Part shown: positions 1 through 64,000 of the stretch, piece after piece | Numbering within the stretch: the stretch's first letter is position 1 | How the letters are laid out: each line of letters begins with the position of its first letter | Assembly: GCA_000146465.1 (NCBI GenBank) | Contig: CP001949.1 | Direction: 5' to 3' (one strand) | Length of the DNA stretch: 64,000 nt | The notes under the pieces: generated by a model | Seen by the model: the letters and a program-made list of their open reading frames with translations, nothing else | Told to the model about the DNA's origin: nothing | Databases searched by the model: none | Position numbers and translations under genes: made by a program

Positions 1-581
1 ACAAAGGAAGTGTAGTGGCTGGAGGATGGAACAAGAAAATTGTGTTTGTTAACGGATGTGTGGAAAATGTGATAAATACAGAGAAGAAGGTGTACTGTTC
101 GGATATTTTGAATGATGTTCTTCTAGTAGGCCAGCAAGAATATGTTGTGGCATATGACCTCCGCACAAATTCATTCTTCTTTAGAAGACAGTTCAACACA
201 GTTGTTAGATCACTAGCCTTGGGCCCAGGAGGTTTCTTTGCAGGTACAACCGATGGCCGGATATACTACGAGGACTTTGAGGACAAGTCCAGATCCTATG
301 TGTTCAATGCACATTACTCCATATCGGGAGACTCGAAAATCTTTTATCCTGTAAACTCGATAGTGGTGGGAAAATATCTTCTTTCAGGGGGATCTGACGG
401 AAGAGTACTCAGGTGGAAGCTTGAGGCAAAGAAAACTTACAAAGAAATTGCCTGTGACAAAGTGGGGGTGAGTGGTCTTTGCACAGCAGAGGAAAAAGTG
501 GCCATAGGCTTTTCTTACTCACATGATAGAGGAGAGAAAGAAGAGATGAGTTGCAGCAGAGTAGTGCTGGTTGATTTATAG
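1..581 (+). CDS. Hypothetical protein, 5' end lies outside the window (open frame from position 1; the track start at 15 is a GTG); beta-rich, WD/propeller-like C-terminal fragment
   Basis: Long open frame without an upstream stop or ATG in the window; ends TAG/TAA at 579-581; no recognisable family. Confidence 0.3.
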   Translation, partial: KGSVVAGGWNKKIVFVNGCVENVINTEKKVYCSDILNDVLLVGQQEYVVAYDLRTNSFFFRRQFNTVVRSLALGPGGFFAGTTDGRIYYEDFEDKSRSYVFNAHYSISGDSKIFYPVNSIVVGKYLLSGGSDGRVLRWKLEAKKTYKEIACDKVGVSGLCTAEEKVAIGFSYSHDRGEKEEMSCSRVVLVDL

Positions 582-652
582 GCGGCTTAGGAGTAAAAGA
601 TCTAAAGATAAGTTTCCTAAGGGGTTTATGAGCTCATTGCAAAACCCCCCAA

Positions 653-1153
653 ATGGACTTGAAAACATTAAAGCAAATCTACTTAGATAGACTTGCGCCA
701 AGGCCAGATGTAAGATGGGGAATAACAGGAGTGGCGTTTGTCCTGTACTGCATTCGTATATGGACAACAGGAGCTTTCTACCTAATAACATACTGTCTAG
801 GGATCTATCTTCTCCATGCTCTAATCCTTTTCCTCACGCCAAAGGGAGAGATGATTCCAGATCCTTTCGAGAATATCGAGGATGATGACTATGTTCCAGA
901 GGCAATAGACAACGAGTTCAAGCCCTTCATCCGGAATCTTCCTGAGTTTGACTTTTGGATGTTTGTCACAAAGACAGTCGGGGTAGCACTTGTGGGGACG
1001 TACTTTGACATATTGGACATTCCGGTGTACACACCGATTCTTGTGTTCTATTTTATTTTCATGGTTGGATATACCACAAAGCGCCTAGTTGCACACATGA
1101 AGAAGTACAACTACAATCCGTTTCTCCAAAGTAAGGAGTACTATAAGAAATAA
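653..1153 (+). CDS. RER1: RER1 Golgi-to-ER retrieval receptor
   Basis: 166 aa; aligns along its whole length with Rer1 (motifs RWG..TG..FV.Y..R, LGIY.L..I.FL.PK, PFIR.LPEF.FW, PILV.YF, YNY.PF); ATG preceded by CCCCCCAA. Confidence 0.8.
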   Translation: MDLKTLKQIYLDRLAPRPDVRWGITGVAFVLYCIRIWTTGAFYLITYCLGIYLLHALILFLTPKGEMIPDPFENIEDDDYVPEAIDNEFKPFIRNLPEFDFWMFVTKTVGVALVGTYFDILDIPVYTPILVFYFIFMVGYTTKRLVAHMKKYNYNPFLQSKEYYKK

Positions 1154-1240
1154 AGCACGGTAATTTCTGCATGTTGTCCTGGTTCTAAGCACCGTTGGTG
1201 CAAAAATACACCTGGGATCCACCCTAGGGAATCTTGAGCA

Positions 1241-3628
1241 ATGGAACGGATTAGACTACCACTGAAGCGGCACAAGATCGAGCAAGAGGGAAAAGGCTGG
1301 AGAGGCAGAGAGCAGAAGAAGGTGGATCTGAAACGATTTGTGGAAATGTTTGTCAACCAAGCCTTGAAGGAGATGAAGGAAGCACTTGGGAAATTCCATT
1401 CTATTTCCGAAATAGTGTGCAGAAGGGAATTGAGCGTGTTTTTCAAACAGAAGGCTGCAGACTTTGAATGTTTGTTTCTACTTATAAGTGGAGTTGAGTA
1501 CCTGAAAGAGGCAAATTCAAACAGACATAGGATGGAGAAGATCAAAGATGTAGATGGGGAATATGTGATGATGGCGGATCGACTTGCACATCTGTTTGGA
1601 TCCTTCAAGTCGATGATTGTACCCAAGAGTGATGTCTTTACCTCACTCCAGACGGTTTACAACAGCAGCTATCTTCTTCCAAGTCTTGTTGGAGATAGTA
1701 CTGAGCATGAGGTGGCAAGCTTCGAAGAAATCAATAGAATCACCCGAATGTACTTGGACAAGGAGGATCTGTCTGTTTATGACAGTGTTGTGATTGATCG
1801 AGGTATTACAGTTCTGTCGACCAGATTTTTTTCGTTTAGCCTTGCATTATGTGGAGAGATATCCAGGCCTGAATGGAAACTGATCAATGTCAGGGGAGAT
1901 AACGAGGTCTTCAACCGCCACCTTCTGTTTGGTATGCCCCATCAAATAGACAAGATATCGAGGTTTCTGAGGGTCTATGAGGCACACACGAAGGCCCGGG
2001 ATATATTTCTGATGGTGAAAAGATCTTCCGAGCGCATAGAACTGAGTATAAAGGGCCACTACAAGAGATTTGAGGTTTCTTTTCACGTGTTCAAGATGGC
2101 AGTGCATGTCGAATGCAGCGATATTAACGGGAAGTTGTTTATAGAAGAAGATGTGTTTCCTTCTGGAAAGAATGTGGTAGAGTCGTTTGAAAGTAGAGTT
2201 TCGGAGTATCTCTGCAGGGACGGAAGGAATGCTTCTTTTAGTTTTGAAAAGGGATTTGTAGCTCTTGGAGATGAAGAGATCCAAACCTTCAGAAGTTTTA
2301 CAGACCTAGATGTCTTCTTGGAAAGAAAGAAAGAAAATTCCAGCTTTTATAGCTTTTTTGAGGAAAGATTTCCCTGCTACAGAAACCATAGGACAAACAT
2401 GTTTGGGGATAGAAATGTCTTCATTATAGAAAACGGGCTTTTTGTGTGCATCCGTCTGGTGAGATTTGTAGATAGCCACATGGAGATAAAGGTAATAGTT
2501 GGGAGCTGTGAACTGGTAGACTTTCCGAGTTATACAGAAGTCATCATGGAAGAGGACGATAGAGGAGAGATAGTGGGGATTATAAACGGAGGAAAGGTAA
2601 AGCAATCGACGATCAAGACCGAATCATTGTGCAAATACTTTGAAAAAGGCATGGAGCTTTTGTTTCTTTCCTATAGGCTTCTCCCGATGATCAACGGAAA
2701 GATTAGTGTTGGAGAACAAATCTTGCTGAACCATAGAGTCAAGAATACACAAATTGATATTTATATAGAGAAGAGGGAGGAGAAGTTTATTGTTACAACA
2801 AGCAGATTTGGGGCAAGGACAGCCACAACCTCAGGGGATGTTCATAACTGTGTTGCTTTTGCGTTGCTTCTAATGGATATCTTTACAAGCTCAAAGGATT
2901 CGGAGCTATTGAATGTTATCTCGATTGACCTTTTCAAAGGAACGACGTTGAGAATTTCGGGTCTTCCCGTGTCTCTTAAGCTGGACTGTTCAAAATCCCT
3001 CAAGGCAAGTCCACTGGCTGTGAATTGTGGACTAAGAAACAGTTCTATCCTTGGGGCCCTGGGCCTTCTATACTGTTTCCATGGGTTCTTTTCCAATGGG
3101 CTTGTACCTACAGCTTCCACACCCACAAGTCTGATATTTGTGTTTAGACACCTGTTCAAAGGGCATGTGAAGGTAAAGATGGTTGATAGAACTAAGTACA
3201 TGGTTTCTCTGAATGGAGGTAGAATTAAGGACGCTCTTGGAGGCTTTGGACGTGAGATATCTAGCATGGACACGTCTTTTCCTCGAAAGCTATCTTCCTT
3301 CTACTTCAAGGAAAAGATTGGATTAATATCCGATGTGGCAAGGAAGAGTTATAAAATAACTGCCAGTGAAAGCGAGGTGAGCATTTCAACAGCCTGTGGA
3401 AACTTCAAGATCTATATCGAAGATTGCAGATGTAAATTTCAGATCTGCTCCATCAACACAGTCGAACCAAGCGATCAGTTCATAGAAGCCATCAGCGAGT
3501 ATTTTGGAGAGGCTATGAGTGAAGGAAGAGATATTCCTAGTTGTATAAAGCTTTTAGACAGTTCAGAAGAACTTAAGAGACTGTTTGAAAACATTGAGTC
3601 GAAGAGAAAAGGGAATTACAGTAACTAG
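1241..3628 (+). CDS. Hypothetical 795-aa protein (weak resemblance of the N-terminus to the Mediator Med14/Rgr1 N-domain; not supported further)
   Basis: Long intact ORF with an ATG start; upstream GGATCCACCC motif; no strong family signature. Confidence 0.4.
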   Translation: MERIRLPLKRHKIEQEGKGWRGREQKKVDLKRFVEMFVNQALKEMKEALGKFHSISEIVCRRELSVFFKQKAADFECLFLLISGVEYLKEANSNRHRMEKIKDVDGEYVMMADRLAHLFGSFKSMIVPKSDVFTSLQTVYNSSYLLPSLVGDSTEHEVASFEEINRITRMYLDKEDLSVYDSVVIDRGITVLSTRFFSFSLALCGEISRPEWKLINVRGDNEVFNRHLLFGMPHQIDKISRFLRVYEAHTKARDIFLMVKRSSERIELSIKGHYKRFEVSFHVFKMAVHVECSDINGKLFIEEDVFPSGKNVVESFESRVSEYLCRDGRNASFSFEKGFVALGDEEIQTFRSFTDLDVFLERKKENSSFYSFFEERFPCYRNHRTNMFGDRNVFIIENGLFVCIRLVRFVDSHMEIKVIVGSCELVDFPSYTEVIMEEDDRGEIVGIINGGKVKQSTIKTESLCKYFEKGMELLFLSYRLLPMINGKISVGEQILLNHRVKNTQIDIYIEKREEKFIVTTSRFGARTATTSGDVHNCVAFALLLMDIFTSSKDSELLNVISIDLFKGTTLRISGLPVSLKLDCSKSLKASPLAVNCGLRNSSILGALGLLYCFHGFFSNGLVPTASTPTSLIFVFRHLFKGHVKVKMVDRTKYMVSLNGGRIKDALGGFGREISSMDTSFPRKLSSFYFKEKIGLISDVARKSYKITASESEVSISTACGNFKIYIEDCRCKFQICSINTVEPSDQFIEAISEYFGEAMSEGRDIPSCIKLLDSSEELKRLFENIESKRKGNYSN

Positions 3629-3715
3629 GTTTATTAAACAGCCCTTCCTAGGAGAAATTCGGCCTGTTTTTTTCCTGTTTGTGGACACGAAGCTGTGATA
3701 TCTAAACTTATTTAT

Positions 3716-4822
3716 TTACACTTCCTCGATGCTGTTGACTGCCAGGGTATCGAATGTATTTCTTCTGCAGAATAGAATATAAAAAATCGAGCCAATGAAC
3801 GAGAAGATAAGGACAACAGCCAACGGGAGAGCAACAAGGACCATCTGGGGCCCAACCCCAAGAACAAGACATACAGTCAAGAGGGTCACAAGCATGCTGA
3901 TGTGTGCAGTAAGAACTCTTTTCCATCCAAGAACCTCTTCGTTTTCATCTTCCGAGGCCGTTTCAAGGAGCGCAAAGAAGTCATTCTGTGTTCTGTCTAT
4001 TTCAAAAAGAAAGTCGTCGTCTGCATCCAGGGTGTTCCTCCGGAAGTACTCTCTGATCTCCGGCTGCATCAGAAAGTCGTCGTCCGAAGCGAAATAGTTG
4101 GCACTGTACATCACGCTTCTTTCTGGAGGAATTGACTTAGGCATAGCTATTGTGCCTTTCTGAATCTTTTCTATGATCTCTCTGGGATTTTCCTCCATGC
4201 TACTTATCTTCAAGGATCGGTCGCTAGCATCGAGACTGTCTCTTGACTTATGACATCTCTTGTTGTCCTCCGATGCCTCTTCTACCTTGTGTCTGAACAC
4301 CTGTGAAAACGCCTTTTTTGTTGTTTTGCCTTCCACCTTGGTTTCTATGAAGAAATACTCAACAAGTGCTCTGTCGACTTCTTGGGGCGGGACTTTGTAA
4401 TAGTAAACCTGCCCTAGTATATACATGTTGTTAAGGGGGTTTCGAACCTTCATTCTGTGCAACAATCTTCTGTCAGACTCAAACCTGAATAGTATCCTAT
4501 TCAATTCTGATGCAGCGTAGTAGAAGTTGTATATGACGCTCTGGTCATCTGGATCTGGAGTTGTGACTCTTGCAAGTATGAAGTCCTTATTCTTCGACCT
4601 GCAGTCCAATACTATTGTTTTGAACTCTTCTAAAGTGAAAGTTTCAACAGTGTTTGCATCCAGTACGTCCAATTCATCGCCTTCTCCATATGCCAGGTTG
4701 TTTGGACCCCCGACTATCCTGATTTTGGATGGCATTCCCTTGGATTTCTCATACAGATCTAGTGTCTCTTTTGCCATCCGGCTTGAACTTGTTTGTAAAC
4801 AAATAAAAATATATTTGGCCAT
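3716..4822 (-). CDS. Tail-anchored membrane protein, family member A (paralogue of 11411..12232); the true start may be the internal ATG at 4777
   Basis: Shares a conserved ~110-aa N-terminal domain (FTLE.FK, KDF, VTT.DP, YYAA.ELNRILF, R.PINN, G.V.YYK) with the ORF at 11411; single C-terminal hydrophobic segment. Confidence 0.45.
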   Translation of the reverse strand: MAKYIFICLQTSSSRMAKETLDLYEKSKGMPSKIRIVGGPNNLAYGEGDELDVLDANTVETFTLEEFKTIVLDCRSKNKDFILARVTTPDPDDQSVIYNFYYAASELNRILFRFESDRRLLHRMKVRNPLNNMYILGQVYYYKVPPQEVDRALVEYFFIETKVEGKTTKKAFSQVFRHKVEEASEDNKRCHKSRDSLDASDRSLKISSMEENPREIIEKIQKGTIAMPKSIPPERSVMYSANYFASDDDFLMQPEIREYFRRNTLDADDDFLFEIDRTQNDFFALLETASEDENEEVLGWKRVLTAHISMLVTLLTVCLVLGVGPQMVLVALPLAVVLIFSFIGSIFYILFCRRNTFDTLAVNSIEEV

Positions 4823-4978
4823 GTGATTAAATTAAAAACAATGGCCTTCCTTCCCTTGCTTGGCGATCCATGCTTCTTTCCTGGAAATACTGTCCATTCG
4901 TGTTCTGGGGAGTTGTAAACCTTTTATTTGCTAATCTGAAACAGACAGTAATAAAAGAAGCTTGACAGTAAACAAAAA

Positions 4979-5572
4979 ATGCCTGGCATCAAGGAGGATA
5001 TGAAGACCTATACATTCAAGATGGTGGTTCTTGGATACTATTCGGTGGGTAAGAGCAGCTTGGTGCTCAAGTATGTCAAGGGGGAGTTCAATCCAAATGA
5101 GGAGAGTACCATAGGTGCATCGTTCTTAACAAAAACTGTTTTTACTCCTGAAGGAAGCATCAAGTTCGAAATATGGGACACTGCAGGCCAGGAAAGATAC
5201 AACAGCCTGATTCCGATGTATTACCGTGGGGCGCAGGTGGCCCTGATAGTTTATGATATAACTTCTGTGGAAAGCTTCGAAACTGCAAAGAGATGGGTTG
5301 AAGAGCTTAGCTTTGAGAAGCCAAGGGAGTTCATCAAGGTTCTGATTGGAAATAAGTCCGATCTAGAGGAAGACCGAAAAGTAGAGTTCCAGCAGGGAAA
5401 GGAATATGCAGATAGTCAAAACCTTCTATTCTTCGAGTCGAGTGCAAAGACAGGAAAAAACATAGCCGAGATATTTAATGCAATTGCAGAGAAAGTTCCA
5501 AAAGAGGAGGTCAAGAAAAACACAAAAGGATTTAGGCTGAGAGATGATTACATAAAATACCTTTGCTGCTGA
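4979..5572 (+). CDS. Rab5/Ypt51-family small GTPase
   Basis: G1 GYYSVGKSS, switch II WDTAGQERY, NKSDL, SAK; C-terminal CC prenylation motif; closest by eye to the Rab5 subfamily. Confidence 0.8.
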   Translation: MPGIKEDMKTYTFKMVVLGYYSVGKSSLVLKYVKGEFNPNEESTIGASFLTKTVFTPEGSIKFEIWDTAGQERYNSLIPMYYRGAQVALIVYDITSVESFETAKRWVEELSFEKPREFIKVLIGNKSDLEEDRKVEFQQGKEYADSQNLLFFESSAKTGKNIAEIFNAIAEKVPKEEVKKNTKGFRLRDDYIKYLCC

Positions 5573-5584
5573 TCTTTATTTACT

Positions 5585-6304
5585 TTAAATGTTTGTAATC
5601 TCGAGGACAGATCTTCTGAGTCTTATGTAAGACTCGATCGATCCACATTTCTCGAGGAACTTCCCTTCATCTAGTGCTTCGCAGAGCAGAGGATCGATTT
5701 TCAGCTCGCATATAAAGCGAACACCCATCTCCATTGCAAGTCTTTCTCCTCCTCTTGCCCCAAATATGTTGGTGGGGTTTCCACAGGACTCGCAGCAGTA
5801 TCCACTCATATTCTCCACAAGCCCGAGAATCTGGATTCCATTAGAAATGCAAAAGTCAATTGCTCTCGAAGAATCTCCTAGGGAGATGTTCTGCGGAGTA
5901 GTGGCAATCAAAACACTAATGTCCTTTCCAACCAGAAATCCATGTTCCTCAGATATTCCTGGAGGCATATCAATCACTACGTTATCAAAGCCATCGGCCG
6001 ATTCATAGAACATCGATAATACAGACATCTTCTTTGGACCTCTCCATATCACAGAGTCACTTTCCTTCATAAGCAAAGCCATCGAAAGTATGTACAAGTT
6101 CTCAGATGCTTTGGCCGGAATCAATCCCTTCTCTCCTTTGTATATCTTTTCCTTAATCCCAAGTCCACTAGCCACACTTGGCCCACACAGATCAAAGTCC
6201 AACAGCAGTGTCTTTCCTCTTTCGGACATCGCCGTGCTCAGCATGATAGAGATCGAGCTTTTTCCAACTCCTCCCTTACCACTCATAACAGCCACCATGA
6301 CCAT
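5585..6304 (-). CDS. Cfd1/Nbp35-type (Mrp/NBP35 family) P-loop ATPase, cytosolic Fe-S cluster assembly
   Basis: MSGKGGVGKS deviant Walker A at the N-terminus; C-terminal CxxC-type cysteines (GYCCESCG); ATG preceded by a CCCC run; convergent with the Rab gene at a 12-bp spacing. Confidence 0.7.
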   Translation of the reverse strand: MVMVAVMSGKGGVGKSSISIMLSTAMSERGKTLLLDFDLCGPSVASGLGIKEKIYKGEKGLIPAKASENLYILSMALLMKESDSVIWRGPKKMSVLSMFYESADGFDNVVIDMPPGISEEHGFLVGKDISVLIATTPQNISLGDSSRAIDFCISNGIQILGLVENMSGYCCESCGNPTNIFGARGGERLAMEMGVRFICELKIDPLLCEALDEGKFLEKCGSIESYIRLRRSVLEITNI

Positions 6305-6328
6305 ACAAGGGGTGCCCCAATCAGTCTA

Positions 6329-6937
6329 TCATTCAATTTCTTCCGACTCATTTACAGACGCCAGTTTCTTCACAAATACTCTTTCCTTCCTTTTCACTAC
6401 AGGCAATCTTCTTGGCTTGGCTGTTGGAAGTAGTATAGAGGGAAACTCCTTGATGTTATGCACCTTTGCATTAGGCCTGTCTTGGAATTTTATCTTTCTT
6501 TTCCGTCTTCTACTTATGTGCTCTGGACATCTGCTTTCTCCATCAAACACAAGAACAACATATCTGTATCCAGAATTCTTGAGAGTATTCTTTTCAACAA
6601 TTTCCTTCATACATTTTTTTTTTGTTCCCTTTGCATGACCATTCGAGTCCTTCTTGGCTAACGGATCTTTCCCCTTCCTCATTTGGTATCCAACAGACAC
6701 TTTTCTTTTCCTAATCGTCCCATCTTCTACAAGCTTTGCTTCCTTTTTCTTTCTAGGCTTCCTTCTTTTAAAAGCCCCGAAGCCCAACTCAGTCTTATTT
6801 TCTTCGAGCCTCTTCGCCATTCCCCTTTTCAATATCTCACTTCGGAGTCCGATGTTGTTTAGTAGTGAGTATTCCCTATTTAGAAGATACATATCTATCT
6901 CCCTCTTAGAAGGCCTTCCTATAAATATTTCATCCAT
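6329..6937 (-). CDS. Basic lysine/arginine-rich hypothetical protein (nucleolar-type composition)
   Basis: ORF downstream of ERCC4 on the same strand; first in-frame ATG (MDEIF) at 6937 overlaps the last codons of ERCC4; an alternative ATG lies at 6892. Confidence 0.3.
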   Translation of the reverse strand: MDEIFIGRPSKREIDMYLLNREYSLLNNIGLRSEILKRGMAKRLEENKTELGFGAFKRRKPRKKKEAKLVEDGTIRKRKVSVGYQMRKGKDPLAKKDSNGHAKGTKKKCMKEIVEKNTLKNSGYRYVVLVFDGESRCPEHISRRRKRKIKFQDRPNAKVHNIKEFPSILLPTAKPRRLPVVKRKERVFVKKLASVNESEEIE

Positions 6938-9116
6938 CAATTTCCTCCCCTGCTTTGGCTTTTGTTTTATTCTCTCCTCCGCCCTCCTGCCTGAAGAAGT
7001 TGTATATAAGAACACCATTCTCTCTCCCAAGAGTCAACTCAAGGCGATCCATGCTGGAGAATATGAGGTCCTTCAGGCTCTTGAAACATTTTCGAACCTT
7101 TAGGATGTTGAACTGTGTTATTCCAGGAATACTCAGAAGTATCTCATGGAGGACGGGGTCCATCTTATGCCTTTCAGAAACACTTGGTACATCTTCCTTC
7201 CTCTGAAGATCTCTTATCACCTTTGTGGAAAATAGTCTTGACTCAGACCAGATAACCCTCAGCATTCCGAAGTTAAACAGAAGCAAGGCAAACTTTGCTG
7301 CAATGCTGTTTTTGAATGTGTCCTGGTCATAGCGGTAGTGGTCAGACAGACATGGCCTTCCATCAAACTCAAGGAGGAGAACAGGGCTTGGATACCTGTG
7401 GCATAGCATGCTCATCTGAGAATAAAGCCTTCCTGTCCCTAGAGATGATATAAAGTCGGAGATCGATTTTCTTTCGATGCAGATTGTGGGCCCTATTAGG
7501 TAATCTCCAGTGGGAAGAGTGGAAATGCATATCTTGTTTCTTGCCCTGAACAGAAAGAAGGGAAGTTCGGCTCTTAGCTCCCTGGAGTCAACCACAACCG
7601 TGTAGTCCTTCTCTCCCGACTCATGCTCCTCTAGATCAATCACATCCTCCCCATCCAATTGCAAAGGAAGTCTTGATCTCTCTTCTATGAGCTTTTCAAA
7701 CGATGTCTTTTCTCTTCTTATCTCATTCAAGTATCTTTGTTCCTCTAGAGACGAGGAGTGCATAAGGAAAAACACTTTAACAGGATGCATCACCCTGTAT
7801 CTTTCTATCTTCCTAACGCTGTCCTGCCCAGATTCTACAAAAATCACATTCTCATAACTGCTCTCGTAATACTTGAACTCGTAGTGGGTCAAGATCTTTA
7901 CTGTGTTCTCCTTCTTTTCAATACTCTCGACAGAGACTAGACCAAACACAACAAAAACATTTAAGATCATGTTCCTGACTGCACGGTTGGAAACTAATAC
8001 TATCGACGATGCCTCTCCTAACTCCTGCAGAATCTCTATCAATTTCTTGATCTTTGGATTCAAGGTATAGAAGGCTCTTAACTTGGAATCGGAAAGTCCC
8101 AAGAGAGATTCCAGTTCATTCTTCTCATTTCTCTTTTCCTTCTGCTCCCTAATATCTTCTATTTTTTGGATTGCTTCTTCAAACTGTTCTCTGGCTCCAT
8201 CAATTAGTACATGAGATATTGGTAGATTGATCCATGTGCTATCCTTTCCAAGTTCTACTTGCTTCTTTACAATTTCCTTGACATATCCATAGAACGATCC
8301 TGGATCGCAAGAAAACAGCAGAAAAATCAATCCACGTATGTCATACAGATCCTCCATTATCCTGCTGTTCAAAACGTTCATCTGCTTGAATGTCTTGCGG
8401 ATACTTCCAAATATTATGGCCTCTGCATCCACCTCCTCTCGATCAGGACCTCTGAAGGCCATTTTCAGAAGCCCGTTGATGATCTCCAAAAGAATCACTT
8501 GGAGATGACTGCGGCTCTCCGACATTTTGAACTTGATCTCAACAACATCTGCATCCCCTTTCAAGGACTTCTCGACCGAGGAATGGAATCGTGGGAAAAA
8601 AACAACCTTGTTCATCTTCAGGCTTTTCATCTTCCTGGCTAGCGGAGAGAACCCAAGAGAAAGAGGCACAGGCGACTCCGAAAACCCGTTTATGAATCCT
8701 GTTTTATTCTTTGATCTGAAGACATGGCTGATGAAGGACTCCAGCGATGTCTCTGTTACTGTCTCTGCATGGTTGACAAGAATGCAATCTATTTTCTCAA
8801 CATCCACTGTGCCGTCAATCATGTCTGCAAGAAATACACGGCTACTTGCAATAAACACTCCTCCATTGAGATACTTTTCTCTCCTTCTTGTCCTTGGCAA
8901 AGTTCTTACATCATGAAGGAAAGGAGACTCCATCCTCAGAAGCATCGATTCGTCCTCTGTATTGAAATTCACCAGAAGCACAAGATAGGTCTTCTCCAGA
9001 TACTTCTTTACCACCTCCAAAATTATCCCTTGGATGTTAAGGCCTCCCCCCATTACAAGAAGGCTGTTTTGTCCGTCGCATGTTTGAAGTGCTTCTTTCT
9101 CGTACTCCAAGAGCAT
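6930..9116 (-). CDS. XPF/ERCC4 (Rad1) structure-specific endonuclease
   Basis: N-terminus MLLEYEK aligns with the XPF start (LLEYE...); helicase-like domain; C-terminal ERCC4 nuclease motifs (ERKS.SDF..S...GRL..Q) and a tandem HhH; the track ORF extends to 9581 but residues upstream of M156 are non-homologous and overlap Rpb4 on the other strand. Confidence 0.8.
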   Translation of the reverse strand: MLLEYEKEALQTCDGQNSLLVMGGGLNIQGIILEVVKKYLEKTYLVLLVNFNTEDESMLLRMESPFLHDVRTLPRTRRREKYLNGGVFIASSRVFLADMIDGTVDVEKIDCILVNHAETVTETSLESFISHVFRSKNKTGFINGFSESPVPLSLGFSPLARKMKSLKMNKVVFFPRFHSSVEKSLKGDADVVEIKFKMSESRSHLQVILLEIINGLLKMAFRGPDREEVDAEAIIFGSIRKTFKQMNVLNSRIMEDLYDIRGLIFLLFSCDPGSFYGYVKEIVKKQVELGKDSTWINLPISHVLIDGAREQFEEAIQKIEDIREQKEKRNEKNELESLLGLSDSKLRAFYTLNPKIKKLIEILQELGEASSIVLVSNRAVRNMILNVFVVFGLVSVESIEKKENTVKILTHYEFKYYESSYENVIFVESGQDSVRKIERYRVMHPVKVFFLMHSSSLEEQRYLNEIRREKTSFEKLIEERSRLPLQLDGEDVIDLEEHESGEKDYTVVVDSRELRAELPFFLFRARNKICISTLPTGDYLIGPTICIERKSISDFISSLGTGRLYSQMSMLCHRYPSPVLLLEFDGRPCLSDHYRYDQDTFKNSIAAKFALLLFNFGMLRVIWSESRLFSTKVIRDLQRKEDVPSVSERHKMDPVLHEILLSIPGITQFNILKVRKCFKSLKDLIFSSMDRLELTLGRENGVLIYNFFRQEGGGENKTKAKAGEEIDG

Positions 9117-9171
9117 TTTGGGATTAGAAGATGACATGCTCAAGTGAGAGATATTTTCAAGCCCTAAATCG

Positions 9172-9534
9172 ATGGAAATCGATGAGTGTGCTGAGGATAT
9201 AAAAGACTCCCATCCAGTTATGCTTGCCGAGGCAAGATATTTGCTTGAAGGACAGAAAGAAAGATTCCGAGCAGATTTTAGATCGAATGCATCGAAGATA
9301 TTTAGATCAACATTAGGATATTTGGACGAGTTCTGCAGGATTAAAGACAAGTCGGTTGCAGAAGACCTCCGAACAACCTTTTCTGGATTAGGGTTCAGCG
9401 AGGTTGAGATAGCCTTGCTTGGATCCCTATTCCCCCAGTCTGTTGAGGAGGCCAAGTCACTCATTCCATCTCTGGCGTCTAAGGATGATGACACAATCAG
9501 CCATGCTGTTGAGAAGATACAGCAGCTTATGTGA
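9172..9534 (+). CDS. RNA polymerase II subunit Rpb4
   Basis: 120 aa; C-terminal half FPQSVEEAKSLIPSL...EKIQ matches the Rpb4/HRDC-like signature (CPET.EEAKALIPSL...IQ); ATG preceded by GCCCTAAATCG. Confidence 0.6.
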   Translation: MEIDECAEDIKDSHPVMLAEARYLLEGQKERFRADFRSNASKIFRSTLGYLDEFCRIKDKSVAEDLRTTFSGLGFSEVEIALLGSLFPQSVEEAKSLIPSLASKDDDTISHAVEKIQQLM

Positions 9535-9610
9535 TGAGCTTTGGAAGGAAGGAAAGACACTATTAAATTCTTAAGACCCAAATACCATGTAAATTCTTGA
9601 AGTACAACCC

Positions 9611-10519
9611 ATGGAAGGAAAGTGTTGGATATCTCTTCGTACGGAAGAAGCCATTGACCTGGAGCTGACCTTGTTCAGTGGACAAGTGTTTTCATTCAAG
9701 AGGACGGGAGAGAAGGAATATACTGGGGTGCTGGGAGAATGTCTGGTGAGTTTTTTGCAAGATGGAAGTAGGGTCCTCTACAAGGTGCTCAGCGGAAAAA
9801 GGTCTCCAAAGGAAGTTGAGGAGGATATTTTTTATTTCTTTACATTAGATATAAAGCTCAAGCCTCTTCTGGAGAAATGGAAGGTTGATTCTGACGGCCT
9901 CCTAAACGGCTTAAGGGCTCTCCGATACGATCTAATTCCAACGATATTTTCGTTTATCTGCTCGTCCAACAACAACATTTCCAGAATAACAAGGATGGTC
10001 GAGTTTCTTTATTCAAAGGGAGAGTTTATCATGAAGTATAAGGGGATTGACTTCCATCGCTTTCCAAGCCTGGAGGAGTTGGTAAGCATTGAAGGAGAAC
10101 TCAAAGCTAAAGGGTTTGGGTACAGATCTTCATACATCTGCAATGCAGCAACATATCTACAAGAGAACTATTCCAAGCTACAGCAAAGGTCTAGAATCAG
10201 GGAGGCATTGGTTTCGATCAAGGGCGTTGGAGAGAAGATAGCCGATTGCATTTTGTTGATAGGTGTTGGCGAGCTGAGTGCTGTTCCTATTGACACACAT
10301 ATTTTCAAGCATTCTAAGAAGATGTTTAGAATCCATGGAAAGACATTGACTCGGAGGGCATATGGAGCTGTGCAGGAACTGTATAAAGAGAAGTTTGGGG
10401 AATATGCAGGGATAGCACAGCTCTATATATTTAAGAGGATGGTCGACCAGGCAAAGAAGAGGCAAAGAGGCATCGATAGGTTTGGACATCTTGGAATGTT
10501 GGATGAAAAGAAGAAGTAA
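9611..10519 (+). CDS. OGG1: 8-oxoguanine DNA glycosylase OGG1
   Basis: N-terminal OGG domain (L.L.L.SGQ.F.W); HhH-GPD with the catalytic region (KGVG.K.ADCILL...VPIDTH); ATG preceded by ACCC. Confidence 0.75.
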   Translation: MEGKCWISLRTEEAIDLELTLFSGQVFSFKRTGEKEYTGVLGECLVSFLQDGSRVLYKVLSGKRSPKEVEEDIFYFFTLDIKLKPLLEKWKVDSDGLLNGLRALRYDLIPTIFSFICSSNNNISRITRMVEFLYSKGEFIMKYKGIDFHRFPSLEELVSIEGELKAKGFGYRSSYICNAATYLQENYSKLQQRSRIREALVSIKGVGEKIADCILLIGVGELSAVPIDTHIFKHSKKMFRIHGKTLTRRAYGAVQELYKEKFGEYAGIAQLYIFKRMVDQAKKRQRGIDRFGHLGMLDEKKK

Positions 10520-10533
10520 AAGGACTCCCCTTG

Positions 10534-11301
10534 ATGAAATGGGATGTGGACAAAGAGTATTCGACTAACGAACCTCAAGAAGAGGTAAAGAGAGTCAAGA
10601 GGGCTATTGAGGGCATGGATGTCAAACCTATGGAGTCTGGTAGGGTCTCCTTAACAGCAGAAGAAAATGGGGTTGAAGGCCATGATCTGAACTTCAAGAG
10701 GCAGGTTAAGAAGAAGGTGAACGATTACAAGTACAAGACCCTTTACAACGTTGGGAAAACAAAGAATCCATATGCTCTCACACGTAATAGTGTGGTGATA
10801 GCCATGGAAGAGGAGCTAGGGGTGGAGATCCTTGTCAAGGGAAGTTACAAGCCAGAAGAGCTGAATGGAGACACAGACGATTCGGATGGGCTGGTGTATG
10901 AGATCTCGGCCCCGACGCCCGAGATCCTCCAGGAAGCAATGTTCAAAATTCCATCTATGGTCAAGACTGTGCCTGTGCTCCCATGGACCTCGTCCAGTAT
11001 CTTGGGAAGATATGTCTGGAAAAACGGCACCCGGTACCATTCGTACAGGATTTTTGTAGATCCTGACGATTTATCGGGGAAGATGAATGAGTTCCGCAAG
11101 GACATAGAAGCGGTTGCAGCCGATAAATCGGTAGACATTGCCATTAGAGGAAAGTTTTCTGGGCATGTGGAGCCATGCTTTGGTCAGGAGGCGAATGAGC
11201 CTCCATATATTCAAATACTAACAAAAACCAAGAAGGAAATAAGAGAAGTAAGAAAGGCATGCAGGGAAGTGATCTCCAAGCACAGCGAAATTTCTGGATA
11301 G
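10534..11301 (+). CDS. Hypothetical protein (possibly KH-like RNA-binding)
   Basis: The track start at 10531 is a TTG; the first ATG at 10534 is preceded by CTCCCCTTG; starts only 14 bp after the OGG1 stop. Confidence 0.4.
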   Translation: MKWDVDKEYSTNEPQEEVKRVKRAIEGMDVKPMESGRVSLTAEENGVEGHDLNFKRQVKKKVNDYKYKTLYNVGKTKNPYALTRNSVVIAMEEELGVEILVKGSYKPEELNGDTDDSDGLVYEISAPTPEILQEAMFKIPSMVKTVPVLPWTSSSILGRYVWKNGTRYHSYRIFVDPDDLSGKMNEFRKDIEAVAADKSVDIAIRGKFSGHVEPCFGQEANEPPYIQILTKTKKEIREVRKACREVISKHSEISG

Positions 11302-11410
11302 ATTTCTGGACTTTTGGAAGGGATTACTTCTCCCGAAGATGATTTGATATCTCAATTGGAATTCTGAAACACGATTGCTATAAAGGTAATTTGTTTATGA
11401 AGTGAATCCA

Positions 11411-12232
11411 ATGGACAGCAACGTGGCGGAAGTAGTTCTGAAAGGCCGATCCAGGATCGTATTTGGCGGGGAAGATTCCGGCCTACCGCTCTACACTCTT
11501 GATACGGAGGTTGTAGAGGCCTTTACTCTGGAAAGGTTTAAGGAGCTGATTGCCTCCAATGTTAAGGAAGGAAAGGACTTTGTAGTTGGGGAGGTGACTA
11601 CAAGGGATCCTCCAACGGGTTCAATCTTTAAGAACTACTATGCTGCAGTTGAACTGAACAGAATCCTCTTTTGTGTAGAGGGCCGTAACAACCTTTTGTA
11701 CAGGGTAATAGCTAGGAATCCAATAAACAACCTTGAGATTGAAGGAAAAGTCTTGTATTACAAGATAACATGGAAAGCTCTGTCCAGCGCCGTGGAGAAA
11801 AGGCATTCTTCCAAGGACGAGTTTCTGATAAAAGCAGACTACTTTGCTAATGATGAGGATCTGCTTTTTGATCCATCGGTTAGAAGATACTTTGCCAAGA
11901 ACTTTGCAGATGAAGAGTATTTCGTGCATCGACTCGAGAATATGGAAAGCCCAATGGTGATCTCGGAGGATCCGTTAGAAGGCTACCGCGATGACAAATT
12001 CGGGCTTAAGATCATACTCTACACAAACATAGGGACTATATTGGTTGTATTTGGAATGTGTATCCTCCTTGGGTCCAGAGAGGCTTTTTTTGTTGCAATT
12101 GCCCCTCTTTCAATGACACTCCTCTTTTCAATCCTCTTCCTTGTCCTCTACGCCTTGCTTTTCGAGGCTCCAGAGGGCCTTTCTTCGATATTCAACTTCC
12201 GAAAAACTAGATTTAGATACGAAAGCAGTTAA
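11411..12232 (+). CDS. Tail-anchored membrane protein, family member B (paralogue of 3716..4822)
   Basis: The track start at 11402 is a GTG; first ATG at 11411; conserved N-domain shared with member A; C-terminal TM segment. Confidence 0.45.
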   Translation: MDSNVAEVVLKGRSRIVFGGEDSGLPLYTLDTEVVEAFTLERFKELIASNVKEGKDFVVGEVTTRDPPTGSIFKNYYAAVELNRILFCVEGRNNLLYRVIARNPINNLEIEGKVLYYKITWKALSSAVEKRHSSKDEFLIKADYFANDEDLLFDPSVRRYFAKNFADEEYFVHRLENMESPMVISEDPLEGYRDDKFGLKIILYTNIGTILVVFGMCILLGSREAFFVAIAPLSMTLLFSILFLVLYALLFEAPEGLSSIFNFRKTRFRYESS

Positions 12233-12294
12233 TTAAAGCCATGTTGATCGAAAGGAGTTAAAGGCCTAAGGCCCATGGATTTCCAATAATGCAT

Positions 12295-12708
12295 TTATTT
12301 TTTCTTCTTTGTCTTTTTCTTCCTAACAAGATTAAGCTTATTCTCAACATACACGCCCTTCTGAACAACTCCATGCACCACCTTTCCATGGGCCTGCTTT
12401 CCTGAAGAAACACTGCCCCCACTTCTTGCAGAGGATCTCATCTCTGCAATCGTTTGGCTTACTCCCTCTACAACAAACAGTTTTCCATACTCCTTTTTAA
12501 TCCGGAACCTTCCATTGTTGAAGAAGTCTCGAGGATGCTTCTTCAAAGGCTCTTCGACACATTCGATTTCAAGTTTTTCCAAGGCATTTTTGATTTCATG
12601 GTATCGAGGCTTCTCAATGCAAATCTCTTTTCTATACTTCCTTCCCTCCGAAAGCGCCCTGGATGAATCCATGTAGGCAGGATACAAGCAGAAGTACTTG
12701 TTCTCCAT
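12295..12708 (-). CDS. SRP19: Signal recognition particle SRP19
   Basis: FCLYPAYMDSSRALSEGRKYRKE matches the SRP19 core (F.CIYPAY....T.AEGRR); lysine-rich tail; the track start at 12765 is a TTG; the ATG at 12708 is preceded by CCCC. Confidence 0.65.
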   Translation of the reverse strand: MENKYFCLYPAYMDSSRALSEGRKYRKEICIEKPRYHEIKNALEKLEIECVEEPLKKHPRDFFNNGRFRIKKEYGKLFVVEGVSQTIAEMRSSARSGGSVSSGKQAHGKVVHGVVQKGVYVENKLNLVRKKKTKKKK

Positions 12709-13038
12709 CAAGGGGAAGTTTTCTGGAAAATTATAATTGAGGTTTCTCTGCAAAATCCTTTCCAAGCTTCCTATCTAGCCTACCATTTTCAATCCTGGTC
12801 CATAAATCGACTTTGTTTACACCCTTTAATGTTGTCAAAGTCATTAGAGCCTTTCTTTGAAATGCCATCAGCATCAGGTACGGCAATATACATTGCCTGC
12901 TGATTTGTTGTCTTGGCATTTCTTAATATCTTCTATGCACACGAGTATCATTCCAAGGTTACAAAGCATATCACAAAGAAAATAGAAAACATCTTTATCC
13001 AAGCTCTTGTGTTATGCTTTTTAAACGGCATTCCAAAG

Positions 13039-14130
13039 ATGATTCTGATGGTAAATTTGTATAGAACCTTCCCCATACAGGTGTTTGCGTCGGCCATTTC
13101 AGGTACCACTCAAATCTCCATTGCAATATCTCTCGCTCTTGTTTTGATATTTGCCAAGACAAATTGTTTTGTCCACCATATAAGCTTCTATAAGGATGTC
13201 CTCTTTCTTGAAGCCTCCCATCTGCTTCTACTGATAATGTTCTCGAACACGGCAGATACTCTAACAATTCCAATTATGACCTTGAGTGTGTTCTTTGCCT
13301 TTCTGTTCAACACTTTCTCTCTGCCTGCATATATCTCGCAGGTACCGGCAGAAGCCCAGGACACCGTCTCTTCCCATCCTCAAGCTCCGCATCCATCCCT
13401 TGGCCTATACCCCATCCGATTCATATTCAACACCATCTTTCTGGACCCAGACCAGCTGTCTTCGTCCTCAAAGAAAACATCATATACAATCATGCTTTCT
13501 CCGGCGATCAGCCTTCTAGTAGGCATGGTACACTTTCGCATAGACATCGGACGCCTTGAATTCCTTCTTTCTCTTATCTGCTCCTTCTTTGCAGGCTTGC
13601 TTTTATACATGATGATAAGAAAAAGGATCTTCTCCACAATTTCATGTCTCTACACCTTGGCTGTTTCCATGCTCTTTTTCTCGATAATAATGGAAAATCT
13701 TGTGGATCTTACCGTTCGCATCAGCAATGCAACAGGATTAGGAATTCAGCTTCTTTCCGGTACGTTTCTTTCACTCCAATCAAATCTTACGGAAATAGTA
13801 ACATGTCTTAAATACAAGGGAAATGAGATGTTGACTGTGTCGTCTTGCTCCATCCTCTACACGCACATATTCAATGCTCTTCTCTTCTTTCCTACCATCC
13901 GGTTGCTACTGACCAAAGACGGGATCCTCCCTCATTCACAAAACATCTCCAATGCTCCCTTTGTATACTTTTCATATGTCTTTATCCTTGCTGAAATCAA
14001 AGTAATCTTTGTAAACTACCTCCTCAGACACCACAAGCTGACAAAGGACCTTGGGTACACACTCATAGCAATATATGCATTATTCATCATCGGATTTGCC
14101 ATAGAAGGTAAGGAGCATCTTTGTAAATAA
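13039..14130 (+). CDS. Multi-pass membrane protein, unknown family; 5' end uncertain
   Basis: Long hydrophobic ORF; the track start at 12913 is a TTG; the first in-frame ATG is at 13039, although the upstream in-frame segment looks coding (an upstream exon cannot be excluded). Confidence 0.35.
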   Translation: MILMVNLYRTFPIQVFASAISGTTQISIAISLALVLIFAKTNCFVHHISFYKDVLFLEASHLLLLIMFSNTADTLTIPIMTLSVFFAFLFNTFSLPAYISQVPAEAQDTVSSHPQAPHPSLGLYPIRFIFNTIFLDPDQLSSSSKKTSYTIMLSPAISLLVGMVHFRIDIGRLEFLLSLICSFFAGLLLYMMIRKRIFSTISCLYTLAVSMLFFSIIMENLVDLTVRISNATGLGIQLLSGTFLSLQSNLTEIVTCLKYKGNEMLTVSSCSILYTHIFNALLFFPTIRLLLTKDGILPHSQNISNAPFVYFSYVFILAEIKVIFVNYLLRHHKLTKDLGYTLIAIYALFIIGFAIEGKEHLCK

Positions 14131-14187
14131 ACATATTCCTACCGCCATTCTTTGGAGATATTAGCCTTGAAGATAAAAAAGATCGGT

Positions 14188-15195
14188 TTAATTAGTGGAT
14201 CTTATTGCAGATGGATCAAGCTTCTTAACAAACCTCAGCCTTTCCTTCATCTCTTCATCACTCAGCTTGAGCTCTGTCCTTCCCACAAACAGAGGCTCGT
14301 CGAGAATGGCCTGCACTGCATCACTGTAGAACAGCTCTTCAAGATCGTCATGGGCCACAATCCTGTCGGGAAGCTTGAATCCAGGAGTAAGCTCGGCCTC
14401 TCTCTCAACTCCTCCAAAGATCTTGTCCAGCTTCTCAAAGGCACTTTCGGTCCATATGATCAGCCTTCCTGGCAGTCCTCCCGGCGCAAGCTCAAGGAGA
14501 TCCAAGCTGTCAATGCTCATCTGATCTACTCCCCGAATGTTTCTGAACCCAAGAAGCTCAGAGGACTCTCCGTGCACAATAAGGATCCCTTTTCTTTGTG
14601 TATATCTTCTGTTCCTCATCTTCCCCTTACCACATCGCACTCCTCGGCTCTTTTCAATCCTCTTCAATTCCTCCTTCATGTTTAAGTCCTTGAGAATCTG
14701 TAGTGCATCCTTGGTCTTCTTGGCCTTTGAAATGTCGTCAGAGACAATGATGGGAAGCATCTTCACATTCGATACCCTGTGCCCCCGAGCTTCCACAAGT
14801 GATGTTTGTGCAGATGCTGCAACTGCCATGGCCTCGGCTATCTTCTTGGTGTTCTCCACAACCTTTCTAGCCCATCTCCTATGCGTCTTGGTTGGGTGTG
14901 CCATCCTACCCTTTCGGCAGAAGTTTGCAAATGCACCCTGTCCTGCCCTTCTTGTTCCTCCTCCCTTCACTCTCGGCACACGTGCAATCGCCCTCCCGGT
15001 TCCCCAGGACTCTGCAGAATGCTGCATACCTGCATACTTCGATACTGCATATGGCTGCCTGGTCTTCATCCTGTATATCGAGTACGTCTTCAGCACAAGA
15101 TCCTGTCTGATAGGTGTGGAAAACACCTCTGGAAGATCCAAGGTCTTCTTCACCGTCACCCCATCAACCTCATAACAGTTGATCTGTTGCTTCAT
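14188..15195 (-). CDS. RPL4: Ribosomal protein uL4 (RPL4)
   Basis: RQPYAVSKYAGMQHSAESWGTGRAIARVPRVKGGGT, GKGKMRNRR, LAPGG..GR motifs; full length. Confidence 0.9.
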   Translation of the reverse strand: MKQQINCYEVDGVTVKKTLDLPEVFSTPIRQDLVLKTYSIYRMKTRQPYAVSKYAGMQHSAESWGTGRAIARVPRVKGGGTRRAGQGAFANFCRKGRMAHPTKTHRRWARKVVENTKKIAEAMAVAASAQTSLVEARGHRVSNVKMLPIIVSDDISKAKKTKDALQILKDLNMKEELKRIEKSRGVRCGKGKMRNRRYTQRKGILIVHGESSELLGFRNIRGVDQMSIDSLDLLELAPGGLPGRLIIWTESAFEKLDKIFGGVEREAELTPGFKLPDRIVAHDDLEELFYSDAVQAILDEPLFVGRTELKLSDEEMKERLRFVKKLDPSAIRSTN

Positions 15196-15364
15196 TTCAA
15201 GCCCTCAGAGCAAATTTTTTTTAAATTCTGGGATTTTCAACCTAGCTGTCTTCTGTCCCAATTCCAAACTACTTGACGAGTCTTTCACCGTCTCCACTGC
15301 CAACTCCTTCTTCTTGCTTCCATTCCGTTTGGATTTAATACCTTTGCAACAATCCCCCAAGCTC

Positions 15365-17743
15365 ATGACTTATGTGAGATGGCTGAATGGAGAAGAGGAA
15401 TGGCTTATAAGAAGATCCCGCAAAAGATCTTCATCGAGAGGCTCACAAAGAACAATGAAGGCAAAGAGCTTGATAACAGTTGCAAACAATTTGTATGTCC
15501 GAAACGAGCTTGGAAAGTGTGTGGAAGTCCTCAAGGAAACAATATGTCTTGTGCCAAGAAATCCGCATCCATACTTCACTCTTGGGCTCATTTTTGAGGA
15601 GAGAGGAGAGATACCAAAGGCATATTACTGCTTTTTTGTTGCTGCACACCTTCAAAGAAACAACTACGGACTTTGGAGGAAGCTCTACGATTACTCACGG
15701 CAACTTGGTTACAACCGAGAAAGGATATACTTCATCGAGGTTCTGCAGAGGAAGGGGAACAAGAGAGAGATGGTTGTGGAGAAGATGGGCCTGTATTCTG
15801 GAGACAAGGTCAAGGAGCTGAGCTGCAAGATAGAGCTGTTTGAGTTTGATGGGGTGGATGATGGGATCTTTGATGCTATTCGTGGGGCGATAACACACAA
15901 GGCTCGGCTTGCACGGCTGGCAAAGAGGCTTCTAAATCATCTTACAAAGGACGAAAGCTCGTGCTCGGACTATTATGTTAAGCAGCTTGTCATTCTGAAG
16001 TACGAAGCTTCCGACTTCATTGGGATGAAGACAATGTTCGACAAGTATCTCTTTAAGAGACGTGTTGAACTCTGCACAAAGCTCAGAGTGATATACATAA
16101 TGGCATGTCTCCAAGATGGAGGAGGAAGCGGCACCGAGGAATGTATTGGCCTCTTCCTGGAAGATGATAGGCTGTGGTCAGAGATTGGAGAGATAGATCT
16201 TTTGAAGCATCTTGCCGATATACTCATAGAGCATGGAAAGACTGACGAAGTGATAAAGTTACTTGGGAGGATAAGAAACAAATTCAACGACCAGAAGGAA
16301 TTTGTATATTGGAAGCTGGGAAGGATGCTCCATGACAAAGAGAATTATGACGAAGCTCTGCTGTACTACAGGCTGGTGCTTGAAATTAATCCTATCAACG
16401 ACGATGTTAAGTCACGGATGCATTCTATCTACACAAAGCAAGGAAACCACGAAATGGCCAAGAAATATGAAACGATTGCCCAGCTGATTGGGATTGTTGA
16501 TGAAAGAAATAAGAAAGGATGTGCATATTCACCTGAAATGTGCATGAGCATAAGGGCTCTCTACGAGGAAGCCAGGACTATTGGGGATGACTGCAGGAAA
16601 TTTATTGAATCGAATGGGGTTCTGGTGGATGACTTTCTGAAAAACAGATTTATCTTTGAGAAGAGAAAGAAAAGACCCTCTGGATCCATAAAGTTATATA
16701 GACAAAGATATATTGGGAATGGCATCTCTTCCGAGGGGAGAGGGGAGGACAGGATCATGAAGGAAGGATGCAGAGAGGGATTCCGATTTGGGGATCTTCA
16801 TGGGCTGAGTGTTGATGAATGGTTCAATGTTGTTTTGAGCCAGATTGTTGGCCTACTTTCTGTCTCCCGCAATGAGGAGGCTATGTCTCTAGTGTTTCGA
16901 TCCCTGGAGGCATATATCTTCCGTCACCGGAGTGACATCATATGTAAGCTTGTGTTTGTTGGGCTGAAGGCATCACTGATGTTTGGAGATTTTGGAGACT
17001 TTGTCACCTTGGTGAGAAGTGTGATCTGCCATACAGGAAATTATTCCTATGCTTATCTACTGTTTTACTTCAGCAACTTCTTTATGTGCTTCCAAAGGAA
17101 CAACGACTTTTCCTACTTCCAGAAGTACCTTCAGAGAGTGTGCAGAAGGAGGCTTAGAATCCTTCCAAATCTCGGAGAAGACCTGTCTTCGGAATCTTGT
17201 GGAGACTCTTCCGAATCCAGAAGCATAAACGACGAAGGCCATAAGGAGGAGACTTGCGAAAATGCTCATAAGGAAGACGCTACAAGAAGAAGAGCCATAG
17301 GGGTGTCCCACTTCCTGTTCTTGAACTCGCACATTCCAAATCTCCTGCAGTCGAAAACTGTGGAGATGATGTCGTCTCTCCAAATGGAACGGAACACATC
17401 TGAAAGTATAATTCTTGCGTCGATGTTCCTCATCCACTCGAAGTCGAGAAGAGTGAGCGATAGGAATATGTTTATAAGAAAGGGAATATCCATCCTCAAG
17501 AGTCTAAAAGAGAAGACTCAAGGAGAAGATGGATGTGTAGTTTCCTACAACATTGGAAAAGCCTATCAGTTCTTTGGGTTTCCGGGGCTTGCAGAAAGCT
17601 TCTACATGGAAGCGTTGGGCACATCGGATGTTGAACTTCGAAGGCTTGTACAATTCAACTTGTATCTTATATACAAAAAGAATAACACAATGGAGCTATT
17701 TAAAGACATTCTCAAAAGCAAAGAGCCCTCATTCGCGGAGTAA
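15365..17743 (+). CDS. TPR-repeat protein, TFIIIC subunit Tfc4 (tau131/GTF3C3)-like
   Basis: N-terminal TPR block with the pattern TLGLIFEERGE...KAYYCFFVAAHLQ...LWRKL; the track start at 15179 is a TTG; the ATG at 15365 is preceded by CCCCCAAGCTC. Confidence 0.5.
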   Translation: MTYVRWLNGEEEWLIRRSRKRSSSRGSQRTMKAKSLITVANNLYVRNELGKCVEVLKETICLVPRNPHPYFTLGLIFEERGEIPKAYYCFFVAAHLQRNNYGLWRKLYDYSRQLGYNRERIYFIEVLQRKGNKREMVVEKMGLYSGDKVKELSCKIELFEFDGVDDGIFDAIRGAITHKARLARLAKRLLNHLTKDESSCSDYYVKQLVILKYEASDFIGMKTMFDKYLFKRRVELCTKLRVIYIMACLQDGGGSGTEECIGLFLEDDRLWSEIGEIDLLKHLADILIEHGKTDEVIKLLGRIRNKFNDQKEFVYWKLGRMLHDKENYDEALLYYRLVLEINPINDDVKSRMHSIYTKQGNHEMAKKYETIAQLIGIVDERNKKGCAYSPEMCMSIRALYEEARTIGDDCRKFIESNGVLVDDFLKNRFIFEKRKKRPSGSIKLYRQRYIGNGISSEGRGEDRIMKEGCREGFRFGDLHGLSVDEWFNVVLSQIVGLLSVSRNEEAMSLVFRSLEAYIFRHRSDIICKLVFVGLKASLMFGDFGDFVTLVRSVICHTGNYSYAYLLFYFSNFFMCFQRNNDFSYFQKYLQRVCRRRLRILPNLGEDLSSESCGDSSESRSINDEGHKEETCENAHKEDATRRRAIGVSHFLFLNSHIPNLLQSKTVEMMSSLQMERNTSESIILASMFLIHSKSRRVSDRNMFIRKGISILKSLKEKTQGEDGCVVSYNIGKAYQFFGFPGLAESFYMEALGTSDVELRRLVQFNLYLIYKKNNTMELFKDILKSKEPSFAE

Positions 17744-17769
17744 CTCATTATTTTGTTTATGCCCCTGGG

Positions 17770-18558
17770 ATGAGCGAAGGCCAGATACTTAATGTGTGGA
17801 AGGACAACCTCCATGGAGAAATGAAAAAGATATCCCAGCTTATAAGCAGATACAACTACATAAGCATGGACACGGAGTTTCCAGGGGTTGTAGCGAAGCC
17901 TGTTGGAAGCTTCAAGTCGCCCTCCTCGTTTGCGTACCAGCAGCTGAGATGTAATGTGGACATATTGAATATCATCCAGCTTGGGATATCTCTGAGCGAT
18001 GGGGAAGGAAACCGGCCATGCCCCATAAGTACGTGGCAGTTCAACTTTGCATTCAGCCTGGAAACAGACATGTATGCACAGGAGTCGATTGATTTGCTGA
18101 TCCAAGCCAAAATAGACTTTAAGGAGCACGAGAGGAGAGGAATCAGAGTGGAAGAGTTTGGAGAGGTTCTAATGACCTCGGGATTGGTGATGTCTTCAGA
18201 CGTTGTATGGGTTTCGTTCCACTCCGCCTATGACTTTGGATATCTTATCAAGATCCTGACATGCAACCCTCTTCCGGAAAGAGAAGAGGACTTTTACAGG
18301 TTCCTCGCAGCTCTGTTCCCAGATTTCTACGATATAAAGTTTCTTGTACAGAACAGCAGATATCTGAAGAAGGGACTTCAGGAGATATCCAACGACCTCG
18401 GGCTTGTGCGAGATGGAATTCAGCACCAGGCGGGGAGTGATGCACTTCTGACATCCCACGCGTTCTTCAAGACCAAGGAGGTTCTTTTCAACCGAAGCAT
18501 CGGAAAGGATCTCATGTGTAAGTTGTTTGGAATTGAGGTCAAAGACCCCCTACAGTAA
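17770..18558 (+). CDS. CCR4-NOT deadenylase subunit CAF1/POP2 (CNOT7-like, DEDD nuclease)
   Basis: YNYISMDTEFPGVVA, LRCNVDILNIIQLG, SFHSAYDFGYL; strong full-length match. Confidence 0.85.
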   Translation: MSEGQILNVWKDNLHGEMKKISQLISRYNYISMDTEFPGVVAKPVGSFKSPSSFAYQQLRCNVDILNIIQLGISLSDGEGNRPCPISTWQFNFAFSLETDMYAQESIDLLIQAKIDFKEHERRGIRVEEFGEVLMTSGLVMSSDVVWVSFHSAYDFGYLIKILTCNPLPEREEDFYRFLAALFPDFYDIKFLVQNSRYLKKGLQEISNDLGLVRDGIQHQAGSDALLTSHAFFKTKEVLFNRSIGKDLMCKLFGIEVKDPLQ

Positions 18559-18581
18559 AGATCTTCTAGAGAACTGCTTTA

Positions 18582-19097
18582 TTAAAAGCCTAAGCTTTCC
18601 TCGTCACTTAGACTGTTGTTTGTTTCTACATCTATCTTCTCTTTGGTTATGGGAATGGCATACTTCTTGACATAGCTTCGAACAACTTCGTTGTACTTTT
18701 CTCTGTTATTGAGATACATCGAGCCGGCCTCGCAATTGAGAGGATCTGCAGCATTTGGGTAGGATAGAAGCTGGGGAAGAAGAATGTCGACGATGTTTAG
18801 GAGGTCGTATATGGGAGACCATATCTGGTTGAGAACGTCGAGGCATATCGAGCCGCTTGTTTCATCGACATTTGGATGAAATATCCTGGTTGTGAATCCT
18901 ATCGAAGGACTTTTGAATGGATAGTTATCTGGAAGAAGTATGTTAACGATGTACTTTGCACCGTAGTACGGAGAGTCTTCGGGGCCATTTATCAGGACCT
19001 CCATCTGCGTATGCTTCCCCTCAAGCATCCGGACCTCGTAGTTTGCCCTGTAGAGTTTCTGGATCTCGTTCTTAACCCGTGGATTGAGCTTGACCAT
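18582..19097 (-). CDS. Ubiquitin-conjugating enzyme E2 (UBE2H/Ubc8-like)
   Basis: UBC fold with YPFKSPSIGF...IFHPNVDE.SGSICLDVLNQ.W. Confidence 0.85.
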   Translation of the reverse strand: MVKLNPRVKNEIQKLYRANYEVRMLEGKHTQMEVLINGPEDSPYYGAKYIVNILLPDNYPFKSPSIGFTTRIFHPNVDETSGSICLDVLNQIWSPIYDLLNIVDILLPQLLSYPNAADPLNCEAGSMYLNNREKYNEVVRSYVKKYAIPITKEKIDVETNNSLSDEESLGF

Positions 19098-19313
19098 GTC
19101 CTTTCCTTGTGTAAATTTATTGTGTCTTCATTACGTTTTTATGTGACAGGTTTCAGAAACTTCTGCGAATCGATTTGGCTCCTGGAAATCAAATCTGGAC
19201 GGCAAATTTCTTTGTGCATGAAACATTTAGCTTTTTTGAAGAAATGGGATTGGGCTGTGGGCTCCACCAGCCAATAAGCTGAGTTTTGATGGCGAAAAAA
19301 ATTTGCCCTAAAA

Positions 19314-20120
19314 ATGCCGACTGGACACCGCGACCATCTGAAGCGAAAGACTGCACCGAAGTCATGGATGCTGAACAAACAAGGAGGAACGTTTGCAATG
19401 ATGCCGGCCAGCGGGCCTCACAGGAAGACGGAGTGCATTCCGCTTGGATACTTGATCTCAAGGTTTCTCAAGTATTCTAGTAACTCCAAGGAGCTTAGAA
19501 TAATCCTGGATGGAAAGAACGTTAAGGTGAATGGAAAGGTACGCACAAACTCGCACTTTCCTGTTGGTCTGTTTGATGTGGTATCTATCGAGAAGACTGG
19601 AGAACATTTCAGAGTTCTATACAATGTGCACAAGAAGTTCCATCTTCACAGGATCAATTCATCGGAGGCTAGCTACCGCCTTGCAAAGGTCACAAAGAAA
19701 TACGAGTCACAGAATGTGCCATATGTTGTTTCGAGCTGTGGACTAAGCATCCGTTTCTGCGACCCGGCGATCGACGTTGGATACACAATCAAGATCTCTA
19801 ACGAGACGTCCAAGGTGATTGAATATATTGAGCCGGGGGTGGATAAGGTTGTATTTGTGTCTAGTGGAAAAGCTAGAGGACGAATTGGAGTCATAAATAC
19901 CATCAGCATCCAAGGAAAGGAAGTTGTCTACGGCATGACCGACTTTGCAGGCCATACCTTCTCTTGTACAAGCAAGAGTTGCATACTGATTGGAGAATCG
20001 GAGGAGAATATCCTGATCACGCTTCCGAAGGAGCGGGGGATACGACTTTCCAGTCTTGAGAGGATCAATGCTCAGCTGGGGGAAATGGTCGATATAGGAG
20101 TAGTTGAGGTCTGCGAATAA
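19314..20120 (+). CDS. RPS4: Ribosomal protein eS4 (RPS4)
   Basis: [22 protein letters not shown]...; S4/KOW regions; ATG preceded by GCCCTAAAA. Confidence 0.9.
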
Positions 20121-20159
20121 AATATTTCTTCTTTAATGTTATATTCACTTCTGAGAGAG

Positions 20160-20876
20160 TCAAAAAAAGCTACTAGGACATTTGCTTCTGATACAACACT
20201 CTTCACATTTTGGCCTTCTTGCAACACAGACTGTTTGGCCGTATCCTACCAGAACTCTATTAATTGTCTCCCACTCTCTCTTTGGAACGATCTTCTCCAG
20301 CTCCCTTCGAGTGCTTTCGGCATCCTTAGTCTTGACCAGCCCTATTCTATTGGAGATTCTGTGTACATGTGTATCCACACTTATTCCAACCACACTGCCG
20401 CATGCATGGTTCATGTACAGAATGGCCATCTTGTTTCCAATTCCAGGAAGAGACACAAGATCCTTCATTTCTTCTGGAAGTCCCTTTTCTCTGAGAATTT
20501 CTGTAATCCTCTTCAAGTTTTCGGCCTTTTTGGTATGGAACCCAACTCTCTTGATGCAGGAGTCGATGTATCCAACACTCGAACTCGTTACATTCTCCAT
20601 GGTCAGGCCACAGTCTCTGCCATCTGCAGCACCACCTTCTGGAAGAAGAGTCCTCAGCCTCTCCATGGCCTCATATGTTATCTCGTCTTTTGTCTGCGAA
20701 GAAAGAAGAAGAGAAACCAGGATATGAAATCTCCTTTCTTCTTCCGTCTTATATGACGGGGTAACAAAGCACCCCATGGTATCCACAGGAGATACAATGT
20801 TCTCCCTCTGTTTTTTGATTTCTAAGTAAAGTTCTAGAGACTCTTTTTTCCTTTCTTTAGAGGAGGTGTCTTTCAT
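20160..20876 (-). CDS. Endonuclease III (Nth1) DNA glycosylase/AP lyase
   Basis: HhH-GPD (LPGIGNKMA, VDTHVHR) and C-terminal 4Fe-4S cysteines C..C..C...C. Confidence 0.8.
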   Translation of the reverse strand: MKDTSSKERKKESLELYLEIKKQRENIVSPVDTMGCFVTPSYKTEEERRFHILVSLLLSSQTKDEITYEAMERLRTLLPEGGAADGRDCGLTMENVTSSSVGYIDSCIKRVGFHTKKAENLKRITEILREKGLPEEMKDLVSLPGIGNKMAILYMNHACGSVVGISVDTHVHRISNRIGLVKTKDAESTRRELEKIVPKREWETINRVLVGYGQTVCVARRPKCEECCIRSKCPSSFF

Positions 20877-20891
20877 AGTCCACTGTATAAG
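20877..20891. promoter_or_regulatory. 15-bp bidirectional inter-ATG region between endonuclease III (-) and kinesin (+)
   Basis: The two start codons are 15 bp apart. Confidence 0.4.
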
Positions 20892-22247
20892 ATGGGAATG
20901 GGCCCTCCTATTGTATTTTGCGATAAAACACCAAAATCAAAGCTTCCCATCTGGAAAGCAATGCTCAACAACGTCAGGACATACCTTCGGATCAAGCCAC
21001 AGGAAATCCCAGAAGACATTGCAGTCAGCAAGGACTCGATGGTTATAGATGGAAGCAAGTTCTGCTTCGATAGGATCTTTAGAGGCTCCACCCAGCAAGA
21101 AATCTTCCAAGAGATATCAAGGAGTCTTTTGGTGGAGTGTATGCAGGGATACAACTGCACTCTCTTTGCCTATGGGCAGACAGGAAGTGGGAAGACCTAC
21201 ACCATACAAGGAAATGAACACAACATTGGGATTGTCCAAAGGTCTCTGAGTCTTCTGCACAGAAACACAGACCTAAAGATCTCTCTCTCCTTTGTTGAGA
21301 TATACAACGAGACAATGCTGGATCTGTTTGATCCCGAGGCCAATCTGTCCATACGCGAAGATCCTCTTTACGGGGTAGTTGTCGACAACCTAACGACAGT
21401 GGAATCAGACAGCTACGAGAAGAGCATGGAAATGTACACGAAGGGAATAAGAATAAGAAGAACATCGTCGACGTCAATGAACAAGGAAAGCAGTCGGAGC
21501 CATTCGATATTCACTGTGTATCTTAAGAGCAATGGAGAAGTGATGAAAAGGTCATCAAGGCTGTGCTTTGTAGATCTTGCAGGGTCGGAGAGGCTTAGAG
21601 AGCGAGGAGTGGAAGAGATGAAGATGAAGGAGGCAGCTAACATAAACAAGTCTCTTTTATGTCTTGGAAAAGTGATCAATAAACTTAGCAACGGCGAGGA
21701 CGGGCATATAGGGTATAGGGAGTCCAAGCTTACTTTTTTACTAAAAGACTCTCTTGGAGGAAATTGCAAGTTGACGGTCATTGGAAATGTCTCTCTTGAG
21801 AGCAGAGGTGACAGCATAAACACAATGAACTTCCTCCAGAGGTCCAAGATGATAAGAAACCTTGCTGTTGTGAATTCAGACGTAAGCGGGGAGTTGGAAG
21901 AGGTGAAGAACAAGCTGAAGATTCTAGACTGTGAGAACCAAAGCCTGAAGGCCAGGATTGCTCTGATGGACTCGCAGATCCAAGAGGAGTCTGGGATTCT
22001 CCCCTCCTACCACTACGACATTGCAAGGGTGAGAAGTGCAGTTGACGAGATCATGAACACGGTTCTGGAACTGGAAGCCATTGCCAAGAAAATCCCTGGA
22101 GTTGAATTTGGCAAGAACAGGAATCTTCTTCTTGGAATCCACGAATGCTTCATGGCTCTGCATGGAAAGGAGCAGAAAGACACAGACACGATGAAAAGAA
22201 AGCGAATGGGCGAAAGAGAGCAAACAAATAAAGAAGCTATGTTCTGA
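20892..22247 (+). CDS. Kinesin motor-domain protein (short, 451 aa)
   Basis: P-loop GQTGSGKTYT, switch I SSRSHS, switch II DLAGSE; short coiled-coil tail. Confidence 0.8.
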   Translation: MGMGPPIVFCDKTPKSKLPIWKAMLNNVRTYLRIKPQEIPEDIAVSKDSMVIDGSKFCFDRIFRGSTQQEIFQEISRSLLVECMQGYNCTLFAYGQTGSGKTYTIQGNEHNIGIVQRSLSLLHRNTDLKISLSFVEIYNETMLDLFDPEANLSIREDPLYGVVVDNLTTVESDSYEKSMEMYTKGIRIRRTSSTSMNKESSRSHSIFTVYLKSNGEVMKRSSRLCFVDLAGSERLRERGVEEMKMKEAANINKSLLCLGKVINKLSNGEDGHIGYRESKLTFLLKDSLGGNCKLTVIGNVSLESRGDSINTMNFLQRSKMIRNLAVVNSDVSGELEEVKNKLKILDCENQSLKARIALMDSQIQEESGILPSYHYDIARVRSAVDEIMNTVLELEAIAKKIPGVEFGKNRNLLLGIHECFMALHGKEQKDTDTMKRKRMGEREQTNKEAMF

Positions 22248-22301
22248 GGTGGATGCTGTAATACAGTCCTTAGGCTTATGGGCTGTAAATTTGGATATTT
22301 T

Positions 22302-22311
22302 GGATCCCTGA
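22302..22311 (+). promoter_or_regulatory. GGATCCCTGA element 7 nt upstream of the eIF4E ATG (an instance of the CCC-type upstream motif)
   Basis: The same GATCCCTGA sits 3 nt upstream of the RACK1 ATG, and GGATCC(A/T)... occurs upstream of the genes at 1241 and 57807. Confidence 0.3.
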
Positions 22312-22317
22312 TTTACT

Positions 22318-22839
22318 ATGAACTTGGCGTCGCAGTGGGTTCTTTGGCAGAACAACAACGACGAGTCGAATGCCAAGAGCTGGGGAGACGACCTCATGGT
22401 TGTTGGGGAGGTGTCGACGATACCGGAGTTCCTGTATCTCTGTGACGAGATATCGAATGTCGGGGTTGGAAAGCTGTGCACAATGAATCTGTTTAAGAAA
22501 GGAATCAAGCCGATGTGGGAGGATGAGGGAAACATAGAAGGAGGAAGAATTATAATGGATGTTCCTGTGGTGGGCAAGGACAGTATTGATGAGCTGTGGA
22601 AAAGAACCATGGCGTTCTGTGTCTCGAATACCGTCGATAACATATGCGGGTGTGTACTCAGTGAAAAACAGTCGTTTTACAAGGTGGCAATCTGGTTTGG
22701 GAAAGATTATAACCAGGATTCGATTAAGGACATGTGGCAAGAAGCCCTTGGAGGGGGAAAGCTATCCATCTACTCTTTCTTGCACAAGAAGTCGTTGGAC
22801 AGCAACAAAGGAAAAAAAAAGTGGGGAGGAAGAAGGTAG
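22318..22839 (+). CDS. Translation initiation factor eIF4E (cap-binding)
   Basis: Conserved Trp pattern and KPMWED; ends at TAG; ATG preceded by GGATCCCTGA. Confidence 0.8.
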   Translation: MNLASQWVLWQNNNDESNAKSWGDDLMVVGEVSTIPEFLYLCDEISNVGVGKLCTMNLFKKGIKPMWEDEGNIEGGRIIMDVPVVGKDSIDELWKRTMAFCVSNTVDNICGCVLSEKQSFYKVAIWFGKDYNQDSIKDMWQEALGGGKLSIYSFLHKKSLDSNKGKKKWGGRR

Positions 22840-22899
22840 AGCACGGAGAAGTTTCAATAAAGTTATCTTTGTTTAATTGTCTGAGAGACAACCCTAGGC

Positions 22900-23778
22900 C
22901 TATTTCCTTCTGGACCCTTTTCTTGTTACAGGTGTGACCTTTACAAAGCCATCTGGGCAAATATCCGAGAGGATCGACAGCTTCGACTCATCAAGAAATA
23001 GGTTAAGAAACTCCTCGCATTCGGTCTTGCTGAGCCCCGAGGCATGGGAGATGATCTTAACGGCTTCAGAAAAAGACTTCCCCGAAATCCTCCTTTCCAT
23101 GGAGCCAAGGGTCACCGACGGGTTTCTGGAATGTAAGAAGTTCTTTGATTTGACACAGGCTTCAAGGATCTTTGAGCGGTCAAGATCCTTCTTTGGATGC
23201 TTCTTTAGAGACAAAGAAGAAAGATCCTCAAAGAACTCCTGAGGCTTTTCAAGAGGCTTCTTAACGGCAGCATGGCTTTCAAAGTACTCGTCTAGCTTCT
23301 CTGAAGAAAGGAAATCTCCAAGATCTGCTGCAAGGCTATCGTAGGATACAAATCCCTTGTCTATATCTCTTCTGACCTGTGTATTTTTTAGTTCTTGGGT
23401 GTTTATCTTCTCTCTCATTTCCCGGTCAGTGAATGGTCCTTGGATGTCTTCTCCCCTTCTCACCAGCCACATAAAGGAAAGGCTCGGAGCAGCTCCGAGA
23501 ACAAAGTTTCCTCTTTGGTCGAAATGCCCTTGGTCCGACCTTGTTAGATCTACATCCCACATTGATTCAGACTCTCTTTTCAATGCCTTCTTCTGGGGCC
23601 ATCCTCCCTTCCGGCTTGCAAGTGCCAGTATCCGCCTTCGAAGGACGCACGCCTTTTCTTCCTTTGAATATTCCTGAAGAATCCTTGGTGTTCTACTCTC
23701 CTTAGTGCATATTGTCTTGTCAAAAACAAAGTCATTTGGCTTCGTCGAGCAGATCTCCATAAAGTTTATTGGCAGCAT
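22900..23778 (-). CDS. GYF-like domain protein, otherwise hypothetical
   Basis: MWLVRRGEDIQGPFTDREM resembles the GYF core (W.Y.D..G.IQGPF...M). Confidence 0.35.
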   Translation of the reverse strand: MLPINFMEICSTKPNDFVFDKTICTKESRTPRILQEYSKEEKACVLRRRILALASRKGGWPQKKALKRESESMWDVDLTRSDQGHFDQRGNFVLGAAPSLSFMWLVRRGEDIQGPFTDREMREKINTQELKNTQVRRDIDKGFVSYDSLAADLGDFLSSEKLDEYFESHAAVKKPLEKPQEFFEDLSSLSLKKHPKKDLDRSKILEACVKSKNFLHSRNPSVTLGSMERRISGKSFSEAVKIISHASGLSKTECEEFLNLFLDESKLSILSDICPDGFVKVTPVTRKGSRRK

Positions 23779-23858
23779 GGGTGCCCTGATCCCACAACTA
23801 AAGTAAATTTAATCTGGAGTGTCTTAAGATTACTCCAAAAGACATTTGGATTACACGT

Positions 23859-24296
23859 TTAATAAGGAGGAAACCGGGAGTTCTTGTCTGGCTTGTAGTG
23901 GTCGGGGTCTGGCTCAAAACTGTCCTTCCTGTTTCTTGAGGGTGTTATAGGATCTATGTTGATCAACGGGTCTGTATCCTCGTCCTCAGAAGGTCGTCCA
24001 GAAGGCAAGCGAAAGATGCTTGGGTCCGCCAGAGATCCTCTTGGATGTTTTCTGACTGTTCTGAGAACACTAATTTCCTCGGTGTCTGGAAACAGATCAT
24101 CTCTCCCGACGTTTCTGAAGCCGGCCAAAGGGGAGCCCAACAAATCGAAGATCCTGTTTATGCAGAGCTGGTCGCATAGCTCGGACTCATGGATTTTCAC
24201 ACGTCTATCTCCATTTGAGACAACGTATGTACCGTCTGGGATTCTCTCGACATTGTATTTTGCTTTTAGTGTGTCCAGGAACTTATTAGGTTTCAT
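23859..24296 (-). CDS. Hypothetical 146-aa protein
   Basis: The track start at 24380 is a TTG; first ATG at 24296 preceded by AATCCCACC; acidic, proline-rich C-terminus. Confidence 0.35.
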   Translation of the reverse strand: MKPNKFLDTLKAKYNVERIPDGTYVVSNGDRRVKIHESELCDQLCINRIFDLLGSPLAGFRNVGRDDLFPDTEEISVLRTVRKHPRGSLADPSIFRLPSGRPSEDEDTDPLINIDPITPSRNRKDSFEPDPDHYKPDKNSRFPPY

Positions 24297-24379
24297 GGTG
24301 GGATTATTCGCAGACGGAATATAATACTTGGGCTTTGGATGAAGAAGGCCAGATAAGAGAAGAAAAATCCCTCCCTTCA

Positions 24380-25357
24380 ATGAGTAGAGACGAGAAGCTT
24401 TTTGAGGAAATTGGAAACAAGATCAAGGACCTGAAGTTTCGAGTCAACGAAGATGTTGTTCAGACGATTTATGAGATGGTTGTGAAGGAAAAGGGTGCAA
24501 CCGATGATCTGGGTGGATTTGTGAAGAGGCTAGAGGAAGACGGGACGCTGATGAATCTGCAACTGAACTCGAAAGGAAGAGACAAAGAAAGCCTTGGAGG
24601 AAAATGGAGGGCATTGAGGAGAAGTGGAGTTTACTCGGAAAGAATTACACCCGAGACGTTTCAGCTGAGCTACTACCCGAAGGATGAAGAAACAATGAAG
24701 TTTCTTAGTTCGATTCTTGTTAGTGACATTCCATTTGGATTTCTGAATCCCGAGCAAAAGATAAGACTAATTGAGTCGATGGAGCCGGTGGAGATTCCAT
24801 GTGGGACATTTGTAATCCGTGAAGAGGACGTTGGATCGCAGATGTACATTGTGGACCACGGGGAGTTTGAGGTTTCGAAGAGAGGACAGTTTCTTAGGAA
24901 GCTGTCAAGAGGGAACTTCTTTGGAGAGATAGCTCTTCTGCACAACATCCCCAGGACGGCCTCTGTCAAGGCAGTTAGTGATGGAAAGGTATGGGTTGTG
25001 GAGCAGACGTCGTTTTCTGGAATAAGGATGATGGACCGGATTTCCAACAAGAGAATCATCATGGAAGGTCTGAAGGAACACAAGGTTTTCCCGTCATTTG
25101 GAGACGAGGACTATGAGCATATTCTGAACTCATTAAGTTTTGAGTACTACAAGAAGGGAAGCAGAGTTGAGGTGAAGGATAGCGAGTTTTTGATGAGTTT
25201 ATTTGAGGGGGAGATTGACGATGGAGAGCGAAGGAAGATCCAGGCAAAGGAGATGATTGGAAAGAGCTTTATGGCGATAAGTGAGATCCAGGGAGCACAT
25301 ATATGTAGGGAGTATGAGAGACCTAGGTGTTATGATTCTGGGGGGTCTGGAAGATAA
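24380..25357 (+). CDS. cAMP-dependent protein kinase (PKA) regulatory subunit
   Basis: Pseudosubstrate-like RRSGVYSE; cNMP-binding domain with a phosphate-binding cassette FGEIALLHNIPRTASVKA; a second CNB-like region is degenerate; the track start at 24335 is a TTG; the ATG at 24380 is preceded by TCCCTCCCTTCA. Confidence 0.7.
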   Translation: MSRDEKLFEEIGNKIKDLKFRVNEDVVQTIYEMVVKEKGATDDLGGFVKRLEEDGTLMNLQLNSKGRDKESLGGKWRALRRSGVYSERITPETFQLSYYPKDEETMKFLSSILVSDIPFGFLNPEQKIRLIESMEPVEIPCGTFVIREEDVGSQMYIVDHGEFEVSKRGQFLRKLSRGNFFGEIALLHNIPRTASVKAVSDGKVWVVEQTSFSGIRMMDRISNKRIIMEGLKEHKVFPSFGDEDYEHILNSLSFEYYKKGSRVEVKDSEFLMSLFEGEIDDGERRKIQAKEMIGKSFMAISEIQGAHICREYERPRCYDSGGSGR

Positions 25358-25436
25358 GGAGTGGATTGAGCAATAAAGTCCTATTGGGCGCCTGGGGGCC
25401 TTATGGTGAGATCGGGGGTTGTGGGGGGTATGGCAA

Positions 25437-25509
25437 GTGACCTTAGTGTAGTGGTTATCACGTTCGTCTAACACGCGGAAGGTCCCCAGTTCGAGCCTGG
25501 GAGGTCGCA
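25437..25509 (+). tRNA. tRNA-Val (anticodon AAC)
   Basis: 73-nt cloverleaf: 7-bp acceptor gtgacct/aggtcgc, T-arm cccag-ttcgagc-ctggg, anticodon AAC at 25470-25472; near-identical architecture to metazoan tRNA-Val-AAC; followed by TTTTT. Confidence 0.85.
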
Positions 25510-25517
25510 TTATTTTT
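25510..25517 (+). terminator. Pol III T-tract terminator for tRNA-Val
   Basis: TTATTTTT immediately 3' of the discriminator base. Confidence 0.5.
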
Positions 25518-25548
25518 GCATTGGGTTTTGGGCCAAAAGGATTGTCTG

Positions 25549-25554
25549 AAAAAA
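25549..25554 (-). terminator. Pol III T-tract terminator for tRNA-Tyr (A6 on the + strand)
   Basis: TTTTTT on the minus strand 3 nt beyond the tRNA 3' end. Confidence 0.5.
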
Positions 25555-25557
25555 GAC

Positions 25558-25641
25558 TCTCCCAAGCTGGAGTCGAACCAGCGGCCATTCGATAACGGCA
25601 TACTTCTACAGTCGAATGCTCTACCACTGAGCTATTGGGAG
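25558..25641 (-). tRNA. tRNA-Tyr (anticodon GTA) with a 12-nt intron at the canonical 37/38 position (intron 25594..25605)
   Basis: Acceptor ctcccaa/ttgggag, D-arm gctc-agtggta-gagc, anticodon stem ttcga/tcgaa, loop CUGUAG|A, T-arm gctgg-ttcgact-ccagc; 84 nt = 72 + 12. Confidence 0.85.
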
Positions 25642-25742
25642 TTGCCATGCTCAGCCCTTCCAGACTTCACAAAACAAGAACCTAAAAACATAAGATATTT
25701 AATGAAAAGACCCAGATCCTAACACGAACTAGAGGCACATCC

Positions 25743-26117
25743 TCACAGCTCTCGAATGTTCTTCGACTTGAATGGCGATCGAGGAAATGAGGAAAATAAA
25801 AGATCCATCTCGGTTTCATCCTCTTGGGATGCTCTGTTCATTTCTTGTGCCGGAGGCTTTGTCTTCTCTGTGATCTCTCTCAGCGCTGTGTATCTCTTCC
25901 TCTGCTTTACCTTGGTAGGTGTAAACTCCTTGATGTGTGGATTGTAGTTCTCCTTCTCAGGTAGGTTGTCAAACCCTGCACCATCTGGTCTTTCACATCT
26001 CATGTTAGGGATTCCTCCTATTGTCCAATAAGTCCATTTTGGAGGGAAGATTCCAAGACCTTGCAAAATAACAGCATTCAAAGCCCTAAGAAGAGTACAG
26101 AATTTATTGTTACACAT
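25743..26117 (-). CDS. 124-aa ORF immediately downstream of the multi-exon membrane gene; either a 4th exon (via the non-consensus 28-nt intron GTAACA...CTTCTTAG at 26086..26113) or a separate small gene
   Basis: Frame can be reached from exon 3 only through a non-consensus intron; it has its own ATG at 26117. Confidence 0.25.
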   Translation of the reverse strand: MCNNKFCTLLRALNAVILQGLGIFPPKWTYWTIGGIPNMRCERPDGAGFDNLPEKENYNPHIKEFTPTKVKQRKRYTALREITEKTKPPAQEMNRASQEDETEMDLLFSSFPRSPFKSKNIREL

Positions 26118-27087
26118 CCGGAATGCCCTTGTCCCTCTTTACCTTCAGTACATTCCGCTCTTTCCCTGCGGGGTAAAACAACTCCTTTAGCCCAGATCCG
26201 AAGTACCTGTAGTCCAAGACCGAGTAATACAGAAAAATCAGGTTTATAACTGCCTCGAAGTTATTCCTTATGATGAAGAGCCTAAAATTAAAAATGCTCA
26301 CTTACCTCCTCAGATGCCAATCCAGAGCGTCACTGTTCCTATGTCTCGAAACCTGGGATGTACAGTACGAAAGATTCAAGGCTGTTGCCATGATTAGAGA
26401 CATCCTTTGGCCCTCATTTTCTTCATTAGGCCTCATGAACATTAAGAAAAAGGTGATAACCTCGAGAATATGGTCAAGCACCATCAAGAAAGCCTCTAAA
26501 GAGTTTACAGTGTAGTATTTGATCCCCTCGATCTGAAGATATATCCCCTGGATGGCTGCTAGGATCATTAGAAACTTCGATGCATCGTACCGGGCCCTTG
26601 CTTTGTATGCAGCTTAAAATTATATGTGTCACTTACCTTTCAGCTTGCTGCTAACACCCCCCTGCTTAAAATAGTACCATTCAAACATGTCTCCATATTC
26701 CTTGCATACGAAGTACATCCTAATAAACTCTCCAACGCATAGTCCTAAATACAAAAGGGAAAAAGCCACAACTCCCAGGTTGTGATTGGTAAACTTGAAA
26801 ACGCTTTCCACAATCACAGATGCCTCCAGAGAAGCTATGAGAATGATAACCCAGTATGCCTTGCACTGCTCAAGGTTTTTTCTCGACATTGCATTTTCAA
26901 GATAGATAAACATGTAGACGTTTGTAACACATATGGACAGACACATCGATCGGATTATGACCATTTGCTTACCGATAATGTTTTTCCGGTAAAATCCAAT
27001 TCCGATGACTAATATCCTCAAAAGCAAGTACATAAACGAAACCTTCCTCCCTTTGTTCAACAGTTCGTCCTTCCCCAACAAGTCCAT
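26110..27087 (-). CDS. Multi-pass membrane protein encoded by at least 3 exons (27087..26637, 26612..26306, 26281..26110), tentatively TLC/TRAM-LAG1-like; a possible 4th exon is 25743..26085
   Basis: Three consecutive minus-strand track ORFs in different frames join exactly when two 24-nt introns (GTAAGTGACACATATAATTTTAAG, GTAAGTGAGCATTTTTAATTTTAG) are removed; phases match and the continuous frame is hydrophobic; the ATG at 27087 is preceded by GACCCATTGA. Confidence 0.55.
26282..26305 (-). other. Spliceosomal intron, 24 nt, GTAAGTGA...TAATTTTAG
   Basis: Removal joins exon frames (phase 2) without a stop. Confidence 0.65.
26613..26636 (-). other. Spliceosomal intron, 24 nt, GTAAGTGA...AATTTTAAG
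   Basis: Removal joins exon frames (phase 1) without a stop. Confidence 0.65.
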
Positions 27088-27266
27088 TCAATGGGTCTGT
27101 GCCATTTCAAAAAAAATATCATTTATCACAGGTTTAGATCCACTGATCTACTTAAATTATAAAATTTCAGAAGGCAATCTATCTCTAATTAGTTGGAATT
27201 CCCTGCTAATGCAATTCTGATAAATTAAATCATGCCTGTGTTATTGATCCGATCCGAGATAGCATC

Positions 27267-28151
27267 CTAGAACCCGTTCCTTGTGAAGACAATTTGGCCA
27301 TATGCTTTCTTCTGCACAGGTATAATGTCCCCTCTTGAGCTCATCAAAAGAATGGAATAGAATGTCCTTGCTCTTGTCCTTCTGCTTGTGCCAGCATACT
27401 CGTCGAAGTCTCCATTGCTCAGCAGGATGCTTGCCATGTCTTCGCTGGAAGTGCTGTTTGAAAAGTCCTCTCTACTCGAATGCCTAGACCAATTACGTGC
27501 TTTTTCTACAGAGTCAAAGGAAGACATCCCGGCATACAACATCCCAGTCCCCTGGATTGGAGGTCTTATCTTCTTAACTTCCCTGGTGATAAAGGCTTCT
27601 TCTTCAAACACCCGGGTTTCAGCCCTCTCTTCATGCTTGGATGTTCTTGAAGCTCCTGCTTTATTGATATTCAGTACTGTTGTGCTGTCCACTACATTCT
27701 AAAGACGCTTTCTGGATATATGTTCCGGCCCGTCCACAACTCCAAATGTTTCGCTGTAGCTAAACATTATACTATCCATACAATCGACCCCATCCAGTTC
27801 GGAGCTACAGACACTTGCCACATATCCTGTTTCAATCGAAAGCATGTTCTTCTTTTTTCTTTCCACCGTCCTTCTCCTCTTTTTTCTTCTATCTAGTATC
27901 CCAGCTAGCGATCTAATTTCAAGCAGCTGAATCCTAACTTTGGCTTTATAGATTCTTATCAGCATTTGAAGAAATACCGAGGCTCCTCTTAACGCATACA
28001 CCGGAAAGATGTCCACCACAGCCTTCACAACCCCTGGAATCCAGATCTTTTCCACAGCCTTTCTTCCAATTCGGACTTTCCTCCCCCTCTTCCCAAGTAT
28101 TCGGAGAAAGGTCAATGCTTCTTGATTCCTAAGGAGATTTTGGAAAGCCAT
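27267..28151 (-). pseudogene. Rad21/Scc1-type kleisin (cohesin subunit) reading frame interrupted by one in-frame TAG (plus strand 27699..27701)
   Basis: N-terminal kleisin motif (EKIW...VYALRGASVFLQMLIRIYKAKVRIQLL) and C-terminal winged-helix motif (TRARTFYSILLMSSRGDIIPVQKKAYGQIV) lie in the same frame on either side of the TAG; the track shows two ORFs, the second starting at a GTG. Confidence 0.55.
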
Positions 28152-28212
28152 AAATATTCATCTCATACACCATTTAATTATTTTAAGATATATACTAAAT
28201 AAAAAGCACTGC

Positions 28213-29079
28213 TTAACCCCCCTCCAGGCCTCTTCGACTCCTATGCTTGTTAACAACATCCACCAAGTCTCCCGGCTCAAGGGGCATCAAGAGAGTCTCT
28301 GTCACCCTTATCCCCAAAATACTCATATATTCGCTTTTGAATCCTTCGTCTACAACCAAAACAATAGGAACATCCTCGTCCTCGCTTCTTATTCGGCTCA
28401 CAACCTTGCTGCACTCAGGCGCATCCGCATATAATACAACTACATCATACTTCCATTTCATCACATTCTTCATGTCTGTACTTTCTTCTACTATTGTCAA
28501 AGAGTAATTGGGAATCTTTAGAGCACTGTATATCCACTCAGACCCAGGAACATCCTTCTTGACAAACAGCACATTTGTCTTGGAAGCAATCCTCATCCTC
28601 TCGTGATAAATGTATTTCTTTATCTCGTTGATGTCCTCGACAACAGTCTGAAGATACTTCGAAATACTCCGGATGGCATTCAGCACATGCGACTGGTAGA
28701 CTATGCCGCTTTCAATCTGCTTTGGATTCGAGCCTCCAGACACCCCGCACTCGCTCGGTGCTTTCTTCCTACGGATCTTGTCCAGAAGCTCCGGCCTTCC
28801 TCTTTGGAAATATTTGTTTCGGTATTCCCATTGTGCCCTCTCCCCATCCCTCCGTACCTTGTAAAAATCATATTTGTTGAGCTGTCTAACAAAGGAGCTC
28901 CAGTTCTTGTGTCTAAAATGCCTTTCGAGAACAAACTCAGAGAATCCCTGAATATCAGATATGACAAAGCTTCTTCCGTCGGGACTCCATGATATGTATG
29001 GATAATTCTCAGGCTCCTCCAACATCTGAAAAAGCTTCACTACAAACTCAGACCCCATGGTCAACCTCATGGACTCCAT
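28213..29079 (-). CDS. HSF-type DNA-binding domain fused to a C-terminal response-regulator receiver-like domain (Skn7-like transcription factor)
   Basis: HSF DBD (FV.KLFQMLE.PE....ISWSPDG.SFVI.D...F...VL...F.H.N..SFVRQLN.Y.F.KV); C-terminal YDVVVLYADAPE...VPIVLVVDEG...GIRVTETLLMP resembles a CheY-like receiver. Confidence 0.6.
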   Translation of the reverse strand: MESMRLTMGSEFVVKLFQMLEEPENYPYISWSPDGRSFVISDIQGFSEFVLERHFRHKNWSSFVRQLNKYDFYKVRRDGERAQWEYRNKYFQRGRPELLDKIRRKKAPSECGVSGGSNPKQIESGIVYQSHVLNAIRSISKYLQTVVEDINEIKKYIYHERMRIASKTNVLFVKKDVPGSEWIYSALKIPNYSLTIVEESTDMKNVMKWKYDVVVLYADAPECSKVVSRIRSEDEDVPIVLVVDEGFKSEYMSILGIRVTETLLMPLEPGDLVDVVNKHRSRRGLEGG

Positions 29080-29201
29080 CCGACCTAAGGCCTTAACTAA
29101 TCAATAATTCCCATATCAATTAAGCCATATTAAAAGATAATCCCCTTCCATATCCGGAAGCATCCAAAAAAGAATAAACATTTATTTCTACCCCAAACAC
29201 A

Positions 29202-29918
29202 TTATCCCCTACTTTTCTTGAAGTACAGCTTTCCGTTTCTTATATCAACATCGTTTCCTTTCTGTGGCCTGAGCCCTATTTTCAGTCTAAATATGGTGTT
29301 TCTCTTACTCAGCTGTTGTCTGTATCTTTTCTGAGCTCTTTGTTTTCTTCCGTCCCCATAGACAGAATTTATGTATCTTTGCTGATAATACAAAAGCAGC
29401 TCGCAAACCAGTGTATCCTCAGTTGCTAGGGGCCTGTTCTCAAGAACTGTTATCTCCTTGAGTAGTCCCATCATCTCGTCTATCTCCATCGAGATTCCAT
29501 CCACCTCTTTGCTATTCATAAACAGCATGTCTTCATACAGGTCAAACCCAAATATATGATATGGAAGAAGACACTCGTAAGCATGGTTGAGATTCATGAA
29601 TCTCCTCAGATCAGGCCTCCCAATCTGGAACAGATCCTTCTGCAGGAACCCAAGAACCTTCTGTCTCCGTGCCTGTGCCTGTTCATACAGATTGCCGTAC
29701 AAGTGTCCATATCCTCCCCCGTCAATCCCCCGTGTCTTTCGGTAAGGCCCACGAACTCCTTTTGTCCTTTCCATACTCTGGCCCTCAAGGGACTTCTTCA
29801 CTGGCGAGGACCCTTTGCTCTCCAATCCAACCAATTCCCCCTTTTCCAGGGCCCCGCCTCCATTCAACCCTCCCATTCCACAATCAGCCCCTTCAGGCTT
29901 ATCCGACGGCCTCTCCAT
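29202..29918 (-). CDS. Hypothetical protein (Gly-rich N-terminus)
   Basis: The track start at 29930 is a TTG; the ATG at 29918 is preceded by GGGCCTAAAA (the same motif as upstream of RPS4 and RPB4). Confidence 0.35.
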   Translation of the reverse strand: MERPSDKPEGADCGMGGLNGGGALEKGELVGLESKGSSPVKKSLEGQSMERTKGVRGPYRKTRGIDGGGYGHLYGNLYEQAQARRQKVLGFLQKDLFQIGRPDLRRFMNLNHAYECLLPYHIFGFDLYEDMLFMNSKEVDGISMEIDEMMGLLKEITVLENRPLATEDTLVCELLLYYQQRYINSVYGDGRKQRAQKRYRQQLSKRNTIFRLKIGLRPQKGNDVDIRNGKLYFKKSRG

Positions 29919-29972
29919 TTTTAGGCCCAAAAAATTTCAAGAATTTACACCAAATGGCTCATCCTCGGAAAC

Positions 29973-30242
29973 ATGTATCTCCACATGAAGCTAAGATGCG
30001 GCAAGATCTCAACAGGAAACACTGCAATGATGTGCGATAAATGCTCGGGAAAATGCTATGCATGCGGCCTGGACACCAGAGAGTCCGTGGAAAAGGTCTA
30101 CATTTGCACCCCGTGCTTCCATTCCACGTACAAAGACAGATGCATCGTTTGCAAGCTTAAGGACCCGAGAAACAATGCATACTATTGCAGGGAATGCAAG
30201 CTCCAGAAAAACCACGACAGATGCCCTGTCCTCGCCCAATAA
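29973..30242 (+). CDS. PHF5A: PHF5A/Rds3 (SF3b splicing factor, zinc-knot protein)
   Basis: Cys pattern C.KC.GKC..C...(C)...C..C......RC..C......AYYC.EC......D.CP matches PHF5A; the exact N-terminus is uncertain (ATG at 29973 or 29985). Confidence 0.75.
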   Translation: MYLHMKLRCGKISTGNTAMMCDKCSGKCYACGLDTRESVEKVYICTPCFHSTYKDRCIVCKLKDPRNNAYYCRECKLQKNHDRCPVLAQ

Positions 30243-30276
30243 ATCATAGACATGTTTAATAAAGTAGGTGTGTATC

Positions 30277-30750
30277 TCATCCCCCACCACTATTTGTTGG
30301 CCACTTGTTGGGACTGTTGTTTGAAACATTCTTCACATGAGGAAATAGTTGCTCCACGTCAATCTCGTGCCCACTAGAGAAGTATTTCTCAAGAGCCCTG
30401 TGGTCCTGCATCTTCACCTTGAAGTTTATTGCCGGGTCTTTCGCAAAGTCCGGAACAACAAAGTCTGGGTCCAAGATGGCATCATTTTCGTCTACTTGCG
30501 GTATCTTTGTCTTTGGCCTGTAAATATGCTGTGGGACCCTTCCTGTCGATCTGAGGAGTTGATAATCAATGGCTTGTTTGTAGAGATTCCCTCCGTTGAA
30601 CCTCTTGCCTGTCTCTGTCTCTTTTCCTCTCACTCCAAGAGAATCCAAATCTGCTTGGTGCAGAGGCATCATCTCAGGCTTGCTTATCTCCTTCTCTAGT
30701 AAGCTTTCCTGCCCTTTCTTGCCATACTCAGATTCATTTGCCTTCTCCAT
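30277..30750 (-). CDS. Hypothetical protein; may be the 3' part of a frameshifted gene with 30783..31385
   Basis: The track start at 30786 is a TTG; first ATG at 30750; abuts the previous ORF in the +1 frame. Confidence 0.25.
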   Translation of the reverse strand: MEKANESEYGKKGQESLLEKEISKPEMMPLHQADLDSLGVRGKETETGKRFNGGNLYKQAIDYQLLRSTGRVPQHIYRPKTKIPQVDENDAILDPDFVVPDFAKDPAINFKVKMQDHRALEKYFSSGHEIDVEQLFPHVKNVSNNSPNKWPTNSGGG

Positions 30751-30782
30751 ACATCTTTTCTTCAGCTGTTGCAAGGCTGCAT

Positions 30783-31385
30783 TCAATTTGGAATTTGCAT
30801 TAAGGTTCCTGATGCCCTTTGCTGCAGTTCAAGTAGTCTCCTTCCAATCCCATTTTCCAATTCTGCATCATTGCATTGTGCTTCCCCCATCTCTCTTTTC
30901 TTCAATAAGCTGGGAAAATCCCCGATTACAGAAGGCTTCTTGAGTCTTGTTCCCTTGTAGATCTCTCTAGAATCCATGTCTATTATCCGAGGACTTTCTC
31001 TCATGGAAATCTCCTTGTAGCCACCCTTGCATCCTTGGCTTACTTTCTTACAAGAAACCGAAGGATGTCCATTCATTCCATTCCTTTCACTCTCCTCAGA
31101 GGTCCTTTTGCCCAGGCCTCCATCCTTGCTCTTTATGACTGGAATGTGCCCTGGAATCAGGCTTTCCTGATCAAATGCACTTCCATCAAAGTCTCCATCA
31201 TACAAAAATTCCTCATTCTCCTTGTCCCTCTCATAACCATCTCTTCCCTTTCCCCCATTCGATATATTCTTCAAATCCTTCATCTCGTATCCACTCTCCA
31301 CATTCATTTTCTCACACATCACACGGTCCTTCACACCTGCAATTGCATTTTTCCATTCCTCAAGAAATTCCTTCAGAAACTCCAT
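30783..31385 (-). CDS. Hypothetical 200-aa protein (low complexity, Gly/Asp/Glu-rich)
   Basis: ATG at 31385; ends 31 bp downstream of the preceding gene's stop. Confidence 0.25.
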   Translation of the reverse strand: MEFLKEFLEEWKNAIAGVKDRVMCEKMNVESGYEMKDLKNISNGGKGRDGYERDKENEEFLYDGDFDGSAFDQESLIPGHIPVIKSKDGGLGKRTSEESERNGMNGHPSVSCKKVSQGCKGGYKEISMRESPRIIDMDSREIYKGTRLKKPSVIGDFPSLLKKREMGEAQCNDAELENGIGRRLLELQQRASGTLMQIPN

Positions 31386-31419
31386 AAGGGATTAAAAACC
31401 CTTGGTTACATACACACAC

Positions 31420-33468
31420 TCATACAGTCTTGTCCAAAAAATCAAAATTCATCATCCTCCATCCTGCTTCAAGCTTGCTTCCAACATCCACTCTGTTCCT
31501 GACTCTAGGCCAGTAACTTCCTCCTCGAGGATCAAAAAACTCAACCATCCTCACGAGCTCTCCATCAACCCCTCCGCCCACGCAATAGTACAAGATGTAA
31601 TTGTCTCCGTTGTCCTGGTCTTTCATTATCTTTTCTCTATAATACTCCTTCATCCTCCCTACACAGTCTAGGCACATCCCGCCAATGTTACACTCCTTGA
31701 TCCTTGCTCTCCTGTATGCATAGAACCCAGAATACTTGCTTTCCTCAGATATTTCCTTGTTCTCATAATACTTTATCTCCGACTCAATCAGTTCCGATCT
31801 CACATGCCTCCGGGAGTTGTAGAGAACAGACAGCGATATCTTTCCCAGCTTCCTGAATATTACAAATCTCTCAAACCACATCCATTCCTCAGACATAAAT
31901 CTCTTTGCAAGCTTGTCACTCATCTCCAAGGCCTTTTTCATGTCCTTTCTCTTCAGATACCTCAGATACCCAATTCCAACCTTGAAGTTCTCGGGATATC
32001 GAGACATGCATTCTTCGTATATTCCACTGGCATCTATCCCTCTTCTCTCTCCAAGCTCTGCATATAGAAGCCAGTGCTTATAATCAAACAGATCCTTTCC
32101 TAACTCCTCAAAAGCCCTTTCCAGGCTTATTTGAGACAGGATTACATATTTTCTTATTGTCCTCATCTTTCCAGGAATCACAGAATAGCTGCTGTGGAAG
32201 TCTCCTCCCATGTAATACATCTTCGATCTAGCAAGGATAAATGTTTTCTTCTCTCTCCCGTACTGTCTCATTCCGCTCCTTAGAATCTTCTCGGCCCTCC
32301 GGAAATATCCAATCTCCTTGCTCCCCACAAACAGCTTCCACCACTCCTTGGCCTTCATCAAATCAACAAAATACCTACGAGGCTCCATCACAAAAAATCT
32401 CTCAATGAACTCGGAGTCCAGAAAATACTCCTTTGCAACATTATAGCAGGAAATAAACGTCTCGTCGTCATGGAGCCCATGCTTGCTCATCGAGACAAAC
32501 AGAGACCAGAGGTCAGAAGGAAGAGCTGACATCGGCTCAGGTCTCTCCCCTTGCAGGTAGAGGAGAAGGGTATCTTTGGAGAGGATGGGGGACGGAAGCT
32601 CGACCCTCCGCTTTCCTCTTCGAAGAATCCGAAGAGTTCCTTCCAGTCCAAGTCTGAGAAGATCTTCAACCACCATCGAGTTGTCTCCATCTTCCACCAG
32701 ACAGCTCAGAAGATGCTCCGAGTAGATTCCTTTGTCCCTAAGGACTCTGTACAGAGACTCCACAAGCCCATGGTTGGGTTTTGTGCCAATAAACAGATCT
32801 ACAAGTCTCTCCTCATGAGTCTCAACCACACTTTCATATAGGAACATCTGTTTCTCCAAAATATCTTCCAGATTCTCGCTCATCATTTTTCGGAGACCAA
32901 AACTCCTGGGATGTCTTGAGACCCCAGCCCTCAGGATCTTGATGTCTCTGTCTTTTCGAAACAGATCTTCATAAAAGCCTTCATCTCCGTCTACAACCTC
33001 CAATGCCTCGTCAAGCATGTCGGATGCATAGTATCTACTAATAATCTCTCTCCACAGTCTCTCGTCCTTGATGTCTCGGCCCTCGAGCAATATCTTTGAA
33101 CCCTCGTTTCTCCCAACAAGTCTACTGAGTCTGATTCTCGCATCCACATTCAAACGGTTCTTCTTCAATAAGTTCCTTAGGACGTGGGTCTTCCATTCGT
33201 TATTTTCCTGGTCCTGCTCTCCATCCATCTCCACTTCCTCTATTCCTTTCCAAGAAGGAATGTGTCTGGAAGTGGCTTCCTCTATATCCATCTTTCCAAG
33301 AGCCTCCACCTCCTCTCTGGAAAGTATCCTTTGCTTTGGATCCTTTATTTTCCTCTTTCTTTTTTCTTCTATTGCTGTGTAGATCTCGTCCTCCTCTCCG
33401 TCATATCTAGATGCAGTGTTCTGTTCAAACAGACTCCTTATGTCAAAGAGCTTTCTTCCTTTTCCCAT
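31420..33468 (-). CDS. HAT/TPR-like helical-repeat protein, candidate RNA-processing factor (Utp6/Clf1/Rna14 type not resolved)
   Basis: Repeated W..Y...E...G helical-hairpin pattern; the track start at 33474 is a GTG; the ATG is at 33468. Confidence 0.4.
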   Translation of the reverse strand: MGKGRKLFDIRSLFEQNTASRYDGEEDEIYTAIEEKRKRKIKDPKQRILSREEVEALGKMDIEEATSRHIPSWKGIEEVEMDGEQDQENNEWKTHVLRNLLKKNRLNVDARIRLSRLVGRNEGSKILLEGRDIKDERLWREIISRYYASDMLDEALEVVDGDEGFYEDLFRKDRDIKILRAGVSRHPRSFGLRKMMSENLEDILEKQMFLYESVVETHEERLVDLFIGTKPNHGLVESLYRVLRDKGIYSEHLLSCLVEDGDNSMVVEDLLRLGLEGTLRILRRGKRRVELPSPILSKDTLLLYLQGERPEPMSALPSDLWSLFVSMSKHGLHDDETFISCYNVAKEYFLDSEFIERFFVMEPRRYFVDLMKAKEWWKLFVGSKEIGYFRRAEKILRSGMRQYGREKKTFILARSKMYYMGGDFHSSYSVIPGKMRTIRKYVILSQISLERAFEELGKDLFDYKHWLLYAELGERRGIDASGIYEECMSRYPENFKVGIGYLRYLKRKDMKKALEMSDKLAKRFMSEEWMWFERFVIFRKLGKISLSVLYNSRRHVRSELIESEIKYYENKEISEESKYSGFYAYRRARIKECNIGGMCLDCVGRMKEYYREKIMKDQDNGDNYILYYCVGGGVDGELVRMVEFFDPRGGSYWPRVRNRVDVGSKLEAGWRMMNFDFLDKTV

Positions 33469-33501
33469 AGGCACAGCACAAAGAACACAAAAATAAATCC
33501 G

Positions 33502-35325
33502 ATGTGGGGCATTAAAACTTTAGAGATGGGCGAGGAGAAAGACACAAAGAAGAAGAGGGTTTCGTTTGCACCTGAGCCTCAGGTGATGTATATATATCCT
33601 GAAGAGGAGAACAAAAGCAACAAGGCTGTAGACTCTGGAATGATGAGCGAGGATGAGATATCTGTGGAGCTGACGGTAGATCATCTTCGAGGGAGGAAGA
33701 CAGAAGACGGAGGAGATGGAGAATTTTTGAATGCAGAGCTGAAGGATTTGATGGAGGATAGTGAGGTTGGGTATGGAGCCATGGGTGACAACAGTGGAAA
33801 AGAAGATGAGGTGGAAAAAGAGAAGTGCAAGGAGAACTATGGGGTGGAGGAAGGAGAGATTAAAGAAGTCAAGGATGATGAAGAGTGTAAGGAAGGAGGG
33901 GCTGAGAACAGCGAGACAGGGTGGAGAGAAGGGCCCTGTAGGAATGAACAGGAGGAATTTGAAGATACTCTGATGAGCAATGAGACAGTGAATGTAGAAG
34001 AGATCATCAACACCCAAGATCTTCGGAAGATAATTCCACAAGTGAGGAAAGAGATGGTGAATGTTTCTGAGCTACTGGTTTCCAAAGGAATCAGATTTCT
34101 GGACAGTCTTGTTGTGTCGAATACAAGAAGGGATACAATGTCGAAGTCGCGGAACGAGGTACATCCTCGGCAGGAAAGGTTCTACGAGAGTTTCCTGGAG
34201 CCTCGGACACGGTTCTTCTTGGAGTTCAGTTCTGATCTTGAGGATAGGATGTTGCGGCAGGAGAAGGTGAACGAGGAGCTGGAAAGAGAATTCAGGATTG
34301 CAGGGACTGTTTTTGAGAGCCCGGATGCCTCAAGCCTTCTGAGAGCTTTGAAGACGGAATGCCGGATGAAGTCTAAGATTGAGTGGTATGAGCTTCGTAA
34401 AGAGAAGGAAGTTGAGTTCAATAGAGAGGTAACTGATAGAAGGAATCGGCTTGCTGAAGAGTATAATCATCTTGGAGGATGTCTGAAGGAAACCTCTGAG
34501 AAGGTTGAAGAGAGTAAAAGAAGGAATGAAGAGATGGAGGAGCAGATACGCAGAATAAAGAATAGGCTTGGGATGGATGGGGATGGGAGGCACCAGAAGA
34601 TCTCTGAGCTGAGAGCATTGATGAGTAAGCAGGAGGGAACGATTGAGAGTGGAAGGAAGGAAGTGAAGAGACTTGAGGAAGAGAGAACAAGGAAGCAAGC
34701 CGAGAGACGTGTGCTGAAAGAAGCATTGGAGAAGATGGAGATGGAAATTAGAGACCTTGAGGAAGTGTTAAAAACCCAAAACATAACCGAGGGTGATGTG
34801 AAGGAAATAAGACAGGAGTTCCGGACATTGTGTGCAGCCTTTGGAATGGAACTAATGAAAGTAGATACAAGCGAGGTTAGGCTCCGAATACTGGAATACA
34901 ACCTCAAGATAAATCTAGGGGCTGGCTTCGTGATTGAATCGATTGAAGCCACTCCTCTGTGCGATAGAAAAGACCTGGGGCATCTCTACCACCACTTCGG
35001 AAAATACTTTGAAGGAAAGGGATGCAGCTTCTTCAAGGGAATTAGAGACGCCATGTTTATGTCGGCGATGGTGTCAGGGCTATGTAAAGAGTTGTCTGGA
35101 ATTAAGAAAAGACACTCTGTAGAATGCAGCGGGGAAGACAACGAAGCCATTGTTAGGATCTTAGCATTGGATGTGGAAAAGTGCACCAAGCATGAGATTT
35201 CCATCAAGATAAAAAATGGATTTGAATGCTTGATCCAATGGAAAGACAGAAGCCAGATGTGGGATCTTAAGAAGGATGTAGGTATAATATCCAGATCGGT
35301 CGAAGAAGCACTTGCAAATCGCTGA
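33502..35325 (+). CDS. Coiled-coil protein with an N-terminal PP1-docking RVxF motif (KKKRVSF); KNL1/Spc105-like kinetochore candidate
   Basis: RVSF at residues ~19-22 after the ATG at 33502; acidic middle; long C-terminal heptad-rich region; the track ORF start at 33184 overlaps the neighbouring gene and is not used. Confidence 0.35.
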   Translation: MWGIKTLEMGEEKDTKKKRVSFAPEPQVMYIYPEEENKSNKAVDSGMMSEDEISVELTVDHLRGRKTEDGGDGEFLNAELKDLMEDSEVGYGAMGDNSGKEDEVEKEKCKENYGVEEGEIKEVKDDEECKEGGAENSETGWREGPCRNEQEEFEDTLMSNETVNVEEIINTQDLRKIIPQVRKEMVNVSELLVSKGIRFLDSLVVSNTRRDTMSKSRNEVHPRQERFYESFLEPRTRFFLEFSSDLEDRMLRQEKVNEELEREFRIAGTVFESPDASSLLRALKTECRMKSKIEWYELRKEKEVEFNREVTDRRNRLAEEYNHLGGCLKETSEKVEESKRRNEEMEEQIRRIKNRLGMDGDGRHQKISELRALMSKQEGTIESGRKEVKRLEEERTRKQAERRVLKEALEKMEMEIRDLEEVLKTQNITEGDVKEIRQEFRTLCAAFGMELMKVDTSEVRLRILEYNLKINLGAGFVIESIEATPLCDRKDLGHLYHHFGKYFEGKGCSFFKGIRDAMFMSAMVSGLCKELSGIKKRHSVECSGEDNEAIVRILALDVEKCTKHEISIKIKNGFECLIQWKDRSQMWDLKKDVGIISRSVEEALANR

Positions 35326-35410
35326 CGGCCATTGGAGTCTTTGATAAATTGTTAATCCCGGGACAGGAGTCCGAGTAATAAACAATTAGTTTATTGATAG
35401 ATCACATTTG

Positions 35411-35773
35411 TTATAATTTGTCCTTCTCTTCTTCGGAGTCCTGGGGCTTTGAATTCCCCGGGAGTGCATAGTACTCTTGCAGAGACCGGTTGAAGTCTTC
35501 AAGACATCTTATCAGTACGTCTTCCTCCATGTTCTCAACCTGCATTCCCTCGTACAAAGAAACAGCCTTTTCATAAACAAGTCTCTGATGCTGGATGGAC
35601 TTGGATAGAAGCTCCAGGTCCTCCTTAGGACATGTCTCCGAGATATCCCCAACAACCCTGTCTAAGATGGTTCTAAGAACAGACAAGCTTTCGAGATGCT
35701 CTCCTTTTCTTATGGCTTTCTCTAGCTTTAAGTAGTTCTCCCTGTCCATAGGAAGGGCCACGAATCTAAACAT
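35411..35773 (-). CDS. Small helical hypothetical protein (120 aa)
   Basis: Intact ATG ORF in a gene-sized gap. Confidence 0.3.
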   Translation of the reverse strand: MFRFVALPMDRENYLKLEKAIRKGEHLESLSVLRTILDRVVGDISETCPKEDLELLSKSIQHQRLVYEKAVSLYEGMQVENMEEDVLIRCLEDFNRSLQEYYALPGNSKPQDSEEEKDKL

Positions 35774-35911
35774 TTGATTCCAGGAAGCCTAGATTAAGAA
35801 TTAGATTTTGAAAGCTCCCAGAAATATCTTAATATATAGTCCAGTGATATAATTCTCAATTGATATCTATTTAATTAAAGGATAAAAAGCCAGAGCATCC
35901 AAACTCTCTTA

Positions 35912-36876
35912 ATGGAGAAGAATCAGGCCGAGCCAGAAAAGAACATAAGTTACACAAAACTTGCATTTTTCTTTTTCGTAATAAGAACAGTAGTAATAGG
36001 TCTGGCCTTACTATCGGGACCATACTTTGCACTAGATGACGAAACAACAACATTCAAGATGTTTATAATTTTCTTGGACATAACAAACATATTACAGTTT
36101 ATATTTCAATGGGACATAATTCAGCGTAAGATTCTATTTCAATATCTTCTATATATTCCTGTCCTTGCTTACTCTCTGACTCTTACAATCACGTTAATAG
36201 TTGATGCACACAATACTAACAGTTGTAACTTCAAAGTAGAAGGTAAAATTAAGAAATTAGCTATTGGATATATCTATACATATATGGGAATTCTTCTTGG
36301 GGAAGTTGCTCTCCTTCCAATCATATACAGAAGACTCAAGAGTGACTTTATGTGGGCAAACTTCAAAAAGCTAGGAGCTAACACAGCTATTAATGGTAAG
36401 TGGAGATAAGTAATTTTAGATGCCTTCGGGAGGAGAGAACAGTTTAGTGCAATAAGAAGATTTATGTTGATTTTTCTGTGTGGAGAAGTTGCAAGTTTCA
36501 ATATAAGCATAAGAGATAACAAAGATGTCTTCTTTTTTGTAGCAGGGACACAGATATTTGTGATTTTCCTTTCTTTTATATTTTTCAACGAAGAATATGT
36601 ACATCAGAGAAGGTTTCTTCTGGGATTTTCCGGACTGTGTACATTAGGAGGAATAGCATACACTGTGATTTATATTGTTATGGCTAGTAGGAGTAGCGAA
36701 ATAAGAAAGTAAGTGAAGATGTTAATTTTAGAGGAGTTATTTCCGAAATTGTATTCTATACAATTACAATGCTTATTTTCTTTGTTGGAGCCTTTAGGGA
36801 TTATCAGACATTTGGGAAGGGACTAAAAGATTATTATAGTGGAAGTCTTGGAATAAGAAAAAAACTCACACCTTAG
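35912..36876 (+). CDS. Multi-pass membrane protein encoded by 3 exons (35912..36395, 36420..36708, 36732..36876), 305 aa
   Basis: Two track ORFs plus an unlisted 3' frame join precisely after removing introns GTAAGTGGAGATAAGTAATTTTAG (24 nt) and GTAAGTGAAGATGTTAATTTTAG (23 nt); total CDS is 918 nt in frame and ends at TAG 36874-36876. Confidence 0.55.
36396..36419 (+). other. Spliceosomal intron, 24 nt
   Basis: GTAAGTGG...TAATTTTAG; phase 1; restores the frame. Confidence 0.65.
36709..36731 (+). other. Spliceosomal intron, 23 nt
   Basis: GTAAGTGA...TAATTTTAG; phase 2; restores the frame. Confidence 0.65.
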
Positions 36877-36894
36877 GCAGAGCAGAATACTTTT

Positions 36895-37298
36895 CCACGA
36901 GACAATAAAAACCAAAGACTTTATTTCTCTTGGGGACTCCCCGCATACACCGTCATCCGGCTGTTCCCCAACACCTTCTCAATCACCCCCTCAGACGCTA
37001 GGTGCCGCAACACATTCTCCGCAACCCCGAGGTTCAGATTGTACTTGCTCCCAACACCATACCGCGTCACAACACTCGCTCGGCACACATCCTTGCGCAC
37101 CTTCGACAGGAGCTCCTCGGTCACCGTCACTCCCCTGCGCACTTCCTCCTTCTTCTTTCCGTCGCTCCACTTCTTCTTGTCCTTCCTTGTTCCAGACATG
37201 GCCTTGAGTGCCTTCTTCTCCTTCGACTCCTGGATCTTCTTGGCCATTTGTGGGAGTCCAATTTTCCCACTTCAAATCCCATCCCAGAAACTCCCAAA
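36895..37298. repeat. Left arm of a ~404-bp perfect inverted repeat (partner 38722..39126) containing the entire RPS25 gene plus its 5' CCC motif and 3' flank
   Basis: Reverse complement of 38722..39126 matches base for base where checked (boundaries and the first ~120 nt of the CDS); all three overlapping frame translations are identical between the copies. Confidence 0.8.
36921..37247 (-). CDS. RPS25: Ribosomal protein eS25 (RPS25), copy 1 (inside the left arm of the inverted repeat)
   Basis: 108 aa with an eS25 signature (KKKWS.GK.K......V..TEEL..K...D.....V.T...V.....N......L..L...G). Confidence 0.85.
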   Translation of the reverse strand: MAKKIQESKEKKALKAMSGTRKDKKKWSDGKKKEEVRRGVTVTEELLSKVRKDVCRASVVTRYGVGSKYNLNLGVAENVLRHLASEGVIEKVLGNSRMTVYAGSPQEK

Positions 37299-37365
37299 GA
37301 AGCCCATAGCCTCCGAATGCCAGGAGTGGATTTCTGGATTGGAAAAATTTGCCCTCAATCTAAAG

Positions 37366-37812
37366 ATGGCAAAGATGCATTCTAGCGGAAGAGGACGCTC
37401 GGGGAGCGTTAAGCCGTATGCAACAGTGTTTCCAACATGGCTGACAAAGACGGCTGATGAAATTAAGGCCGATGTTATCCAGATGGGAAACAAGGGGATT
37501 CCTGCACCTGATATAGGGAAAAAGCTAAGAGACGAATATGGAGTCGGAAATGCCAAGGACGTCCTGGGGTGTGAAATCACAAAGTTCCTTGAAGAGAATG
37601 GGGCATCTCCAAAGATCCCATTTGATCTTGAGTCTCTGGTTCGCCGAGCGAACACCCTCCGAAGTCACTTGAACATCTATAGGAAAGACAACTCTGCAAA
37701 ATACAGACTTATCCTTGTTTCATCCCGGATGTATCGTGTTGCAAGGTACTACAAGCGCAAGATGAGGATTCCAGGGAACTGGAAGCCAAAGCTTGTTGAG
37801 CTCATTAAATGA
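37366..37812 (+). CDS. RPS13: Ribosomal protein uS15 (RPS13)
   Basis: MAKMHSSGRG...PTWL...KKG..PS.IG..LRD..GV...YRKD...KYRLIL.ESR..R.ARYYK; the ATG is preceded by GCCCTCAATC. Confidence 0.9.
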   Translation: MAKMHSSGRGRSGSVKPYATVFPTWLTKTADEIKADVIQMGNKGIPAPDIGKKLRDEYGVGNAKDVLGCEITKFLEENGASPKIPFDLESLVRRANTLRSHLNIYRKDNSAKYRLILVSSRMYRVARYYKRKMRIPGNWKPKLVELIK

Positions 37813-37930
37813 TCTTCTTGAAGTCTCGAACTGGCTGTTTCAAGGCCACCTCTGTGTGTTTTTGACGTCTTTCCAACAGGCGATTTTATTTGCGAAGAGA
37901 GGTATATTTTGTGAAAAACAAACCCCGTGA

Positions 37931-38626
37931 ATGTATGAGGAGCTCTTGAACTTTCTGCTGGCGAGGAAGAAGAGGCTGCTGTCTGAGGAAGAGGCCGATA
38001 GACTTATGGAGCTTATTACCCAGTCGATGGAAGCCAGAGAGGGCCGGGAAGGGAAAGAGGACAATACAGCATTGATAAGGAAGATCCTCGAAAATGTGGA
38101 TATGGACCAAGCTTACGAAACAGACACTGAGAGCATGGAAAATGCTATGGAAGATTTGCTTTTTGATGGCTACAGCAGCGAAATTTACAGCAACGATACT
38201 ATAGACTTGAGCGAGTCTGACAACGACACAGAGCCTCTGTCTGAGCGGAAGTTCCAGAGAGGAGAGTTTAGAGCTGGAGTGAAGGCTTCTGAGAATGAAG
38301 AGGAGCCGAAGAGGAGGATTGGGCTCAAAGACAAAGCAAAAGAAGGGGAATGGAAGGATCTGTCGGGAGGGAAGGATAACGATCTCCAACCACCAAAGGA
38401 TAGCACAGGAGTTCTGTCGGAGGATGGGGAAGGCCCCAAGAGAAGGGAATTCAAGCTCCCTGGATTTAGTAAGGAGAAGAAGGAGAGATCATTTGAGATG
38501 AGGGATGGCGGGGACTTTAACTTGCCAGGGTCTGTGGAATTTGAGTTTGATCTCGGAGAACTAAAGAAGGTGAATAATACCGGGCCGAATGTGAAGTTTT
38601 TCGACGAGGATGGAGAAGAGATCTGA
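37931..38626 (+). CDS. Acidic Glu/Asp-rich hypothetical protein (231 aa)
   Basis: ATG preceded by AAACCCCGTGA; lies between the repeat arms. Confidence 0.4.
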   Translation: MYEELLNFLLARKKRLLSEEEADRLMELITQSMEAREGREGKEDNTALIRKILENVDMDQAYETDTESMENAMEDLLFDGYSSEIYSNDTIDLSESDNDTEPLSERKFQRGEFRAGVKASENEEEPKRRIGLKDKAKEGEWKDLSGGKDNDLQPPKDSTGVLSEDGEGPKRREFKLPGFSKEKKERSFEMRDGGDFNLPGSVEFEFDLGELKKVNNTGPNVKFFDEDGEEI

Positions 38627-38721
38627 AAGTCTTTGGTTTTGAATGTAGAGTAATAGTGACTGTTTTATGGATGAATTATCTTTATTAAAGTAGCAAGTTC
38701 TCTCAATGATTGTGTTTTTTC

Positions 38722-39126
38722 TTTTGGGAGTTTCTGGGATGGGATTTGAAGTGGGAAAATTGGACTCCCACAAATGGCCAAGAAGATCCAGGAGTCGAAG
38801 GAGAAGAAGGCACTCAAGGCCATGTCTGGAACAAGGAAGGACAAGAAGAAGTGGAGCGACGGAAAGAAGAAGGAGGAAGTGCGCAGGGGAGTGACGGTGA
38901 CCGAGGAGCTCCTGTCGAAGGTGCGCAAGGATGTGTGCCGAGCGAGTGTTGTGACGCGGTATGGTGTTGGGAGCAAGTACAATCTGAACCTCGGGGTTGC
39001 GGAGAATGTGTTGCGGCACCTAGCGTCTGAGGGGGTGATTGAGAAGGTGTTGGGGAACAGCCGGATGACGGTGTATGCGGGGAGTCCCCAAGAGAAATAA
39101 AGTCTTTGGTTTTTATTGTCTCGTGG
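38722..39126. repeat. Right arm of the inverted repeat (partner 36895..37298)
   Basis: See the left arm. Confidence 0.8.
38774..39100 (+). CDS. RPS25: Ribosomal protein eS25 (RPS25), copy 2
   Basis: Identical translation to copy 1. Confidence 0.85.
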   Translation: MAKKIQESKEKKALKAMSGTRKDKKKWSDGKKKEEVRRGVTVTEELLSKVRKDVCRASVVTRYGVGSKYNLNLGVAENVLRHLASEGVIEKVLGNSRMTVYAGSPQEK

Positions 39127-39192
39127 CAGCATTGGAACTTTTCTGTTGAGTGGCTGTTATCTTAAAATATCGCATTAAAAATTTACCCCACA

Positions 39193-40674
39193 ATGACATA
39201 CAGAGGGTATAGTGGAGATAGAAGAGGGTTTCGGACGTCGCCCAGATTTGACAGAGGGGGCAGATATCCTCCTCGGGAAAGACGTGAGGGACAGAGATAC
39301 GATCCTCTTCCAGAGCTTCCTCCTGTGGAGTTTCAGAAGAACTTCTACAAGGAGGCGGAGTCTATCAGTAGAATGAGTTCGCGCGATGTCGATTCGTTCA
39401 GGAAGACAAACGAGATGACGGTCAAGGGGATGGATATTCCACATCCGATCAGCCGGTTTGAGGAGGCAGGGTTTCCCTCTAGGATTGTGGAGGAGCTTGA
39501 AGGAAAGGGATTCAGTGGGCCCACGCCTATCCAAGCACAAGGATGGCCGATGGCATTAAGCGGAAGGGATATGGTAGGGATTGCACAGACTGGATCTGGA
39601 AAGACACTGAGTTTTATTCTTCCTGGGCTTGTGCATGCAAAGGATCAGCAGCCTCTGCGAAGAGGGGACGGGCCTATTGCGCTTGTGCTTGCGCCGACTC
39701 GGGAGCTTGTGATGCAAATCAAGAAAGTTGCCGACGAGTTCTGTGGGATGTTTGGACTAAGGAGTACAGCGGTTTATGGAGGAGCTTCATCGCAGCCACA
39801 AATAAAGGCTTTGCATGAGGGGGTAGAAATAGTTATTGCAACTCCTGGAAGGTTGATTGACCTGCATGAGCAAGGGCATGCACCGCTTAGCAGAGTGACA
39901 TTCCTTGTTCTTGACGAGGCCGACAGGATGCTTGACATGGGGTTTGAGCCGCAGCTCCGAAAGATTATTCCAAAGACAAATGGAAACAGACAGACATTAA
40001 TGTGGAGTGCAACATGGCCGAGAGAGGTGCGAGGACTGGCAGAAAGCTACATGAATGATTACATTCAAGTGGTTGTTGGAAATGAAGAGCTTAAGACAAA
40101 CAGCAAGATCAAGCAAGTGATTGAAGTCTGTAGTGGACGTGAGAAGGAGGACAAGCTGCTTGGAGTTCTTGACAAATTCAAGGGAGACAAGGTCATTGTG
40201 TTCTGCAACATGAAAAGAACATGCGACGATTTGGAGTATGTTCTGAATAGATCTGGGTATGGGGCTGCAGCATTGCATGGAGACAAATCGCAGAACATTC
40301 GAGATAAAGTTCTTGATGACTTCCGATCAGGGAGGAGGCCGATTCTAATTGCCACAGAGGTTGCAGGAAGAGGACTTGATGTAAATGACGTCAAGCTTGT
40401 GATCAACTTCGACTTCCCAGGGACATGCGAGGACTATGTGCATCGAATTGGAAGGACGGCAAGAGGCAACACAAAGGAGGGGATATCGCATACATTCTTT
40501 ACAATCAACGACAAAGGAAATGCACGGGAGCTGATCCGGATGCTAAGAGAAGCCAATCAGACGGTTCCTTCTGATCTCGAGGACATGGTGAGAGTGTCGA
40601 ACGATAGATATGGATCCAGGGGTGTCAAACACGACTACAGAGGAAGACCTGGGAGATTTCCTTATCGAGGATGA
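39193..40674 (+). CDS. DEAD-box RNA helicase (DDX5/Dbp2-like)
   Basis: Q motif, GSGKT, PTRELV, DEAD, SAT, HRIGRTAR; C-terminal RG-rich tail; the ATG is preceded by TTACCCCACA. Confidence 0.85.
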   Translation: MTYRGYSGDRRGFRTSPRFDRGGRYPPRERREGQRYDPLPELPPVEFQKNFYKEAESISRMSSRDVDSFRKTNEMTVKGMDIPHPISRFEEAGFPSRIVEELEGKGFSGPTPIQAQGWPMALSGRDMVGIAQTGSGKTLSFILPGLVHAKDQQPLRRGDGPIALVLAPTRELVMQIKKVADEFCGMFGLRSTAVYGGASSQPQIKALHEGVEIVIATPGRLIDLHEQGHAPLSRVTFLVLDEADRMLDMGFEPQLRKIIPKTNGNRQTLMWSATWPREVRGLAESYMNDYIQVVVGNEELKTNSKIKQVIEVCSGREKEDKLLGVLDKFKGDKVIVFCNMKRTCDDLEYVLNRSGYGAAALHGDKSQNIRDKVLDDFRSGRRPILIATEVAGRGLDVNDVKLVINFDFPGTCEDYVHRIGRTARGNTKEGISHTFFTINDKGNARELIRMLREANQTVPSDLEDMVRVSNDRYGSRGVKHDYRGRPGRFPYRG

Positions 40675-40813
40675 TCTCCAGATTGGACAACTCAAAAACA
40701 AAAGATACTGAATGAACCAGGGGATCCTTGGCTCTCGGAAGTTACCTTCTACTTTGGAGAGAAGCCAGATAAAATTCATCAAATAAAATTTTGTTTAATA
40801 TAATCTTCAGGGC

Positions 40814-42493
40814 TTAGCATAGGTCCTTGACCATGTACGGGCCCTCCAGGACATACCCAAACTTGGAGTAGTAGTTCCTGGTCCCTACTCCCGAGATAAT
40901 TGCGATCTTGCTTGATCCATGCTCGTCCCTTGCAATCCTCTCGGCTTCGGCTATCAGGAGTGTGCCATATCCCCGGTGCTGGTACTTTCTTTCATCGCTC
41001 TTGTTTATGGCCACCGCACTCCCGTACACGTGGAGTTCTCTTATCATGGATGCATTTCCATTAACCACAGCAGGATGGTATTTCCCTCCCCGAGGACTTT
41101 CTCCACCTGTTTCCGAAGGTGGATCTAGGCCCTTCAACTCCTTTCGAAACGTGTCCACACTGCATTTGCGCAGCCTCAAAAGCCCTATCAAAATATCCTG
41201 CTTCACATCTTCATAGCTAAGGAATGTCTCCCAACCCTTGTTGGCCACATAATCTCTCCTCACAAGTTCTACTTCTTCTGGTAAGACACTTTCATGAATA
41301 TTCTTGATTCCAACCTCTCTAGTCCTTACATCTCTGCACCTTGTTCTGTAGTCCTTCATTCTGGCAAGTGCGAGTTCTCTTATGTTGCCGTGTTCCACCC
41401 CAGAGCTTACCAATGTCATCGGAATGTCTCTTTGCACTCTGTAGACTCTCATCCATGGAGGTACAAATGAAAGAATCCTTGCTAGGAGATCAATCAGCTC
41501 GTCGGGGGAATAGTTCTTATATTTGTTGTTCTTCCACAACTCAAAAAGTCCTGTCCCCTTAATTACGAGAGTAGGATATATCTTCAGCCCGTCACTCCGG
41601 AACCTAGGGTTATCGAAGTATTCTCGGAACTGTGCAAGATCCCTCTTCATAGGAACATTTGGAAGGTTAGGCATCATATGTGCAACTATCTTGAACCCGG
41701 CATCCTTAGAAAGCCCAAAGGATTCACACACACTTCCAACCGTGTGTCCTCTGTTGGTATCCAGGGCAACATCTTCATACACGCTTTGAACACCTATCTC
41801 AATCCTCGTGCATCCATAGCTTAGCATCTTACTGAGGTGTGGACGCACACAGAAATCCGGTCTTGTCTCTATTGTTATCCCAACACATTTCAACCGTCCT
41901 TCTGCTCCAACCCTCACTGCCTCTTCTACCGAGGCAGATGTATGCCCGCTCAGGGCATCATGCAGCCTTGAGATAAAGTGGTCTCTATAGGATTCGGGCA
42001 GGGACATAAACGTTCCCCCCATTATTATGTACTCGACTTTGTCCACATTATGCCCAAGGCTTTTGAGTTGCTTGAGTCTTTCTCGTGCTTGCTCAAATGG
42101 ATCATATCTACTTCTTATGGCTCTCATGCTTGTCGGCTCATATCCCGTGTACGATTGTGTAGAATATTCAAAGTCGGAGTCGGGGCCTCCAGGGCAGTAT
42201 ACACATATGTTCCCCGTTAGTGCTATGTGGGGGCATCTGTGGGGCTTGCACATCACTGCAACAACAGCAACCCCAGATGCAGTCCTAACCGGCTTCACCC
42301 TAAGCTGCTGAATCAGATGCCCATACTCGGGTGGAATAAACGAGATTATGTCCACCACACGCGGAGTAGCCCCGAGGTTGTACTTCTTGCACACCCTGGA
42401 CTTGATTGCATTCACATCTATCTTCTTCTCTTGCTTGTAGAGTCTAATGATCTCGCCAGAAATTTCGTTACATGCCTTGAGGAAGTCGGACAT
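40814..42493 (-). CDS. ELP3: Elongator subunit Elp3 (radical-SAM plus GNAT acetyltransferase)
   Basis: Radical-SAM CxxxCxxC ([17 protein letters not shown]) and a C-terminal GNAT domain; strong full-length match. Confidence 0.9.
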
Positions 42494-42619
42494 TCTTGGG
42501 GAGGATGGAGTCTGGAATTAATTCCTTAGAAAGAGGAGTTGGGCTTCCATGTGAGCAATGGGCAATGCTGGCTGGAAGTGCACTTTGGGATATTTTGTAT
42601 TCGATTTTGAGCCCCGAAG

Positions 42620-45079
42620 ATGCAGGCTTCTCTGTACCTAAACACATCAACACGGATGAGGAAAGACGAGATAATGCAGAAGCTGGGGTCGAACAACGAG
42701 GAGGACAAGGCTGAAGGAATGAAACAGATAATAGCACAGATGAGCCAGGGAGAGGACTTTGGCTCTCTTACACACAAAGTAACAAAGGAGACCTTAGTGG
42801 TGAAGAGCAACGAGCTTAAGAGGCTATTCTATTACTATCTAGAGCTACTTCCGAAATCCAGAGGATCTCAGTCGTTTGAGGAGATACTTCTTCTGTCTAA
42901 TCAAGTTCGAAAGGATCTTGAGCATCCAAATGAGTATGTCCGAGGGTTTGTAATGAGATTTGTCAGTACTCTGGACGACCAGGAACTTGTAGGGAACTTC
43001 TACAAGTTGATCAAAGACAACCTCAACCATCCGAACGCATATGTTCGAAGAAATGCATACTTCTGTCTTGGAGAGATCTTCCTGAAGATGGACACATACA
43101 AGGAAATTCCAGACCTTCTGTACCATGCACTGCTCAGAGACCTGGATCCAAACTGTTTGCGGGAGGCCTTTGTCTCTCTGCACCAGACGGATCCAGACTT
43201 GGCATTGAAGTATGCTAACGAGGTGGACTTGTCGATACCAAGCGAGCTTTCCACGGCCATCATAGAGAAGACTAGCGACCCAGGCCTTCTGGAGAGGTTC
43301 CTTTTTTCCGGGGATTTCCAAACGGCGCTTGAAGCGGGGATATCGATTCACAGGATTAGTAGCGACGAAGAGTTGTTGAAGAGAAGTACAGACACCATAC
43401 TGAGGTGTCTTGCAGATCTTCCCGAATTCAGAGAATATGCTGTTGACGAGCTTCTGCTCTCCACATACTCGTTTTCAGGATATGCAATGAGCTTCTTGGA
43501 ACTTATAGACCCGTACGACTTGAGTCTTTGTTCAAAGTGCCTGGACCTTGCTTTCAAGATTGCAGAGACCCACGAGTTTCTGCGAATCTCCGAGTTCCTG
43601 GGATCGAAGTTCATTGATACTCATGATGCATCATCGCAGAACCAGAACTTCAAGGTGCTTCTCCTGAAGAAGATGGCATACTTTGCTGATGTCTATTCAT
43701 CCTACAGCGAAGAGATGATTTCTGAGTCATTGAAAAACATTGTGTCGGACAATCCGGAGATGAGCTATGGATCCTTGGTATTTCTCTCCTCTTGCTTCGA
43801 GGTCATGAGGAAGAATACTATGCCTGGGCAGAGAGAAACAATAGGATATATCGGCCATCTGAAGACATTGGTGAATAAGATAAACGCGGTGAAGTATGGG
43901 AAGATATTGAGGTGCTGTTTTGAGGTTCTTAGGAAATATGCCACAAAGGAGATCTTCCTCAGTACTGTTGAGATGCTGGACTGTTCGTTTGAGCTTTCCA
44001 GCAAGCCTTTGTATTTAGAAAACACACAGACGTTTTTGGGAGCATTTATGTGCATTGAATTGGCTAAGATGTGCAAGACATTTGGAGAAGACCAAAAGGA
44101 CAGGGTTATTGGGATCATGCTAAAGTTTGTTGAATACGGGAAGGAAAGCAAGACTATCGATGTGAGTTCCCATTCGACAATAATATCATGTATTAGATCT
44201 CTGATGTCTTGTGATGAGGAGGTGGGGATTGAGTTTGATAGGCAAGTACGGTGCAGGGAGAATGTTCTGGACCCTATTGTACTTCCTGGGGTGCGACCCG
44301 GTGATGAAAGGAATCAAAATAAGCTTTGCGAGTTTCTGAGAAAGGATGAAGGCGGGAGCGGAGAAATGAGGAATGTAACCCAGCTGACAGGGCTGTCGGA
44401 TCCCATCTATGTTGAGGCCACTACAAGTTACACCCGGCACGAGGTTGTGATGGATATGCTTCTTATCAACCAGACCTCGTCCTATCTTCAAAACATACTA
44501 CTGGACTTTGTGACCAGCCAGGGATTTAATGCAACATTCATCAACACGCCGTTTTCGTTGTCCAGTAGGTCAGTGGTGACCAAGAGATTTACATTCAGAA
44601 TCATCGAAGGATCGAATGGGTTTATAAGTGGATCCATAACCTTCAGGTATCCTGACGAATGTGGAGAGTATGCCAACACGGTGTATACAATCAATTTGGC
44701 GGAGGTAAGAACGGCAGTGTCGGAGTTTCTCGAGCCAAAGAAGATGGACTCTGACGAATTCCGAGAGACGTGGAAGGAGCTTGAGTGGGAAAACACATAC
44801 ACACTCAAGTTTGTTACCAGAAGAACCTTGGAAGAGATATTTGAGGAGGTGAGCAAGGTCCTGAACGGGGAGATACTGGACATCGAGTACGACGAGAGCT
44901 ATGCTGTTGGGAACATAGCTTGTATGACTCTCCAGAACGTATGTGTGCTGATCAATGTATGTCTTAGAAAAGGGGAGTATGTGCACTTTGAATCTAGGAT
45001 CCGTAGCAGAAGGGAGGGGATAGTAAAGTCTGTAAGCGCAGTGGTTGGGGATGTCCTGAAGTCGCTTAAGAATAAATGA
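42620..45079 (+). CDS. Coatomer subunit beta (COPB1/Sec26)
   Basis: Adaptin-N trunk with RKDLEHPNEYVRGFVMRF (compare YRKDLQHPNEFIRG.TLRF); the ATG is preceded by GAGCCCCGAAG. Confidence 0.8.
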   Translation: MQASLYLNTSTRMRKDEIMQKLGSNNEEDKAEGMKQIIAQMSQGEDFGSLTHKVTKETLVVKSNELKRLFYYYLELLPKSRGSQSFEEILLLSNQVRKDLEHPNEYVRGFVMRFVSTLDDQELVGNFYKLIKDNLNHPNAYVRRNAYFCLGEIFLKMDTYKEIPDLLYHALLRDLDPNCLREAFVSLHQTDPDLALKYANEVDLSIPSELSTAIIEKTSDPGLLERFLFSGDFQTALEAGISIHRISSDEELLKRSTDTILRCLADLPEFREYAVDELLLSTYSFSGYAMSFLELIDPYDLSLCSKCLDLAFKIAETHEFLRISEFLGSKFIDTHDASSQNQNFKVLLLKKMAYFADVYSSYSEEMISESLKNIVSDNPEMSYGSLVFLSSCFEVMRKNTMPGQRETIGYIGHLKTLVNKINAVKYGKILRCCFEVLRKYATKEIFLSTVEMLDCSFELSSKPLYLENTQTFLGAFMCIELAKMCKTFGEDQKDRVIGIMLKFVEYGKESKTIDVSSHSTIISCIRSLMSCDEEVGIEFDRQVRCRENVLDPIVLPGVRPGDERNQNKLCEFLRKDEGGSGEMRNVTQLTGLSDPIYVEATTSYTRHEVVMDMLLINQTSSYLQNILLDFVTSQGFNATFINTPFSLSSRSVVTKRFTFRIIEGSNGFISGSITFRYPDECGEYANTVYTINLAEVRTAVSEFLEPKKMDSDEFRETWKELEWENTYTLKFVTRRTLEEIFEEVSKVLNGEILDIEYDESYAVGNIACMTLQNVCVLINVCLRKGEYVHFESRIRSRREGIVKSVSAVVGDVLKSLKNK

Positions 45080-45112
45080 TCTTTGGTAAAGCGGATTTCT
45101 TTGAAAATTTTT

Positions 45113-45121
45113 GATCCCTGA
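45113..45121 (+). promoter_or_regulatory. GATCCCTGA element directly upstream of the RACK1 ATG
   Basis: See above. Confidence 0.3.
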
Positions 45122-45123
45122 AA

Positions 45124-46128
45124 ATGTCATCGGCCGAGCTGGAGGTTTTGGAATATCTGAACGGGCACAAGGACGAGGTCAAGGGCCTGAAGGTTGTGCG
45201 AGTATCTGGAAAGGAGATCCTGTACTCCTCATCGAAGGACAAGAAGGTTTTCAGCTGGGATCTGCACAGCAAGATTGACTCTGAGTTTGGCAAGATACTT
45301 AAGTTATATGAAGGGGGGCATAGCAAGAGAATTAACGGGATTGATGTGTCTAAGGACGGAAGCATGATGGTGACTGTTGGATCTGACGGGATAGGGAGGA
45401 TCTGGGACACAGAGGCCAAAAAATCAAAGCCCCTTGAGGGGCATAGTAGAGATGTTCTGTGTGTGAGCATCAACAGCAACGATACAAAGATAGTCAGTGG
45501 GTCTGTTGACAGGACGATGAACCTCTATAACACAAGAGGGGAGCTGATTGCAAAGATTGGGAAGGAGACGGAAAAGATGCATCGAGGATGGATCAACTGT
45601 GTTGCGTTCCACCCGATTGAGGAGAACATTCTCGCAAGCGGATCCACAGATGGGACTGTGAAGATCTGGGACTTGGATGCTCCGGAGCACATGCAGACAT
45701 ATCTTGGAGGGATGTATGTTGACTATGAGAAGGCAAAGGAGAAGAAGGTTTCCCCTGCAGACTACGACGAGTCGAAGAGTGTCACTGCAATGGCATTTTC
45801 GAAGGACGGGTCGATTCTGACATATGGAGAGAAGAGTGGGAAGGTATATCTTGTGAAGCTAGACTCCAAGGAGTGCATACAGAGTCTTGACACGCTCATT
45901 CCTGTTAGGTCGATTGCAGTTGGAGAGACTGAGCCTGTGATTGCATTAGGGACAGATGAGTCCGTAATTATTTGGGAGACAATCAGCTCAAGGATTATTG
46001 CAAATTATAACCTTAAGGAAATTGGAAACGGAGTTCGATGCCTATCCCTAGCGTTTTCTGGCAACACTCTTTATTGCGGATTGTCTTCTGGGACAATTGT
46101 CCCATTGGAGCTTAGAAAATCGGATTAA
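45124..46128 (+). CDS. RACK1/Asc1 (guanine nucleotide-binding protein beta-2-like, ribosomal WD40)
   Basis: Seven-blade WD40; LEGHSRDVLCVS...IVSGSVDRTMNLYNT...WINCVAFHP parallels RACK1; the ATG is preceded by GATCCCTGAAA. Confidence 0.8.
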   Translation: MSSAELEVLEYLNGHKDEVKGLKVVRVSGKEILYSSSKDKKVFSWDLHSKIDSEFGKILKLYEGGHSKRINGIDVSKDGSMMVTVGSDGIGRIWDTEAKKSKPLEGHSRDVLCVSINSNDTKIVSGSVDRTMNLYNTRGELIAKIGKETEKMHRGWINCVAFHPIEENILASGSTDGTVKIWDLDAPEHMQTYLGGMYVDYEKAKEKKVSPADYDESKSVTAMAFSKDGSILTYGEKSGKVYLVKLDSKECIQSLDTLIPVRSIAVGETEPVIALGTDESVIIWETISSRIIANYNLKEIGNGVRCLSLAFSGNTLYCGLSSGTIVPLELRKSD

Positions 46129-46174
46129 ACTGGTTCTTTGGTTTTCTTTTTAGTTTCCTTTCTGCCTCCCTGGG

Positions 46175-48034
46175 ATGGACAGGATCGAGCTATACGAATC
46201 CCAGAAGTTATTTATAGAAGATGCGAGGAGGGTGATTGATGGCGGATCTGTTGGAATATTCTCGAGTCCTACCGGAACGGGCAAAACGATCTCTCTTCTC
46301 AGCGCAGTGGCAGATTATATGGACATAGAGGAGACAGAGATGGATTGTAGAAACAGAATGCTGGAGAAGATACTTTTCCAGGGGTCCAGGAAAGCAGTGT
46401 TCTATTGCACAAGAACACATACTCAGCTGGCACAAGCTATTAATGAACTCAAGAAGCTAGGTGTAAGATGCAATTCGGTTGTACTAGGATCCAGAAAGAT
46501 CTACTGCCTGAATGAAGAGATTCGGAAGTATAAGAGCTCCGATGAAATGAACGAAGCGTGCAAGGAGGCAGTCAAGGAGGGAAAGTGCATGCTCCATGAC
46601 GGATGCGAAGAGTTTGATGGATATGGGGTGATTGATGTGGAGGATCTACTTGCTACAGGGGGGAGAGAGAGGTTCTGTCCGTACTATACTGCCAGAAGCT
46701 ACTCGCAGCAATGCGACATTGTATTTCTTCCCTATCAGTTGTTATTCACCAGAGAGGGAAGGAAAAGTGCAGATATTGATGTGAAAGGAAGTATTGTGGT
46801 TGTGGATGAAGCACATAACATTTATGATTCTGTGATACAGATGAACACAGCAAGTATATCGTTTGGAACAGTAGATAGATATGTCAAAGCGATGGAACTC
46901 TACAAGAAAAGATATGGGGGGAGGATGAAAAGGGATGGGCAGTTTGAGAGGGTTATGGAGGTACTCAAGAAGATAGGGAGCTTCAGGTGTGTACACTGCA
47001 GAGACATGGAGGGAGATGAAGGAGTGATGGGTGTTTCGGAGTTTCTGCTCGGGGCTGGTATTGAGGACTTCAACATGCTTGAGATCGAGGACTACATAGC
47101 CGTTAGCGGGATTTCAAGGAAGCTGGAGGGGTTTGAGAAGGACCTGAATATGAAACTTCCTGAGATATCGAAGTTTCTGTCTCTTCTAACAATGAGTGAC
47201 AAAAGCGGGAGGATCCTTTACAGTTCAAAGGGAATCAAATTTACACCTCTAGATGCATCCATGTACTTTGAAGATGTGCTCGAATGCAGGTCGTTGCTAC
47301 TGGCTGGAGGGACGATGGAACCTATTGACCAGCTTGTCTCTGCACTTAGAAAGAGAAGCCCCAAATACTTTTCATATGGAAGTGTCTGCAAGGACTTCTT
47401 GCCGATTGTGATTCGGTCAGGGCCGTCTGGAAAAGAGATTGTAGTGAACTATGAAACAAGGGAGAGTCCAATGTCTATCAAGGACGTAGCTTCATCCATA
47501 CTCAACCTATCGAATGCAGTCAGAAGTGGAGGGATGGTATGTTTCCTGCCCTCAAAAGCATATCTCAAAATACTTAAGGAGGCATGTGGAGATACGATAG
47601 GATCGAAGAAAGCTCTCTACGAAGACTCGGTAACCTTTGAGGAATACGTGCAGGAGGTTAGAAGAAGCCCTTGTATTCTCTTTGCTGTGATGGGGGGAAG
47701 CCTTAGCGAAGGAGTAAACTTCAACGATAGTCTCTGCAGACTACTTGTGGTTGTTGGAGTTCCCTATCCAAGCCAAGATCTAGAACTTAAAGAAAGAGCC
47801 AAATTCAACGGGAGTGGATACACTACAGCCATAGCAATGAAAACGGTGAATCAAGCTCTGGGGAGGGCGCTGAGACACAGAGACGACTATGCCGTACTTG
47901 TGCTACTGGACAAGAGATACGTCCAGCTCTCAAGACTCACTAGCCCATGGATAAGGGAAAAGATAATTCACTGCAACTTTGGAGATGGACTTTTCAAGAC
48001 TAATAAGTTCCTGAATAAAGATAGATGCCTCTAA
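46175..48034 (+). CDS. Rad3/XPD-family Fe-S DNA helicase (Chl1/DDX11- or XPD-like; short, 619 aa)
   Basis: PTGTGKT, VVDEAHNI, Cys cluster between motifs I and II including FCPYY, C-terminal helicase motifs (GG.SEG.NF); the ATG is preceded by CCTCCCTGGG. Confidence 0.7.
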   Translation: MDRIELYESQKLFIEDARRVIDGGSVGIFSSPTGTGKTISLLSAVADYMDIEETEMDCRNRMLEKILFQGSRKAVFYCTRTHTQLAQAINELKKLGVRCNSVVLGSRKIYCLNEEIRKYKSSDEMNEACKEAVKEGKCMLHDGCEEFDGYGVIDVEDLLATGGRERFCPYYTARSYSQQCDIVFLPYQLLFTREGRKSADIDVKGSIVVVDEAHNIYDSVIQMNTASISFGTVDRYVKAMELYKKRYGGRMKRDGQFERVMEVLKKIGSFRCVHCRDMEGDEGVMGVSEFLLGAGIEDFNMLEIEDYIAVSGISRKLEGFEKDLNMKLPEISKFLSLLTMSDKSGRILYSSKGIKFTPLDASMYFEDVLECRSLLLAGGTMEPIDQLVSALRKRSPKYFSYGSVCKDFLPIVIRSGPSGKEIVVNYETRESPMSIKDVASSILNLSNAVRSGGMVCFLPSKAYLKILKEACGDTIGSKKALYEDSVTFEEYVQEVRRSPCILFAVMGGSLSEGVNFNDSLCRLLVVVGVPYPSQDLELKERAKFNGSGYTTAIAMKTVNQALGRALRHRDDYAVLVLLDKRYVQLSRLTSPWIREKIIHCNFGDGLFKTNKFLNKDRCL

Positions 48035-48057
48035 GTGCTTTATTTGAACGGATAACC

Positions 48058-48591
48058 CTACTCAAAAAACCCATCCATCTTCTTAACAAGCTTCATTGTG
48101 ATCCGGGGCCCTATTTCATTGAACCCAACCTTTATGTCTTCCTCCTCTTTTGTGAGAATGGCATAATGCCTTATGTGAATAAGATCTCCATCGAAGTAGA
48201 AGTGCAGGCTTCTCTTGAATGCTTCGGGCTGGGACGACAGAGATAGAAACAAGCCTTTGAGGTCGCTTTCTCCTGTGAACGTAATGCAAGGATCGCTCTT
48301 GTAATACTCTTCTTCCACCCTAACGTATTTCGGGTTGTAGTCGACTACGTTGAATACATATGTAGGACCCTTTGGCCGGACTCCGATCTTGATGTCTCTT
48401 GCATCCACCAGAATGAAGTGAGATAGCTCCAATGCATCGGCAACATCTAGATAAGACTTCACTGTTGTGTTTCTGTCTCTAAGTTTGGCAGTGACATTAG
48501 GCTCCAGCATCCTACGTATGTGCATGCAGATTTGTTTCGACCTCTTTGTGGGCTTCTTCACAGTTATCACCAACTTGTTCAGGAACCCCAT
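48058..48591 (-). CDS. Brix-domain ribosome-biogenesis protein (Imp4/Rpf/Brx1 family, short form)
   Basis: KGPTYVF...LF..L...P...R..HFYFDGDLIHIRHY...EIGPRITMKLVK pattern; the ATG is preceded by GACCCCTC. Confidence 0.55.
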   Translation of the reverse strand: MGFLNKLVITVKKPTKRSKQICMHIRRMLEPNVTAKLRDRNTTVKSYLDVADALELSHFILVDARDIKIGVRPKGPTYVFNVVDYNPKYVRVEEEYYKSDPCITFTGESDLKGLFLSLSSQPEAFKRSLHFYFDGDLIHIRHYAILTKEEEDIKVGFNEIGPRITMKLVKKMDGFFE

Positions 48592-48633
48592 GAGGGGTCT
48601 CCAAACCCCGCCTTTGTTTCGTTTGCAATGGAG

Positions 48634-49578
48634 TTAGATATTTGGAATTGTGGAAACATCCATCATATCGTCCCCACTCCTGTGTTCAAGATTTAAGAAA
48701 CCCGACGCAACATGCTTCTTTATGCCTTCCATCTTCTGGATAGACTCACAGATGCCGTTCCCCGGGGTAACCAGGAACTTAATCGAGTAGTAGCATAGCC
48801 CCACGAAGAAGGCCGTTTCTGCAAGCGAGTTGGTAGGAATTCCCAAGCCATATTCTACAGGAAAAAACATCCTTGCCATTCTAAATGCTCCGGAAGCCAT
48901 GTCCGCACACAAATATGCCATAATGCCAACAATCTTGGGGCTGACCCTTCCAAGAACCTCTTCGATCTCAAACTTGGTGATGATCTGTGTGTATGAGAGG
49001 ACATCATGCATCTTCCATATTTTTTGAAGCAATGCAAAGTACAGTAAAAGCAGCAGGGAATTCTCTGCTATGTTTAGAACTTCTACCAAATAACCTCCAA
49101 GATCATATCCATTGGAAACGTGGAAGATAAACGGATACAAAAAACTTCCAAAGAGTGAATAGTACCTTACAAATGCAATTGAAACCTTTTCGTCGACACC
49201 CAGCACCCGGAATCTCCTCGATGACACCAGAGGAATGACAAGGGCAGTTGCATAAAACATAAAGCTTTTTTGAATGTTTCTGGTACACAGCTCAAGCATC
49301 TTCAAGGAATGGCTGTCCATGCGGATCACCTTGAGAAAGTTGGGAGGACTTCCCTCGAGGTAGTTCTGTGTGCAAAGGAAGTAATAAATGCTTGTAAGCA
49401 CAAGAACCAGAAGAAGGAACATGAGTCCCTTTGCTCTTGTGGACTGGATTTCCTCTATGTACTTTGTGCCAGAGACCTCCGGACTGCTATTCGCTCTCAA
49501 CACAATGAGATTTACGGCAGTGGCTCCAAGAACAAGCACTGCTGCAAAAAGCAGAAGTGGTGCGATGGCAGAGTCCAT
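48634..49578 (-). CDS. Multi-pass membrane protein, unknown family (314 aa)
   Basis: ATG ORF with about 6-7 hydrophobic segments. Confidence 0.4.
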   Translation of the reverse strand: MDSAIAPLLLFAAVLVLGATAVNLIVLRANSSPEVSGTKYIEEIQSTRAKGLMFLLLVLVLTSIYYFLCTQNYLEGSPPNFLKVIRMDSHSLKMLELCTRNIQKSFMFYATALVIPLVSSRRFRVLGVDEKVSIAFVRYYSLFGSFLYPFIFHVSNGYDLGGYLVEVLNIAENSLLLLLYFALLQKIWKMHDVLSYTQIITKFEIEEVLGRVSPKIVGIMAYLCADMASGAFRMARMFFPVEYGLGIPTNSLAETAFFVGLCYYSIKFLVTPGNGICESIQKMEGIKKHVASGFLNLEHRSGDDMMDVSTIPNI

Positions 49579-49749
49579 TTTTGTTTATCTTGGAGAAAGG
49601 GAATTGTGGTAACTGTAAATGGCTCAAACAGATTTTGAAACAGATCAAGGGAGACAAGTACAAAGAGAAGAATAATCAAAACACTTAATTAACATTCTTC
49701 TGGCAACTCGAAAGTGTATTCAAATTATTTTTCTTCTAGTGCCCTGGAA

Positions 49750-50640
49750 ATGGTTATCCAGCTAATTTATCTAGGCGTGTCATACATGATGTTGAAGATA
49801 CTCCCGACCATATACCAGTACATATACTCGAAGTGTAGAAACCATCAAGTGTGGGAAGGATTGAAGAAGAAGTATGTTCTCATCAATGGAGCAACAGGAA
49901 AGGTTGGAATGGGGCTGGCCAGGAAGTTTGCAGAAAAAGGAATGAAGATTCTCCTTGTTGGAAGAAGCGAGTCCCGGCTCACAAGACTCCATGCAAAGAT
50001 AGGGAGGATGACCGAGTGCCACATGCACATTGTGGACTACAAAAGAAACCCCAACCTGTCGTTCATAGAAAGATATGACATAGGAATTCTGATCAACTGT
50101 GTAAGTGCAATAGAGGACAGCCCAGCATACTTTGTGGAGCAAACTGTAGAAGACATCATGAATGCTAACCTTGTTGGGGTGATGTCTCTGACAAGACATG
50201 TGCTTGTCAACATGATGGACAGCGGATATGGGTATGTCATCAACATCGGATCTTTGATGGCAGAAGCATCGACACCTCTGTATTCTGCATTTGGATGCTC
50301 GAAACAGGCCCTAAAGACTTTGTCGGACTCTCTCTATTATGAGTTGTCTGGATATAACATAAACATAGAGTATATGGGAGTTGGGAATGTATCGTGCGAG
50401 GACTATGGAGAGAAGTCTTCGTTCCTGAGGCCGTCCTCGGACACACTTGCATCATCGATCCTGGGCACATTTGGGTCGGCAAAGATGTCTATACCGTACT
50501 TTCCCCATTTTATTATGTATCTTCTAATGCTTTGCATTCCCTCTCCGCTTCTGAGCAGACTAGTCCTCCATAAAAATAGACAGGAAATGCTTGAGATGAG
50601 AAACAATGAGTCCAGCTTTGAAGAACGGAAAGTGAAATGA
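49750..50640 (+). CDS. Short-chain dehydrogenase/reductase, probably a membrane 3-ketoacyl-CoA reductase (Ifa38/KAR-like)
   Basis: Hydrophobic N-terminal anchor, Rossmann GATGKVGMG, catalytic Y...K region; the track start at 49714 is a GTG; the ATG at 49750 is preceded by GTGCCCTGGAA. Confidence 0.6.
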   Translation: MVIQLIYLGVSYMMLKILPTIYQYIYSKCRNHQVWEGLKKKYVLINGATGKVGMGLARKFAEKGMKILLVGRSESRLTRLHAKIGRMTECHMHIVDYKRNPNLSFIERYDIGILINCVSAIEDSPAYFVEQTVEDIMNANLVGVMSLTRHVLVNMMDSGYGYVINIGSLMAEASTPLYSAFGCSKQALKTLSDSLYYELSGYNINIEYMGVGNVSCEDYGEKSSFLRPSSDTLASSILGTFGSAKMSIPYFPHFIMYLLMLCIPSPLLSRLVLHKNRQEMLEMRNNESSFEERKVK

Positions 50641-50713
50641 TTTCCTGTCCTGATACTCAAGACAAGTAAGATACAAAGCTTTAGACCACGTCAAGAATAA
50701 AACTGGTTTATTG

Positions 50714-51154
50714 TCAGTTGATAGACGATGCTTGGGATGATATCTTAGGCCACATGTCGGCAACTTCTCTGGGGACTGGGCCAGCTATCTGGGCTCCTCT
50801 CAACTCTCCCTTGTTGTTGATGAGGACTGCAGCATTGTCCTCAAACATAATGTGAGATCCATCTGTGCGCCTCCAGATCTTCTTCTGCCTTATAAGAATG
50901 GCATAATGCACCTTTTTTCGGAGCTCAGGCTTTCCCTTTTTAACGGACACGACACATATATCCCCAGGCGCTGCTGCAGGAAGCCTGTTGAGCCTTCCTC
51001 TGTACCTCTTTACTCCAATGCATCGGAGGATCTTTGCTCCACTATTGTCGGCACATTTCATGAGAGTCTCCACCTGAACACCCCTTGTTATCTTGTTGCG
51101 GGGCTTTATTGAGATCTTCTTCTCAAGAACTTCTGTCTTCTTCTCGGCAGCCAT
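50714..51154 (-). CDS. RPL23: Ribosomal protein uL14 (RPL23)
   Basis: CADNSGAK...[11 protein letters not shown].....[16 protein letters not shown]...RR.DG....FEDNA.V. Confidence 0.9.
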
Positions 51155-51211
51155 ATTTCCGGGGCTTCTGTCGAAATTTTTTTCTAGAGAGATGTTCGCC
51201 CTAGAACTTCA

Positions 51212-51442
51212 TTAGAGGCTGTATCCCTCATAGGCTTCATTGGCCCTGTAAAGATCCTTTGTGGTAGCAGTTGGCCTTGATATTCCCGATTTCATCTCCT
51301 CCTTTCTTCCAAGGAGCTGCCATATTCTTTGCCTTAGCTCTTTAATCTCCTCTTTTCCAAGGTCCTCAGTAAGCATCTTATCTATGGCAAGGAGTTTTAG
51401 CCTTATCTTCGTTTTGATCTCAAGGTCTTTGGAAGTGTCCAT
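51212..51442 (-). CDS. Small helical hypothetical protein (76 aa)
   Basis: The ATG is preceded by TCCATCCCACTATACAGA; no family assigned. Confidence 0.3.
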   Translation of the reverse strand: MDTSKDLEIKTKIRLKLLAIDKMLTEDLGKEEIKELRQRIWQLLGRKEEMKSGISRPTATTKDLYRANEAYEGYSL

Positions 51443-51536
51443 TCTGTATAGTGGGATGGAACCCAGATGGATTTACCCTGTTTTAAAGTCTCTTTGATAG
51501 ACTTCTTGGATAACAATTATATGCAGACCCCATCAG

Positions 51537-51911
51537 ATGAAGCCGTTTCTTCTAGGCCTCCTCAAGTGCAAAAGATGTTCGTTTACATCAAGACTAGTTC
51601 CTCGATGCGAAAAGGTGAAGAGAAGCAGCATAGATGGAAATGCAAAGATTTTCAACAAGCATACGTTTACAGAGAATGGAGGAGAGAGACTCAAACTTCT
51701 TGTTGAAAGTCTACAGGGCTTTTTTGGCAATTTACTTTCGGAGCAGGAGATCGGATCCTTTGTCGAGGATCCAGACGACGATGAAAGGATAAAGGAGCTT
51801 TTGTTTGGAGTCGATGTTGTAGAGGGAAGCCTGACGTGTGATGAATGCGGCCTTATATACCCGATTAGGGATTCCATTGTGGAGACAGTCGATACTCTTG
51901 AATCTAAATAA
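51537..51911 (+). CDS. TRM112: Trm112 methyltransferase activator
   Basis: MK..LL.LL.C..C N-terminus and a C-terminal zinc-ribbon LLFGVDVVEGSLTCDECGLIYPIRDSI (compare LLEVEVIEGTLQCPESGRMFPI); the ATG is preceded by GACCCCATCAG. Confidence 0.7.
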   Translation: MKPFLLGLLKCKRCSFTSRLVPRCEKVKRSSIDGNAKIFNKHTFTENGGERLKLLVESLQGFFGNLLSEQEIGSFVEDPDDDERIKELLFGVDVVEGSLTCDECGLIYPIRDSIVETVDTLESK

Positions 51912-51974
51912 AATGTTTTTCATGATTGGTGAGTTGATCGTTTCTAGAGAAATCTCTCTCCATTAGCCCTTGGA

Positions 51975-54770
51975 ATGTCGGACATAGAGGCCTTTGTGGC
52001 TTTTTACGAGCATCTGAAGTCTCAAGGAAAGGGAGATTCCGAGCTCCGGAGCGAGGAGCTGGAGAGGGCCATGAGGGAGATGCTGAGGAGAGCAAAGATA
52101 ACGGACTTTAAGGAGTATGCACGAAGTTACAAGTACAAGAGGAGGGAGCTGAGTGGTTTTCAGGAAGTACTGGTGTGGGGAAAGAGGAATTCCATATGGA
52201 ATGGAATGGGAGACATGTTTAGAAGCAGTATGGAGCTTCTCGGGCATTCTGGACAGGTTGATAGAATATGCTTTGACCAAGGAAATAGATTCTTTATGTC
52301 TGGAGGCTCTGATGGAATGATCAAGCTCTGGGACATTTACTCAGGGCTTTTGGTATACAGCTTCATAGGCCACCGAAACCTTGTGAGCGACCTTTGTGTT
52401 AGTAGTGATGGGAAAGTCCTTGTTTCGTGTGATTCCCACGGATTACTGAGCATCTGGTCCTTGGAGAGGTTTGAAATGCTCCTCCAGCTTGAACTGGAAT
52501 GCGAGATTGTCTTTACCGAATTTTTTGACACAGACGACCTATCTACCTATAATCTGATTGTTGTTTTGTCGAAGGGTGTTATCAAGACATACAGGTTTGA
52601 TGAGAGAAGGATAGTGTCTGAGTCTGAAAACCTTTGTCTTCTTGACGAGTCCATCAAGGGCCTGTGCTTTACAGATGGGGGAAGGTTTCTTCTGTGTAGT
52701 GGATGGTGGCCATTTCTTGTTGTCTTCGACACCCAGAACTCCGATGGATGCATAGTTCTTGAGACAAATGGAATGCCGGTGAATACCATATGCGGATCGA
52801 AGAAGGGTCTTAAGATAGCAGCAGCGTGCGACTCTCAAATATTCCAATGGACATTCTTTGCAGAGGGAAATCCTGGAATGGGAAACTTCAAAAGGAGAAC
52901 AAAGGACACGTCGTTAGAGGGACACTGGAAAAGATCTATCACCAAGATTGACATTGGGGAGAACGAGTCGATCGAGAGGATATGCTATCTCCGGGACAAT
53001 TTTCTCGTTTGCATATGCACTGATTTGAAGATAAGGATATTTGCGGGATCTGAGCTTAGATGCATAATAGACATACCGGAAATGGGGATTGCATATCCAC
53101 ATCCTCTGGAGAACATATTTGCCCTCTGCGGTAGTAGCCTTCGAATATATAGCATGGACAAGCTGATCTACGAGGAGATGCTGAGCTTTGCAGCCAATGA
53201 TGGCCAGTTTTCGAATGATGGAGAGTTCTTTGTGTTTGGAGACGAAAGAGGAGTGGTAAGGGTACTTTCGATGAGTTTCCTACCAAAGCCACCGAAGGAG
53301 CAGTTTTTTGAATCCGACCTTGACCACCTTAACTCTACTGAGTGGAATGGAGTTGTTGAGTGCAGGAGAGAATCCACTTATGAGTCGGATAGAAAGAGGA
53401 ACGAAGATTGGTTCCAAGTGGAATATGCCATTACAAAGAAGTCCAACGACTGTGTAAAGGTTGAGGATCTGGGATCAAAGCACTTTGTGAAAGACTTTGT
53501 AGGTCTTGAAGCATTCCGAAAAAAGTACATGAACATTCCCTTGCCTGGGGAGACACAGTCTGTGGAGCAGACAATGATATCTGAGTATAGCAGCAGCATC
53601 CTAGAGGGAGACACATCCAGTGGGTTTTACGAGGAATCTACAGACATGACAGGAGATGAAGAAATATTGTTTGAAGACAAAGGGGCACCTGTAAGAAGAT
53701 CCCTTGTTATCAGTGATGAGTCCTCGGAGATGGTGCCTGTTTTGAGAAGAAACACCCGGGTCTCGGAGGATGTTGAGAACGATTTAAGTCCAACAGGAAT
53801 TGTAAGAAGGTTAAGGAGATTCAATAGAGACCAGGCTGTGGAGGATGAAGAAAACGGAATCCGCATTCTGTCGCTAGAGGGAGGGGACGGTATGGACAGG
53901 AGGGGTGCTGAGCATTGTGCAGGACCTCGTAGTAGTATTAACGACAGCGAAAGAAGTGAACTAGCAGAAAACAGTGATGACCGATATGTGATTGGATTGT
54001 CTGGAGGGATAGGGCATGGAGAGCAGGAGCTAAGGCAGTATGTTCAATCGTGGCTGTCGTCTCCAAGTATGGTACCTCAGCCGGGAGATGTTGTTTACCT
54101 AAACTCCGAAGGCCTGAGAGAATTTCAAATGTTTGATGGGAGAAAGAAGTTTAAGGGGCAAGAAATATGCTCTGGATACTACGAAGTGAGAAGTCTTGAG
54201 GCAGTCAGGTACAGCCCACCATTTCTTAAGGTGGGGCTGGGCCTTAGAGACGAGAGCTTTTCGATAAGATACTACAGGTATCCTGGATCATCTCCTGTGC
54301 TCTTGTTAAGAGAACAGATGAATGCTGGGGCAGGGGATTTTATAAGTTTTGTGTCAAATGGGATAATATCTCGAGGAAGGGTGTCTGGAGTTCGAGGAAT
54401 CCATCTTGTAGTTGATTCTGGAGGGACTTCTGTCCTGGTTGAGAGGCTGGACATGTTAATTCCAAGGGCATTATTTCCTGGGGATATGAAGACCGAGATG
54501 TTAAAAGTACTCAGGCAAAGGAGAATGCACAGAGGACTTTACGTAACCCTGAGAAGAGAGTCAAATCCGTCTTACTACGAGAATGCAACTTCTACTGTCA
54601 ACCTAGGGATTATTGAAGAAAAGATCCTCCACGACTTATATCGGACAATAGGTGGACTGGAGTTTGATCTTGACATGGCAGTTAGTAACTCATTATATTT
54701 GGGGCCAGTTCTTCATGAGCATTGTCAGCAGGCTGTGGAAGGGGTCCGAACGATTATAAGAAGGATTTGA
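51975..54770 (+). CDS. Large WD40-repeat protein (931 aa), family unresolved
   Basis: N-terminal WD40 blades (GHSGQV...SGGSDGMIKLWD...); long C-terminal region without a recognised domain; the ATG is preceded by TTAGCCCTTGGA. Confidence 0.5.
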   Translation: MSDIEAFVAFYEHLKSQGKGDSELRSEELERAMREMLRRAKITDFKEYARSYKYKRRELSGFQEVLVWGKRNSIWNGMGDMFRSSMELLGHSGQVDRICFDQGNRFFMSGGSDGMIKLWDIYSGLLVYSFIGHRNLVSDLCVSSDGKVLVSCDSHGLLSIWSLERFEMLLQLELECEIVFTEFFDTDDLSTYNLIVVLSKGVIKTYRFDERRIVSESENLCLLDESIKGLCFTDGGRFLLCSGWWPFLVVFDTQNSDGCIVLETNGMPVNTICGSKKGLKIAAACDSQIFQWTFFAEGNPGMGNFKRRTKDTSLEGHWKRSITKIDIGENESIERICYLRDNFLVCICTDLKIRIFAGSELRCIIDIPEMGIAYPHPLENIFALCGSSLRIYSMDKLIYEEMLSFAANDGQFSNDGEFFVFGDERGVVRVLSMSFLPKPPKEQFFESDLDHLNSTEWNGVVECRRESTYESDRKRNEDWFQVEYAITKKSNDCVKVEDLGSKHFVKDFVGLEAFRKKYMNIPLPGETQSVEQTMISEYSSSILEGDTSSGFYEESTDMTGDEEILFEDKGAPVRRSLVISDESSEMVPVLRRNTRVSEDVENDLSPTGIVRRLRRFNRDQAVEDEENGIRILSLEGGDGMDRRGAEHCAGPRSSINDSERSELAENSDDRYVIGLSGGIGHGEQELRQYVQSWLSSPSMVPQPGDVVYLNSEGLREFQMFDGRKKFKGQEICSGYYEVRSLEAVRYSPPFLKVGLGLRDESFSIRYYRYPGSSPVLLLREQMNAGAGDFISFVSNGIISRGRVSGVRGIHLVVDSGGTSVLVERLDMLIPRALFPGDMKTEMLKVLRQRRMHRGLYVTLRRESNPSYYENATSTVNLGIIEEKILHDLYRTIGGLEFDLDMAVSNSLYLGPVLHEHCQQAVEGVRTIIRRI

Positions 54771-54808
54771 GGGTTGCGGACATGTAATCAAGGGCTGGGG
54801 TTACCCTG

Positions 54809-55525
54809 ATGTACTACGACGTGAATATTAGTCTGGATTATCCAAAGCAAGATATCGAGGAGCTGGAGAAAAGTGAATACGAAGGGTTTTGTGTGAATAA
54901 GACTATGAGGCCCAAGGACCTCGAAAGACTTTCCCATGGATCTCTTGAGTTTCCTGGGGCAAAGCGTTACTACAACCGTGCGGAGATTGTATTTGGAGAG
55001 GGAGAGCAGATTGGATACGACTTTAGAAAAGCAATGAGATATGATCTGTTTGTTGTGAAGCTGAGCGGGACAGAGGGAATGGATAAGATAATAAAACATC
55101 AGCCAGATATGATTACATTTGACTATGGTGGAAAAGTCCTTCCATTTAAGCCCGGACTTGTCAAGACGGCAATCAGGGAAGGCATATTCTTTGAGATACC
55201 GATGAGAGAGGGCTTGAGAGGAGGGTCTTTAACCATCATGTGGATCCGGAATGTACGGAGACTGCTGTTTATTACAAATGGGAAGAACATTGTAGTTAGC
55301 AGTGGGGCCCAATGCTCCATGGAGATTAAGAAAGTCAGAGATGTTGTTAAGATGCTTGAGATGTTTGGACTTGGGGAGAAAAGAGCACTGGAAGTGATGC
55401 TCAACTCGGAGAGGCTTTTAAAGAGGTGTGCAATGAAAAGGCATTGCTACAGAGACTCGATTGTGCACAGTGTGGATGAAGGGGCCCTAAAAAGGGACTT
55501 TGTACTGTCTCTGTACAAAAATTGA
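54809..55525 (+). CDS. RNase P/MRP protein subunit Rpp30 (Rpp1, PHP/TIM-barrel)
   Basis: Aligns with Rpp30 end to end: MYYDVNISL (MAVFADLDL), GF.VN, MITFDY, GIFFEI, GKNIVVSSGAQ..MEI....DVVKMLEMFGL.EKRALEVM (GKNVIISSAAERPLEIRGPYDVANLGLLFGLSESDAKAAV); the ATG is preceded by TTACCCTG. Confidence 0.7.
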   Translation: MYYDVNISLDYPKQDIEELEKSEYEGFCVNKTMRPKDLERLSHGSLEFPGAKRYYNRAEIVFGEGEQIGYDFRKAMRYDLFVVKLSGTEGMDKIIKHQPDMITFDYGGKVLPFKPGLVKTAIREGIFFEIPMREGLRGGSLTIMWIRNVRRLLFITNGKNIVVSSGAQCSMEIKKVRDVVKMLEMFGLGEKRALEVMLNSERLLKRCAMKRHCYRDSIVHSVDEGALKRDFVLSLYKN

Positions 55526-55589
55526 TTTTTTACAAAATAAAGTCTACGACTAATAAGACTTGTATTTTTGATTACCTTTCCAAGGCTCG

Positions 55590-56243
55590 ATGTTCTTTGA
55601 TGTAAATGTAAGTAACAGATGCCCAAGAGGGGATCTGGATGTTTTAAAGGAGCTTGGATGGGATGGAATCTGCATAAACACTGTTGTTGGCTTGGACAAC
55701 CTGGAAGGATGGAGCAGTCCCCTTCTTGATGTGTGGAAGGACGAGAAGGCCTATGAGAGGATAGAGGTAAGATACAAGGATAATGAGAAGTGGAGTGAAG
55801 TTAGAAAGATGGTGAATCCTGATGTGCTTTCGGTGAGAATAGAAGGGGTTGAAGACTTTAAGAAAGCTCTCGAGGTTTCTCCAGACGTGATTACATTTGA
55901 TTATTCCAGGAGCTTCTGTCTCGGAAAGGACGAAGTTTTTGAAGCTGTGAAGAGAAATATATTTCTTGAGATTCCATTGGTGTGTGGGATGTATGGCCAG
56001 AGAAACAAAGTTGTATGGATGAGAAATGCCAGAAAACTTGTGGAGATCACGGGGGGAGTGAATGTTGTGGTTGGGAGCGGGGCGTCATGTTGTACAGAGA
56101 TGAGAAGTTCCCATGACATTATAAAGATATTGGGAGGACTTGGAACGAGTGGAGACTGTGGAAGGAAGATACTGCAGAACTCTGGGAGGCTGATCAGGTC
56201 CTGCAGAATAAGAAAAGGATGTGTTATGAAGGAAGAGATATGA
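55590..56243 (+). CDS. Divergent Rpp30-like paralogue, tandem to 54809..55525
   Basis: Shares MFFDVNVS, VITFDY, NIFLEIP, GVNVVVGSGASC.TEMRS..DIIKILGGLG with its neighbour. Confidence 0.55.
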   Translation: MFFDVNVSNRCPRGDLDVLKELGWDGICINTVVGLDNLEGWSSPLLDVWKDEKAYERIEVRYKDNEKWSEVRKMVNPDVLSVRIEGVEDFKKALEVSPDVITFDYSRSFCLGKDEVFEAVKRNIFLEIPLVCGMYGQRNKVVWMRNARKLVEITGGVNVVVGSGASCCTEMRSSHDIIKILGGLGTSGDCGRKILQNSGRLIRSCRIRKGCVMKEEI

Positions 56244-56327
56244 TTGGTTCCTTGAAGATGAGATTCTGAAACATCTCTAGTTCTGTGACTACTGAGATAA
56301 ATAGAATTCTGAATCCAAACCAAAGGC

Positions 56328-57674
56328 ATGGGAGCAAGAAAAAACAGGATGAGAGGACGAGGTAGAATTCAAGGGGCTGGGAGAAGTATTGTTATTGAGA
56401 GAAGTGAGGTTAAGAAGGAAGAGAAGGCGGAAGGGAAGTTCAATGTCGATTTCCAGGAGCTTAACGAAGAACTATCTGGCATCGAATTAAAAGAGGAGAA
56501 TTCAAAGTGCTCTGATGTTGATGAGATGGTGTGTGAGAGAGTCTGCAAAGACGACAAAGTTGAGGAAGTACCTGAGGTATCCGAGATTAATAGGGAAAAT
56601 ACAGTGGATGAAGAGGTGGAGGCTGAGAAGAAGGAAGAGAATATCGAAAACAGAAAGGAAGAAGGAGAAGATGCTGTAAAAGCATCGCAAGCCCTCTATC
56701 CAGCAACACCCAGTGTATTGACCACTGTTATACCTCAGACACCAATGAGGAGGGTACTTCATGAGGAAGGAAGCCATCTTTTTGTTAAGGAGGAAAGTAT
56801 GGCTCTTCCTGGGAAGGTGATTATCAATAGGTATCCGGGACATTTGTTTATTCATATAGACCAGGTCGAGAGGTTCATGACATCCAGGAAGGAGGTGGAG
56901 AGTGTATCTATTAAGATTGAATCGAAGGGGATCTTCTATGAGACAAAGAAATATCCAGTGCAGCCGGACATAGGAATCAACGAGATGCTGCAAGTCCCCA
57001 TCAACAAGGCCGAGAGCAATGGAACACCTCTGAGATTTATACTTCTCCTGTACCACAGGTCTGGAAATATAGTAAAGTCGTGTGAAACTGTGCTTGTGGT
57101 TGACGGAAGTAGAATCCGCTCAATACATAACAATCTTCTCGAAAGTAGATTGGCATGGGACAACTATGTGTCGAGGAATCTATTTAAAAGCATTCGAAGC
57201 TTTTTTACAAGTGGAGCACCTGATGCATGGAGCCTGAAGATTTACTTGTCGTTTGTGTCGGACGATGAGCTTAGGTTGATTCCTGCGCCTCTTCCTCAGG
57301 ACCTTAAGTCCCTCAGCAAGTGGCTGGTGGTGAAGAAGTTTTCTTATAACATATGGTTTAGAGGATTTGTGAATGTCCGGGGAGATGTTGAAAAGGCATG
57401 TACCAACCTATGGAAGAGAAGATATGTTCGATGCTATGGATACATGATCTTTATATTTAACGAGCATTCGAGAAGCCTTGTTGGGACAATAAACCTCGTG
57501 GATGCAAGCTTTGATCCAAGCACGAGTAACAAGGTATATTTAGAGAACTTTCTTCGGATTAATGTTGGGGAGAAGGTGGTTGAGTTGCATTTTGACACAA
57601 AGGACAAATATAATACATGTAGGAGCGCACTTACCATGATGCTTCCACGAACACTGTTTCACAAGAAGGGGTGA
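56328..57674 (+). CDS. Protein with an acidic N-terminal half and a C-terminal PH-like domain
   Basis: C-terminal block LVVKKFSYNIWFRGFVNVRG...WKRRYVRCYGYMIFIFNE...INLVDASF...LHFDTKDKYNTCRSALTMM fits the PH-domain pattern. Confidence 0.4.
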   Translation: MGARKNRMRGRGRIQGAGRSIVIERSEVKKEEKAEGKFNVDFQELNEELSGIELKEENSKCSDVDEMVCERVCKDDKVEEVPEVSEINRENTVDEEVEAEKKEENIENRKEEGEDAVKASQALYPATPSVLTTVIPQTPMRRVLHEEGSHLFVKEESMALPGKVIINRYPGHLFIHIDQVERFMTSRKEVESVSIKIESKGIFYETKKYPVQPDIGINEMLQVPINKAESNGTPLRFILLLYHRSGNIVKSCETVLVVDGSRIRSIHNNLLESRLAWDNYVSRNLFKSIRSFFTSGAPDAWSLKIYLSFVSDDELRLIPAPLPQDLKSLSKWLVVKKFSYNIWFRGFVNVRGDVEKACTNLWKRRYVRCYGYMIFIFNEHSRSLVGTINLVDASFDPSTSNKVYLENFLRINVGEKVVELHFDTKDKYNTCRSALTMMLPRTLFHKKG

Positions 57675-57806
57675 TCTGGCAGACGATGTGTTTCCTGAAA
57701 CCTATCTTATTAAAGAATTGAATACGGCCTTTCTCTATGTTCTGATGGAGGGAAGTTTTCCCGCCAAGCCTAAGGATTTCAAGAAAATCCAGGATCCTGG
57801 GAGTTT

Positions 57807-58112
57807 ATGCGGCCTGTTTTGAACGAGACAACGAATGCTACCAAAAGACTGGAGACAAAGAGTAAGGAAGGGGAAAGTGACAAGGGAAGGGTGCTCCACT
57901 TCCTGAAGGGTGTCTACGCAACGACCAGGGACTATTCGTTGAAGTATGACCTGAAGAAATGTATGGAGATAATTGAAGGGAAAGAGAACCAAGAGGTCAT
58001 CGACCTTAAGAATGCGTTGTCTGAAGCTCTTATAGAGAACGAGACGCTGTTTGCAGAGAAATGCGAGCTTGCAGTTACTCTGGAATGTATGAAAGCAGAA
58101 AGAAAGGAGTGA
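57807..58112 (+). CDS. Small hypothetical protein (101 aa)
   Basis: ATG ORF; upstream CAGGATCCTGGGAG. Confidence 0.3.
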   Translation: MRPVLNETTNATKRLETKSKEGESDKGRVLHFLKGVYATTRDYSLKYDLKKCMEIIEGKENQEVIDLKNALSEALIENETLFAEKCELAVTLECMKAERKE

Positions 58113-58196
58113 TCACTGGACTCTGATATACATTAAAGGACTTATTTACTATTTGGTATTGAGAGATGGATTTTTGGCGGGACACCCCTCGGCTGA

Positions 58197-58472
58197 ATGG
58201 AGTTGCGATATAGATTGTAAGTGGAAGCAACTAATTTTAGGGTTTTTGGCAGAAAGGGTGTTCTGATCGAAGACCGAGCTCTGAAGGAGTTTGTGAGCGG
58301 GCTTATCCGGGGCTTTGGGGGCCTTGATTTGCTGAGCAGAGTTAGTGTAAGATGTGATGGAGGAGTGATCAATATCTCGGCGGACAAAGAGGCTTCTAGC
58401 ATTGTGCATGGATCTCTATTTCTCTGCGGAGAGTATAAGTCTGTTGGATGTAGATTTGAGCGAATCGATTAA
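58197..58472 (+). CDS. Small two-exon gene (exons 58197..58216 and 58241..58472), 83 aa, probable ribosomal protein eL38 with a short N-terminal extension
   Basis: A 20-nt first exon (ATGGAGTTGCGATATAGATT) followed by the consensus 24-nt intron GTAAGTGGAAGCAACTAATTTTAG joins in phase to the track ORF, whose apparent start is a GTG inside the intron; VSVRC...ADKEASSIVHGSL parallels eL38 VKFKVRC...DKEKAEKLKQSL. Confidence 0.45.
58217..58240 (+). other. Spliceosomal intron, 24 nt
   Basis: GTAAGTGG...TAATTTTAG. Confidence 0.6.
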
Positions 58473-58529
58473 ATGGTTTATCAAGTGTCATTACTATAAA
58501 TTATTCCAAATGATTTGTTTAAAAAACAG

Positions 58530-59804
58530 ATGCATAGAAAAACAATGACAGAGAGCTTGGATGGATACAGGGAGATAACCGAGATCCGGAGAGACAGGAG
58601 GATTGTGATAAGCTCTGCCGTAGATGTAGTGACTGGAGAAAAGGTTATTCTTGAGGAGGCAGATCTTTCTGGGATTTCTTCGTACTACCAGCCGTTATTG
58701 ATGGGTTTTTTACTAGAGCATGAACTCAACAACTCGCCTTATGTGATGAAGGTGATGAGGGTTTTTGAGAGCTCTAACCGAATTTATGTGGTACAGAGGC
58801 ATATGTCTCTTGGGCCTGTGGATACTACGATTGGAAACCAAATCTTTGTGAGCGATGACTTTGTGTTCTATGTATTTATGCAAGTGGTGTATGCCATGAA
58901 GCTGAACGGGGAAGAGGGATGGTTTTGGGACCGAATGTCGCCAAGATACATATGGATTGATGAGGATGGGAAAGTCCGAATATGCTGGGCAGATGTTGTA
59001 TTGGGGAATATGAAGGCGATGGTTAAGCAGTTGGATAAGTGGAACGGAAGAATGAAGAGTGAAGAGAAGACAACAGGGGGAGATAAGGTTAATTCTGGGT
59101 GCGAGGGGTCGGTGTCCTTTGGAAATCTAAGAAGGATTTTTGTGTCGCTAGCTCTGGGTGTATCGGAAGTGTCGAAAGTCATGTATTCTTGGAACGGCAG
59201 GATTGGGAGATCTGGATTCTTGGGACATATCCAGGGTCTTTCGCCGGATCTAGACGGGCTTGCATCGCTTCTGTTTGAGGATGGAGTCGGGATAAAAGAT
59301 CTTGAAGAGTATACACGGAGGATGATCCAAGAAAAGAGAATAGCCAGTAATCCTCGGGAGATATTCAAATCCCTGGGAACTGTTTTGGAAGAGATGAAAA
59401 GAGACGAAAACAAGACGTTGGAAGAAACAAGGGCATGGAATGGAAAGTCCCCGAGAACAGAAGAACCGGAAAGCGGAAGTGGGTCTGAGGAGAGCGGGAG
59501 AAATATGAGCGAGAGTGGGAGTAGAGGAGATGATGAAAGAGTTGGATCTTTTGGGACAAGAGAGTACAGAAAAGGGAGATTCTATGTATGCGATGCCATT
59601 CCCTTAGGAGAAAGAGAAAAAGGCCTAGGGATGAATGATCAGATGAAGAGAATGGGCCGAATTGTGAATGTACAAAATCGGCAGATAAGTCTTCTTACAG
59701 GTGTAATGAGGAAATCAGGACTCCTAGACAAGGAGACAGATGCAGAACTTGGAGAATTAGAAGATCTAGTGAATTTTCTGTTGTTTGGAGTGGAGAGGCA
59801 GTAG
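58530..59804 (+). CDS. Protein-kinase-like protein, probably a pseudokinase
   Basis: Kinase-fold landmarks are degenerate (no GxGxxG; HRD replaced by WDRMSP; DFG replaced by WAD); the track start at 58515 is a TTG; the ATG is at 58530. Confidence 0.35.
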   Translation: MHRKTMTESLDGYREITEIRRDRRIVISSAVDVVTGEKVILEEADLSGISSYYQPLLMGFLLEHELNNSPYVMKVMRVFESSNRIYVVQRHMSLGPVDTTIGNQIFVSDDFVFYVFMQVVYAMKLNGEEGWFWDRMSPRYIWIDEDGKVRICWADVVLGNMKAMVKQLDKWNGRMKSEEKTTGGDKVNSGCEGSVSFGNLRRIFVSLALGVSEVSKVMYSWNGRIGRSGFLGHIQGLSPDLDGLASLLFEDGVGIKDLEEYTRRMIQEKRIASNPREIFKSLGTVLEEMKRDENKTLEETRAWNGKSPRTEEPESGSGSEESGRNMSESGSRGDDERVGSFGTREYRKGRFYVCDAIPLGEREKGLGMNDQMKRMGRIVNVQNRQISLLTGVMRKSGLLDKETDAELGELEDLVNFLLFGVERQ

Positions 59805-59867
59805 AAACATATTATAGATAAAATCTGTTTAATCTATTTCTTCTTTGAACGATCTCCAAGCCCTCGA

Positions 59868-60758
59868 ATGGAGGAAATCGTTTACTTATGCGATTTGAGC
59901 TTTTACTCGTCGTCTGTGGCAGGAGATTCGCTAATTGCCTCGGACAAGATGGGGGGAGTACACATAATAGCTCCGGAAATAAGCACAGTGAATATAGATC
60001 ATTTCAAGAAGGATGTTAACTTCTATCCTGTTGATGATTTATGCTTCACCACCACAGACATGTTCAAGGGAATACGGGTGTGGGATAGATGCCGGGGAGA
60101 CATAGTGTATTCATATAAAGAAGATAGCATCAAGATGCATACATACAGCAGGACGGGATGTTTAGCAGCTGTTGGAGAAGGATGTGTGAAACTTTATGAT
60201 CTCCGTGTCAGGTACAATATTGATGCAGTGCCTCTAAAGATGTGCAAGAAAGCAGAATGGGGAAATGACAGGATTTATTGCATCAACGACGAGTGTGTGG
60301 TTGAATATGATACTCGGAACATGAGTAGCATGGTATGCGGAGAGAAGAATGAGGCCTATCTGAAGAAAAAGAATATTGAGGGAATTCTCGACCTTATCAG
60401 TATTAGTAAGGGGGAGTTTTGTACGGTGAAAAGAGATGGGGTCCCATATCTCATGAGATTGTCTGGGGTAGATGTGATGGAAGGGACAAGAAGAGCATCG
60501 ATTGGATGGAAGATGATAAAGGTTAAGGATACGTCTGATGATTTTGTGATTGGAATGGTAAGCGAAAACACTGTAGGATTCTACGGGTATAAGGACACGT
60601 GGACTCATGAATTTGATGGGATTAGTCATGTGGACTGGATGTGCTTTTCCAAAAGGAAAATCTATATGTTTGCAGATAAAAAGATTTATCTCATAGAGAG
60701 AGAGTACGAAGGGTTGAAGGAGCTTATGAAGGAAGGGCCTGGGTCCTTGGAAGAATGA
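59868..60758 (+). CDS. Hypothetical beta-rich (WD-like) protein, 296 aa
   Basis: The ATG is preceded by CAAGCCCTCGA. Confidence 0.4.
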   Translation: MEEIVYLCDLSFYSSSVAGDSLIASDKMGGVHIIAPEISTVNIDHFKKDVNFYPVDDLCFTTTDMFKGIRVWDRCRGDIVYSYKEDSIKMHTYSRTGCLAAVGEGCVKLYDLRVRYNIDAVPLKMCKKAEWGNDRIYCINDECVVEYDTRNMSSMVCGEKNEAYLKKKNIEGILDLISISKGEFCTVKRDGVPYLMRLSGVDVMEGTRRASIGWKMIKVKDTSDDFVIGMVSENTVGFYGYKDTWTHEFDGISHVDWMCFSKRKIYMFADKKIYLIEREYEGLKELMKEGPGSLEE

Positions 60759-60820
60759 GCAAGGAAGCCCCTGGAGATTGTAGTGAATAAAAATGGATTA
60801 GGAGATGGGCTGTAAACAAA

Positions 60821-62986
60821 ATGAAATTCAAGAGGACAATACAGAAAACATTTGGATCGTCGAAGATAAAGAGTATACAGGTGCATCCTACCAAGCCGAT
60901 AGGGATAATGGGGCTGTTTTCTGGGGATATCCAGGTTTGGGACATCGACAAAATGGGAATGATAAACAGCATCCATGTGTGTAATGAACCGATAAGAACC
61001 TGTGCAATCTTGAGTAGGATGGACTGGGTACTTGTGGGAAGTGACAACGGAAAGGTTAGCATATACGAACTGGGAAAGTACAGGAAGATCAAGATGTTTC
61101 ATGGGCATGACGACTTCATCAGGAAGATCGAGGTCCACCCACAGGAACCGATGTTTTTGACTGCCTCCGATGATTCGACACTGAAGAGCTGGACATATGA
61201 AGAGGAGATTGTTCAGAAGATGGTATACACAGGACACAAGCACTTTGTAATGGATGTTTGTTTTTACCCGAATGACTGCAGTAAGTTCGTATCGTGCTCT
61301 CTGGACTCCACAATCAAGGTATGGCACATAGGACAGCCGCATTGTGTGAAAACGTTCAAGGGACACGCGTCTGGAGTAAACAGTATATGCTTTCTGAGTG
61401 GAGATTATCTGGTTTCTGGGGCAGACGACCTAACATTGAAGGTTTGGGACTTCCAAACAACACAGTGCATAACAACCCTCGCAGGACATACAAACAATGT
61501 CAACAAGGTGTATCCGTTTAGTAGCTTCTCTCTTTTTGCTTCATGTGGAGAGGATGGAAGCATGCGGCTATGGAACAGCAAGACATTCAAGCAGGAGGAT
61601 CTGATTATGCTGCAAGGGGGAAGAGTATGGGATGTGAAGGAGAAGGACGGAAGGATAATTGTTGGGTGTGATGAAGAGCTTGTCTTTATCAATGCTTGGC
61701 AGGGATCATCTCTTGTTCGGATGAGTAGGAACAGAATATTCTACTCTGCATCTGGGTCTATGTTTGGTACCAGGAGTGACAACATAGGTGTGGTCAAAGA
61801 GTTGCATAACATTGGATTCTACCCCGACGAGTTAGAGGTGTCCCCGAGTGGAAAGACAATAGCAGTTGGGAACGAGGGAGAGTTTAAGATCTTTTCATCT
61901 CTGGGATTTCGAAACAAGTTTGGCGGAGAGGGAAGAGATTTCCACTTCATAGAGGATGATGAATTTGTTGTGAGAAACGGAGAGGTTGTGAACTTCTACA
62001 AGAAGGCCGAAGTGATCCGAAGTATTAGCATCAAGGGGATCAGCAAAGTGTTTTTTCTAAGTCCTAGGTTGATAGGATGCAATGTCTGCGATCAGACGAG
62101 AATTTACCTATCTACTGGAGAGTTCGTGTCATCTGTTAGTCATGCGTCCGACCATCTTGCCATGATCGGAGACTTTCTGATTGCATGTGGAGCATTTATA
62201 AGCATCTACAGAGTGGACCATGAAGTGATCAACGGGTTTATTGAACAGGAGATTGAGATTCCAGAGGAAGGGATAAAGGAAGCATTAATACATCTTGGGA
62301 CTGAGTACTATTCGGTAGCATCCTGGTGTGCAAAAGAAGATGTTTTCTACTTTGTATCAAATGGTAAGGGATACTATCTCATCCTGGGAGACAAGCCATA
62401 TGTATATCATTTTTCATCTATTGACGGCACAATTGCCGGAGTTGAGAACGGAGTTCTGTTTTATCTCCGCGACAAATCAATTGAGTGCAAAAGGATAGAT
62501 GGGGAGTTTCTTGAGTTCCAAAGATCTGTAATACTTGGGAAAGAATACAAGGTGACGGAGGGGATCCGCAGTAAGGCGATTGCATTTTTCGAGTCTCTGG
62601 AAATGCACGAGAATGCTCTAGATCTTTGCATAGACGACAACCAGAGATTTGAGATTCTTCTCAAGCTGGACAGGTATGATGAGGCATTTTCAAAAGCAAA
62701 CAGTATAGTCAAGTATGACAAGCTTGGAAGATACTTTCTCAGGGCCGGAGAGCTTCCGAAGGCATCTGAATGCTTTCTTAAGTCGAGGAACTGGGTAAGC
62801 TTGCTCCTTTCAGACATTCTATCTTCGAAGAAAAATCTTTCTCTTGCAGCATCCGAGTGTAAAAAAGAGGGAAGGCTGAACCATGCATTCTTCGCATACC
62901 TCAAGAGCGGACAGTATATTGAGTGTGCCAAACTGCTGGAAAAAACTCCTTTCTCGACCTTGTTTGCTAAGAACTATCTTGATTAA
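60821..62986 (+). CDS. Coatomer subunit beta-prime (COPB2/Sec27), short form
   Basis: N-terminal WD40 propellers (IQVHPTKPIGIMGLFSGDIQVWD... compare [23 protein letters not shown]) and a C-terminal alpha-solenoid. Confidence 0.85.
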   Translation: MKFKRTIQKTFGSSKIKSIQVHPTKPIGIMGLFSGDIQVWDIDKMGMINSIHVCNEPIRTCAILSRMDWVLVGSDNGKVSIYELGKYRKIKMFHGHDDFIRKIEVHPQEPMFLTASDDSTLKSWTYEEEIVQKMVYTGHKHFVMDVCFYPNDCSKFVSCSLDSTIKVWHIGQPHCVKTFKGHASGVNSICFLSGDYLVSGADDLTLKVWDFQTTQCITTLAGHTNNVNKVYPFSSFSLFASCGEDGSMRLWNSKTFKQEDLIMLQGGRVWDVKEKDGRIIVGCDEELVFINAWQGSSLVRMSRNRIFYSASGSMFGTRSDNIGVVKELHNIGFYPDELEVSPSGKTIAVGNEGEFKIFSSLGFRNKFGGEGRDFHFIEDDEFVVRNGEVVNFYKKAEVIRSISIKGISKVFFLSPRLIGCNVCDQTRIYLSTGEFVSSVSHASDHLAMIGDFLIACGAFISIYRVDHEVINGFIEQEIEIPEEGIKEALIHLGTEYYSVASWCAKEDVFYFVSNGKGYYLILGDKPYVYHFSSIDGTIAGVENGVLFYLRDKSIECKRIDGEFLEFQRSVILGKEYKVTEGIRSKAIAFFESLEMHENALDLCIDDNQRFEILLKLDRYDEAFSKANSIVKYDKLGRYFLRAGELPKASECFLKSRNWVSLLLSDILSSKKNLSLAASECKKEGRLNHAFFAYLKSGQYIECAKLLEKTPFSTLFAKNYLD

Positions 62987-63054
62987 ATAAGTCGGTGGCT
63001 ATGTTCTTCTTTCCAGGACCCGGGATACACAAATTCTGATAGGAAGGATCCCTG

Positions 63055-64000
63055 ATGGAGAATCTAGAAAAATGGTATCCGATAGAGGTGACCACACACA
63101 ACTTGCATTTCCATGAGGAAGCATCCATATTCACAATGCATGGGAATGAAGAGTTTATAGCCACGGGAGGAGGGGATAAGGATATAAGACTGTGGAGGGT
63201 GGAAAAAAGTGCATCTAAGAACAAGGATTTTTGTTATACCACGGCAGCCAACTCCTCTATAAAGATAAGATATCACACAGTACTTTCTGGACATCACAGG
63301 AGCGTTAATTGTGTCAGATTTCAAGGGGATCTATTAGCATCTTGTTCCGATGGTGGAGAAGTCATCTTGTGGAGCGGAGAAAAGCCGCATGTAGTCCGAA
63401 GGATTGATGGAGATGATGCATATGAGCTTGTCTGGGGAAATGGGCATCTCTTTGTTGGGTTTTCCAGCGGAAACATATTGGTGTACCAGGTGACTCTGAA
63501 CAACGAATCTCTTAGAGGGGACGAAAACCATTCCAACTCGAGAGCTTCAAAGGACGAGGATGAGAAAAAGAAAGATTGGAGCCAGGAGATATCTACCAAG
63601 TTGGTGCAGAAGGTACAATGCCATGGAGATATAATACAGGGATTGGCATTTAACCATCGCTTTGGAGTCCTAACATCTTTAAGCAAAGACCGCACGGGAA
63701 GGACGTTTGTGTTTACCGACAAGCTTGTTGCAATAGAGAAAATGGAATATGTTGATGGAGAGAGGCTCTTTACAGCGGGAAGAGGCTTCTTTAGAAGGTT
63801 TTCATACTCTCCAGATGGGAAACTTTTATATCTTGCATGCTGCAAATCCAACACTGTTGCTGTACTTCACTATCCATTCCGAATGGAGCACATGTATGGA
63901 ACAATGGGACCCTTTGACTCGGAACCTTTGAGAATAATGTGTGATGAAAATAAGGTGTTTATTGCAACCAAGAAGAACTTGTATGTGTTTGCGGATCAGA
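63055..64000 (+). CDS. CAF-1 p60 (Cac2/CHAF1B)- or HIRA-like WD40 histone chaperone; 3' end lies outside the window
   Basis: IFTMHGNEEFIATGGGDKDIRLWRVEK...SGHHRSVNCVRFQ.GDLLASCSDGGEVILW and FFRRFSYSPDGKLL parallel the CHAF1B N-terminus; ATG at 63055; the frame stays open to the end of the window. Confidence 0.6.
   Translation, partial: MENLEKWYPIEVTTHNLHFHEEASIFTMHGNEEFIATGGGDKDIRLWRVEKSASKNKDFCYTTAANSSIKIRYHTVLSGHHRSVNCVRFQGDLLASCSDGGEVILWSGEKPHVVRRIDGDDAYELVWGNGHLFVGFSSGNILVYQVTLNNESLRGDENHSNSRASKDEDEKKKDWSQEISTKLVQKVQCHGDIIQGLAFNHRFGVLTSLSKDRTGRTFVFTDKLVAIEKMEYVDGERLFTAGRGFFRRFSYSPDGKLLYLACCKSNTVAVLHYPFRMEHMYGTMGPFDSEPLRIMCDENKVFIATKKNLYVFADQ

Follow-up and report, generated by a model that had tools for sequence, protein, structure and literature searches.

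The window analyzed here, a 64,000-nucleotide stretch of Encephalitozoon intestinalis chromosome VIII, contains two genes of the Pfam family DUF5092 in opposite orientation, referred to here as P1 and P2. The genes and their surroundings are arranged as follows:

3716..4777, minus strand: P1, a DUF5092 gene of 353 amino acids plus stop (open reading frame; orthologue of ECU08_0720 and EROM_080680)
4979..11301: the gene block between the inverted paralogues (Pfam assignments and gene order)
11411..12232, plus strand: P2, a fast-evolving DUF5092 paralogue of 273 amino acids plus stop (Eint_080750; orthologue of ECU08_0790)
12295..14130: ancestral right-hand neighbors kept beside P2, namely SRP19 (minus strand) and a 405-amino-acid multipass membrane protein (plus strand) (Pfam SRP19 and homology)

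Both open reading frames are functional genes of this family. The one that the original prediction had placed at 3716 to 4822 on the minus strand does exist, but its start at 4822 is wrong, being merely that of the longest open reading frame: the ATG at this position is missing from E. hellem, E. romaleae, and Ordospora, and the methionine encoded at 4777, the conserved start, begins all orthologues. P1 shares 95% of its residues with its E. romaleae counterpart and 90% with that of E. cuniculi, and these orthologues are likewise 353 amino acids long. P2 lies exactly where it had been placed, at 11411 to 12232 on the plus strand, and its product is 100% identical to Eint_080750 across 273 amino acids. 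The proposal that the two genes encode truly paralogous membrane proteins is borne out by a pairwise BLASTP E value of 8e-31 and by their common match to PF17010, with a protein identity of ∼33%; the window holds no further copies beyond these two. Both genes are strongly conserved in relatives, which removes the concern that they might be spurious open reading frames.

Although the N-terminal domain had originally not been placed in any family, it is already catalogued as DUF5092 (PF17010). P1 matches the model with 183.6 bits (E = 2.7e-54, profile positions 1 to 145) and P2 with 116.5 bits (E = 1.3e-33, profile positions 1 to 144), i.e., over the full length of the profile and well above its gathering score of 27 bits, and every homologue examined matches it as well. 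As originally stated, there was no fold or sequence match to SNAREs, VAP/MSP, cytochrome b5, or longin, and no ubiquitous characterized family turned up. No second Pfam family recurred when P1, P2, and 35 diverse members were scanned at E ≤ 10, and no Pfam domain co-occurred in the long homologues, save for an ADAM-type metalloprotease in one Mortierella model that probably results from merging of two genes. We found no paper on DUF5092, PF17010, IPR031530, or the gene identifiers from E. cuniculi, E. hellem, E. intestinalis, E. romaleae, or Vittaforma. DUF5092, PF17010, and the locus tags are absent from the supplementary files of the telomere-to-telomere paper on Encephalitozoon, of the paper annotating V. 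necatrix, and of the XL-MS preprint on E. hellem, and from the main text of the paper annotating Vittaforma. The V. necatrix supplement has one “Golgi protein” entry, which could not be linked to DUF5092. The same name is attached to the family in UniRef as a bare label, for which we found no experimental basis.

Homologues at E ≤ 1e-3 form 565 clusters at 50% identity. All named matches belong to Microsporidia (Amphiamblys and Mitosporidium among them), Rozella, Chytridiomycota, Paraphysoderma, or Mortierellomycota, with none from Dikarya or animals; the range takes in Blastocladiomycota. A search with a diverse alignment was dominated by low-complexity words and returned only 15 matches, and only Mitosporidium was new to the named range. 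In all five outgroups whose locus was examined (Vairimorpha, Vittaforma, Nosema, Glugoides, and Nematocida), the gene is single copy, and the sole expansion seen is the one additional copy, P2, in the Encephalitozoon/Ordospora lineage. Together with the range extending into early-diverging fungi, this speaks against the original suggestion of a lineage-specific expanded family. P1 represents the ancestral, single-copy form, which occurs throughout Microsporidia and also in early-diverging fungi, and P2 is a duplicate confined to the Encephalitozoon/Ordospora lineage, with few P2-type clusters and orthologues only in these two genera and a few further relatives.

All of the sequence blocks by which the pair had been recognized are present (RIVGG/RIVFGG, FTLE.FK, KDF..VTT.DP, YYAA.ELNRILF, RNP.NN, and G.V.YYK), but the similarity is not limited to ∼110 N-terminal amino acids, as had been proposed. 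The proteins align over their whole length, including the hydrophobic C terminus and a second conserved block, YFA[SN]D[DE]D[FL]L..P.[IV]R.YF..N. The features within the two genes are the following:

4349..4729, minus strand: P1 residues 17 to 143, N-part of the domain, with FTLE, KDFILARVTT.DP, YYAAsELNRILF, LLHRMKVRNPLNNM, and GqVYYYK (AlphaFold2, pLDDT mostly 87 to 96)
4121..4330, minus strand: P1 residues 150 to 219, insert within the domain (AlphaFold2; gap in the P2 alignment)
3992..4120, minus strand: P1 residues 220 to 262, C-part of the domain, modeled as strand plus helices, YFASDDDFLMQPEIREYFRRN (AlphaFold2)
3767..3916, minus strand: P1 residues 288 to 337, predicted two-helix membrane hairpin (Kyte-Doolittle and AlphaFold2)
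3719..3766, minus strand: P1 residues 338 to 353, conserved predicted cytosolic tail, RRNTFDTLAVNSIEEV-COOH (motif conservation)
11444..11905, plus strand: P2 residues 12 to 165, complete compact DUF5092 domain (AlphaFold2)
12011..12163, plus strand: P2 residues 201 to 251, predicted two-helix membrane hairpin (two hydropathy peaks)

The AlphaFold2 models show the N-part and the later strand-and-helices part as one split α/β globular domain. In P2 (residues 1 to 185, pLDDT 86.6, pTM 0.83), the N-part (residues 12 to 130) is joined directly to the C-part (residues 137 to 165) without an insert, and a single compact model contains both the strand at residues 137 to 147 (pLDDT 95) and the strands of the N-part. 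In P1, the insert is predicted to be disordered at residues 150 to 193 (pLDDT <50), followed by a helix at residues 198 to 207 and an ordered stretch toward the C-part, which begins with a strand at residues 222 to 231 and continues in helices (pLDDT 84 to 95 across residues 211 to 250). The Pfam model represents N-part and C-part as a single 145-position domain, whereas here the parts are separated by a loop of variable length, with 0 amino acids in P2, ∼70 (partly disordered) in P1, and hundreds in chytrids and Mortierella, and a C-terminal two-helix hairpin is attached. An alignment of 46 to 48 sequences, comprising both paralogues as well as Rozella, chytrids, and Mortierella, has invariant columns at F47, T48, Y87, N93, R108, N113, P114, N116, N117, and Y126 of the P1 N-part and at D234 and F245 of the C-part, and P2 keeps all 12. 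Comparison of PDB chains with the sequence profile gave only membrane-helix noise (LptF, E ≥ 0.45), and the model had no significant structural match in the PDB; neither PDB chains nor Pfam offered a fold or profile relative that gives a biochemical handle.

The original prediction of a single C-terminal transmembrane helix, and with it a tail anchor, is contradicted by hydropathy, AlphaFold2, and a count across the family, which point to a two-helix hairpin followed by a tail of 16 to 22 residues. In each protein, two hydrophobic, predicted helices are separated by a turn of 4 to 5 residues. P1 has ∼50 C-terminal hydrophobic residues without a break, a G-x-G-P turn among them, and its Kyte-Doolittle windows exceed 1.6 from residue 287 to 339. 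The predicted hairpin consists of TM1 (∼288 to 306), the turn GVGPQ (307 to 311), and TM2 (∼312 to 337), AlphaFold2 placing two long helices at 280 to 306 and 310 to 352; both outer ends are flanked by basic residues, WKR before TM1 and RR after TM2. The P2 hairpin comprises TM1 (201 to 220), the turn GSRE, and TM2 (225 to 251). Of the 240 family members in which the N-part and the C-part are both present, 191 carry 38 or more hydrophobic residues at the C terminus and 17 have only one helix-sized hydrophobic stretch, some of which may be truncated gene models. Outside the C-terminal region, no hydropathy window of P1 or P2 exceeds 1.6, i.e., there is no sign of a signal peptide or N-terminal hydrophobic segment. 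The hairpin topology and the cytosolic orientation are predictions, and a monotopic, nonspanning hairpin is possible.

Two features distinguish P1 from its paralogue. The insert, missing from P2, contains the motif KKAFSQVFR in 57 of 88 microsporidian P1 orthologues. The conserved tail, missing both from P2 and from the fungal homologues, carries F-D-x-L-A-V in 83 of these 88 and ends in an acidic-then-hydrophobic C terminus in 66.

To describe the selection acting on both genes, we compared the E. hellem and E. romaleae orthologues. With a dN/dS of 0.013, P1 is under extreme purifying selection, comparable to that on a ubiquitin-conjugating enzyme (UBC, 0.011; Rab5-like, 0.032; RPL4, 0.040; RPS4, 0.083), and its C-part, hairpin, and tail show zero nonsynonymous changes. 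The protein sequence of P2 evolves ∼8 times faster (dN/dS 0.109, versus 0.098 for OGG1, 0.116 for the KH protein, and 0.151 for SRP19). The most constrained part of P2 is its hairpin, with a dN/dS of 0.03 versus 0.15 for the domain.

The block between the paralogues encodes a Rab5-like protein, a NUBP/ParA-type ATPase, a protein of ∼205 amino acids, an ERCC4 nuclease, Rpb4, OGG1, and a KH protein, and its orientation is inverted relative to the outgroup microsporidia (Vittaforma, Glugoides, Nematocida, Vairimorpha, and Nosema). The same layout as in E. intestinalis is found in Ordospora, E. hellem, and E. romaleae. In the outgroups, the single-copy DUF5092 gene, P, lies in the order NUBP(+) Rab(−) P(+) followed by a 4xx-amino-acid gene in Vittaforma and Glugoides, Rab(−) P(+) in Nematocida, and P(+) followed by a 414- or 426-amino-acid gene(−) and SRP19(−) in Vairimorpha and Nosema. 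In N. granulosis (E = 1.5e-30) and V. necatrix (E = 3e-22), the gene adjoining the lone DUF5092 copy encodes a homologue of the 405-amino-acid protein beside P2. In the outgroups, a 795-amino-acid gene adjoins the OGG1/KH end, and the inversion model predicts this gene as the left flank. These gene orders suggest that the ancestral gene would have stood between a Rab5-like/NUBP/ERCC4/Rpb4/OGG1 block and an SRP19/membrane-protein/RPL4 block, that the Rab5-like block was inverted, and that the breakpoint gene may have been duplicated in inverted orientation, either by staggered breaks or because the gene was first duplicated in inverted form and the two copies then recombined. P1 would therefore have retained the Rab5-like neighbor and P2 the SRP19 side. 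Ranz and colleagues reportedly put forward such a staggered-break model for Drosophila inversions in PLoS Biology in 2007, with inverted duplications at the breakpoints. The likeness lies in the inverted segment between two breakpoint copies of opposite orientation, each with one ancestral neighbor, but the DUF5092 event is old, and an inverted duplication with recombination between copies would look alike. The breakpoint mechanism cannot be read from the DNA because of this age, as seen in the ∼33% identity and in a nucleotide comparison of the two copies that gave only short chance matches and no inverted repeat.

In a neighbor-joining tree, the canonical microsporidian P1 sequences all group to the exclusion of the P2 clade in 148 of 200 bootstraps, and P2 never groups with the P1 of Encephalitozoon and Ordospora, as would fit a duplication at the base of Microsporidia, with P2 lost outside this lineage and its position by the ancestral neighbors a coincidence. 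We regard this as improbable: it needs many independent losses, P2-type clusters are few, the ∼8-fold-faster evolution of P2 is the classic setting for a long-branch artifact, and the arrangement of each copy with one ancestral neighbor around an inverted block is what a single local event would leave. We attribute the tree position of P2 to long-branch attraction, since neither the five outgroup loci examined nor the named matches outside Encephalitozoon/Ordospora include a P2. The idea that P2 is a decaying or spurious open reading frame, for which its conservation far below that of P1 and its loss of loop insert and tail might be cited, merits practically no credence; it is already refuted by its intact, syntenic presence in E. 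intestinalis, E. hellem, E. romaleae, E. cuniculi, and two Ordospora species, by a dN/dS on par with neighboring housekeeping genes, and by retention of all family-invariant residues.

We lean toward an overall picture of two DUF5092 proteins, each combining a split domain with a hairpin, that are related by inversion-coupled duplication; as for function, our best guess is a putative binding module that is anchored in a membrane and faces the cytosol. The alternatives differ in the anchor or in the domain. Tail-anchored proteins, i.e., GET/TRC40 clients such as Sec61-β, cytochrome b5, and SNAREs, have one helix and a very short lumenal end. DUF5092 proteins resemble them in the missing signal peptide, the predicted cytosolic N-terminal domain, and the anchor at the extreme C terminus, and the 17 members with a single helix-sized stretch would fit as well. 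However, a classical protein of this class, inserted posttranslationally by GET and with a lumenal C terminus, is quite improbable given the continuous hydrophobic region of P1 with its conserved G-x-x-P turn, the two peaks in P2 and two modeled helices in P1, the long hydrophobic stretches in most members, and the charged tail beyond the second helix; neither P1 nor P2 has a single transmembrane helix within ∼30 residues of its C terminus. Membrane E3 ligases of the RNF5/RNF185 type and TMEM55/PIP4P phosphatases likewise have a cytosolic domain ahead of two C-terminal transmembrane helices, and the globular domain, linker, and helical hairpin of DUF5092 are similar to them as an architectural analogy only; RING zinc ligands, the CX5R motif, and U-box profile similarity are missing, and no structural match reached significance. 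A degenerate, zinc-free RING/U-box-like domain acting in ubiquitin transfer or E2 recruitment is very hard to credit, with no invariant Cys or His column in the DUF5092 alignment, an hhalign probability of 0.2% against the U-box, and no Pfam RING or U-box match at E ≤ 10. An enzyme acting near the membrane on a polar substrate, for instance a sugar or the head group of a lipid, would account for the mostly polar residues that do not vary between Microsporidia and chytrids (T, Y, N, R, N-P-x-N-N, Y, and D as the active site), for the very low dN/dS, which is typical of enzymes, and for the tethering of the domain. It is nevertheless unlikely, as the invariant positions include neither a Cys, Ser, or His nucleophile nor a metal-binding set, no enzyme in the PDB or Pfam showed fold or profile similarity, and the near-invariant His of LLHRMK is Tyr in P2.

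For the binding module that we favor, a working scheme can be drawn at low confidence. The hairpin would sit in an endomembrane such that the globular domain and the C-terminal tail both face the cytosol. There the domain, rather than being an enzyme with a classical nucleophile, might serve as an adaptor or receptor through its invariant polar residues, which are assumed to cluster in space. Because the hairpin itself is constrained in sequence, it probably makes specific contacts within the membrane, which could be self-association, P1-P2 association, or binding of a partner. The loop motif and the acidic-then-hydrophobic C terminus of P1 are possible regulatory and sorting signals, both lost in P2.

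Given that the family is already in Pfam and that the genes are annotated as hypothetical in published Encephalitozoon genomes, no new kind of element has been discovered. P1 is nonetheless an unusually strong “conserved unknown,” with E2-like constraint, tighter than that on Rab5, RPL4, and RPS4 of the same region, and with a confident structure model that has no PDB relative. Because the family spans Microsporidia and early-diverging fungi, with no named homologue in Dikarya or animals, it is a candidate for a parasite-specific essential gene and might serve as an evolutionary marker, and the paralogue pair is a tidy case of inversion-coupled gene duplication in one of the most compact eukaryotic genomes. 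A bolder reading, which we put forward tentatively and consider rather doubtful, is that DUF5092 is a genuinely new fold and marks a so far unrecognized, essential endomembrane component of Microsporidia and early-diverging fungi, with P1 as a hairpin-anchored receptor. If so, the domain and the hairpin of P1 would both engage conserved partners, P1 would, given its UBC-equal constraint, be a pan-microsporidian essential gene without a host counterpart, and P2 would be a lineage-specific regulator or heteromeric partner in the machine of P1.

Both open reading frames named in the original prediction are present in the window, together with every one of the sequence blocks quoted for them, and their paralogy is borne out by an alignment over their whole length (BLASTP E = 8e-31). 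Both proteins match the Pfam family PF17010 (DUF5092; cut-off, 27 bits), and a six-frame HMM scan found these two as the only DUF5092 copies in the 64-kb window. The pair is real and was correctly observed. Given that the family is already catalogued and both genes are annotated, they do not represent a novel type of element. All 273 residues of the protein translated from the shorter gene, P2, match Eint_080750 of Encephalitozoon intestinalis ATCC 50506 (100% identity), while the longer, P1, shares 95% protein identity with EROM_080680 and 90% with E. cuniculi ECU08_0720; these matches indicate that the window belongs to chromosome VIII of E. intestinalis, a compact microsporidian genome. The P1 start at 4822 proposed earlier merely marks the longest open reading frame. 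Since E. hellem, E. romaleae, and Ordospora lack this ATG, and translation of every P1 orthologue begins with the Met at 4777, the two genes are as follows.

3716-4777 (-): P1, 353 aa, DUF5092 match of 183.6 bits
11411-12232 (+): P2, 273 aa, DUF5092 match of 116.5 bits

The predicted N-terminal domain (about 110 aa) is indeed shared, whereas confinement of the similarity to that region was not borne out, as a second block (YFA[SN]D[DE]D[FL]L..P.[IV]R.YF..N) and the hydrophobic C terminus are also conserved. In the AlphaFold2 model of full-length P1, for which 48 homologues were used, residues 17-143 and a strand and helices within residues 222-257 are predicted with confidence (pLDDT mostly 87-96), and residues 150-193 are disordered. 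In P2 the N- and C-parts are joined directly; its residues 1-185 were modelled with a pLDDT of 86.6 and a pTM of 0.83, and the strand at 137-147 (pLDDT 95) lies in one compact model with the strands of the N-part. On these models, DUF5092 is a single alpha/beta domain split by a loop whose length varies, from 0 aa in P2 and about 70 aa in P1 to several hundred in the homologues of chytrids and Mortierella. Twelve residues, mostly polar, do not vary among Microsporidia, Rozella, chytrids, and Mortierella (F-T of FTLE, Y, N, R, N-P-x-N-N, Y, D, F), with no invariant Cys or His in the family alignment. A family profile search found no PDB chains similar to DUF5092 by sequence, and the confident model lacks a fold relative within the PDB. 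Scans of 35 diverse members (E <= 10) revealed no recurrent second Pfam family, and no informative additional domains were present in the long homologues. One 1658-aa protein of Mortierella polycephala (P0143) combines a DUF5092 region with a reprolysin/disintegrin (ADAM-type) metalloprotease, probably because gene prediction merged two adjacent genes and not through a real domain fusion.

The single C-terminal transmembrane helix, or tail anchor, of the original prediction gave way to two helices. The P1 C terminus contains about 50 consecutive hydrophobic residues including a GVGPQ turn and was modelled as two long helices, P2 shows two hydropathy peaks separated by GSRE, and the C terminus has 38 or more hydrophobic residues in 191 of the 240 family members with both domain parts. 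Hydropathy profiles of P1 and P2 show no N-terminal hydrophobic segment, and the outer ends of the P1 hairpin are basic (WKR before, RR after), from which we infer that the domain and the C-terminal tail both face the cytosol.

Two short conserved elements are confined to microsporidian P1.

4250-4276 (-): loop motif (P1 residues about 168-176), absent from P2
3719-3766 (-): C-terminal tail, F-D-x-L-A-V-x-S-(V/I)-(D/E)-(D/E)-(V/I/L/M)-COOH, conserved across Microsporidia

The loop motif, (R/K)(K/R)AFSA(V/I)FR, lies where the loop is disordered and occurs in 57 of the 88 microsporidian P1 orthologues; we take it to resemble a phosphorylation site of basophilic kinases. Among the same orthologues, 83 have the F-D-x-L-A-V of the tail and 66 its acidic-then-hydrophobic carboxyl end, most commonly VEEV, EDEL, or VEDV. 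Neither P2 nor the fungal homologues have this tail. Presumably, such an acidic, hydrophobic-ended C terminus resembles known ER-export-type signals, and it may serve as a signal for sorting or for binding a partner.

In an exhaustive HMM search, 1.84 billion representative proteins yielded 565 DUF5092 clusters at E <= 1e-3 and 223 at E <= 1e-30. P1-type proteins occur in all major microsporidian groups, including Nematocida, the metchnikovellid Amphiamblys, and Mitosporidium, as well as in Rozella, the blastocladiomycete Paraphysoderma, Mortierellomycota, and Chytridiomycota (Boothiomyces, Synchytrium, Spizellomyces, Blyttiomyces). The homologue of Spizellomyces punctatus is SPPG_05789. The named matches looked up, a partial census, included no homologues from Dikarya, animals, or plants. 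Proteins of the P2 type turned up only in Encephalitozoon, Ordospora, and a few unnamed relatives. Given this distribution, the family is neither microsporidia specific nor expanded, contrary to the lineage-specific expansion suggested earlier.

We estimated dN/dS for the two genes and for other genes.

Table. dN/dS (Nei-Gojobori method) between E. hellem and E. romaleae, from their comparison loci L007 and L008
UBC (ubiquitin-conjugating enzyme): 0.011
P1: 0.013
Rab5-like: 0.032
CAF1: 0.034
RPL4: 0.040
RPS4: 0.083
OGG1: 0.098
P2: 0.109
KH protein: 0.116
SRP19: 0.151

These values show that P1 is as constrained as an E2 enzyme and more so than the adjacent Rab and the ribosomal proteins. P2 lies within the range of ordinary genes and is therefore a real gene under purifying selection. 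The C-part, hairpin, and tail of P1 have no nonsynonymous changes between the two species, and the hairpin is the most constrained region of P2 (dN/dS of 0.03, versus 0.15 for the domain), showing that the hairpin is more than a passive anchor.

The neighbors of the pair are ordinary housekeeping genes (Rab5-like GTPase, NUBP/ParA-type ATPase, ERCC4 nuclease, Rpb4, OGG1, KH protein, SRP19, RPL4, and others), and their layout in the window is exactly matched in Ordospora colligata, E. hellem, and E. romaleae. In microsporidia with a single DUF5092 gene (P), this gene sits between the Rab5-like and SRP19 blocks.

Encephalitozoon/Ordospora: P1(-), Rab5-like(+), NUBP(-), ERCC4(-), Rpb4(+), OGG1(+), KH(+), P2(+), SRP19(-), 405-435-aa membrane protein, RPL4
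Vittaforma: OGG1 ... ERCC4(+) ... NUBP(+) Rab(-) P(+) 430-aa(-) ... SRP19(-) RPL4(-)
Glugoides: NUBP(+) Rab(-) P(+) 425-aa(-)
Nematocida: Rab(-) P(+) 428-aa(+)
V. necatrix, N. granulosis: P(+) ... 414- or 426-aa(-) SRP19(-)

These outgroup orders show that in Encephalitozoon/Ordospora the block from Rab5 to OGG1 runs in the reverse direction compared with the SRP19 side, and a DUF5092 copy lies at each end in opposite orientation. P1 has kept the divergent Rab5-like gene as its neighbor and P2 the SRP19 side. This layout is characteristic of an inversion-coupled duplication, which may have arisen through staggered breaks or through an inverted duplication and subsequent recombination of the copies; no nucleotide-level repeat survives between the P1 and P2 copies. 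In a neighbor-joining tree, the P2 clade is monophyletic (200/200 bootstraps) and falls within microsporidia (180/200), yet outside the canonical P1 clade (148/200). Taken at face value, the last placement would favor an older duplication, a minority alternative. We read it instead as long-branch attraction, given the roughly 8-fold faster evolution of P2 and its absence from the outgroup loci examined.

Several further features of the locus were observed. From Nematocida to Encephalitozoon, the Rab5-like GTPase gene and the DUF5092 gene remain paired in divergent orientation (divergent intergenic region or pair: window 4778-4978; comparison loci L006 9342-11020, L003 9005-11065, L005 8130-11065). 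About 45 nt immediately 5' of the P1 start (AAATAT..ATTTTTATTTGTTTACAAACAAGTTCAAGCCGG) hardly differ between E. intestinalis, E. hellem, and E. romaleae, in contrast to synonymous sites, which are near saturation; this stretch may function as a promoter shared by the pair or as a 5'UTR element. The 405-aa multipass membrane protein (12913-14130, +) has only a subthreshold Na_Ca_ex Pfam match. In the other microsporidia examined, the DUF5092 gene has a 414-430-aa gene next to it, with homology to the 405-aa protein confirmed only for V. necatrix (E = 3e-22) and N. granulosis (1.5e-30). The left flank of the inverted block is a 795-aa ORF (1241-3628, +) without a Pfam match, conserved in length and position (788 aa in E. 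hellem, 795 aa in E. romaleae, 864 aa in Ordospora). The mechanical 883-aa ERCC4 ORF (6930-9581, -) is overextended at its 5' end (733-768 aa in relatives), where it overlaps the opposite-strand Rpb4 gene (9172-9534, +; 120 aa). Between NUBP and ERCC4, a 233-aa basic ORF (6329-7030, -) corresponds to an annotated 202-208-aa gene of E. hellem and E. romaleae that has no Pfam family; a 406-aa N. granulosis protein in the same position resembles it weakly at both ends.

UniRef carries the label "Golgi protein," for which literature searches provided no experimental support. We propose that the protein would sit in an endomembrane with all but a short turn in the cytosol, that its domain would bind a conserved partner or ligand via the invariant polar surface, and that the hairpin would make specific intramembrane contacts; the loop motif and C terminus of P1, lost in P2, may add regulation and sorting. 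We are highly confident of the descriptive part (cytosol-type N terminus, compact conserved domain, conserved hairpin, P1 motif and tail), while the functional part, i.e., putative partner binding, membrane contacts, and sorting, is tentative. The family is of moderate interest for the exceptional constraint on P1, a confident model with no PDB fold relative, named homologues confined to Microsporidia and early-diverging fungi, and the inversion-coupled origin of P2.

Follow-up and report, generated by a model that had tools for sequence, protein, structure and literature searches.

Genes and Features of the Analyzed Locus

The window, i.e., the whole 64-kb stretch of DNA that was analyzed, carries an eIF4E ORF that exactly matches ADM12019.1 of Encephalitozoon intestinalis ATCC 50506. 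In addition, it is identical over 15.9 kb, including the whole of the gene designated here gene A, to the telomere-to-telomere assembly CP075165.1 of this species. The ORF listing contains three minus-strand ORFs in the gene A region (152, 88, and 63 aa), exactly where the original prediction had placed them (Table 1). The first two begin with ATG, and the 63-aa ORF begins with a GTG located inside an intron. The title of that prediction counted four ORFs, of which only three are part of gene A; the overlapping ORF next to them contains a separate downstream gene encoding 86 aa, which is a separate gene in E. cuniculi and E. hellem too. Genes for tRNA-Val(AAC) and tRNA-Leu(TAG), both overlapped by long spurious ORFs, are located between the gene encoding the cNMP-binding protein and the 86-aa gene.

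Table 1. Coordinates of the genes, exons, introns, and other features identified in the window.
Feature	Position	Strand	Description
eIF4E ORF	22318-22836		exact match to ADM12019.1
tRNA-Val(AAC)	25437-25509	+	
tRNA-Leu(TAG)	25558-25641	-	
Overlapping ORF	25743-26117		contains the 86-aa gene
86-aa gene	25743-26003		
Gene A	26110-27087	-	three exons, two introns
ORF, 152 aa	26629-27087	-	ATG start
ORF, 88 aa	26302-26568	-	ATG start
ORF, 63 aa	26110-26301	-	GTG start
Gene A exon 1	26637-27087	-	451 nt; ATG at 27087; TM1-TM4, conserved F.W.YFK..G motif
Gene A intron 1	26613-26636	-	24 nt, phase 1, GTAAGTGACACATATAATTTTAAG
Gene A exon 2	26306-26612	-	307 nt; AYK.RARY linker, TM5-TM7, NEE...QR loop
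Gene A intron 2	26282-26305	-	24 nt, phase 2, GTAAGTGAGCATTTTTAATTTTAG
Gene A exon 3	26110-26281	-	172 nt including TAA stop; TM8, C-terminal tail with family-invariant DYRYFGSGLK motif
Kleisin-like gene	27267-28151	-	in-frame TAG at 27699-27701
Gene B	35912-36876	+	three exons, two introns
Gene B exon 1	35912-36395	+	484 nt
Gene B intron 1	36396-36419	+	24 nt, phase 1, GTAAGTGGAGATAAGTAATTTTAG
Gene B exon 2	36420-36708	+	289 nt
Gene B intron 2	36709-36731	+	23 nt, phase 2, GTAAGTGAAGATGTTAATTTTAG
Gene B exon 3	36732-36876	+	includes TAG stop
Feature with fifth mini-intron	58197-58472	+	20-nt first exon, ATGGAGTTGCGATATAGATT
Fifth mini-intron	58217-58240	+	GTAAGTGGAAGCAACTAATTTTAG
ORF after fifth mini-intron	58241-58472	+	

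Exon-Intron Structure of Gene A

Excision of both introns yields a single uninterrupted CDS of 930 nt (451 + 307 + 172) that encodes 309 aa and ends with TAA. The predicted joining of the ORFs by removal of two 24-nt introns was thus reproduced, and the spliced translation bears out the hydrophobic character of the product; the predicted length of about 316 aa was an overestimate. The ORFs had also been assigned to three different frames, which proved to be wrong. The distances 27087-26568 = 519 and 27087-26301 = 786 are each divisible by 3, and the three ORFs lie in one shared frame because both introns are 24 nt long; it is the stop codons in the introns that separate them. Exon 1 encodes residues 1-150 and provides the first base of codon 151, and the introns occupy mid-gene positions, at nt 452 and 783 of 930. 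If intron 1 is retained, the in-frame stops TGA, TAA, and TAA appear, and retention of intron 2 brings a TAA within the 5' splice site. It is highly probable that this region is a single protein-coding gene with three exons and two 24-nt introns, encoding a membrane protein; this estimate refers jointly to the gene structure and to the product being a membrane protein, and it does not extend to the function.

The pattern GTAAGTN{7,15}TAAYTTN{1,2}AG matches the window at five sites, compared with 0.01 expected from shuffling, and no shuffled sequence out of 100 reached this number; for a stricter intron pattern, there were three matches against 0.00 expected. In the related loci examined, every match was at a gene A or gene B position. 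Both gene A introns begin with GTAAGTG and end with AG, which agrees with the GT...AG rule and the strict GTAAGT donor. Their 3' ends (TAATTTTAAG and TAATTTTAG) contain a branch-point-like box, TAAT or TAAC followed by a T-rich run, just before the AG.

The original catalogue of E. cuniculi introns is reportedly that of Lee et al. from 2010. Introns of the Encephalitozoon type start with GTAAGT and carry a branch-point-like TAAT/TAAC box, and they end at the first AG, which follows this box within a few bases. In E. cuniculi, they are 22-76 nt long and have strict motifs (PMC3629993), and the length of both gene A introns falls within this range. All annotated E. cuniculi introns have been confirmed by RNA-seq, and each yields a stop codon or a frameshift if retained. 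Encephalitozoon genomes contain 36-37 such short spliceosomal introns (Grisdale et al. 2013), and a table in the Ordospora genome paper gives 36 annotated spliceosomal introns for E. intestinalis (2014 accession update). Comparison of the gene A introns with the Encephalitozoon short introns detected no difference: they share the GT-AG termini, the GTAAGT donor, the branch-point box by the 3' AG, a length of 23-25 nt, and stops or frameshifts on retention. The mid-gene position and the non-ribosomal host gene are no exception, non-ribosomal intron-bearing genes having already been noted in the papers cataloguing Encephalitozoon introns. Removal of the gene A introns restores a frame colinear with the homologs, and their retention gives a stop. 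Judging from their sequence, the gene A introns belong to the constrained Encephalitozoon type of ultra-short GT-AG spliceosomal intron.

Orthologs and Conservation of the Introns

Only two full-length sequence relatives of the spliced product were found among 5.8 billion proteins, namely, ECU08_0950 of E. cuniculi GB-M1 (311 aa, 59% identity, E = 2.7e-114, 98% coverage) and KMI_01g01590 of E. hellem (302 aa, 58% identity). Both are named hypothetical. Taken separately, the exon 1 product shares 58% identity with the N-terminal part of ECU08_0950. Both orthologs align without gaps across the two junctions (...SKLK|AAYK... and ...HLRR|LFIIRN...).

The genomic spans of the E. cuniculi and E. hellem orthologs (985 and 956 nt, respectively) exceed their coding lengths, and the deposited proteins are recovered without any difference once GTAAGT...AG elements are excised at nt 452 and at nt 782-784. 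Intron 1 (nt 452) has 25 nt in E. cuniculi and 23 nt in E. hellem. In a fourth species, represented by the Logan SRR21023573 contig (L007), gene A is 41-46% identical and appears as exon-sized fragments, separated by an intron of 23 nt at nt 452 and one of 24 nt at nt 779. The intron interiors are unrelated across species and the splice signals are kept. Since the orthologous introns are 23-25 nt long, the frame can be restored there only by excision and not by readthrough.

Gene order is conserved as well: HSF, a 301-aa gene, gene A, the 86-aa gene, and the cNMP-binding gene. ECU08_0950 is the full-length best match and agrees with gene A in gene order and intron positions, so that gene A is, on these comparative grounds, the E. 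intestinalis ortholog of ECU08_0950. It shares with ECU08_0950 and KMI_01g01590 the neighbourhood, the codon positions and phases of the two mini-introns, and the absence of a Pfam domain, and differs from them in intron lengths by 1 nt (24 versus 23-25). We infer from the deposited annotation that the ECU08_0950 introns belong to the RNA-seq-confirmed set.

The L007 contig has a GC content of 54% and keeps the synteny from HSF to the cNMP-binding gene. Its loci 6001-6989 and 8502-9517 are two paralogs with two mini-introns each, and each is called as three fragments. Its gene B directly adjoins the cNMP-binding gene, a local arrangement unlike that of Encephalitozoon.

A different acceptor for intron 1 has been used in the draft assembly JBLUPK010000017.1, which contains one gene A model of 249 aa (L005 11985-12770) with exon 3 uncalled. 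In this model, intron 1 has 36 nt (26636-26601), the in-frame acceptor being 12 nt downstream, and the conserved AAYK is deleted. Such a 36-mer also has GT...AG termini and the same donor, keeps the frame, and fits the length of the deposited product, and rare downstream alternative acceptors have been reported in E. cuniculi. However, every gene A ortholog keeps A-Y-K/R, and A152 is invariant throughout the family; the ortholog introns that reproduce the deposited proteins (23-25 nt) end at the AG nearest to the TAAT box, and the 249-aa model itself terminates inside the unremoved intron 2. The 36-nt intron is therefore very unlikely as the main form, and it is conceivable as a minor isoform.

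Paralogous Gene B and the Age of the Introns

The second gene of this kind, gene B, was located by tblastn with KMI_01g01690 of E. hellem, earlier a distant match in the exhaustive search. It lies approximately 9 kb from gene A and contains two of the five intron motifs of the window. The spliced product has 305 aa, with the conserved RDYQTFGKGLK motif at its end. Genes A and B are only ~21% identical, and their introns occupy the same two alignment columns in the same phases (1 and 2). Gene B resembles gene A in its eight-helix architecture and the three conserved motifs and differs in the absence of the D-H pair (see below) and in a longer loop between TM3 and TM4. In the L007 contig, a second pair of intron motifs, ~316 nt apart, was found inside three fragment calls. 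The shared columns and phases, together with this second pair, indicate that the introns predate the duplication. If the published count holds, the eight-helix family contains 4 of the ~36 introns of the genome. Such a disproportionate share of few introns in an orphan family may be of interest with respect to why introns of this kind persist.

The E. cuniculi counterpart of gene B is probably ECU08_1030, as follows from gene order and numbering. According to the supplement of PMC3629993, its expression was 37-44 FPKM, and that of ECU08_0950 was 82, 189, and 151 FPKM at 24, 48, and 72 h, respectively. A literature text search found no paper on ECU08_0950 or ECU08_1030.

As for the deposited model of KMI_01g01690 (L011 2501-3441, E. 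hellem JAGEXW010000001.1), it uses a 25-nt second intron (GTAAGT...TTTTAGAG) that puts exon 3 out of frame. With a 23-nt intron ending at the first AG, a 305-aa product is obtained and RDYQTFGKGLK is restored; the deposited model thus contains a 2-nt acceptor error.

Protein Family and Predicted Topology

A profile search of 1.84 billion representatives revealed 12 relatives, several of which are exon-sized fragments from ORF-called assemblies; none of the 12 carries a functional name or a Pfam mark. Four of them are full-length (296-339 aa). One is the E. hellem gene B product, and the other three, from metagenomes or read assemblies, are 16-28% identical to genes A and B. The one contig of a distant member that was inspected is compact, eukaryotic, and microsporidian-like. 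One relative, P0014, is encoded by a single uninterrupted ORF; consequently, not every member of the family has the introns. Together these proteins make up a small orphan family, which to date is known only from compact, microsporidian-like genomes.

Analysis of the window protein in hmmscan (E <= 10) gave only chance-level Pfam matches, namely, USP40 UBL (E = 0.003, sub-threshold) and T_cell_tran_alt (E = 2.2), and seven relatives gave none at E <= 1. The family profile compared with PDB sequences gave only a chance match (E = 2.1).

Invariant residues include N56 in TM2 and E120 in TM4. The others belong to three conserved motifs: F140, G144, A152, and R156 to the linker F.W.YFK..GA....AY..R after TM4, E215 and R220 to NEE...QR between TM6 and TM7, and D276, F280, G281, G283, and L284 to DYR.FG.GLK after TM8. 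The AlphaFold2 model of ECU08_0950 (pLDDT 77, pTM 0.73), built on a shallow alignment of 9 rows, shows eight long helices; an earlier model from 5 rows had a pLDDT of 63. Together with the gap-free orthologs and the conserved introns, the 9-row model supports the original reading of the locus as a multi-exon gene for a multi-pass membrane protein.

Mapping of K+R residues on the window protein gave 22 on the side of the termini versus 6 on the opposite side. By the positive-inside rule, the K+R-rich side of a membrane protein is cytosolic, and so both termini and all three conserved motifs appear to be cytosolic according to the model and the charge counts. Intron 1 falls in the cytosolic linker of helices 4 and 5, between the two four-helix halves, and intron 2 in the loop before helix 8. 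The segments ENAMSRKN (residues 64-71, after TM2) and ENEGQRMS (residues 214-221, after TM6) are found at an almost equal offset in the two halves. There are hints of an old 4+4 duplication; comparison of the N-terminal half with the C-terminal half in hhalign was not significant (probability 0.2).

Comparison of folds revealed nothing beyond generic helix bundles. Tweety homologs, LCI1, MS4A/Fc epsilon RI beta, claudin/TARP, and synaptophysin show 2-12% identity to the eight-helix protein, with about half of it aligned. Soluble and designed helix bundles score as well as these tetraspan-like modules, indicating a resemblance of topology and not homology. The product of gene A might act in the endomembrane system, as a transporter, a channel, or a scaffold whose working surface is cytosolic; this suggestion is tentative and of low confidence.

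The TLC family was also considered, since the original prediction had found a TLC/TRAM-LAG1-like pattern in LMVLDHILEV. TRAM-like proteins have a similar number of helices and a similar length to the gene A product. The TLC domain contains a conserved intramembrane His/Asp-containing (Lag1-type) motif. The spliced product could accordingly be read as a divergent TLC-domain (TRAM/LAG1/CLN8) protein, for example, ceramide-synthase-like or translocon-associated: it is a multi-pass membrane protein of ~310 aa with about eight membrane helices, and a D-H pair is present within TM6. However, TLC profile PF03798 was not matched by the window protein at E <= 10 or by the seven relatives at E <= 1. Conservation of D197-H198 is confined to the gene A clade; gene B of both species and the distant P0012, P0014, P0016, and P0018 have G-S/T, A-V, Q-A, or F-S in its place, and no Lag1-type His/Asp motif is conserved across the family. 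In addition, no ceramide synthase or TRAM chains were among the structural matches listed, the query models being predictions. The gene A product resembles the TLC family (PF03798) in general design, a multi-pass protein of ~300 aa, and lacks both its profile match and its His-containing motif. None of these comparisons speaks for a TLC- or ceramide-synthase-like protein, and a divergent membership in the family has very little probability.

Annotation of Genes A and B in E. intestinalis Records

In the telomere-to-telomere record CP075165.1, gene A is present as two separate genes (152 and 88 aa) with exon 3 uncalled, and gene B is split into calls of 165 and 82 aa. Gene calls in three 2025 draft assemblies were made with Prodigal and afterwards corrected, introns included, and the paper on the telomere-to-telomere genome states that introns were entered manually in the annotations. 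The Prodigal-based calls fragment gene A, so that the earlier remark on prokaryote-style annotation is literally correct.

The records themselves imply that the locus consists of two or three independent small genes without splicing. Indeed, the 152-aa ORF is called as a gene by CP075165.1 and two further assemblies, the 88-aa ORF is called separately by CP075165.1, and each of them has an ATG start. However, the fragments together are colinear with single proteins of 302-311 aa in two sister species, the breaks between them coincide exactly with canonical mini-intron motifs that four species and the paralog share, the third ORF starts with the GTG inside the intron, and the annotations were built from the output of Prodigal, which is a gene caller for prokaryotes. 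Independent genes at this locus are thus extremely unlikely. That gene A is a pseudogene with nonsense mutations, or is expressed by stop-codon readthrough, has a practically negligible probability: the interruptions are multiples of 3 nt, the ORFs share a frame, and the neighbouring kleisin-like gene carries a genuine in-frame TAG, but readthrough would have to pass three stops in intron 1 and is impossible in the orthologs with interruptions of 23 or 25 nt, nothing in the ortholog proteins corresponds to the interrupting segments, and every family-invariant residue is intact.

The exact 309-aa sequence was absent from the protein collection; the same look-up also missed the deposited 152-aa fragment, and this absence therefore carries little weight. 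A correct gene A model may be present in the older (2014-update) E. intestinalis record.

The spliced three-exon structure of gene A is known biology combined with a correction of E. intestinalis gene models and is not a discovery, since annotated versions of this gene, both introns included, already exist for E. cuniculi and E. hellem. In the inspected E. intestinalis records, including the telomere-to-telomere reference, both gene A and gene B are fragmented or truncated. The practical gain from corrected models, a tidier proteome for a human pathogen that has only ~1,900 genes, is small, and current knowledge of microsporidian splicing is left unchanged.

Possible Consequences of Splicing

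Both gene A introns would be removed from the pre-mRNA by the reduced microsporidian spliceosome. Transcripts retaining intron 1 or intron 2 would stop inside the intron and give only a truncated product of 152 or 253 aa, respectively. In E. cuniculi, 30 of 37 introns are spliced in <50% of transcripts; removal of the gene A introns is likely to be similarly inefficient, and a sizeable share of gene A transcripts is probably unable to encode the full protein. As suggested by the model and the charges, the full-length product is predicted to be an integral membrane protein. Its eight long helices would contain the invariant intramembrane polar residues N56 and E120, and its conserved face would be turned to the cytosol. 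It seems improbable that intron retention is a maintained switch, setting the ratio of the full-length protein to the 152-aa four-helix half-protein, or a throttle of expression; if true, this would mean that the introns of genes A and B have been kept for function and not by chance.

Other Features of the Window

The E. cuniculi ortholog of the kleisin-like gene is located beside ECU08_0950, encodes 301 aa, and has a weak Rad21/Rec8 Pfam mark. The E. intestinalis copy contains one in-frame TAG, in place of R in E. cuniculi and of K in E. hellem, and both halves around the TAG align in frame to the orthologs. This TAG was found in all four E. intestinalis loci checked, one of which is a read assembly, and one annotation bridges it with a pseudo-intron of 15 nt. 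A nonsense allele, a split gene, and readthrough are all conceivable explanations.

The fifth mini-intron of the window is preceded by a short first exon (Table 1). Splicing at this site would join the downstream ORF and give a predicted protein of ~84 aa (MELRYRLVFGRKGVLIED...).

Follow-up and report, generated by a model that had tools for sequence, protein, structure and literature searches.

An in-frame TAG interrupts a minimal cohesin kleisin gene in Encephalitozoon intestinalis: a possible young unitary pseudogene

Sister chromatids are held together by the cohesin ring, which is closed by its kleisin subunit. When the kleisin is severed by separase or by TEV protease, the ring opens and the DNA is released; a cleaved kleisin destroys cohesion and does not support it. 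Human RAD21 and yeast Scc1 (Mcd1) combine an N-terminal helical domain with a C-terminal winged helix in proteins of 566–631 aa, whereas the microsporidian proteins are about 300 aa long, half that length or less. A permanent break in a kleisin is expected to be lethal, except where another kleisin is available or the stop can be bypassed.

In microsporidia, SMC1, SMC3, Scc3, and separase have been found, while Scc2/4, Eco1, Pds5, and Wapl were undetected (PMC3195147; PMC4175184). One account lists Rad21 as well as Rec8 for Encephalitozoon (PMC2488364); in another, the microsporidian kleisin is called absent (PMC3195147). Jain et al. (2019; PMC6394115) reported two Rad21_Rec8_N proteins in six of ten microsporidia, including E. 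cuniculi, and one in the other four. Their two 'REC8' paralogues, described as microsporidia-specific, belong to the same family and come from the same organisms as the gene described here, and the interrupted E. intestinalis gene is unmentioned there.

Genes with programmed readthrough, such as those with the tobamovirus UAG-CAA-UUA signal or with fungal and animal extensions, are also comparable, as an in-frame stop is followed in them by a conserved open frame. Known leaky contexts include stop-CAR-YYA and a C at position +4.

The DNA analyzed here, hereafter the window, is a 64,000-nt stretch of E. intestinalis chromosome VIII. To our knowledge, this species has the smallest known nuclear genome. 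In its kleisin gene, a TAG codon separates the predicted SMC3-binding N-terminal domain from the winged-helix part, much as separase or TEV protease does in cleaved Scc1. However, the break in E. intestinalis is genetic and permanent, and is not regulated by the cell cycle.

Reading frame and domains of the locus

The gene lies on the minus strand at 27267–28151 as a single 294-codon frame interrupted by one in-frame TAG at codon 151 (27699–27701). Read on that strand, the sequence runs ATG...AAG CGT CTT TAG AAT GTA GTG...TTC TAG. The frame opens with the ATG at 28151, continues for 150 codons to the internal TAG, and then extends in the same frame for 143 codons to a natural TAG stop at 27267–27269. 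Two open reading frames, at 27699–28151 (150 aa) and 27267–27692, thus share one frame, and the TAG is all that separates them. Re-reading the sequence reproduced exactly the coordinates, frame, context, and single in-frame TAG given in the first-pass annotation. As for chance openness of the 143 codons past the TAG, a stop-free stretch was obtained in 3 of 20,000 shuffles, and the other two frames of this stretch contain 7 and 9 stops. Neither translation nor codon alignment revealed any further stop or frameshift in the gene. Its upstream neighbor is HSF, the heat-shock transcription factor gene. The features of the locus, with the evidence for each, are as follows:

27699..28151, minus strand: upstream ORF encoding the N-terminal part of the kleisin, 150 codons plus TAG, annotated as Eint_080940 (ORF list, exact protein match, Pfam)
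27849..28151, minus strand: predicted N-terminal helical domain, residues 1–101, with a long helix at 54–101 (AlphaFold, Foldseek, profile alignment)
27699..27701, minus strand: in-frame TAG, codon 151, in the context CTT TAG AAT GTA (sequence)
27669..27713, minus strand: basic patch and short conserved motif across the TAG, RKRL*NVVDSTTVLN (orthologue conservation, weak profile alignment)
27267..27698, minus strand: in-frame continuation, 143 codons to the natural stop (translation, collinearity with the C-terminal halves of intact orthologues, shuffles)
27267..27542, minus strand: separately annotated gene Eint_080930, 91 aa (GenBank, alignment)
27279..27395, minus strand: C-terminal winged-helix domain (Pfam, profile alignment, Foldseek)

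The locus is a minimal alpha-kleisin gene of the Rad21/Rec8/Scc1 type, normally encoding ~300 aa in microsporidia. A Rad21/Scc1 identity had been proposed from the sequence alone, and Pfam, a profile match to PDB sequences, and the structure model all agreed with it. The C-terminal half matched Pfam Rad21_Rec8 at 25.0 bits (gathering cut-off 22.7, E=1.1e-5). The N-terminal half matched Rad21_Rec8_N weakly and below the cut-off (16.8 bits against 23.1, E=0.008), which sets it apart from RAD21 and Scc1. Among E. intestinalis and six homologues, Rad21_Rec8_N was matched in five of the seven proteins (best E 2.3e-16) and Rad21_Rec8 in all seven. The microsporidian proteins were described by Jain et al. 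2019 (PMC6394115) as being without the C-terminal Pfam domain, and our result corrects this point: the microsporidian family does have a C-terminal Rad21_Rec8 domain.

When the family profile was compared with PDB sequences, human RAD21 was matched with a whole-sequence E of 2.5e-6. The aligned stretches were collinear with RAD21, with the N-terminal stretch falling on residues 31–72, a weak middle stretch on 306–338, and the C-terminal stretch on 585–623; the last of these also aligned to yeast Scc1-C. The middle alignment, to RAD21 306–338 'KRKRKLIVDSVKELD', scored 4 bits, which is weak and not significant alone. We take RAD21 306–338 to be the start of the SA/Scc3-binding region. Across the orthologues, the middle block reads K/R-R-x-x-D-x-x-T-E-L, and the internal TAG falls in the basic patch immediately before this conserved motif.

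The AlphaFold model had a mean pLDDT of 56, rising to 70–83 within the N- and C-terminal domains. In it, N-terminal helices, including the long helix at 54–101, are joined to a C-terminal winged helix by a disordered middle part. The best Foldseek matches in the PDB were almost all kleisins, although their E-values were weak because the domains are small. They included RAD21-N on the SMC3 head (target-normalized TM 0.71–0.78, rmsd 2.3–2.5 Å; target TM 0.73–0.78 for 8rok, 8roi, and 8rol), as well as the C-terminal winged helices of RAD21-C, Scc1-C, and ScpA-C on SMC heads. Residues invariant in the C-terminal domain of the family (F, L, G, Q, Y, and I) are kept in E. intestinalis. The N-terminal domain is predicted to bind the SMC3 neck and the C-terminal winged helix to bind the SMC1 head. 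A single polypeptide that could bridge both SMC heads is encoded in all orthologues, whereas in E. intestinalis, unlike in RAD21 and Scc1, such a polypeptide requires decoding of the stop.

In GenBank, the gene is divided into Eint_080940 and Eint_080930, which we regard as halves of one kleisin gene. Eint_080940 (150 aa, 'uncharacterized protein') matches ADM12026.1 / UTX45815.1 exactly. Eint_080930 (91 aa) begins at the first in-frame ATG after the TAG, 52 codons downstream and past the conserved middle motif. This ATG is not a conserved start, because it is aligned to Ile in E. hellem. No paper naming Eint_080940, Eint_080930, EHEL_080940, or the guessed E. cuniculi tag ECU08_0950 was found, and pseudogenes are undiscussed in the telomere-to-telomere genome paper.

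Orthologues, isolates, and the origin of the stop

A search of 1.84 billion representative proteins returned six homologues of 293–314 aa, five of which cover the whole query; the Pancytospora protein matches best over the N-terminal domain. Intact orthologues include E. hellem EHEL_080940 (299 aa) and Ordospora colligata M896_090950 (304 aa), and the gene is likewise uninterrupted in a relative represented by SRR21633403, in O. pajunii, in Pancytospora philotis, and in two further species. A word-indexed search with the joined protein returned nothing, and the O. pajunii orthologue was added from a later search of this kind with the family alignment. The latter returned two Ordospora proteins only, at E<=0.01 and again at E<=10, and missed members of the query alignment. 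The E. intestinalis kleisin is 38% identical to that of E. hellem and 22–28% identical to the other orthologues. All of these proteins share its length and three conserved modules, but they are uninterrupted, and the stop at codon 151 occurs in the E. intestinalis copy only.

The syntenic position is also common at least to E. hellem (L005) and the SRR21633403 relative (L006), where the order HSF, kleisin, and a 152-aa gene is the same as in E. intestinalis. Each of these two loci encodes one uninterrupted 299-aa protein, and L006 is GC-rich. In the codon alignment, the TAG took up a single column and was flanked by no gap; the codon facing it is AAA (Lys) in E. hellem and AGA (Arg) in L006. 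As the TAG aligns without gaps to these codons, it is neither conserved nor intronic but a derived feature of E. intestinalis alone. None of the orthologues shares the stop; their codons at this position are AAA, AGA, or other sense triplets. The TAG probably arose by a single A-to-T transversion from AAG (Lys). Compared with its intact syntenic orthologues, the gene therefore carries a disabling lesion of the kind that marks a unitary pseudogene.

One GenBank model, KAL7347248.1 (289 aa), fuses both halves by excising 15 nt (gtctttagaatgtag), which would place the TAG inside a short spliced intron. The annotation exists, and the 15 nt start with GT and finish with AG. However, introns in the window are stereotyped 24-nt units of the form GTAAGTG-N9-TAATTTTAG (5 observed against 0.14 expected by chance), and none of the five lies near the TAG, in line with the first-pass annotation, which saw no intron motif at the site. 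The flanks of the TAG also align column for column with the orthologues. We know of no spliceosomal intron as short as 15 nt. With neither the intron signature nor an alignment gap at the TAG column, we rejected an intron at this site, the chance of which is practically nil, and consider the 15-nt 'intron' of KAL7347248.1 to be an annotation patch that is not credible.

We then compared assemblies. The 885 nt of the locus were identical in CP075165.1 (a long-read telomere-to-telomere assembly of ATCC 50506), in the Illumina assemblies JBLUPK010000017.1 (ATCC 50603) and JBLUPL010000015.1 (ATCC 50651), and in the Logan assembly of ERR13302946. At the orthologous position, the TAG was thus present in all E. 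intestinalis contigs compared, as against a sense codon in E. hellem and L006. Three KAL protein accessions for the locus suggest that ATCC 50507, the third Illumina isolate, carries the same TAG. Agreement among the assemblies of three isolates and one built independently from a read set makes an assembly error very unlikely, and the possibility of a sequencing or assembly error, raised when the sequence was first read, is effectively refuted by these four other contigs.

The window assembly itself contains errors: near 30827 and 30200, it has deletions of 1 nt and 3 nt when compared with the newer assemblies. The TAG is not among these errors. The newer assemblies showed zero differences from each other across about 10.5 kb. 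The isolates are therefore near-clonal, and the presence of the TAG in all of them is weaker evidence than it sounds. With a window assembly known to contain indels and isolates that are not fully independent samples, the TAG might not be the sole allele, either because the assemblies share a reference-guided error or because the genome is heterozygous or polyploid and an intact AAG copy has been collapsed. However, the Illumina isolates, which originate from three US states, include ATCC 50603 and ATCC 50651, both assembled de novo with SPAdes from ~300x Q30 Illumina data, with a reference used solely for contig orientation (PMC12697097). Furthermore, the long-read telomere-to-telomere assembly and the unrelated ERR13302946 agree on the base, and the known errors of the window are indels, not substitutions. 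We therefore regard a shared error or a hidden intact allele as very improbable.

Constraint on the gene and decoding of the TAG

To describe constraint, we compared substitution rates. Between E. intestinalis and E. hellem, dN was 0.53 for the kleisin and 0.09–0.32 for eight neighboring genes, making the kleisin the fastest-evolving gene of its neighborhood. Relative to L006, however, the kleisin dN was similar for E. hellem (0.72) and E. intestinalis (0.74), indicating that fast evolution is a property of the family and not specific to E. intestinalis. When E. intestinalis was compared with E. hellem in Tajima relative-rate tests, each of five outgroups gave a non-significant result for both halves (chi-square <=2.2). 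As dS was saturated (at least about 1.2 throughout, with some pairs giving no computable value), dN/dS is uninformative and was unused. Conserved residues are retained in both halves, and E. intestinalis has those shared by the other orthologues as frequently as E. hellem does; in the C-terminal half, the two species kept 17/21 and 17/21 in one set and 9/10 and 8/10 in another. The gene thus showed none of the features expected under relaxed constraint, namely additional lesions, accelerated evolution, and missing conserved residues. This intact sequence fits continued function equally well as it fits a young lesion.

TAG is used as an ordinary stop in this genome region. Six other long ORFs in the window end in it, among them eIF4E (22318–22839), and three of the six have an A at +4 as at codon 151; it also terminates a three-exon gene starting at 35912. 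The first-pass annotation had cited eIF4E and the three-exon gene as examples of normal TAG usage, and both examples held. An altered genetic code was rejected because TAG ends these six ORFs and the kleisin gene itself. Separately, the neighboring 152-aa and 88-aa ORFs, considered as a second stop-broken gene, proved to belong, as exons, to an ordinary gene of three exons whose introns are 24 nt long.

If a near-cognate tRNA decoded the TAG in some ribosomes, a full 294-aa kleisin would be produced, and small amounts of it might suffice for cohesion. Yeast cohesion tolerates strongly reduced Scc1 levels, which counts in favor of this possibility. The stop is present in every isolate examined, and both halves are fully preserved, neither evolving faster nor carrying another lesion, as would be expected if the gene still functioned through readthrough. 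However, programmed readthrough is usually recognized by conservation of the stop, and here the stop is shared with no orthologue. The context CTT-TAG-AAT-GTA is unlike the known leaky contexts, and TAG-A is also found at ordinary terminators in the window. The RNA structure around or after the stop (100–120 nt) was not above the background of shuffled sequences, with z-scores of −0.62 and −0.32. The window contains two tRNA genes, the ordinary Val-AAC and Leu-TAG, and no suppressor tRNA was found there. A literature search found nothing linking Encephalitozoon to stop-codon readthrough. The E. intestinalis gene thus differs from programmed readthrough genes in having a stop that is unconserved between species and in having neither a leaky context nor a stimulatory structure. 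Programmed readthrough, one of the explanations offered by the first-pass annotation, found no support in these results, and we consider readthrough of any kind improbable.

Another possibility is that the kleisin is naturally split, with a 150-aa SMC3-binding N-terminal piece and a separately translated C-terminal piece both being made. The C-terminal piece might be produced with or without the middle motif, and the pieces might act as two polypeptides or one of them might be regulatory. The structure model predicts a complete domain in each piece, conservation of the C-terminal half matches that in the intact orthologue, and both pieces are annotated as genes in GenBank. In addition, microsporidian cohesin is already reduced, as judged from the subunits and regulators detected (PMC3195147; PMC4175184). 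On the other hand, the position of the first ATG, 52 codons past the TAG, after the middle motif, and opposite an Ile in E. hellem, shows that no start has evolved, and the youth of the mutation explains the preserved sequence equally. Since a severed kleisin opens the ring, two separate pieces should not hold sister chromatids together. A functional split kleisin therefore seems to us a slim prospect. Overall, it is unlikely that E. intestinalis still depends on this gene, whether through readthrough of the TAG or through two polypeptides.

A probable young nonsense allele and its implications

We favor the interpretation that the TAG is a very recent nonsense allele, present in every isolate examined, which truncates the kleisin to a stub and makes the gene a young unitary pseudogene (probability roughly 0.55). 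Recent pseudogenization had been among the readings suggested from the sequence alone. It fits best, but as the gene shows no sign of decay, the lesion is required to be very young. Indeed, the rest of the gene is free of decay, and the lesion must therefore be recent. If the gene has evolved neutrally since the TAG arose, the lack of a second lesion bounds its age at <= roughly 0.02–0.04 substitutions per site, or no more than a few percent of the distance separating it from E. hellem. The newer assemblies, which do not differ from each other at any site in about 10.5 kb, are compatible with this bound.

Under this interpretation, ribosomes would most likely terminate at codon 151 as at any other TAG. 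The full-length, ring-closing kleisin would then be absent or present in trace amounts only, and the product of the locus would be at most a 150-aa SMC3-binding stub. In an intact protein, the N-terminal domain would bind the SMC3 neck, the middle would bind Scc3, and the winged helix would bind the SMC1 head. Loss of this kleisin is probably tolerated thanks to a presumed second Rad21/Rec8 paralogue of the kind described in the literature for microsporidia, since microsporidia ancestrally carry two such paralogues and several species keep one. One of the two has been lost repeatedly, as four of the ten species surveyed keep a single copy (PMC6394115), so such a loss has precedent. The first-pass annotation had named a second intact Rad21 or Rec8 paralogue as an observation that would favor pseudogenization, and in the literature such a pair is reported for E. 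cuniculi and others of the six species. Within the 64-kb window, no second Rad21/Rec8 kleisin was found when the ORFs of all six frames were searched with a local HMM.

The value of these results lies mainly in an annotation correction and, under the favored interpretation, in a snapshot of ongoing gene loss. The correction joins Eint_080940 and Eint_080930 into one gene, discards the 15-nt intron of KAL7347248.1, and restores a C-terminal domain to the microsporidian family. Should one of the alternative interpretations prove true, the gene would offer a natural test of whether chromosomes can be segregated with a kleisin that is split or depends on readthrough, and a two-polypeptide kleisin would challenge the need for an unbroken kleisin in ring closure. 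The significance would be greater if this gene proved to be the sole cohesin kleisin of E. intestinalis. If the gene is instead a pseudogene, it would represent a clean, datable case of a gene being lost from the most reduced eukaryotic genome, with one of the two microsporidian Rad21/Rec8 paralogues caught during its loss. Such a loss would bear on whether E. intestinalis has distinct mitotic and meiotic cohesins.

Domain content and divergence of the kleisin

Microsporidian REC8-like proteins have been reported to lack the C-terminal Pfam domain Rad21_Rec8 (PMC6394115). Contrary to that statement, we detected Rad21_Rec8 in every member of the kleisin family (7/7), and the part of the E. intestinalis protein that follows the in-frame TAG scored above the Pfam gathering cut-off (22.7 bits) on its own. 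Directly 3′ of this TAG, at 27692-27697 on the minus strand, the sequence reads TAG A ATG TAG; the ATG after the kleisin stop is out of frame and adjoins a further TAG, forming a minimal 'start-stop', which is probably a coincidence.

A syntenic kleisin locus was also found in a relative, L006 (Logan contig from SRR21633403), a GC-rich microsporidian (57% GC). The gene order around the kleisin is the same as in Encephalitozoon, and the neighbouring genes are 52-84% identical; the L006 kleisin itself shares only 28-32% identity with its E. intestinalis and E. hellem counterparts.

Small deletions relative to newer assemblies

Compared with three newer E. intestinalis assemblies, the window is missing 1 nt at ~30827 and 3 nt at ~30200. 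The former deletion breaks the following gene:

30277-31389, minus strand: gene annotated as 369 aa, broken in the window by the 1-nt deletion at ~30827

The ORFs 30783-31385 and 30277-30750 are the two pieces into which this deletion splits the gene. This 1-nt deletion probably reflects an error in the older assembly; a true difference between strains is the less likely explanation.

Short introns with a stereotyped signature

The introns of E. intestinalis are highly stereotyped (GTAAGTG-N9-TAATTTTAG, mostly 24 nt), and this signature matched five times in the 64 kb, against a chance expectation of 0.14:

26110-27087, minus strand: three-exon gene, two 24-nt introns (26613-26636 and 26282-26305)
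35912-~36830, plus strand: second three-exon gene, introns 36396-36419 and 36709-36731, with the same signature
58217-58240, plus strand: fifth signature match, besides these four introns

When spliced, the first gene gives an open, membrane-like product of 309 aa ending in TAA, and its intron sequences are kept in E. hellem. Public annotations present it either as separate ORFs of 152 aa and 88 aa or as parts joined at other boundaries. The spliced product of the second gene is ~307 aa with a TAG stop and, judged by eye, this gene looks like a paralogue of the first. The GTAAGTG-N9-TAATTTTAG signature can thus be used as a scanner for introns missed by annotation.

What the first reader, a model, noticed from the sequence alone, without database searches (positions are those of the whole stretch)
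28213..29079. HSF DNA-binding domain fused to a receiver-like domain (Skn7-type) in a highly reduced genome
The N-terminus is a clear HSF-type winged-helix domain. The C-terminus shows the (beta-alpha)5 receiver pattern (YDVVVLYADAPE...VPIVLVVDEG...GIRVTETLLMP) with partly non-canonical residues at the phospho-acceptor pocket. A Skn7-like factor implies either a surviving His-Asp phosphorelay (a hybrid kinase and an HPt protein must then exist elsewhere) or a phosphorylation-independent degenerate receiver.
Basis: partly seen in the sequence, partly recalled or inferred. Interest (0 to 1): 0.5.

Follow-up and report, generated by a model that had tools for sequence, protein, structure and literature searches.

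The report
Skn7-type factor with dead receiver domain
This Encephalitozoon intestinalis gene encodes a Skn7/Prr1-type transcription factor whose signal-receiving domain keeps its fold but has lost the residues needed for phosphorylation; the Skn7 link was already published, so only the dead-pocket detail seems new.

Summary
Window 28213-29079 (-) is a real 288-aa ORF, the E. intestinalis gene annotated 'heat shock transcription factor'. It has three parts:
- an HSF-type DNA-binding domain (Pfam E=4.5e-31), closest to the Chaetomium Skn7 structure;
- a heptad-patterned helix of about 44 residues;
- a C-terminal (beta-alpha)5 domain.

The C-terminal domain fails Pfam's receiver threshold on its own (14 bits against 30.2). 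It is nevertheless a true receiver homologue. A profile built only from Encephalitozoon/Ordospora sequences hits solved receivers at E=2e-10 over their full length. Two AlphaFold models match receivers at TM 0.72-0.78.

The phosphorylation pocket is gone: the acceptor Asp is Tyr217, Thr is Val243, Lys is Met265, and the acidic pair is Lys175-Asp176. In the wider alignment, nearly all microsporidian orthologues also lack the Asp (93% Ser), whereas nearly all the fungal Skn7/Prr1 proteins keep it. The domain is still under purifying selection (dN/dS about 0.1).

Published surveys find no histidine kinases in microsporidia.

The Skn7 assignment and the lack of Sln1 were published in 2019 (PMC6531884). 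The pocket degeneration appears unreported. Interest is modest.

The parts
28213..29079 (-). Complete ORF, 288 aa plus TAA stop: the E. intestinalis Skn7/Prr1-type factor, annotated 'heat shock transcription factor'. An alternative annotated start is Met4 at 29068-29070.
28765..29046 (-). HSF-type winged-helix DNA-binding domain (aa 12-105). The recognition helix SSFVRQLNKY is invariant in all 25 aligned orthologues.
   Evidence: Pfam PF00447 E=4.5e-31; 5d5w 4e-24; Foldseek to CtSkn7 5d5x/5d5w at 47-49% identity, TMt 0.91; invariant columns
28717..28764 (-). Variable, low-confidence linker (aa 106-121)
   Evidence: pLDDT <50 for residues 111-121; dN/dS 0.07-0.52, the least constrained segment
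28585..28716 (-). Predicted coiled-coil helix (aa 122-165) with a heptad a/d register of I,Q,I,L,I,I,I / G,V,I,V,I,E. Presumed oligomerisation element.
   Evidence: AF2 helix 119-165; heptad analysis, 77% hydrophobic at a/d; dN/dS 0.02-0.06
28225..28584 (-). Pseudo-receiver domain (aa 166-285): (beta-alpha)5 CheY-like fold, homologous to response-regulator receivers, lacking the phosphorylation residues
   Evidence: constraint pN 0.10-0.16 against pS 0.59-0.75
28552..28557 (-). Lys175-Asp176 at the position of the metal-binding acidic pair (fungal Skn7: Asp-Asp)
28429..28431 (-). Tyr217 codon (TAT) at the position of the phospho-acceptor Asp (Asp in 98% of the 54 fungal Skn7/Prr1 compared)
   Evidence: MAFFT, HMMER to 5uic and hhalign to Prr1 all agree
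28351..28353 (-). Val243 codon at the position of the conserved receiver Thr/Ser
28282..28287 (-). Met265-Pro266 at the position of the conserved receiver Lys-Pro (Lys lost, cis-Pro kept)

Best explanation
The gene encodes the E. intestinalis orthologue of fungal Skn7/Prr1. It is a compact transcription factor with three parts: an HSF-type DNA-binding domain, a coiled coil, and a C-terminal receiver that has become a pseudo-receiver.

Shown: the receiver fold and hydrophobic core are retained and are under purifying selection. The phospho-acceptor Asp, the Thr, the Lys and one of the two metal-binding acidic residues have been replaced (Y217, V243, M265, K175). The domain therefore cannot accept a phosphoryl group the way a response regulator does.

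From the literature: microsporidia lack histidine kinases and Sln1, and no HPt protein was found in this species.

Inferred: the protein binds HSE/SSRE-like GAA repeats through its invariant recognition helix, as a coiled-coil oligomer. It uses the pseudo-receiver as a constitutive structural or protein-interaction module. This would correspond to the Asp-independent mode by which yeast Skn7 acts in oxidative stress. In a lineage that lacks canonical HSF it may contribute to chaperone and stress gene control.
For: Identity and architecture:
- DBD, Skn7 the best match.
- coiled coil.
- receiver homology and fold, obtained without any canonical receiver in the query alignment.

Orthology:
- full-length homologues (>90% coverage) in Astathelohania, Hamiltosporidium, Nematocida and Dictyocoela carry PF00447 plus PF00072 and are named Prr1/SKN7.
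- the microsporidia-only profile ranks named microsporidia first and then only fungal Skn7/Prr1.

Dead pocket:
- fungi have EDD/D/T/KP almost invariantly; Encephalitozoon/Ordospora have no acidic triad, then Y (or H), V, and M(A)P.
- D219 of 'YADAPE' is not conserved even among Encephalitozoon species, so it is not a shifted acceptor.

Still functional: REC dN/dS is about 0.09-0.12 and pN is far below pS. The domain is retained in a 2.2-Mb genome and across the phylum.

No relay:
- PMC4965123 and PMC6324907: no HKs in microsporidia.
- PMC6531884: microsporidia lack Sln1.
- PMC4558063: E. cuniculi plus E. intestinalis have 0 HPt and no hybrid HK.
- PMC2078597: E. cuniculi lacks MAPK cascades and most stress kinases.

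Precedent for Asp-independent Skn7 function: PMC3871606.
Against: No experiment shows DNA binding, oligomer state or targets.

In N. ceranae the orthologue's transcript is not induced by heat shock. That neither supports nor excludes a role in the response.

I could not scan the whole E. intestinalis genome for HK or HPt genes. One census counted a single orphan 'HK'-domain protein among E. cuniculi plus E. intestinalis.

HSE-like triplets are not enriched in the window (2 found, 1.7 expected).

dS is saturated (about 1 or more), so the dN/dS values are rough.

The full-length AF2 model used an alignment that included canonical receivers. The second model did not.
Confidence: 0.85

Rival explanations
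1. A working Skn7 response regulator. The receiver is phosphorylated through a surviving His-Asp phosphorelay (hybrid kinase to HPt to this protein), perhaps on a non-canonical acidic residue such as D244 or D219.
For: The receiver fold is intact and constrained. Asp244 sits next to the pocket and is invariant in the Encephalitozoon/Ordospora clade. One census lists a single orphan HK-domain protein in the two Encephalitozoon genomes.
Against: The acceptor Asp, Thr and Lys are all replaced. D219 is not conserved among Encephalitozoon species. The same census found no HPt and no hybrid HK. Dedicated HK surveys report zero HKs in microsporidia, and the 2019 paper reports no Sln1. To my knowledge there is no precedent for phosphotransfer to the residue after the Thr position.
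Confidence: 0.02
2. A receiver rewired to eukaryotic kinases. The former acceptor position (Ser in about 93% of the other microsporidian orthologues compared, Tyr in Encephalitozoon) is itself phosphorylated by a Ser/Thr or Tyr kinase and switches the domain, replacing the lost phosphorelay.
For: Ser is strikingly conserved at this exact position across the phylum. The neighbouring E-D-N and K-P-Y residues, which would surround a phosphoryl group, are retained in the non-Encephalitozoon lineages. Yeast Skn7's oxidative-stress function depends on Ser/Thr phosphorylation.
Against: In the Encephalitozoon/Ordospora clade the Lys and the acidic residues are also lost, and one member has His instead of Tyr. 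That argues against a conserved phospho-switch here. Gly or Cys occupy the site in a few lineages. There are no phosphoproteomic data. A small Ser may simply be the least disruptive replacement.
Confidence: 0.08
3. A canonical heat shock factor (Hsf1 orthologue), as the database annotation says, with an unrelated lineage-specific C-terminus.
For: The gene is annotated 'heat shock transcription factor'. Only PF00447 is precomputed for the Encephalitozoon proteins. The HSF DBD match is strong.
Against: The DBD scores about 20 bits higher to CtSkn7 than to any HSF. The C-terminus is homologous to receivers. Orthologues grade continuously into Skn7/Prr1. The protein has no room for HSF activation domains. 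PMC6531884 concludes that microsporidia lack canonical HSF.
Confidence: 0.02
4. A vestigial C-terminal domain with no function, decaying after loss of the phosphorelay. Only the DBD and the coiled coil matter.
For: The pocket is progressively degraded: Asp lost phylum-wide, then Lys and the acidic residues lost in Encephalitozoon/Ordospora. REC evolves roughly twice as fast as the DBD.
Against: REC pN is 0.10-0.16 against pS 0.59-0.75. No truncations or frameshifts appear in more than 60 orthologues. Clade-specific motifs are highly conserved: YA, VDEGF, LLMP. The domain is kept in one of the smallest eukaryotic genomes, at 2.2 Mb.
Confidence: 0.03

Closest known systems
Fungal Skn7 / Prr1 (S. 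cerevisiae Skn7, S. pombe Prr1 = P0097, Chaetomium thermophilum Skn7 DBD structures 5d5w/5d5x)
   Same: Same order of domains: HSF-type DBD, coiled coil, C-terminal receiver. The DBD is 47-49% identical to CtSkn7 and shares the FVRQLNKYDF recognition helix. The receiver aligns to Prr1 residues 367-481. After the microsporidia, the profile's next-best hits are Skn7/Prr1 proteins.
   Different: It is about half the size (288 aa against 400-600), with no extra N- or C-terminal regions. The phospho-acceptor Asp, the Thr, the Lys and one acidic residue are replaced. No Sln1-Ypd1 relay has been reported in the lineage.
Nosema ceranae NCER_101594 and the other microsporidian 'Skn7' homologues described by McNamara-Bordewick et al. 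2019 (PMC6531884)
   Same: Same gene family. Table S1 of the paper lists Encephalitozoon entries, including an E. intestinalis accession. The E. romaleae accession XP_009265010.1 is the orthologue found here (P0134). The paper already states that the protein is Skn7-like with a receiver domain, that microsporidia lack canonical HSF, and that they lack Sln1.
   Different: The main text of the paper has no occurrence of 'aspartate' or of words beginning 'phosphoryl'. Compared with most other microsporidia (EDN / S / K-P), the Encephalitozoon/Ordospora proteins are more degenerate (Y or H at the acceptor, Lys to Met or Ala, acidic triad lost) and fall below Pfam's receiver threshold.
Pseudo-receivers and atypical response regulators (plant pseudo-response regulators of the TOC1/PRR type; bacterial FrzS, PDB 2gkg/2nt3). 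The family descriptions rest on my own knowledge.
   Same: CheY-like fold retained without a phosphorylatable Asp, presumably acting by protein-protein interaction. FrzS appears among the profile's PDB hits.
   Different: No evolutionary link beyond the receiver superfamily, and different partner domains. Here the pseudo-receiver arose inside the Skn7 lineage, in a phylum reported to lack histidine kinases.
Canonical heat shock factors (HSF1/2/4, yeast Hsf1)
   Same: Same DBD fold and recognition helix: E=6e-18 to 5e-16 to human HSF1/2/4 and TMt about 0.9. The protein probably recognises GAA-type repeats.
   Different: No HSF activation domain or HR-C region, and a receiver at the C-terminus. 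The DBD is closer to Skn7. Microsporidia are reported to lack canonical HSF.

Membership tests
Skn7/Prr1 transcription factors | N-terminal HSF-type winged-helix DBD of the Skn7 subtype | tested here: met
   PF00447 E=4.5e-31. Best PDB sequence and fold hits are C. thermophilum Skn7 (88.7 bits, against 68.4 or less for HSFs; 47-49% identity).
Skn7/Prr1 transcription factors | Coiled-coil segment between the DBD and the receiver | tested here: met
   AF2 helix 119-165; heptad a/d positions 77% hydrophobic; strongly constrained. The oligomeric state was not tested.
Skn7/Prr1 transcription factors | C-terminal response-regulator receiver domain (fold and homology) | tested here: met
   Clade-only profile to PDB receivers, E=2e-10; hhalign to the Prr1 receiver, 87.5%; AF2 plus Foldseek, TM 0.72-0.78.
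Skn7/Prr1 transcription factors | Orthology: closest relatives outside the lineage are Skn7/Prr1 | tested here: met
   Profile search: named microsporidia first, then Basidiobolus, Schizosaccharomyces Prr1, Gonapodya and others, all with PF00447 plus PF00072. No formal phylogeny was made.
Skn7/Prr1 transcription factors | Phospho-acceptor Asp (S. cerevisiae D427) with the acidic pair, Thr and Lys | tested here: not met
   K175/D176, Y217, V243 and M265 occupy these positions in three independent alignments. Fungal Skn7/Prr1 have EDD/D/T/K in 96-100% of sequences at the Asp, Thr and Lys positions.
Skn7/Prr1 transcription factors | Upstream Sln1-type hybrid histidine kinase and Ypd1-type HPt protein in the same genome | not testable with these tools
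   Only 64 kb of the genome was available. No receiver or HSF paralogue is in the window, and none of the ten flanking ORFs scanned is a phosphorelay part. Literature: no HKs in microsporidia, no Sln1, 0 HPt and no hybrid HK in E. cuniculi plus E. intestinalis, but 1 orphan 'HK' domain counted.
Response-regulator receiver domain (Pfam PF00072) | Score above Pfam's gathering threshold | tested here: not met
   14.1-14.5 bits against 30.2 for this protein. 8 of 10 clade members hit at E<1 and the best E-value is 6.6e-4. Precomputed Pfam lists only PF00447 for the Encephalitozoon/Ordospora clade.
Response-regulator receiver domain (Pfam PF00072) | (beta-alpha)5 CheY-like fold | tested here: met
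Canonical heat shock factor (Hsf1-type) | HSF DBD plus HR-A/B trimerisation region plus activation or regulatory domains; no receiver | tested here: not met
   The DBD and one coiled coil are present. The rest of the protein is a receiver homologue, which leaves no space for activation domains. The DBD is nearer to Skn7. The literature says microsporidia lack canonical HSF.
Pseudo-receiver (phosphorylation-incompetent receiver) | Receiver fold without a phosphorylatable Asp, conserved by selection | tested here: met
   Fold. No Asp. Purifying selection. Lack of phosphorylation itself was not tested experimentally.

The most novel reading that the evidence does not exclude
After microsporidia lost their histidine kinases, the Skn7 receiver was not simply inactivated but re-purposed. 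In about 93% of the non-Encephalitozoon microsporidian orthologues compared, Ser sits exactly at the old acceptor position. It is surrounded by retained E-D-N and K-P-Y pocket residues. This Ser (Tyr in Encephalitozoon) may be a phospho-site for a eukaryotic protein kinase, or the pocket may bind a ligand. Either would make this a two-component receiver rewired into Ser/Thr/Tyr-kinase signalling.
Probability: 0.1. Interest if true: 0.65.

Novelty: new variant of a known kind. Interest (0 to 1): 0.3.

Why it matters
Microsporidia have lost canonical HSF, MAPK cascades and histidine kinases, yet they still mount a heat-shock response (PMC6531884, PMC2078597). This small Skn7-type protein is one of only two HSF-domain proteins left in these genomes, so it is a prime candidate regulator of that response.

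The receiver is structurally kept but chemically dead, and the acceptor Asp is missing in nearly all microsporidian orthologues compared. This gives a natural example of an orphaned response regulator evolving into a pseudo-receiver. It also offers a natural separation-of-function version of Skn7, with only Asp-independent activity possible.

The practical consequences are modest:
- The Encephalitozoon genes would be better annotated as Skn7/Prr1-like with a pseudo-receiver than as 'heat shock transcription factor'.
- Nobody should look for a phosphorelay upstream of this protein.

Tried and rejected
- **Single-sequence Pfam and PDB searches of the C-terminus.** These gave only sub-threshold receiver hits (E=0.04-0.4). 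On their own they are insufficient, so I replaced them with clade-profile, hhalign and fold tests.
- **A shifted acceptor at D219 ('YADAPE').** Rejected, because sister species have S, N, N, R or T at that position.
- **A second HSF-type or receiver-type gene in the window.** None found by tblastn.
- **HSE triplets (TTCnnGAAnnTTC) in the window.** Two were found against 1.7 expected, so this is uninformative.
- **Phosphorelay genes.** Only the ten ORFs flanking the gene were scanned with Pfam (PHF5, cNMP-binding, Rad21/Rec8, weak TPR and GLTSCR1 hits). A whole-genome scan was not possible. The protein-search tools cannot be restricted to one organism, so I ran no further search on an HK or HPt query.
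- **dN/dS.** It was computed, but dS is saturated (about 1-3, and undefined in two cells), so only the qualitative conclusion (pN far below pS) is used.
- **Papers on Skn7 receiver genetics** (He et al. 2009, PMC2681607; Fassler and West 2011, PMC3067409). Neither is held in the library. The D427-independent oxidative role is cited second-hand from PMC3871606.
- **Kinome papers** (PMC2078597, PMC4280135). Neither mentions histidine kinases at all.
Full report
**1. What is there**

Window 28213-29079 (minus strand) is a 288-codon ORF, from ATG at 29077-29079 to TAA at 28213-28215. It is 100% identical to the Encephalitozoon intestinalis protein annotated 'heat shock transcription factor'. UTX45816.1 is 285 aa and starts at Met4. 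ADM12027.1 of strain ATCC 50506 is 288 aa. The window is therefore microsporidian DNA, and the 'highly reduced genome' is the 2.2-Mb E. intestinalis genome (size from PMC6531884 Table S1).

**2. N-terminal domain**

Residues 12-105 match Pfam HSF_DNA-bind end to end at E=4.5e-31.

In the PDB the best sequence hit is 5d5w at E=4e-24 and 88.7 bits. That is about 20 bits above the best true HSF, HSF2, at 68.4 bits. Foldseek on the AlphaFold model identifies 5d5x/5d5w as Chaetomium thermophilum Skn7 bound to SSRE/HSE DNA, at 47-49% identity, TMt 0.91-0.92 and rmsd 1.3-1.8 Å.

The recognition helix S61-S-F-V-R-Q-L-N-K-Y70 is invariant across all 25 aligned orthologues. It has the KYDF form seen in CtSkn7, not the MYGF form of HSF2. 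DNA binding to GAA-type repeats is an inference from this conservation.

**3. Middle**

Residues 106-121 are a poorly conserved, low-confidence linker.

Residues 119-165 are modelled as one long helix. It has a clear heptad register, with a = I,Q,I,L,I,I,I and d = G,V,I,V,I,E, which is 77% hydrophobic. It is the most constrained part of the protein after the DBD, at dN/dS 0.02-0.06. This fits the coiled coil that follows the DBD in Skn7 (domain scheme in PMC6531884).

**4. C-terminal domain: is it a receiver?**

Alone, the sequence does not pass. PF00072 scores E=0.04-0.055 and 14 bits against a gathering score of 30.2. CheY-type PDB hits come in at E of about 0.3. Only PF00447 is precomputed for every Encephalitozoon/Ordospora orthologue.

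Four stronger tests settle it.

- (a) More distant microsporidian proteins align to the query over more than 90% of its length, carry PF00447 plus PF00072, and are named Prr1 or SKN7 (Astathelohania, Hamiltosporidium, Nematocida, Dictyocoela).
- (b) A profile built only from the ten degenerate Encephalitozoon/Ordospora C-termini (A2) gives 121 PDB hits at E<=1. All 60 listed carry receiver-type names (response regulators, CheY, histidine-kinase receiver domains) apart from one labelled a de novo protein. The best is 5uic at E=2e-10, covering profile positions 3-114 of 120.
- (c) hhalign of A2 against S. pombe Prr1 aligns it to the Prr1 receiver (367-481) with 87.5% probability and E=3.5e-6.
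- (d) AlphaFold on A2 alone, with no canonical receiver in the alignment, gives a confident (beta-alpha)5 model (pLDDT 86.9, pTM 0.83). That model matches RR468, PhoB, KdpE, PmrA and many other receivers at TM 0.72-0.78. The full-length model gives the same result.

**5. The pocket**

I used canonical fungal Skn7 as the reference. Three independent alignments place the same residues at the signature positions: MAFFT, HMMER against 5uic and hhalign against Prr1.

| Signature position | Canonical residue | This protein |
|---|---|---|
| Acidic pair | Asp-Asp | Lys175-Asp176 |
| Phospho-acceptor | Asp | Tyr217 |
| Conserved hydroxyl residue | Thr | Val243 |
| Conserved Lys | Lys | Met265 |
| cis-Pro | Pro | Pro266 (kept) |

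I then aligned 132 homologues and summarised conservation in three subsets.

| Group | Acidic triad | Acceptor | Thr position | Lys-Pro |
|---|---|---|---|---|
| 54 fungal Skn7/Prr1 | E-D-D (0.81 / 1.00 / 0.96) | D (0.98) | T (1.00) | K-P (1.00 / 1.00) |
| 56 microsporidian proteins outside Encephalitozoon/Ordospora | E-D-N (0.96 / 0.88 / 0.86) | S (0.93; a few Gly, Cys in P0070) | mostly V, I, A or G | K-P-Y (1.00 / 0.96 / 0.87) |
| 10 Encephalitozoon/Ordospora proteins | lost | Y (0.9; one His) | V (I in one) | M(A)-P |

The named species in the second group are ten Nematocida species, Hamiltosporidium, Astathelohania, Conglomerata, Gurleya, Binucleata, Edhazardia, two Dictyocoela, Pancytospora, Spraguea, Enteropsectra and two Nosema. 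The third group has acquired clade-specific conserved motifs: L-Y-A, V-D-E-G-F and L-L-M-P.

The acceptor Asp is therefore missing in nearly all microsporidian orthologues compared. The clade that includes this window has gone further and lost the Lys and the acidic residues as well. One unnamed metagenomic sequence in the microsporidian block (P0052) has Asp at the acceptor. It is the only exception seen.

**6. Is the dead receiver still doing something?**

I made codon alignments of the E. intestinalis, E. hellem, E. cuniculi and E. romaleae-like genes (loci). The receiver shows pN of 0.10-0.16 against pS of 0.59-0.75, giving dN/dS of about 0.09-0.12. The other segments give 0.02-0.12 (DBD), 0.02-0.06 (coiled coil) and 0.07-0.52 (linker).

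dS is saturated, so the ratios are approximate, but purifying selection is clear. More than 60 orthologues keep the domain intact, and it is retained in one of the smallest eukaryotic genomes. Together these argue against a vestigial domain.

**7. Is there a phosphorelay?**

I could not search the genome, since only 64 kb is available. The window has no other HSF or receiver gene. The ten flanking ORFs I scanned give PHF5-like, cNMP-binding and Rad21/Rec8 matches, weak TPR and GLTSCR1 hits, and four ORFs with no match.

The literature reports the following.

- Histidine kinases are widespread in fungi except in Pneumocystis and microsporidia (PMC4965123).
- Enterocytozoon bieneusi has 0 HKs, against 5 in Rozella (PMC6324907).
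- Microsporidia lack Sln1 (PMC6531884).
- E. cuniculi lacks MAPK cascades and nearly all stress kinases (PMC2078597).
- A census whose two microsporidians were exactly E. cuniculi and E. intestinalis ATCC 50506 found 0 HPt proteins, no hybrid HK, 2 RRs and one orphan 'HK'-domain protein (PMC4558063).

That last count is an unresolved caveat. Without an HPt protein and without an acceptor Asp, it cannot make this protein a phosphorelay target.

**8. How it most likely works**

Shown: the protein is a Skn7-type DBD plus coiled coil plus receiver fold, with a pocket that cannot perform Asp phosphorylation, and all three parts are under selection.

Established for yeast, cited second-hand from PMC3871606: Skn7's osmotic and cell-wall role needs D427 phosphorylation by Sln1. 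Its oxidative-stress role does not, and depends on Ser/Thr phosphorylation and on Yap1.

Inferred: the microsporidian protein retains only an Asp-independent mode. It binds HSE/SSRE-like sites as a coiled-coil oligomer, and the pseudo-receiver serves as a constitutive structural or partner-binding module. The protein has no room for an activation domain.

Microsporidia lack canonical HSF and Msn2/4 yet still induce chaperone genes on heat shock (PMC6531884). This protein and the Hms2-like paralogue are therefore the obvious candidate regulators. That role remains untested. The N. ceranae orthologue's mRNA is not itself heat-induced.

**9. Comparison with what is known, and novelty**

The gene is annotated. 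The Skn7 assignment of the family is published, with an E. intestinalis accession in Table S1. The E. romaleae accession there, XP_009265010.1, is the one I recovered as P0134. The observation that microsporidia lack Sln1 is in the same paper (PMC6531884).

In the searchable literature I did not find any statement that the receiver lacks its phospho-acceptor across microsporidia, or that the Encephalitozoon/Ordospora version is degenerate enough to escape Pfam. I therefore rate it a new variant of a known kind, an orphaned Skn7 with a pseudo-receiver. It is not a new system, and interest is modest.

**10. Verdict**

The phosphorelay branch is effectively excluded for this protein.

Noticed in passing
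window 27267-28151 (-), stop codon at 27699-27701: The gene immediately downstream is a Rad21/Rec8-type kleisin. Its N-terminal domain hit lies in ORF 27699-28151 and its C-terminal domain hit (E=1.1e-5) in ORF 27267-27692. It is one gene of 299-301 aa in E. hellem and E. cuniculi. Here it is interrupted by an in-frame TAG where the orthologues have Lys or Arg, and similarity continues in the same frame after the stop. The same 150-aa product is called on 4 contigs, including NCBI CP075165.1 and an independent read-set assembly (ERR13302946), so it is not a one-off sequencing error. The E. romaleae-like contig L003 also has this gene split. Possible explanations are a pseudogene, a split gene or stop-codon read-through.
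   Followed up: partly
window 29068-29079 (-): The start codon is ambiguous. One E. intestinalis annotation starts at Met1 (288 aa, ADM12027.1) and another at Met4 (285 aa, UTX45816.1). Sister species differ in their N-terminal 3-4 residues.
   Followed up: no
window about 28834-28848 (-), aa 78-82 (DBD wing loop): E. intestinalis has a shorter wing loop (RRDGE-RAQWEY) than E. cuniculi, E. hellem and E. romaleae (for example RRDGERTGCIEAMWEY). It is also 7 residues shorter than C. thermophilum Skn7. The consequence for DNA binding or oligomer contacts is unknown.
   Followed up: no
related proteins P0052; P0022-P0025, P0090, P0107: Exceptions at the acceptor position. One unnamed metagenomic sequence in the microsporidian block (P0052, 322 aa) has Asp there (EDT/D/A/KP). 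Among fungi, Yarrowia-type sequences (P0025 is named Yarrowia sp. B02 SKN7; P0022-P0024 are unnamed) and Schizosaccharomyces cryophilus Prr1 have Glu, which is phosphomimetic-like, and the partial Blyttiomyces sequence has Asn. Acceptor loss or mimicry in Skn7 is therefore not confined to microsporidia.
   Followed up: no
literature, PMC4558063 supplement: A 2015 census of exactly E. cuniculi plus E. intestinalis ATCC 50506 counted one orphan 'HK'-domain protein and two RRs, with no HPt. This sits awkwardly with dedicated surveys that report no histidine kinases in microsporidia. The identity of that 'HK' was not traced and could be another GHKL-type ATPase.
   Followed up: partly
window-wide, e.g. 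26001-32000 against 52001-64000: GC skew and AT skew follow gene orientation. They are strongly negative where genes lie on the minus strand (26-32 kb, skew about -0.2 to -0.3) and positive where genes lie on the plus strand (52-64 kb, +0.18 to +0.36). The coding strand is therefore purine-rich.
   Followed up: no
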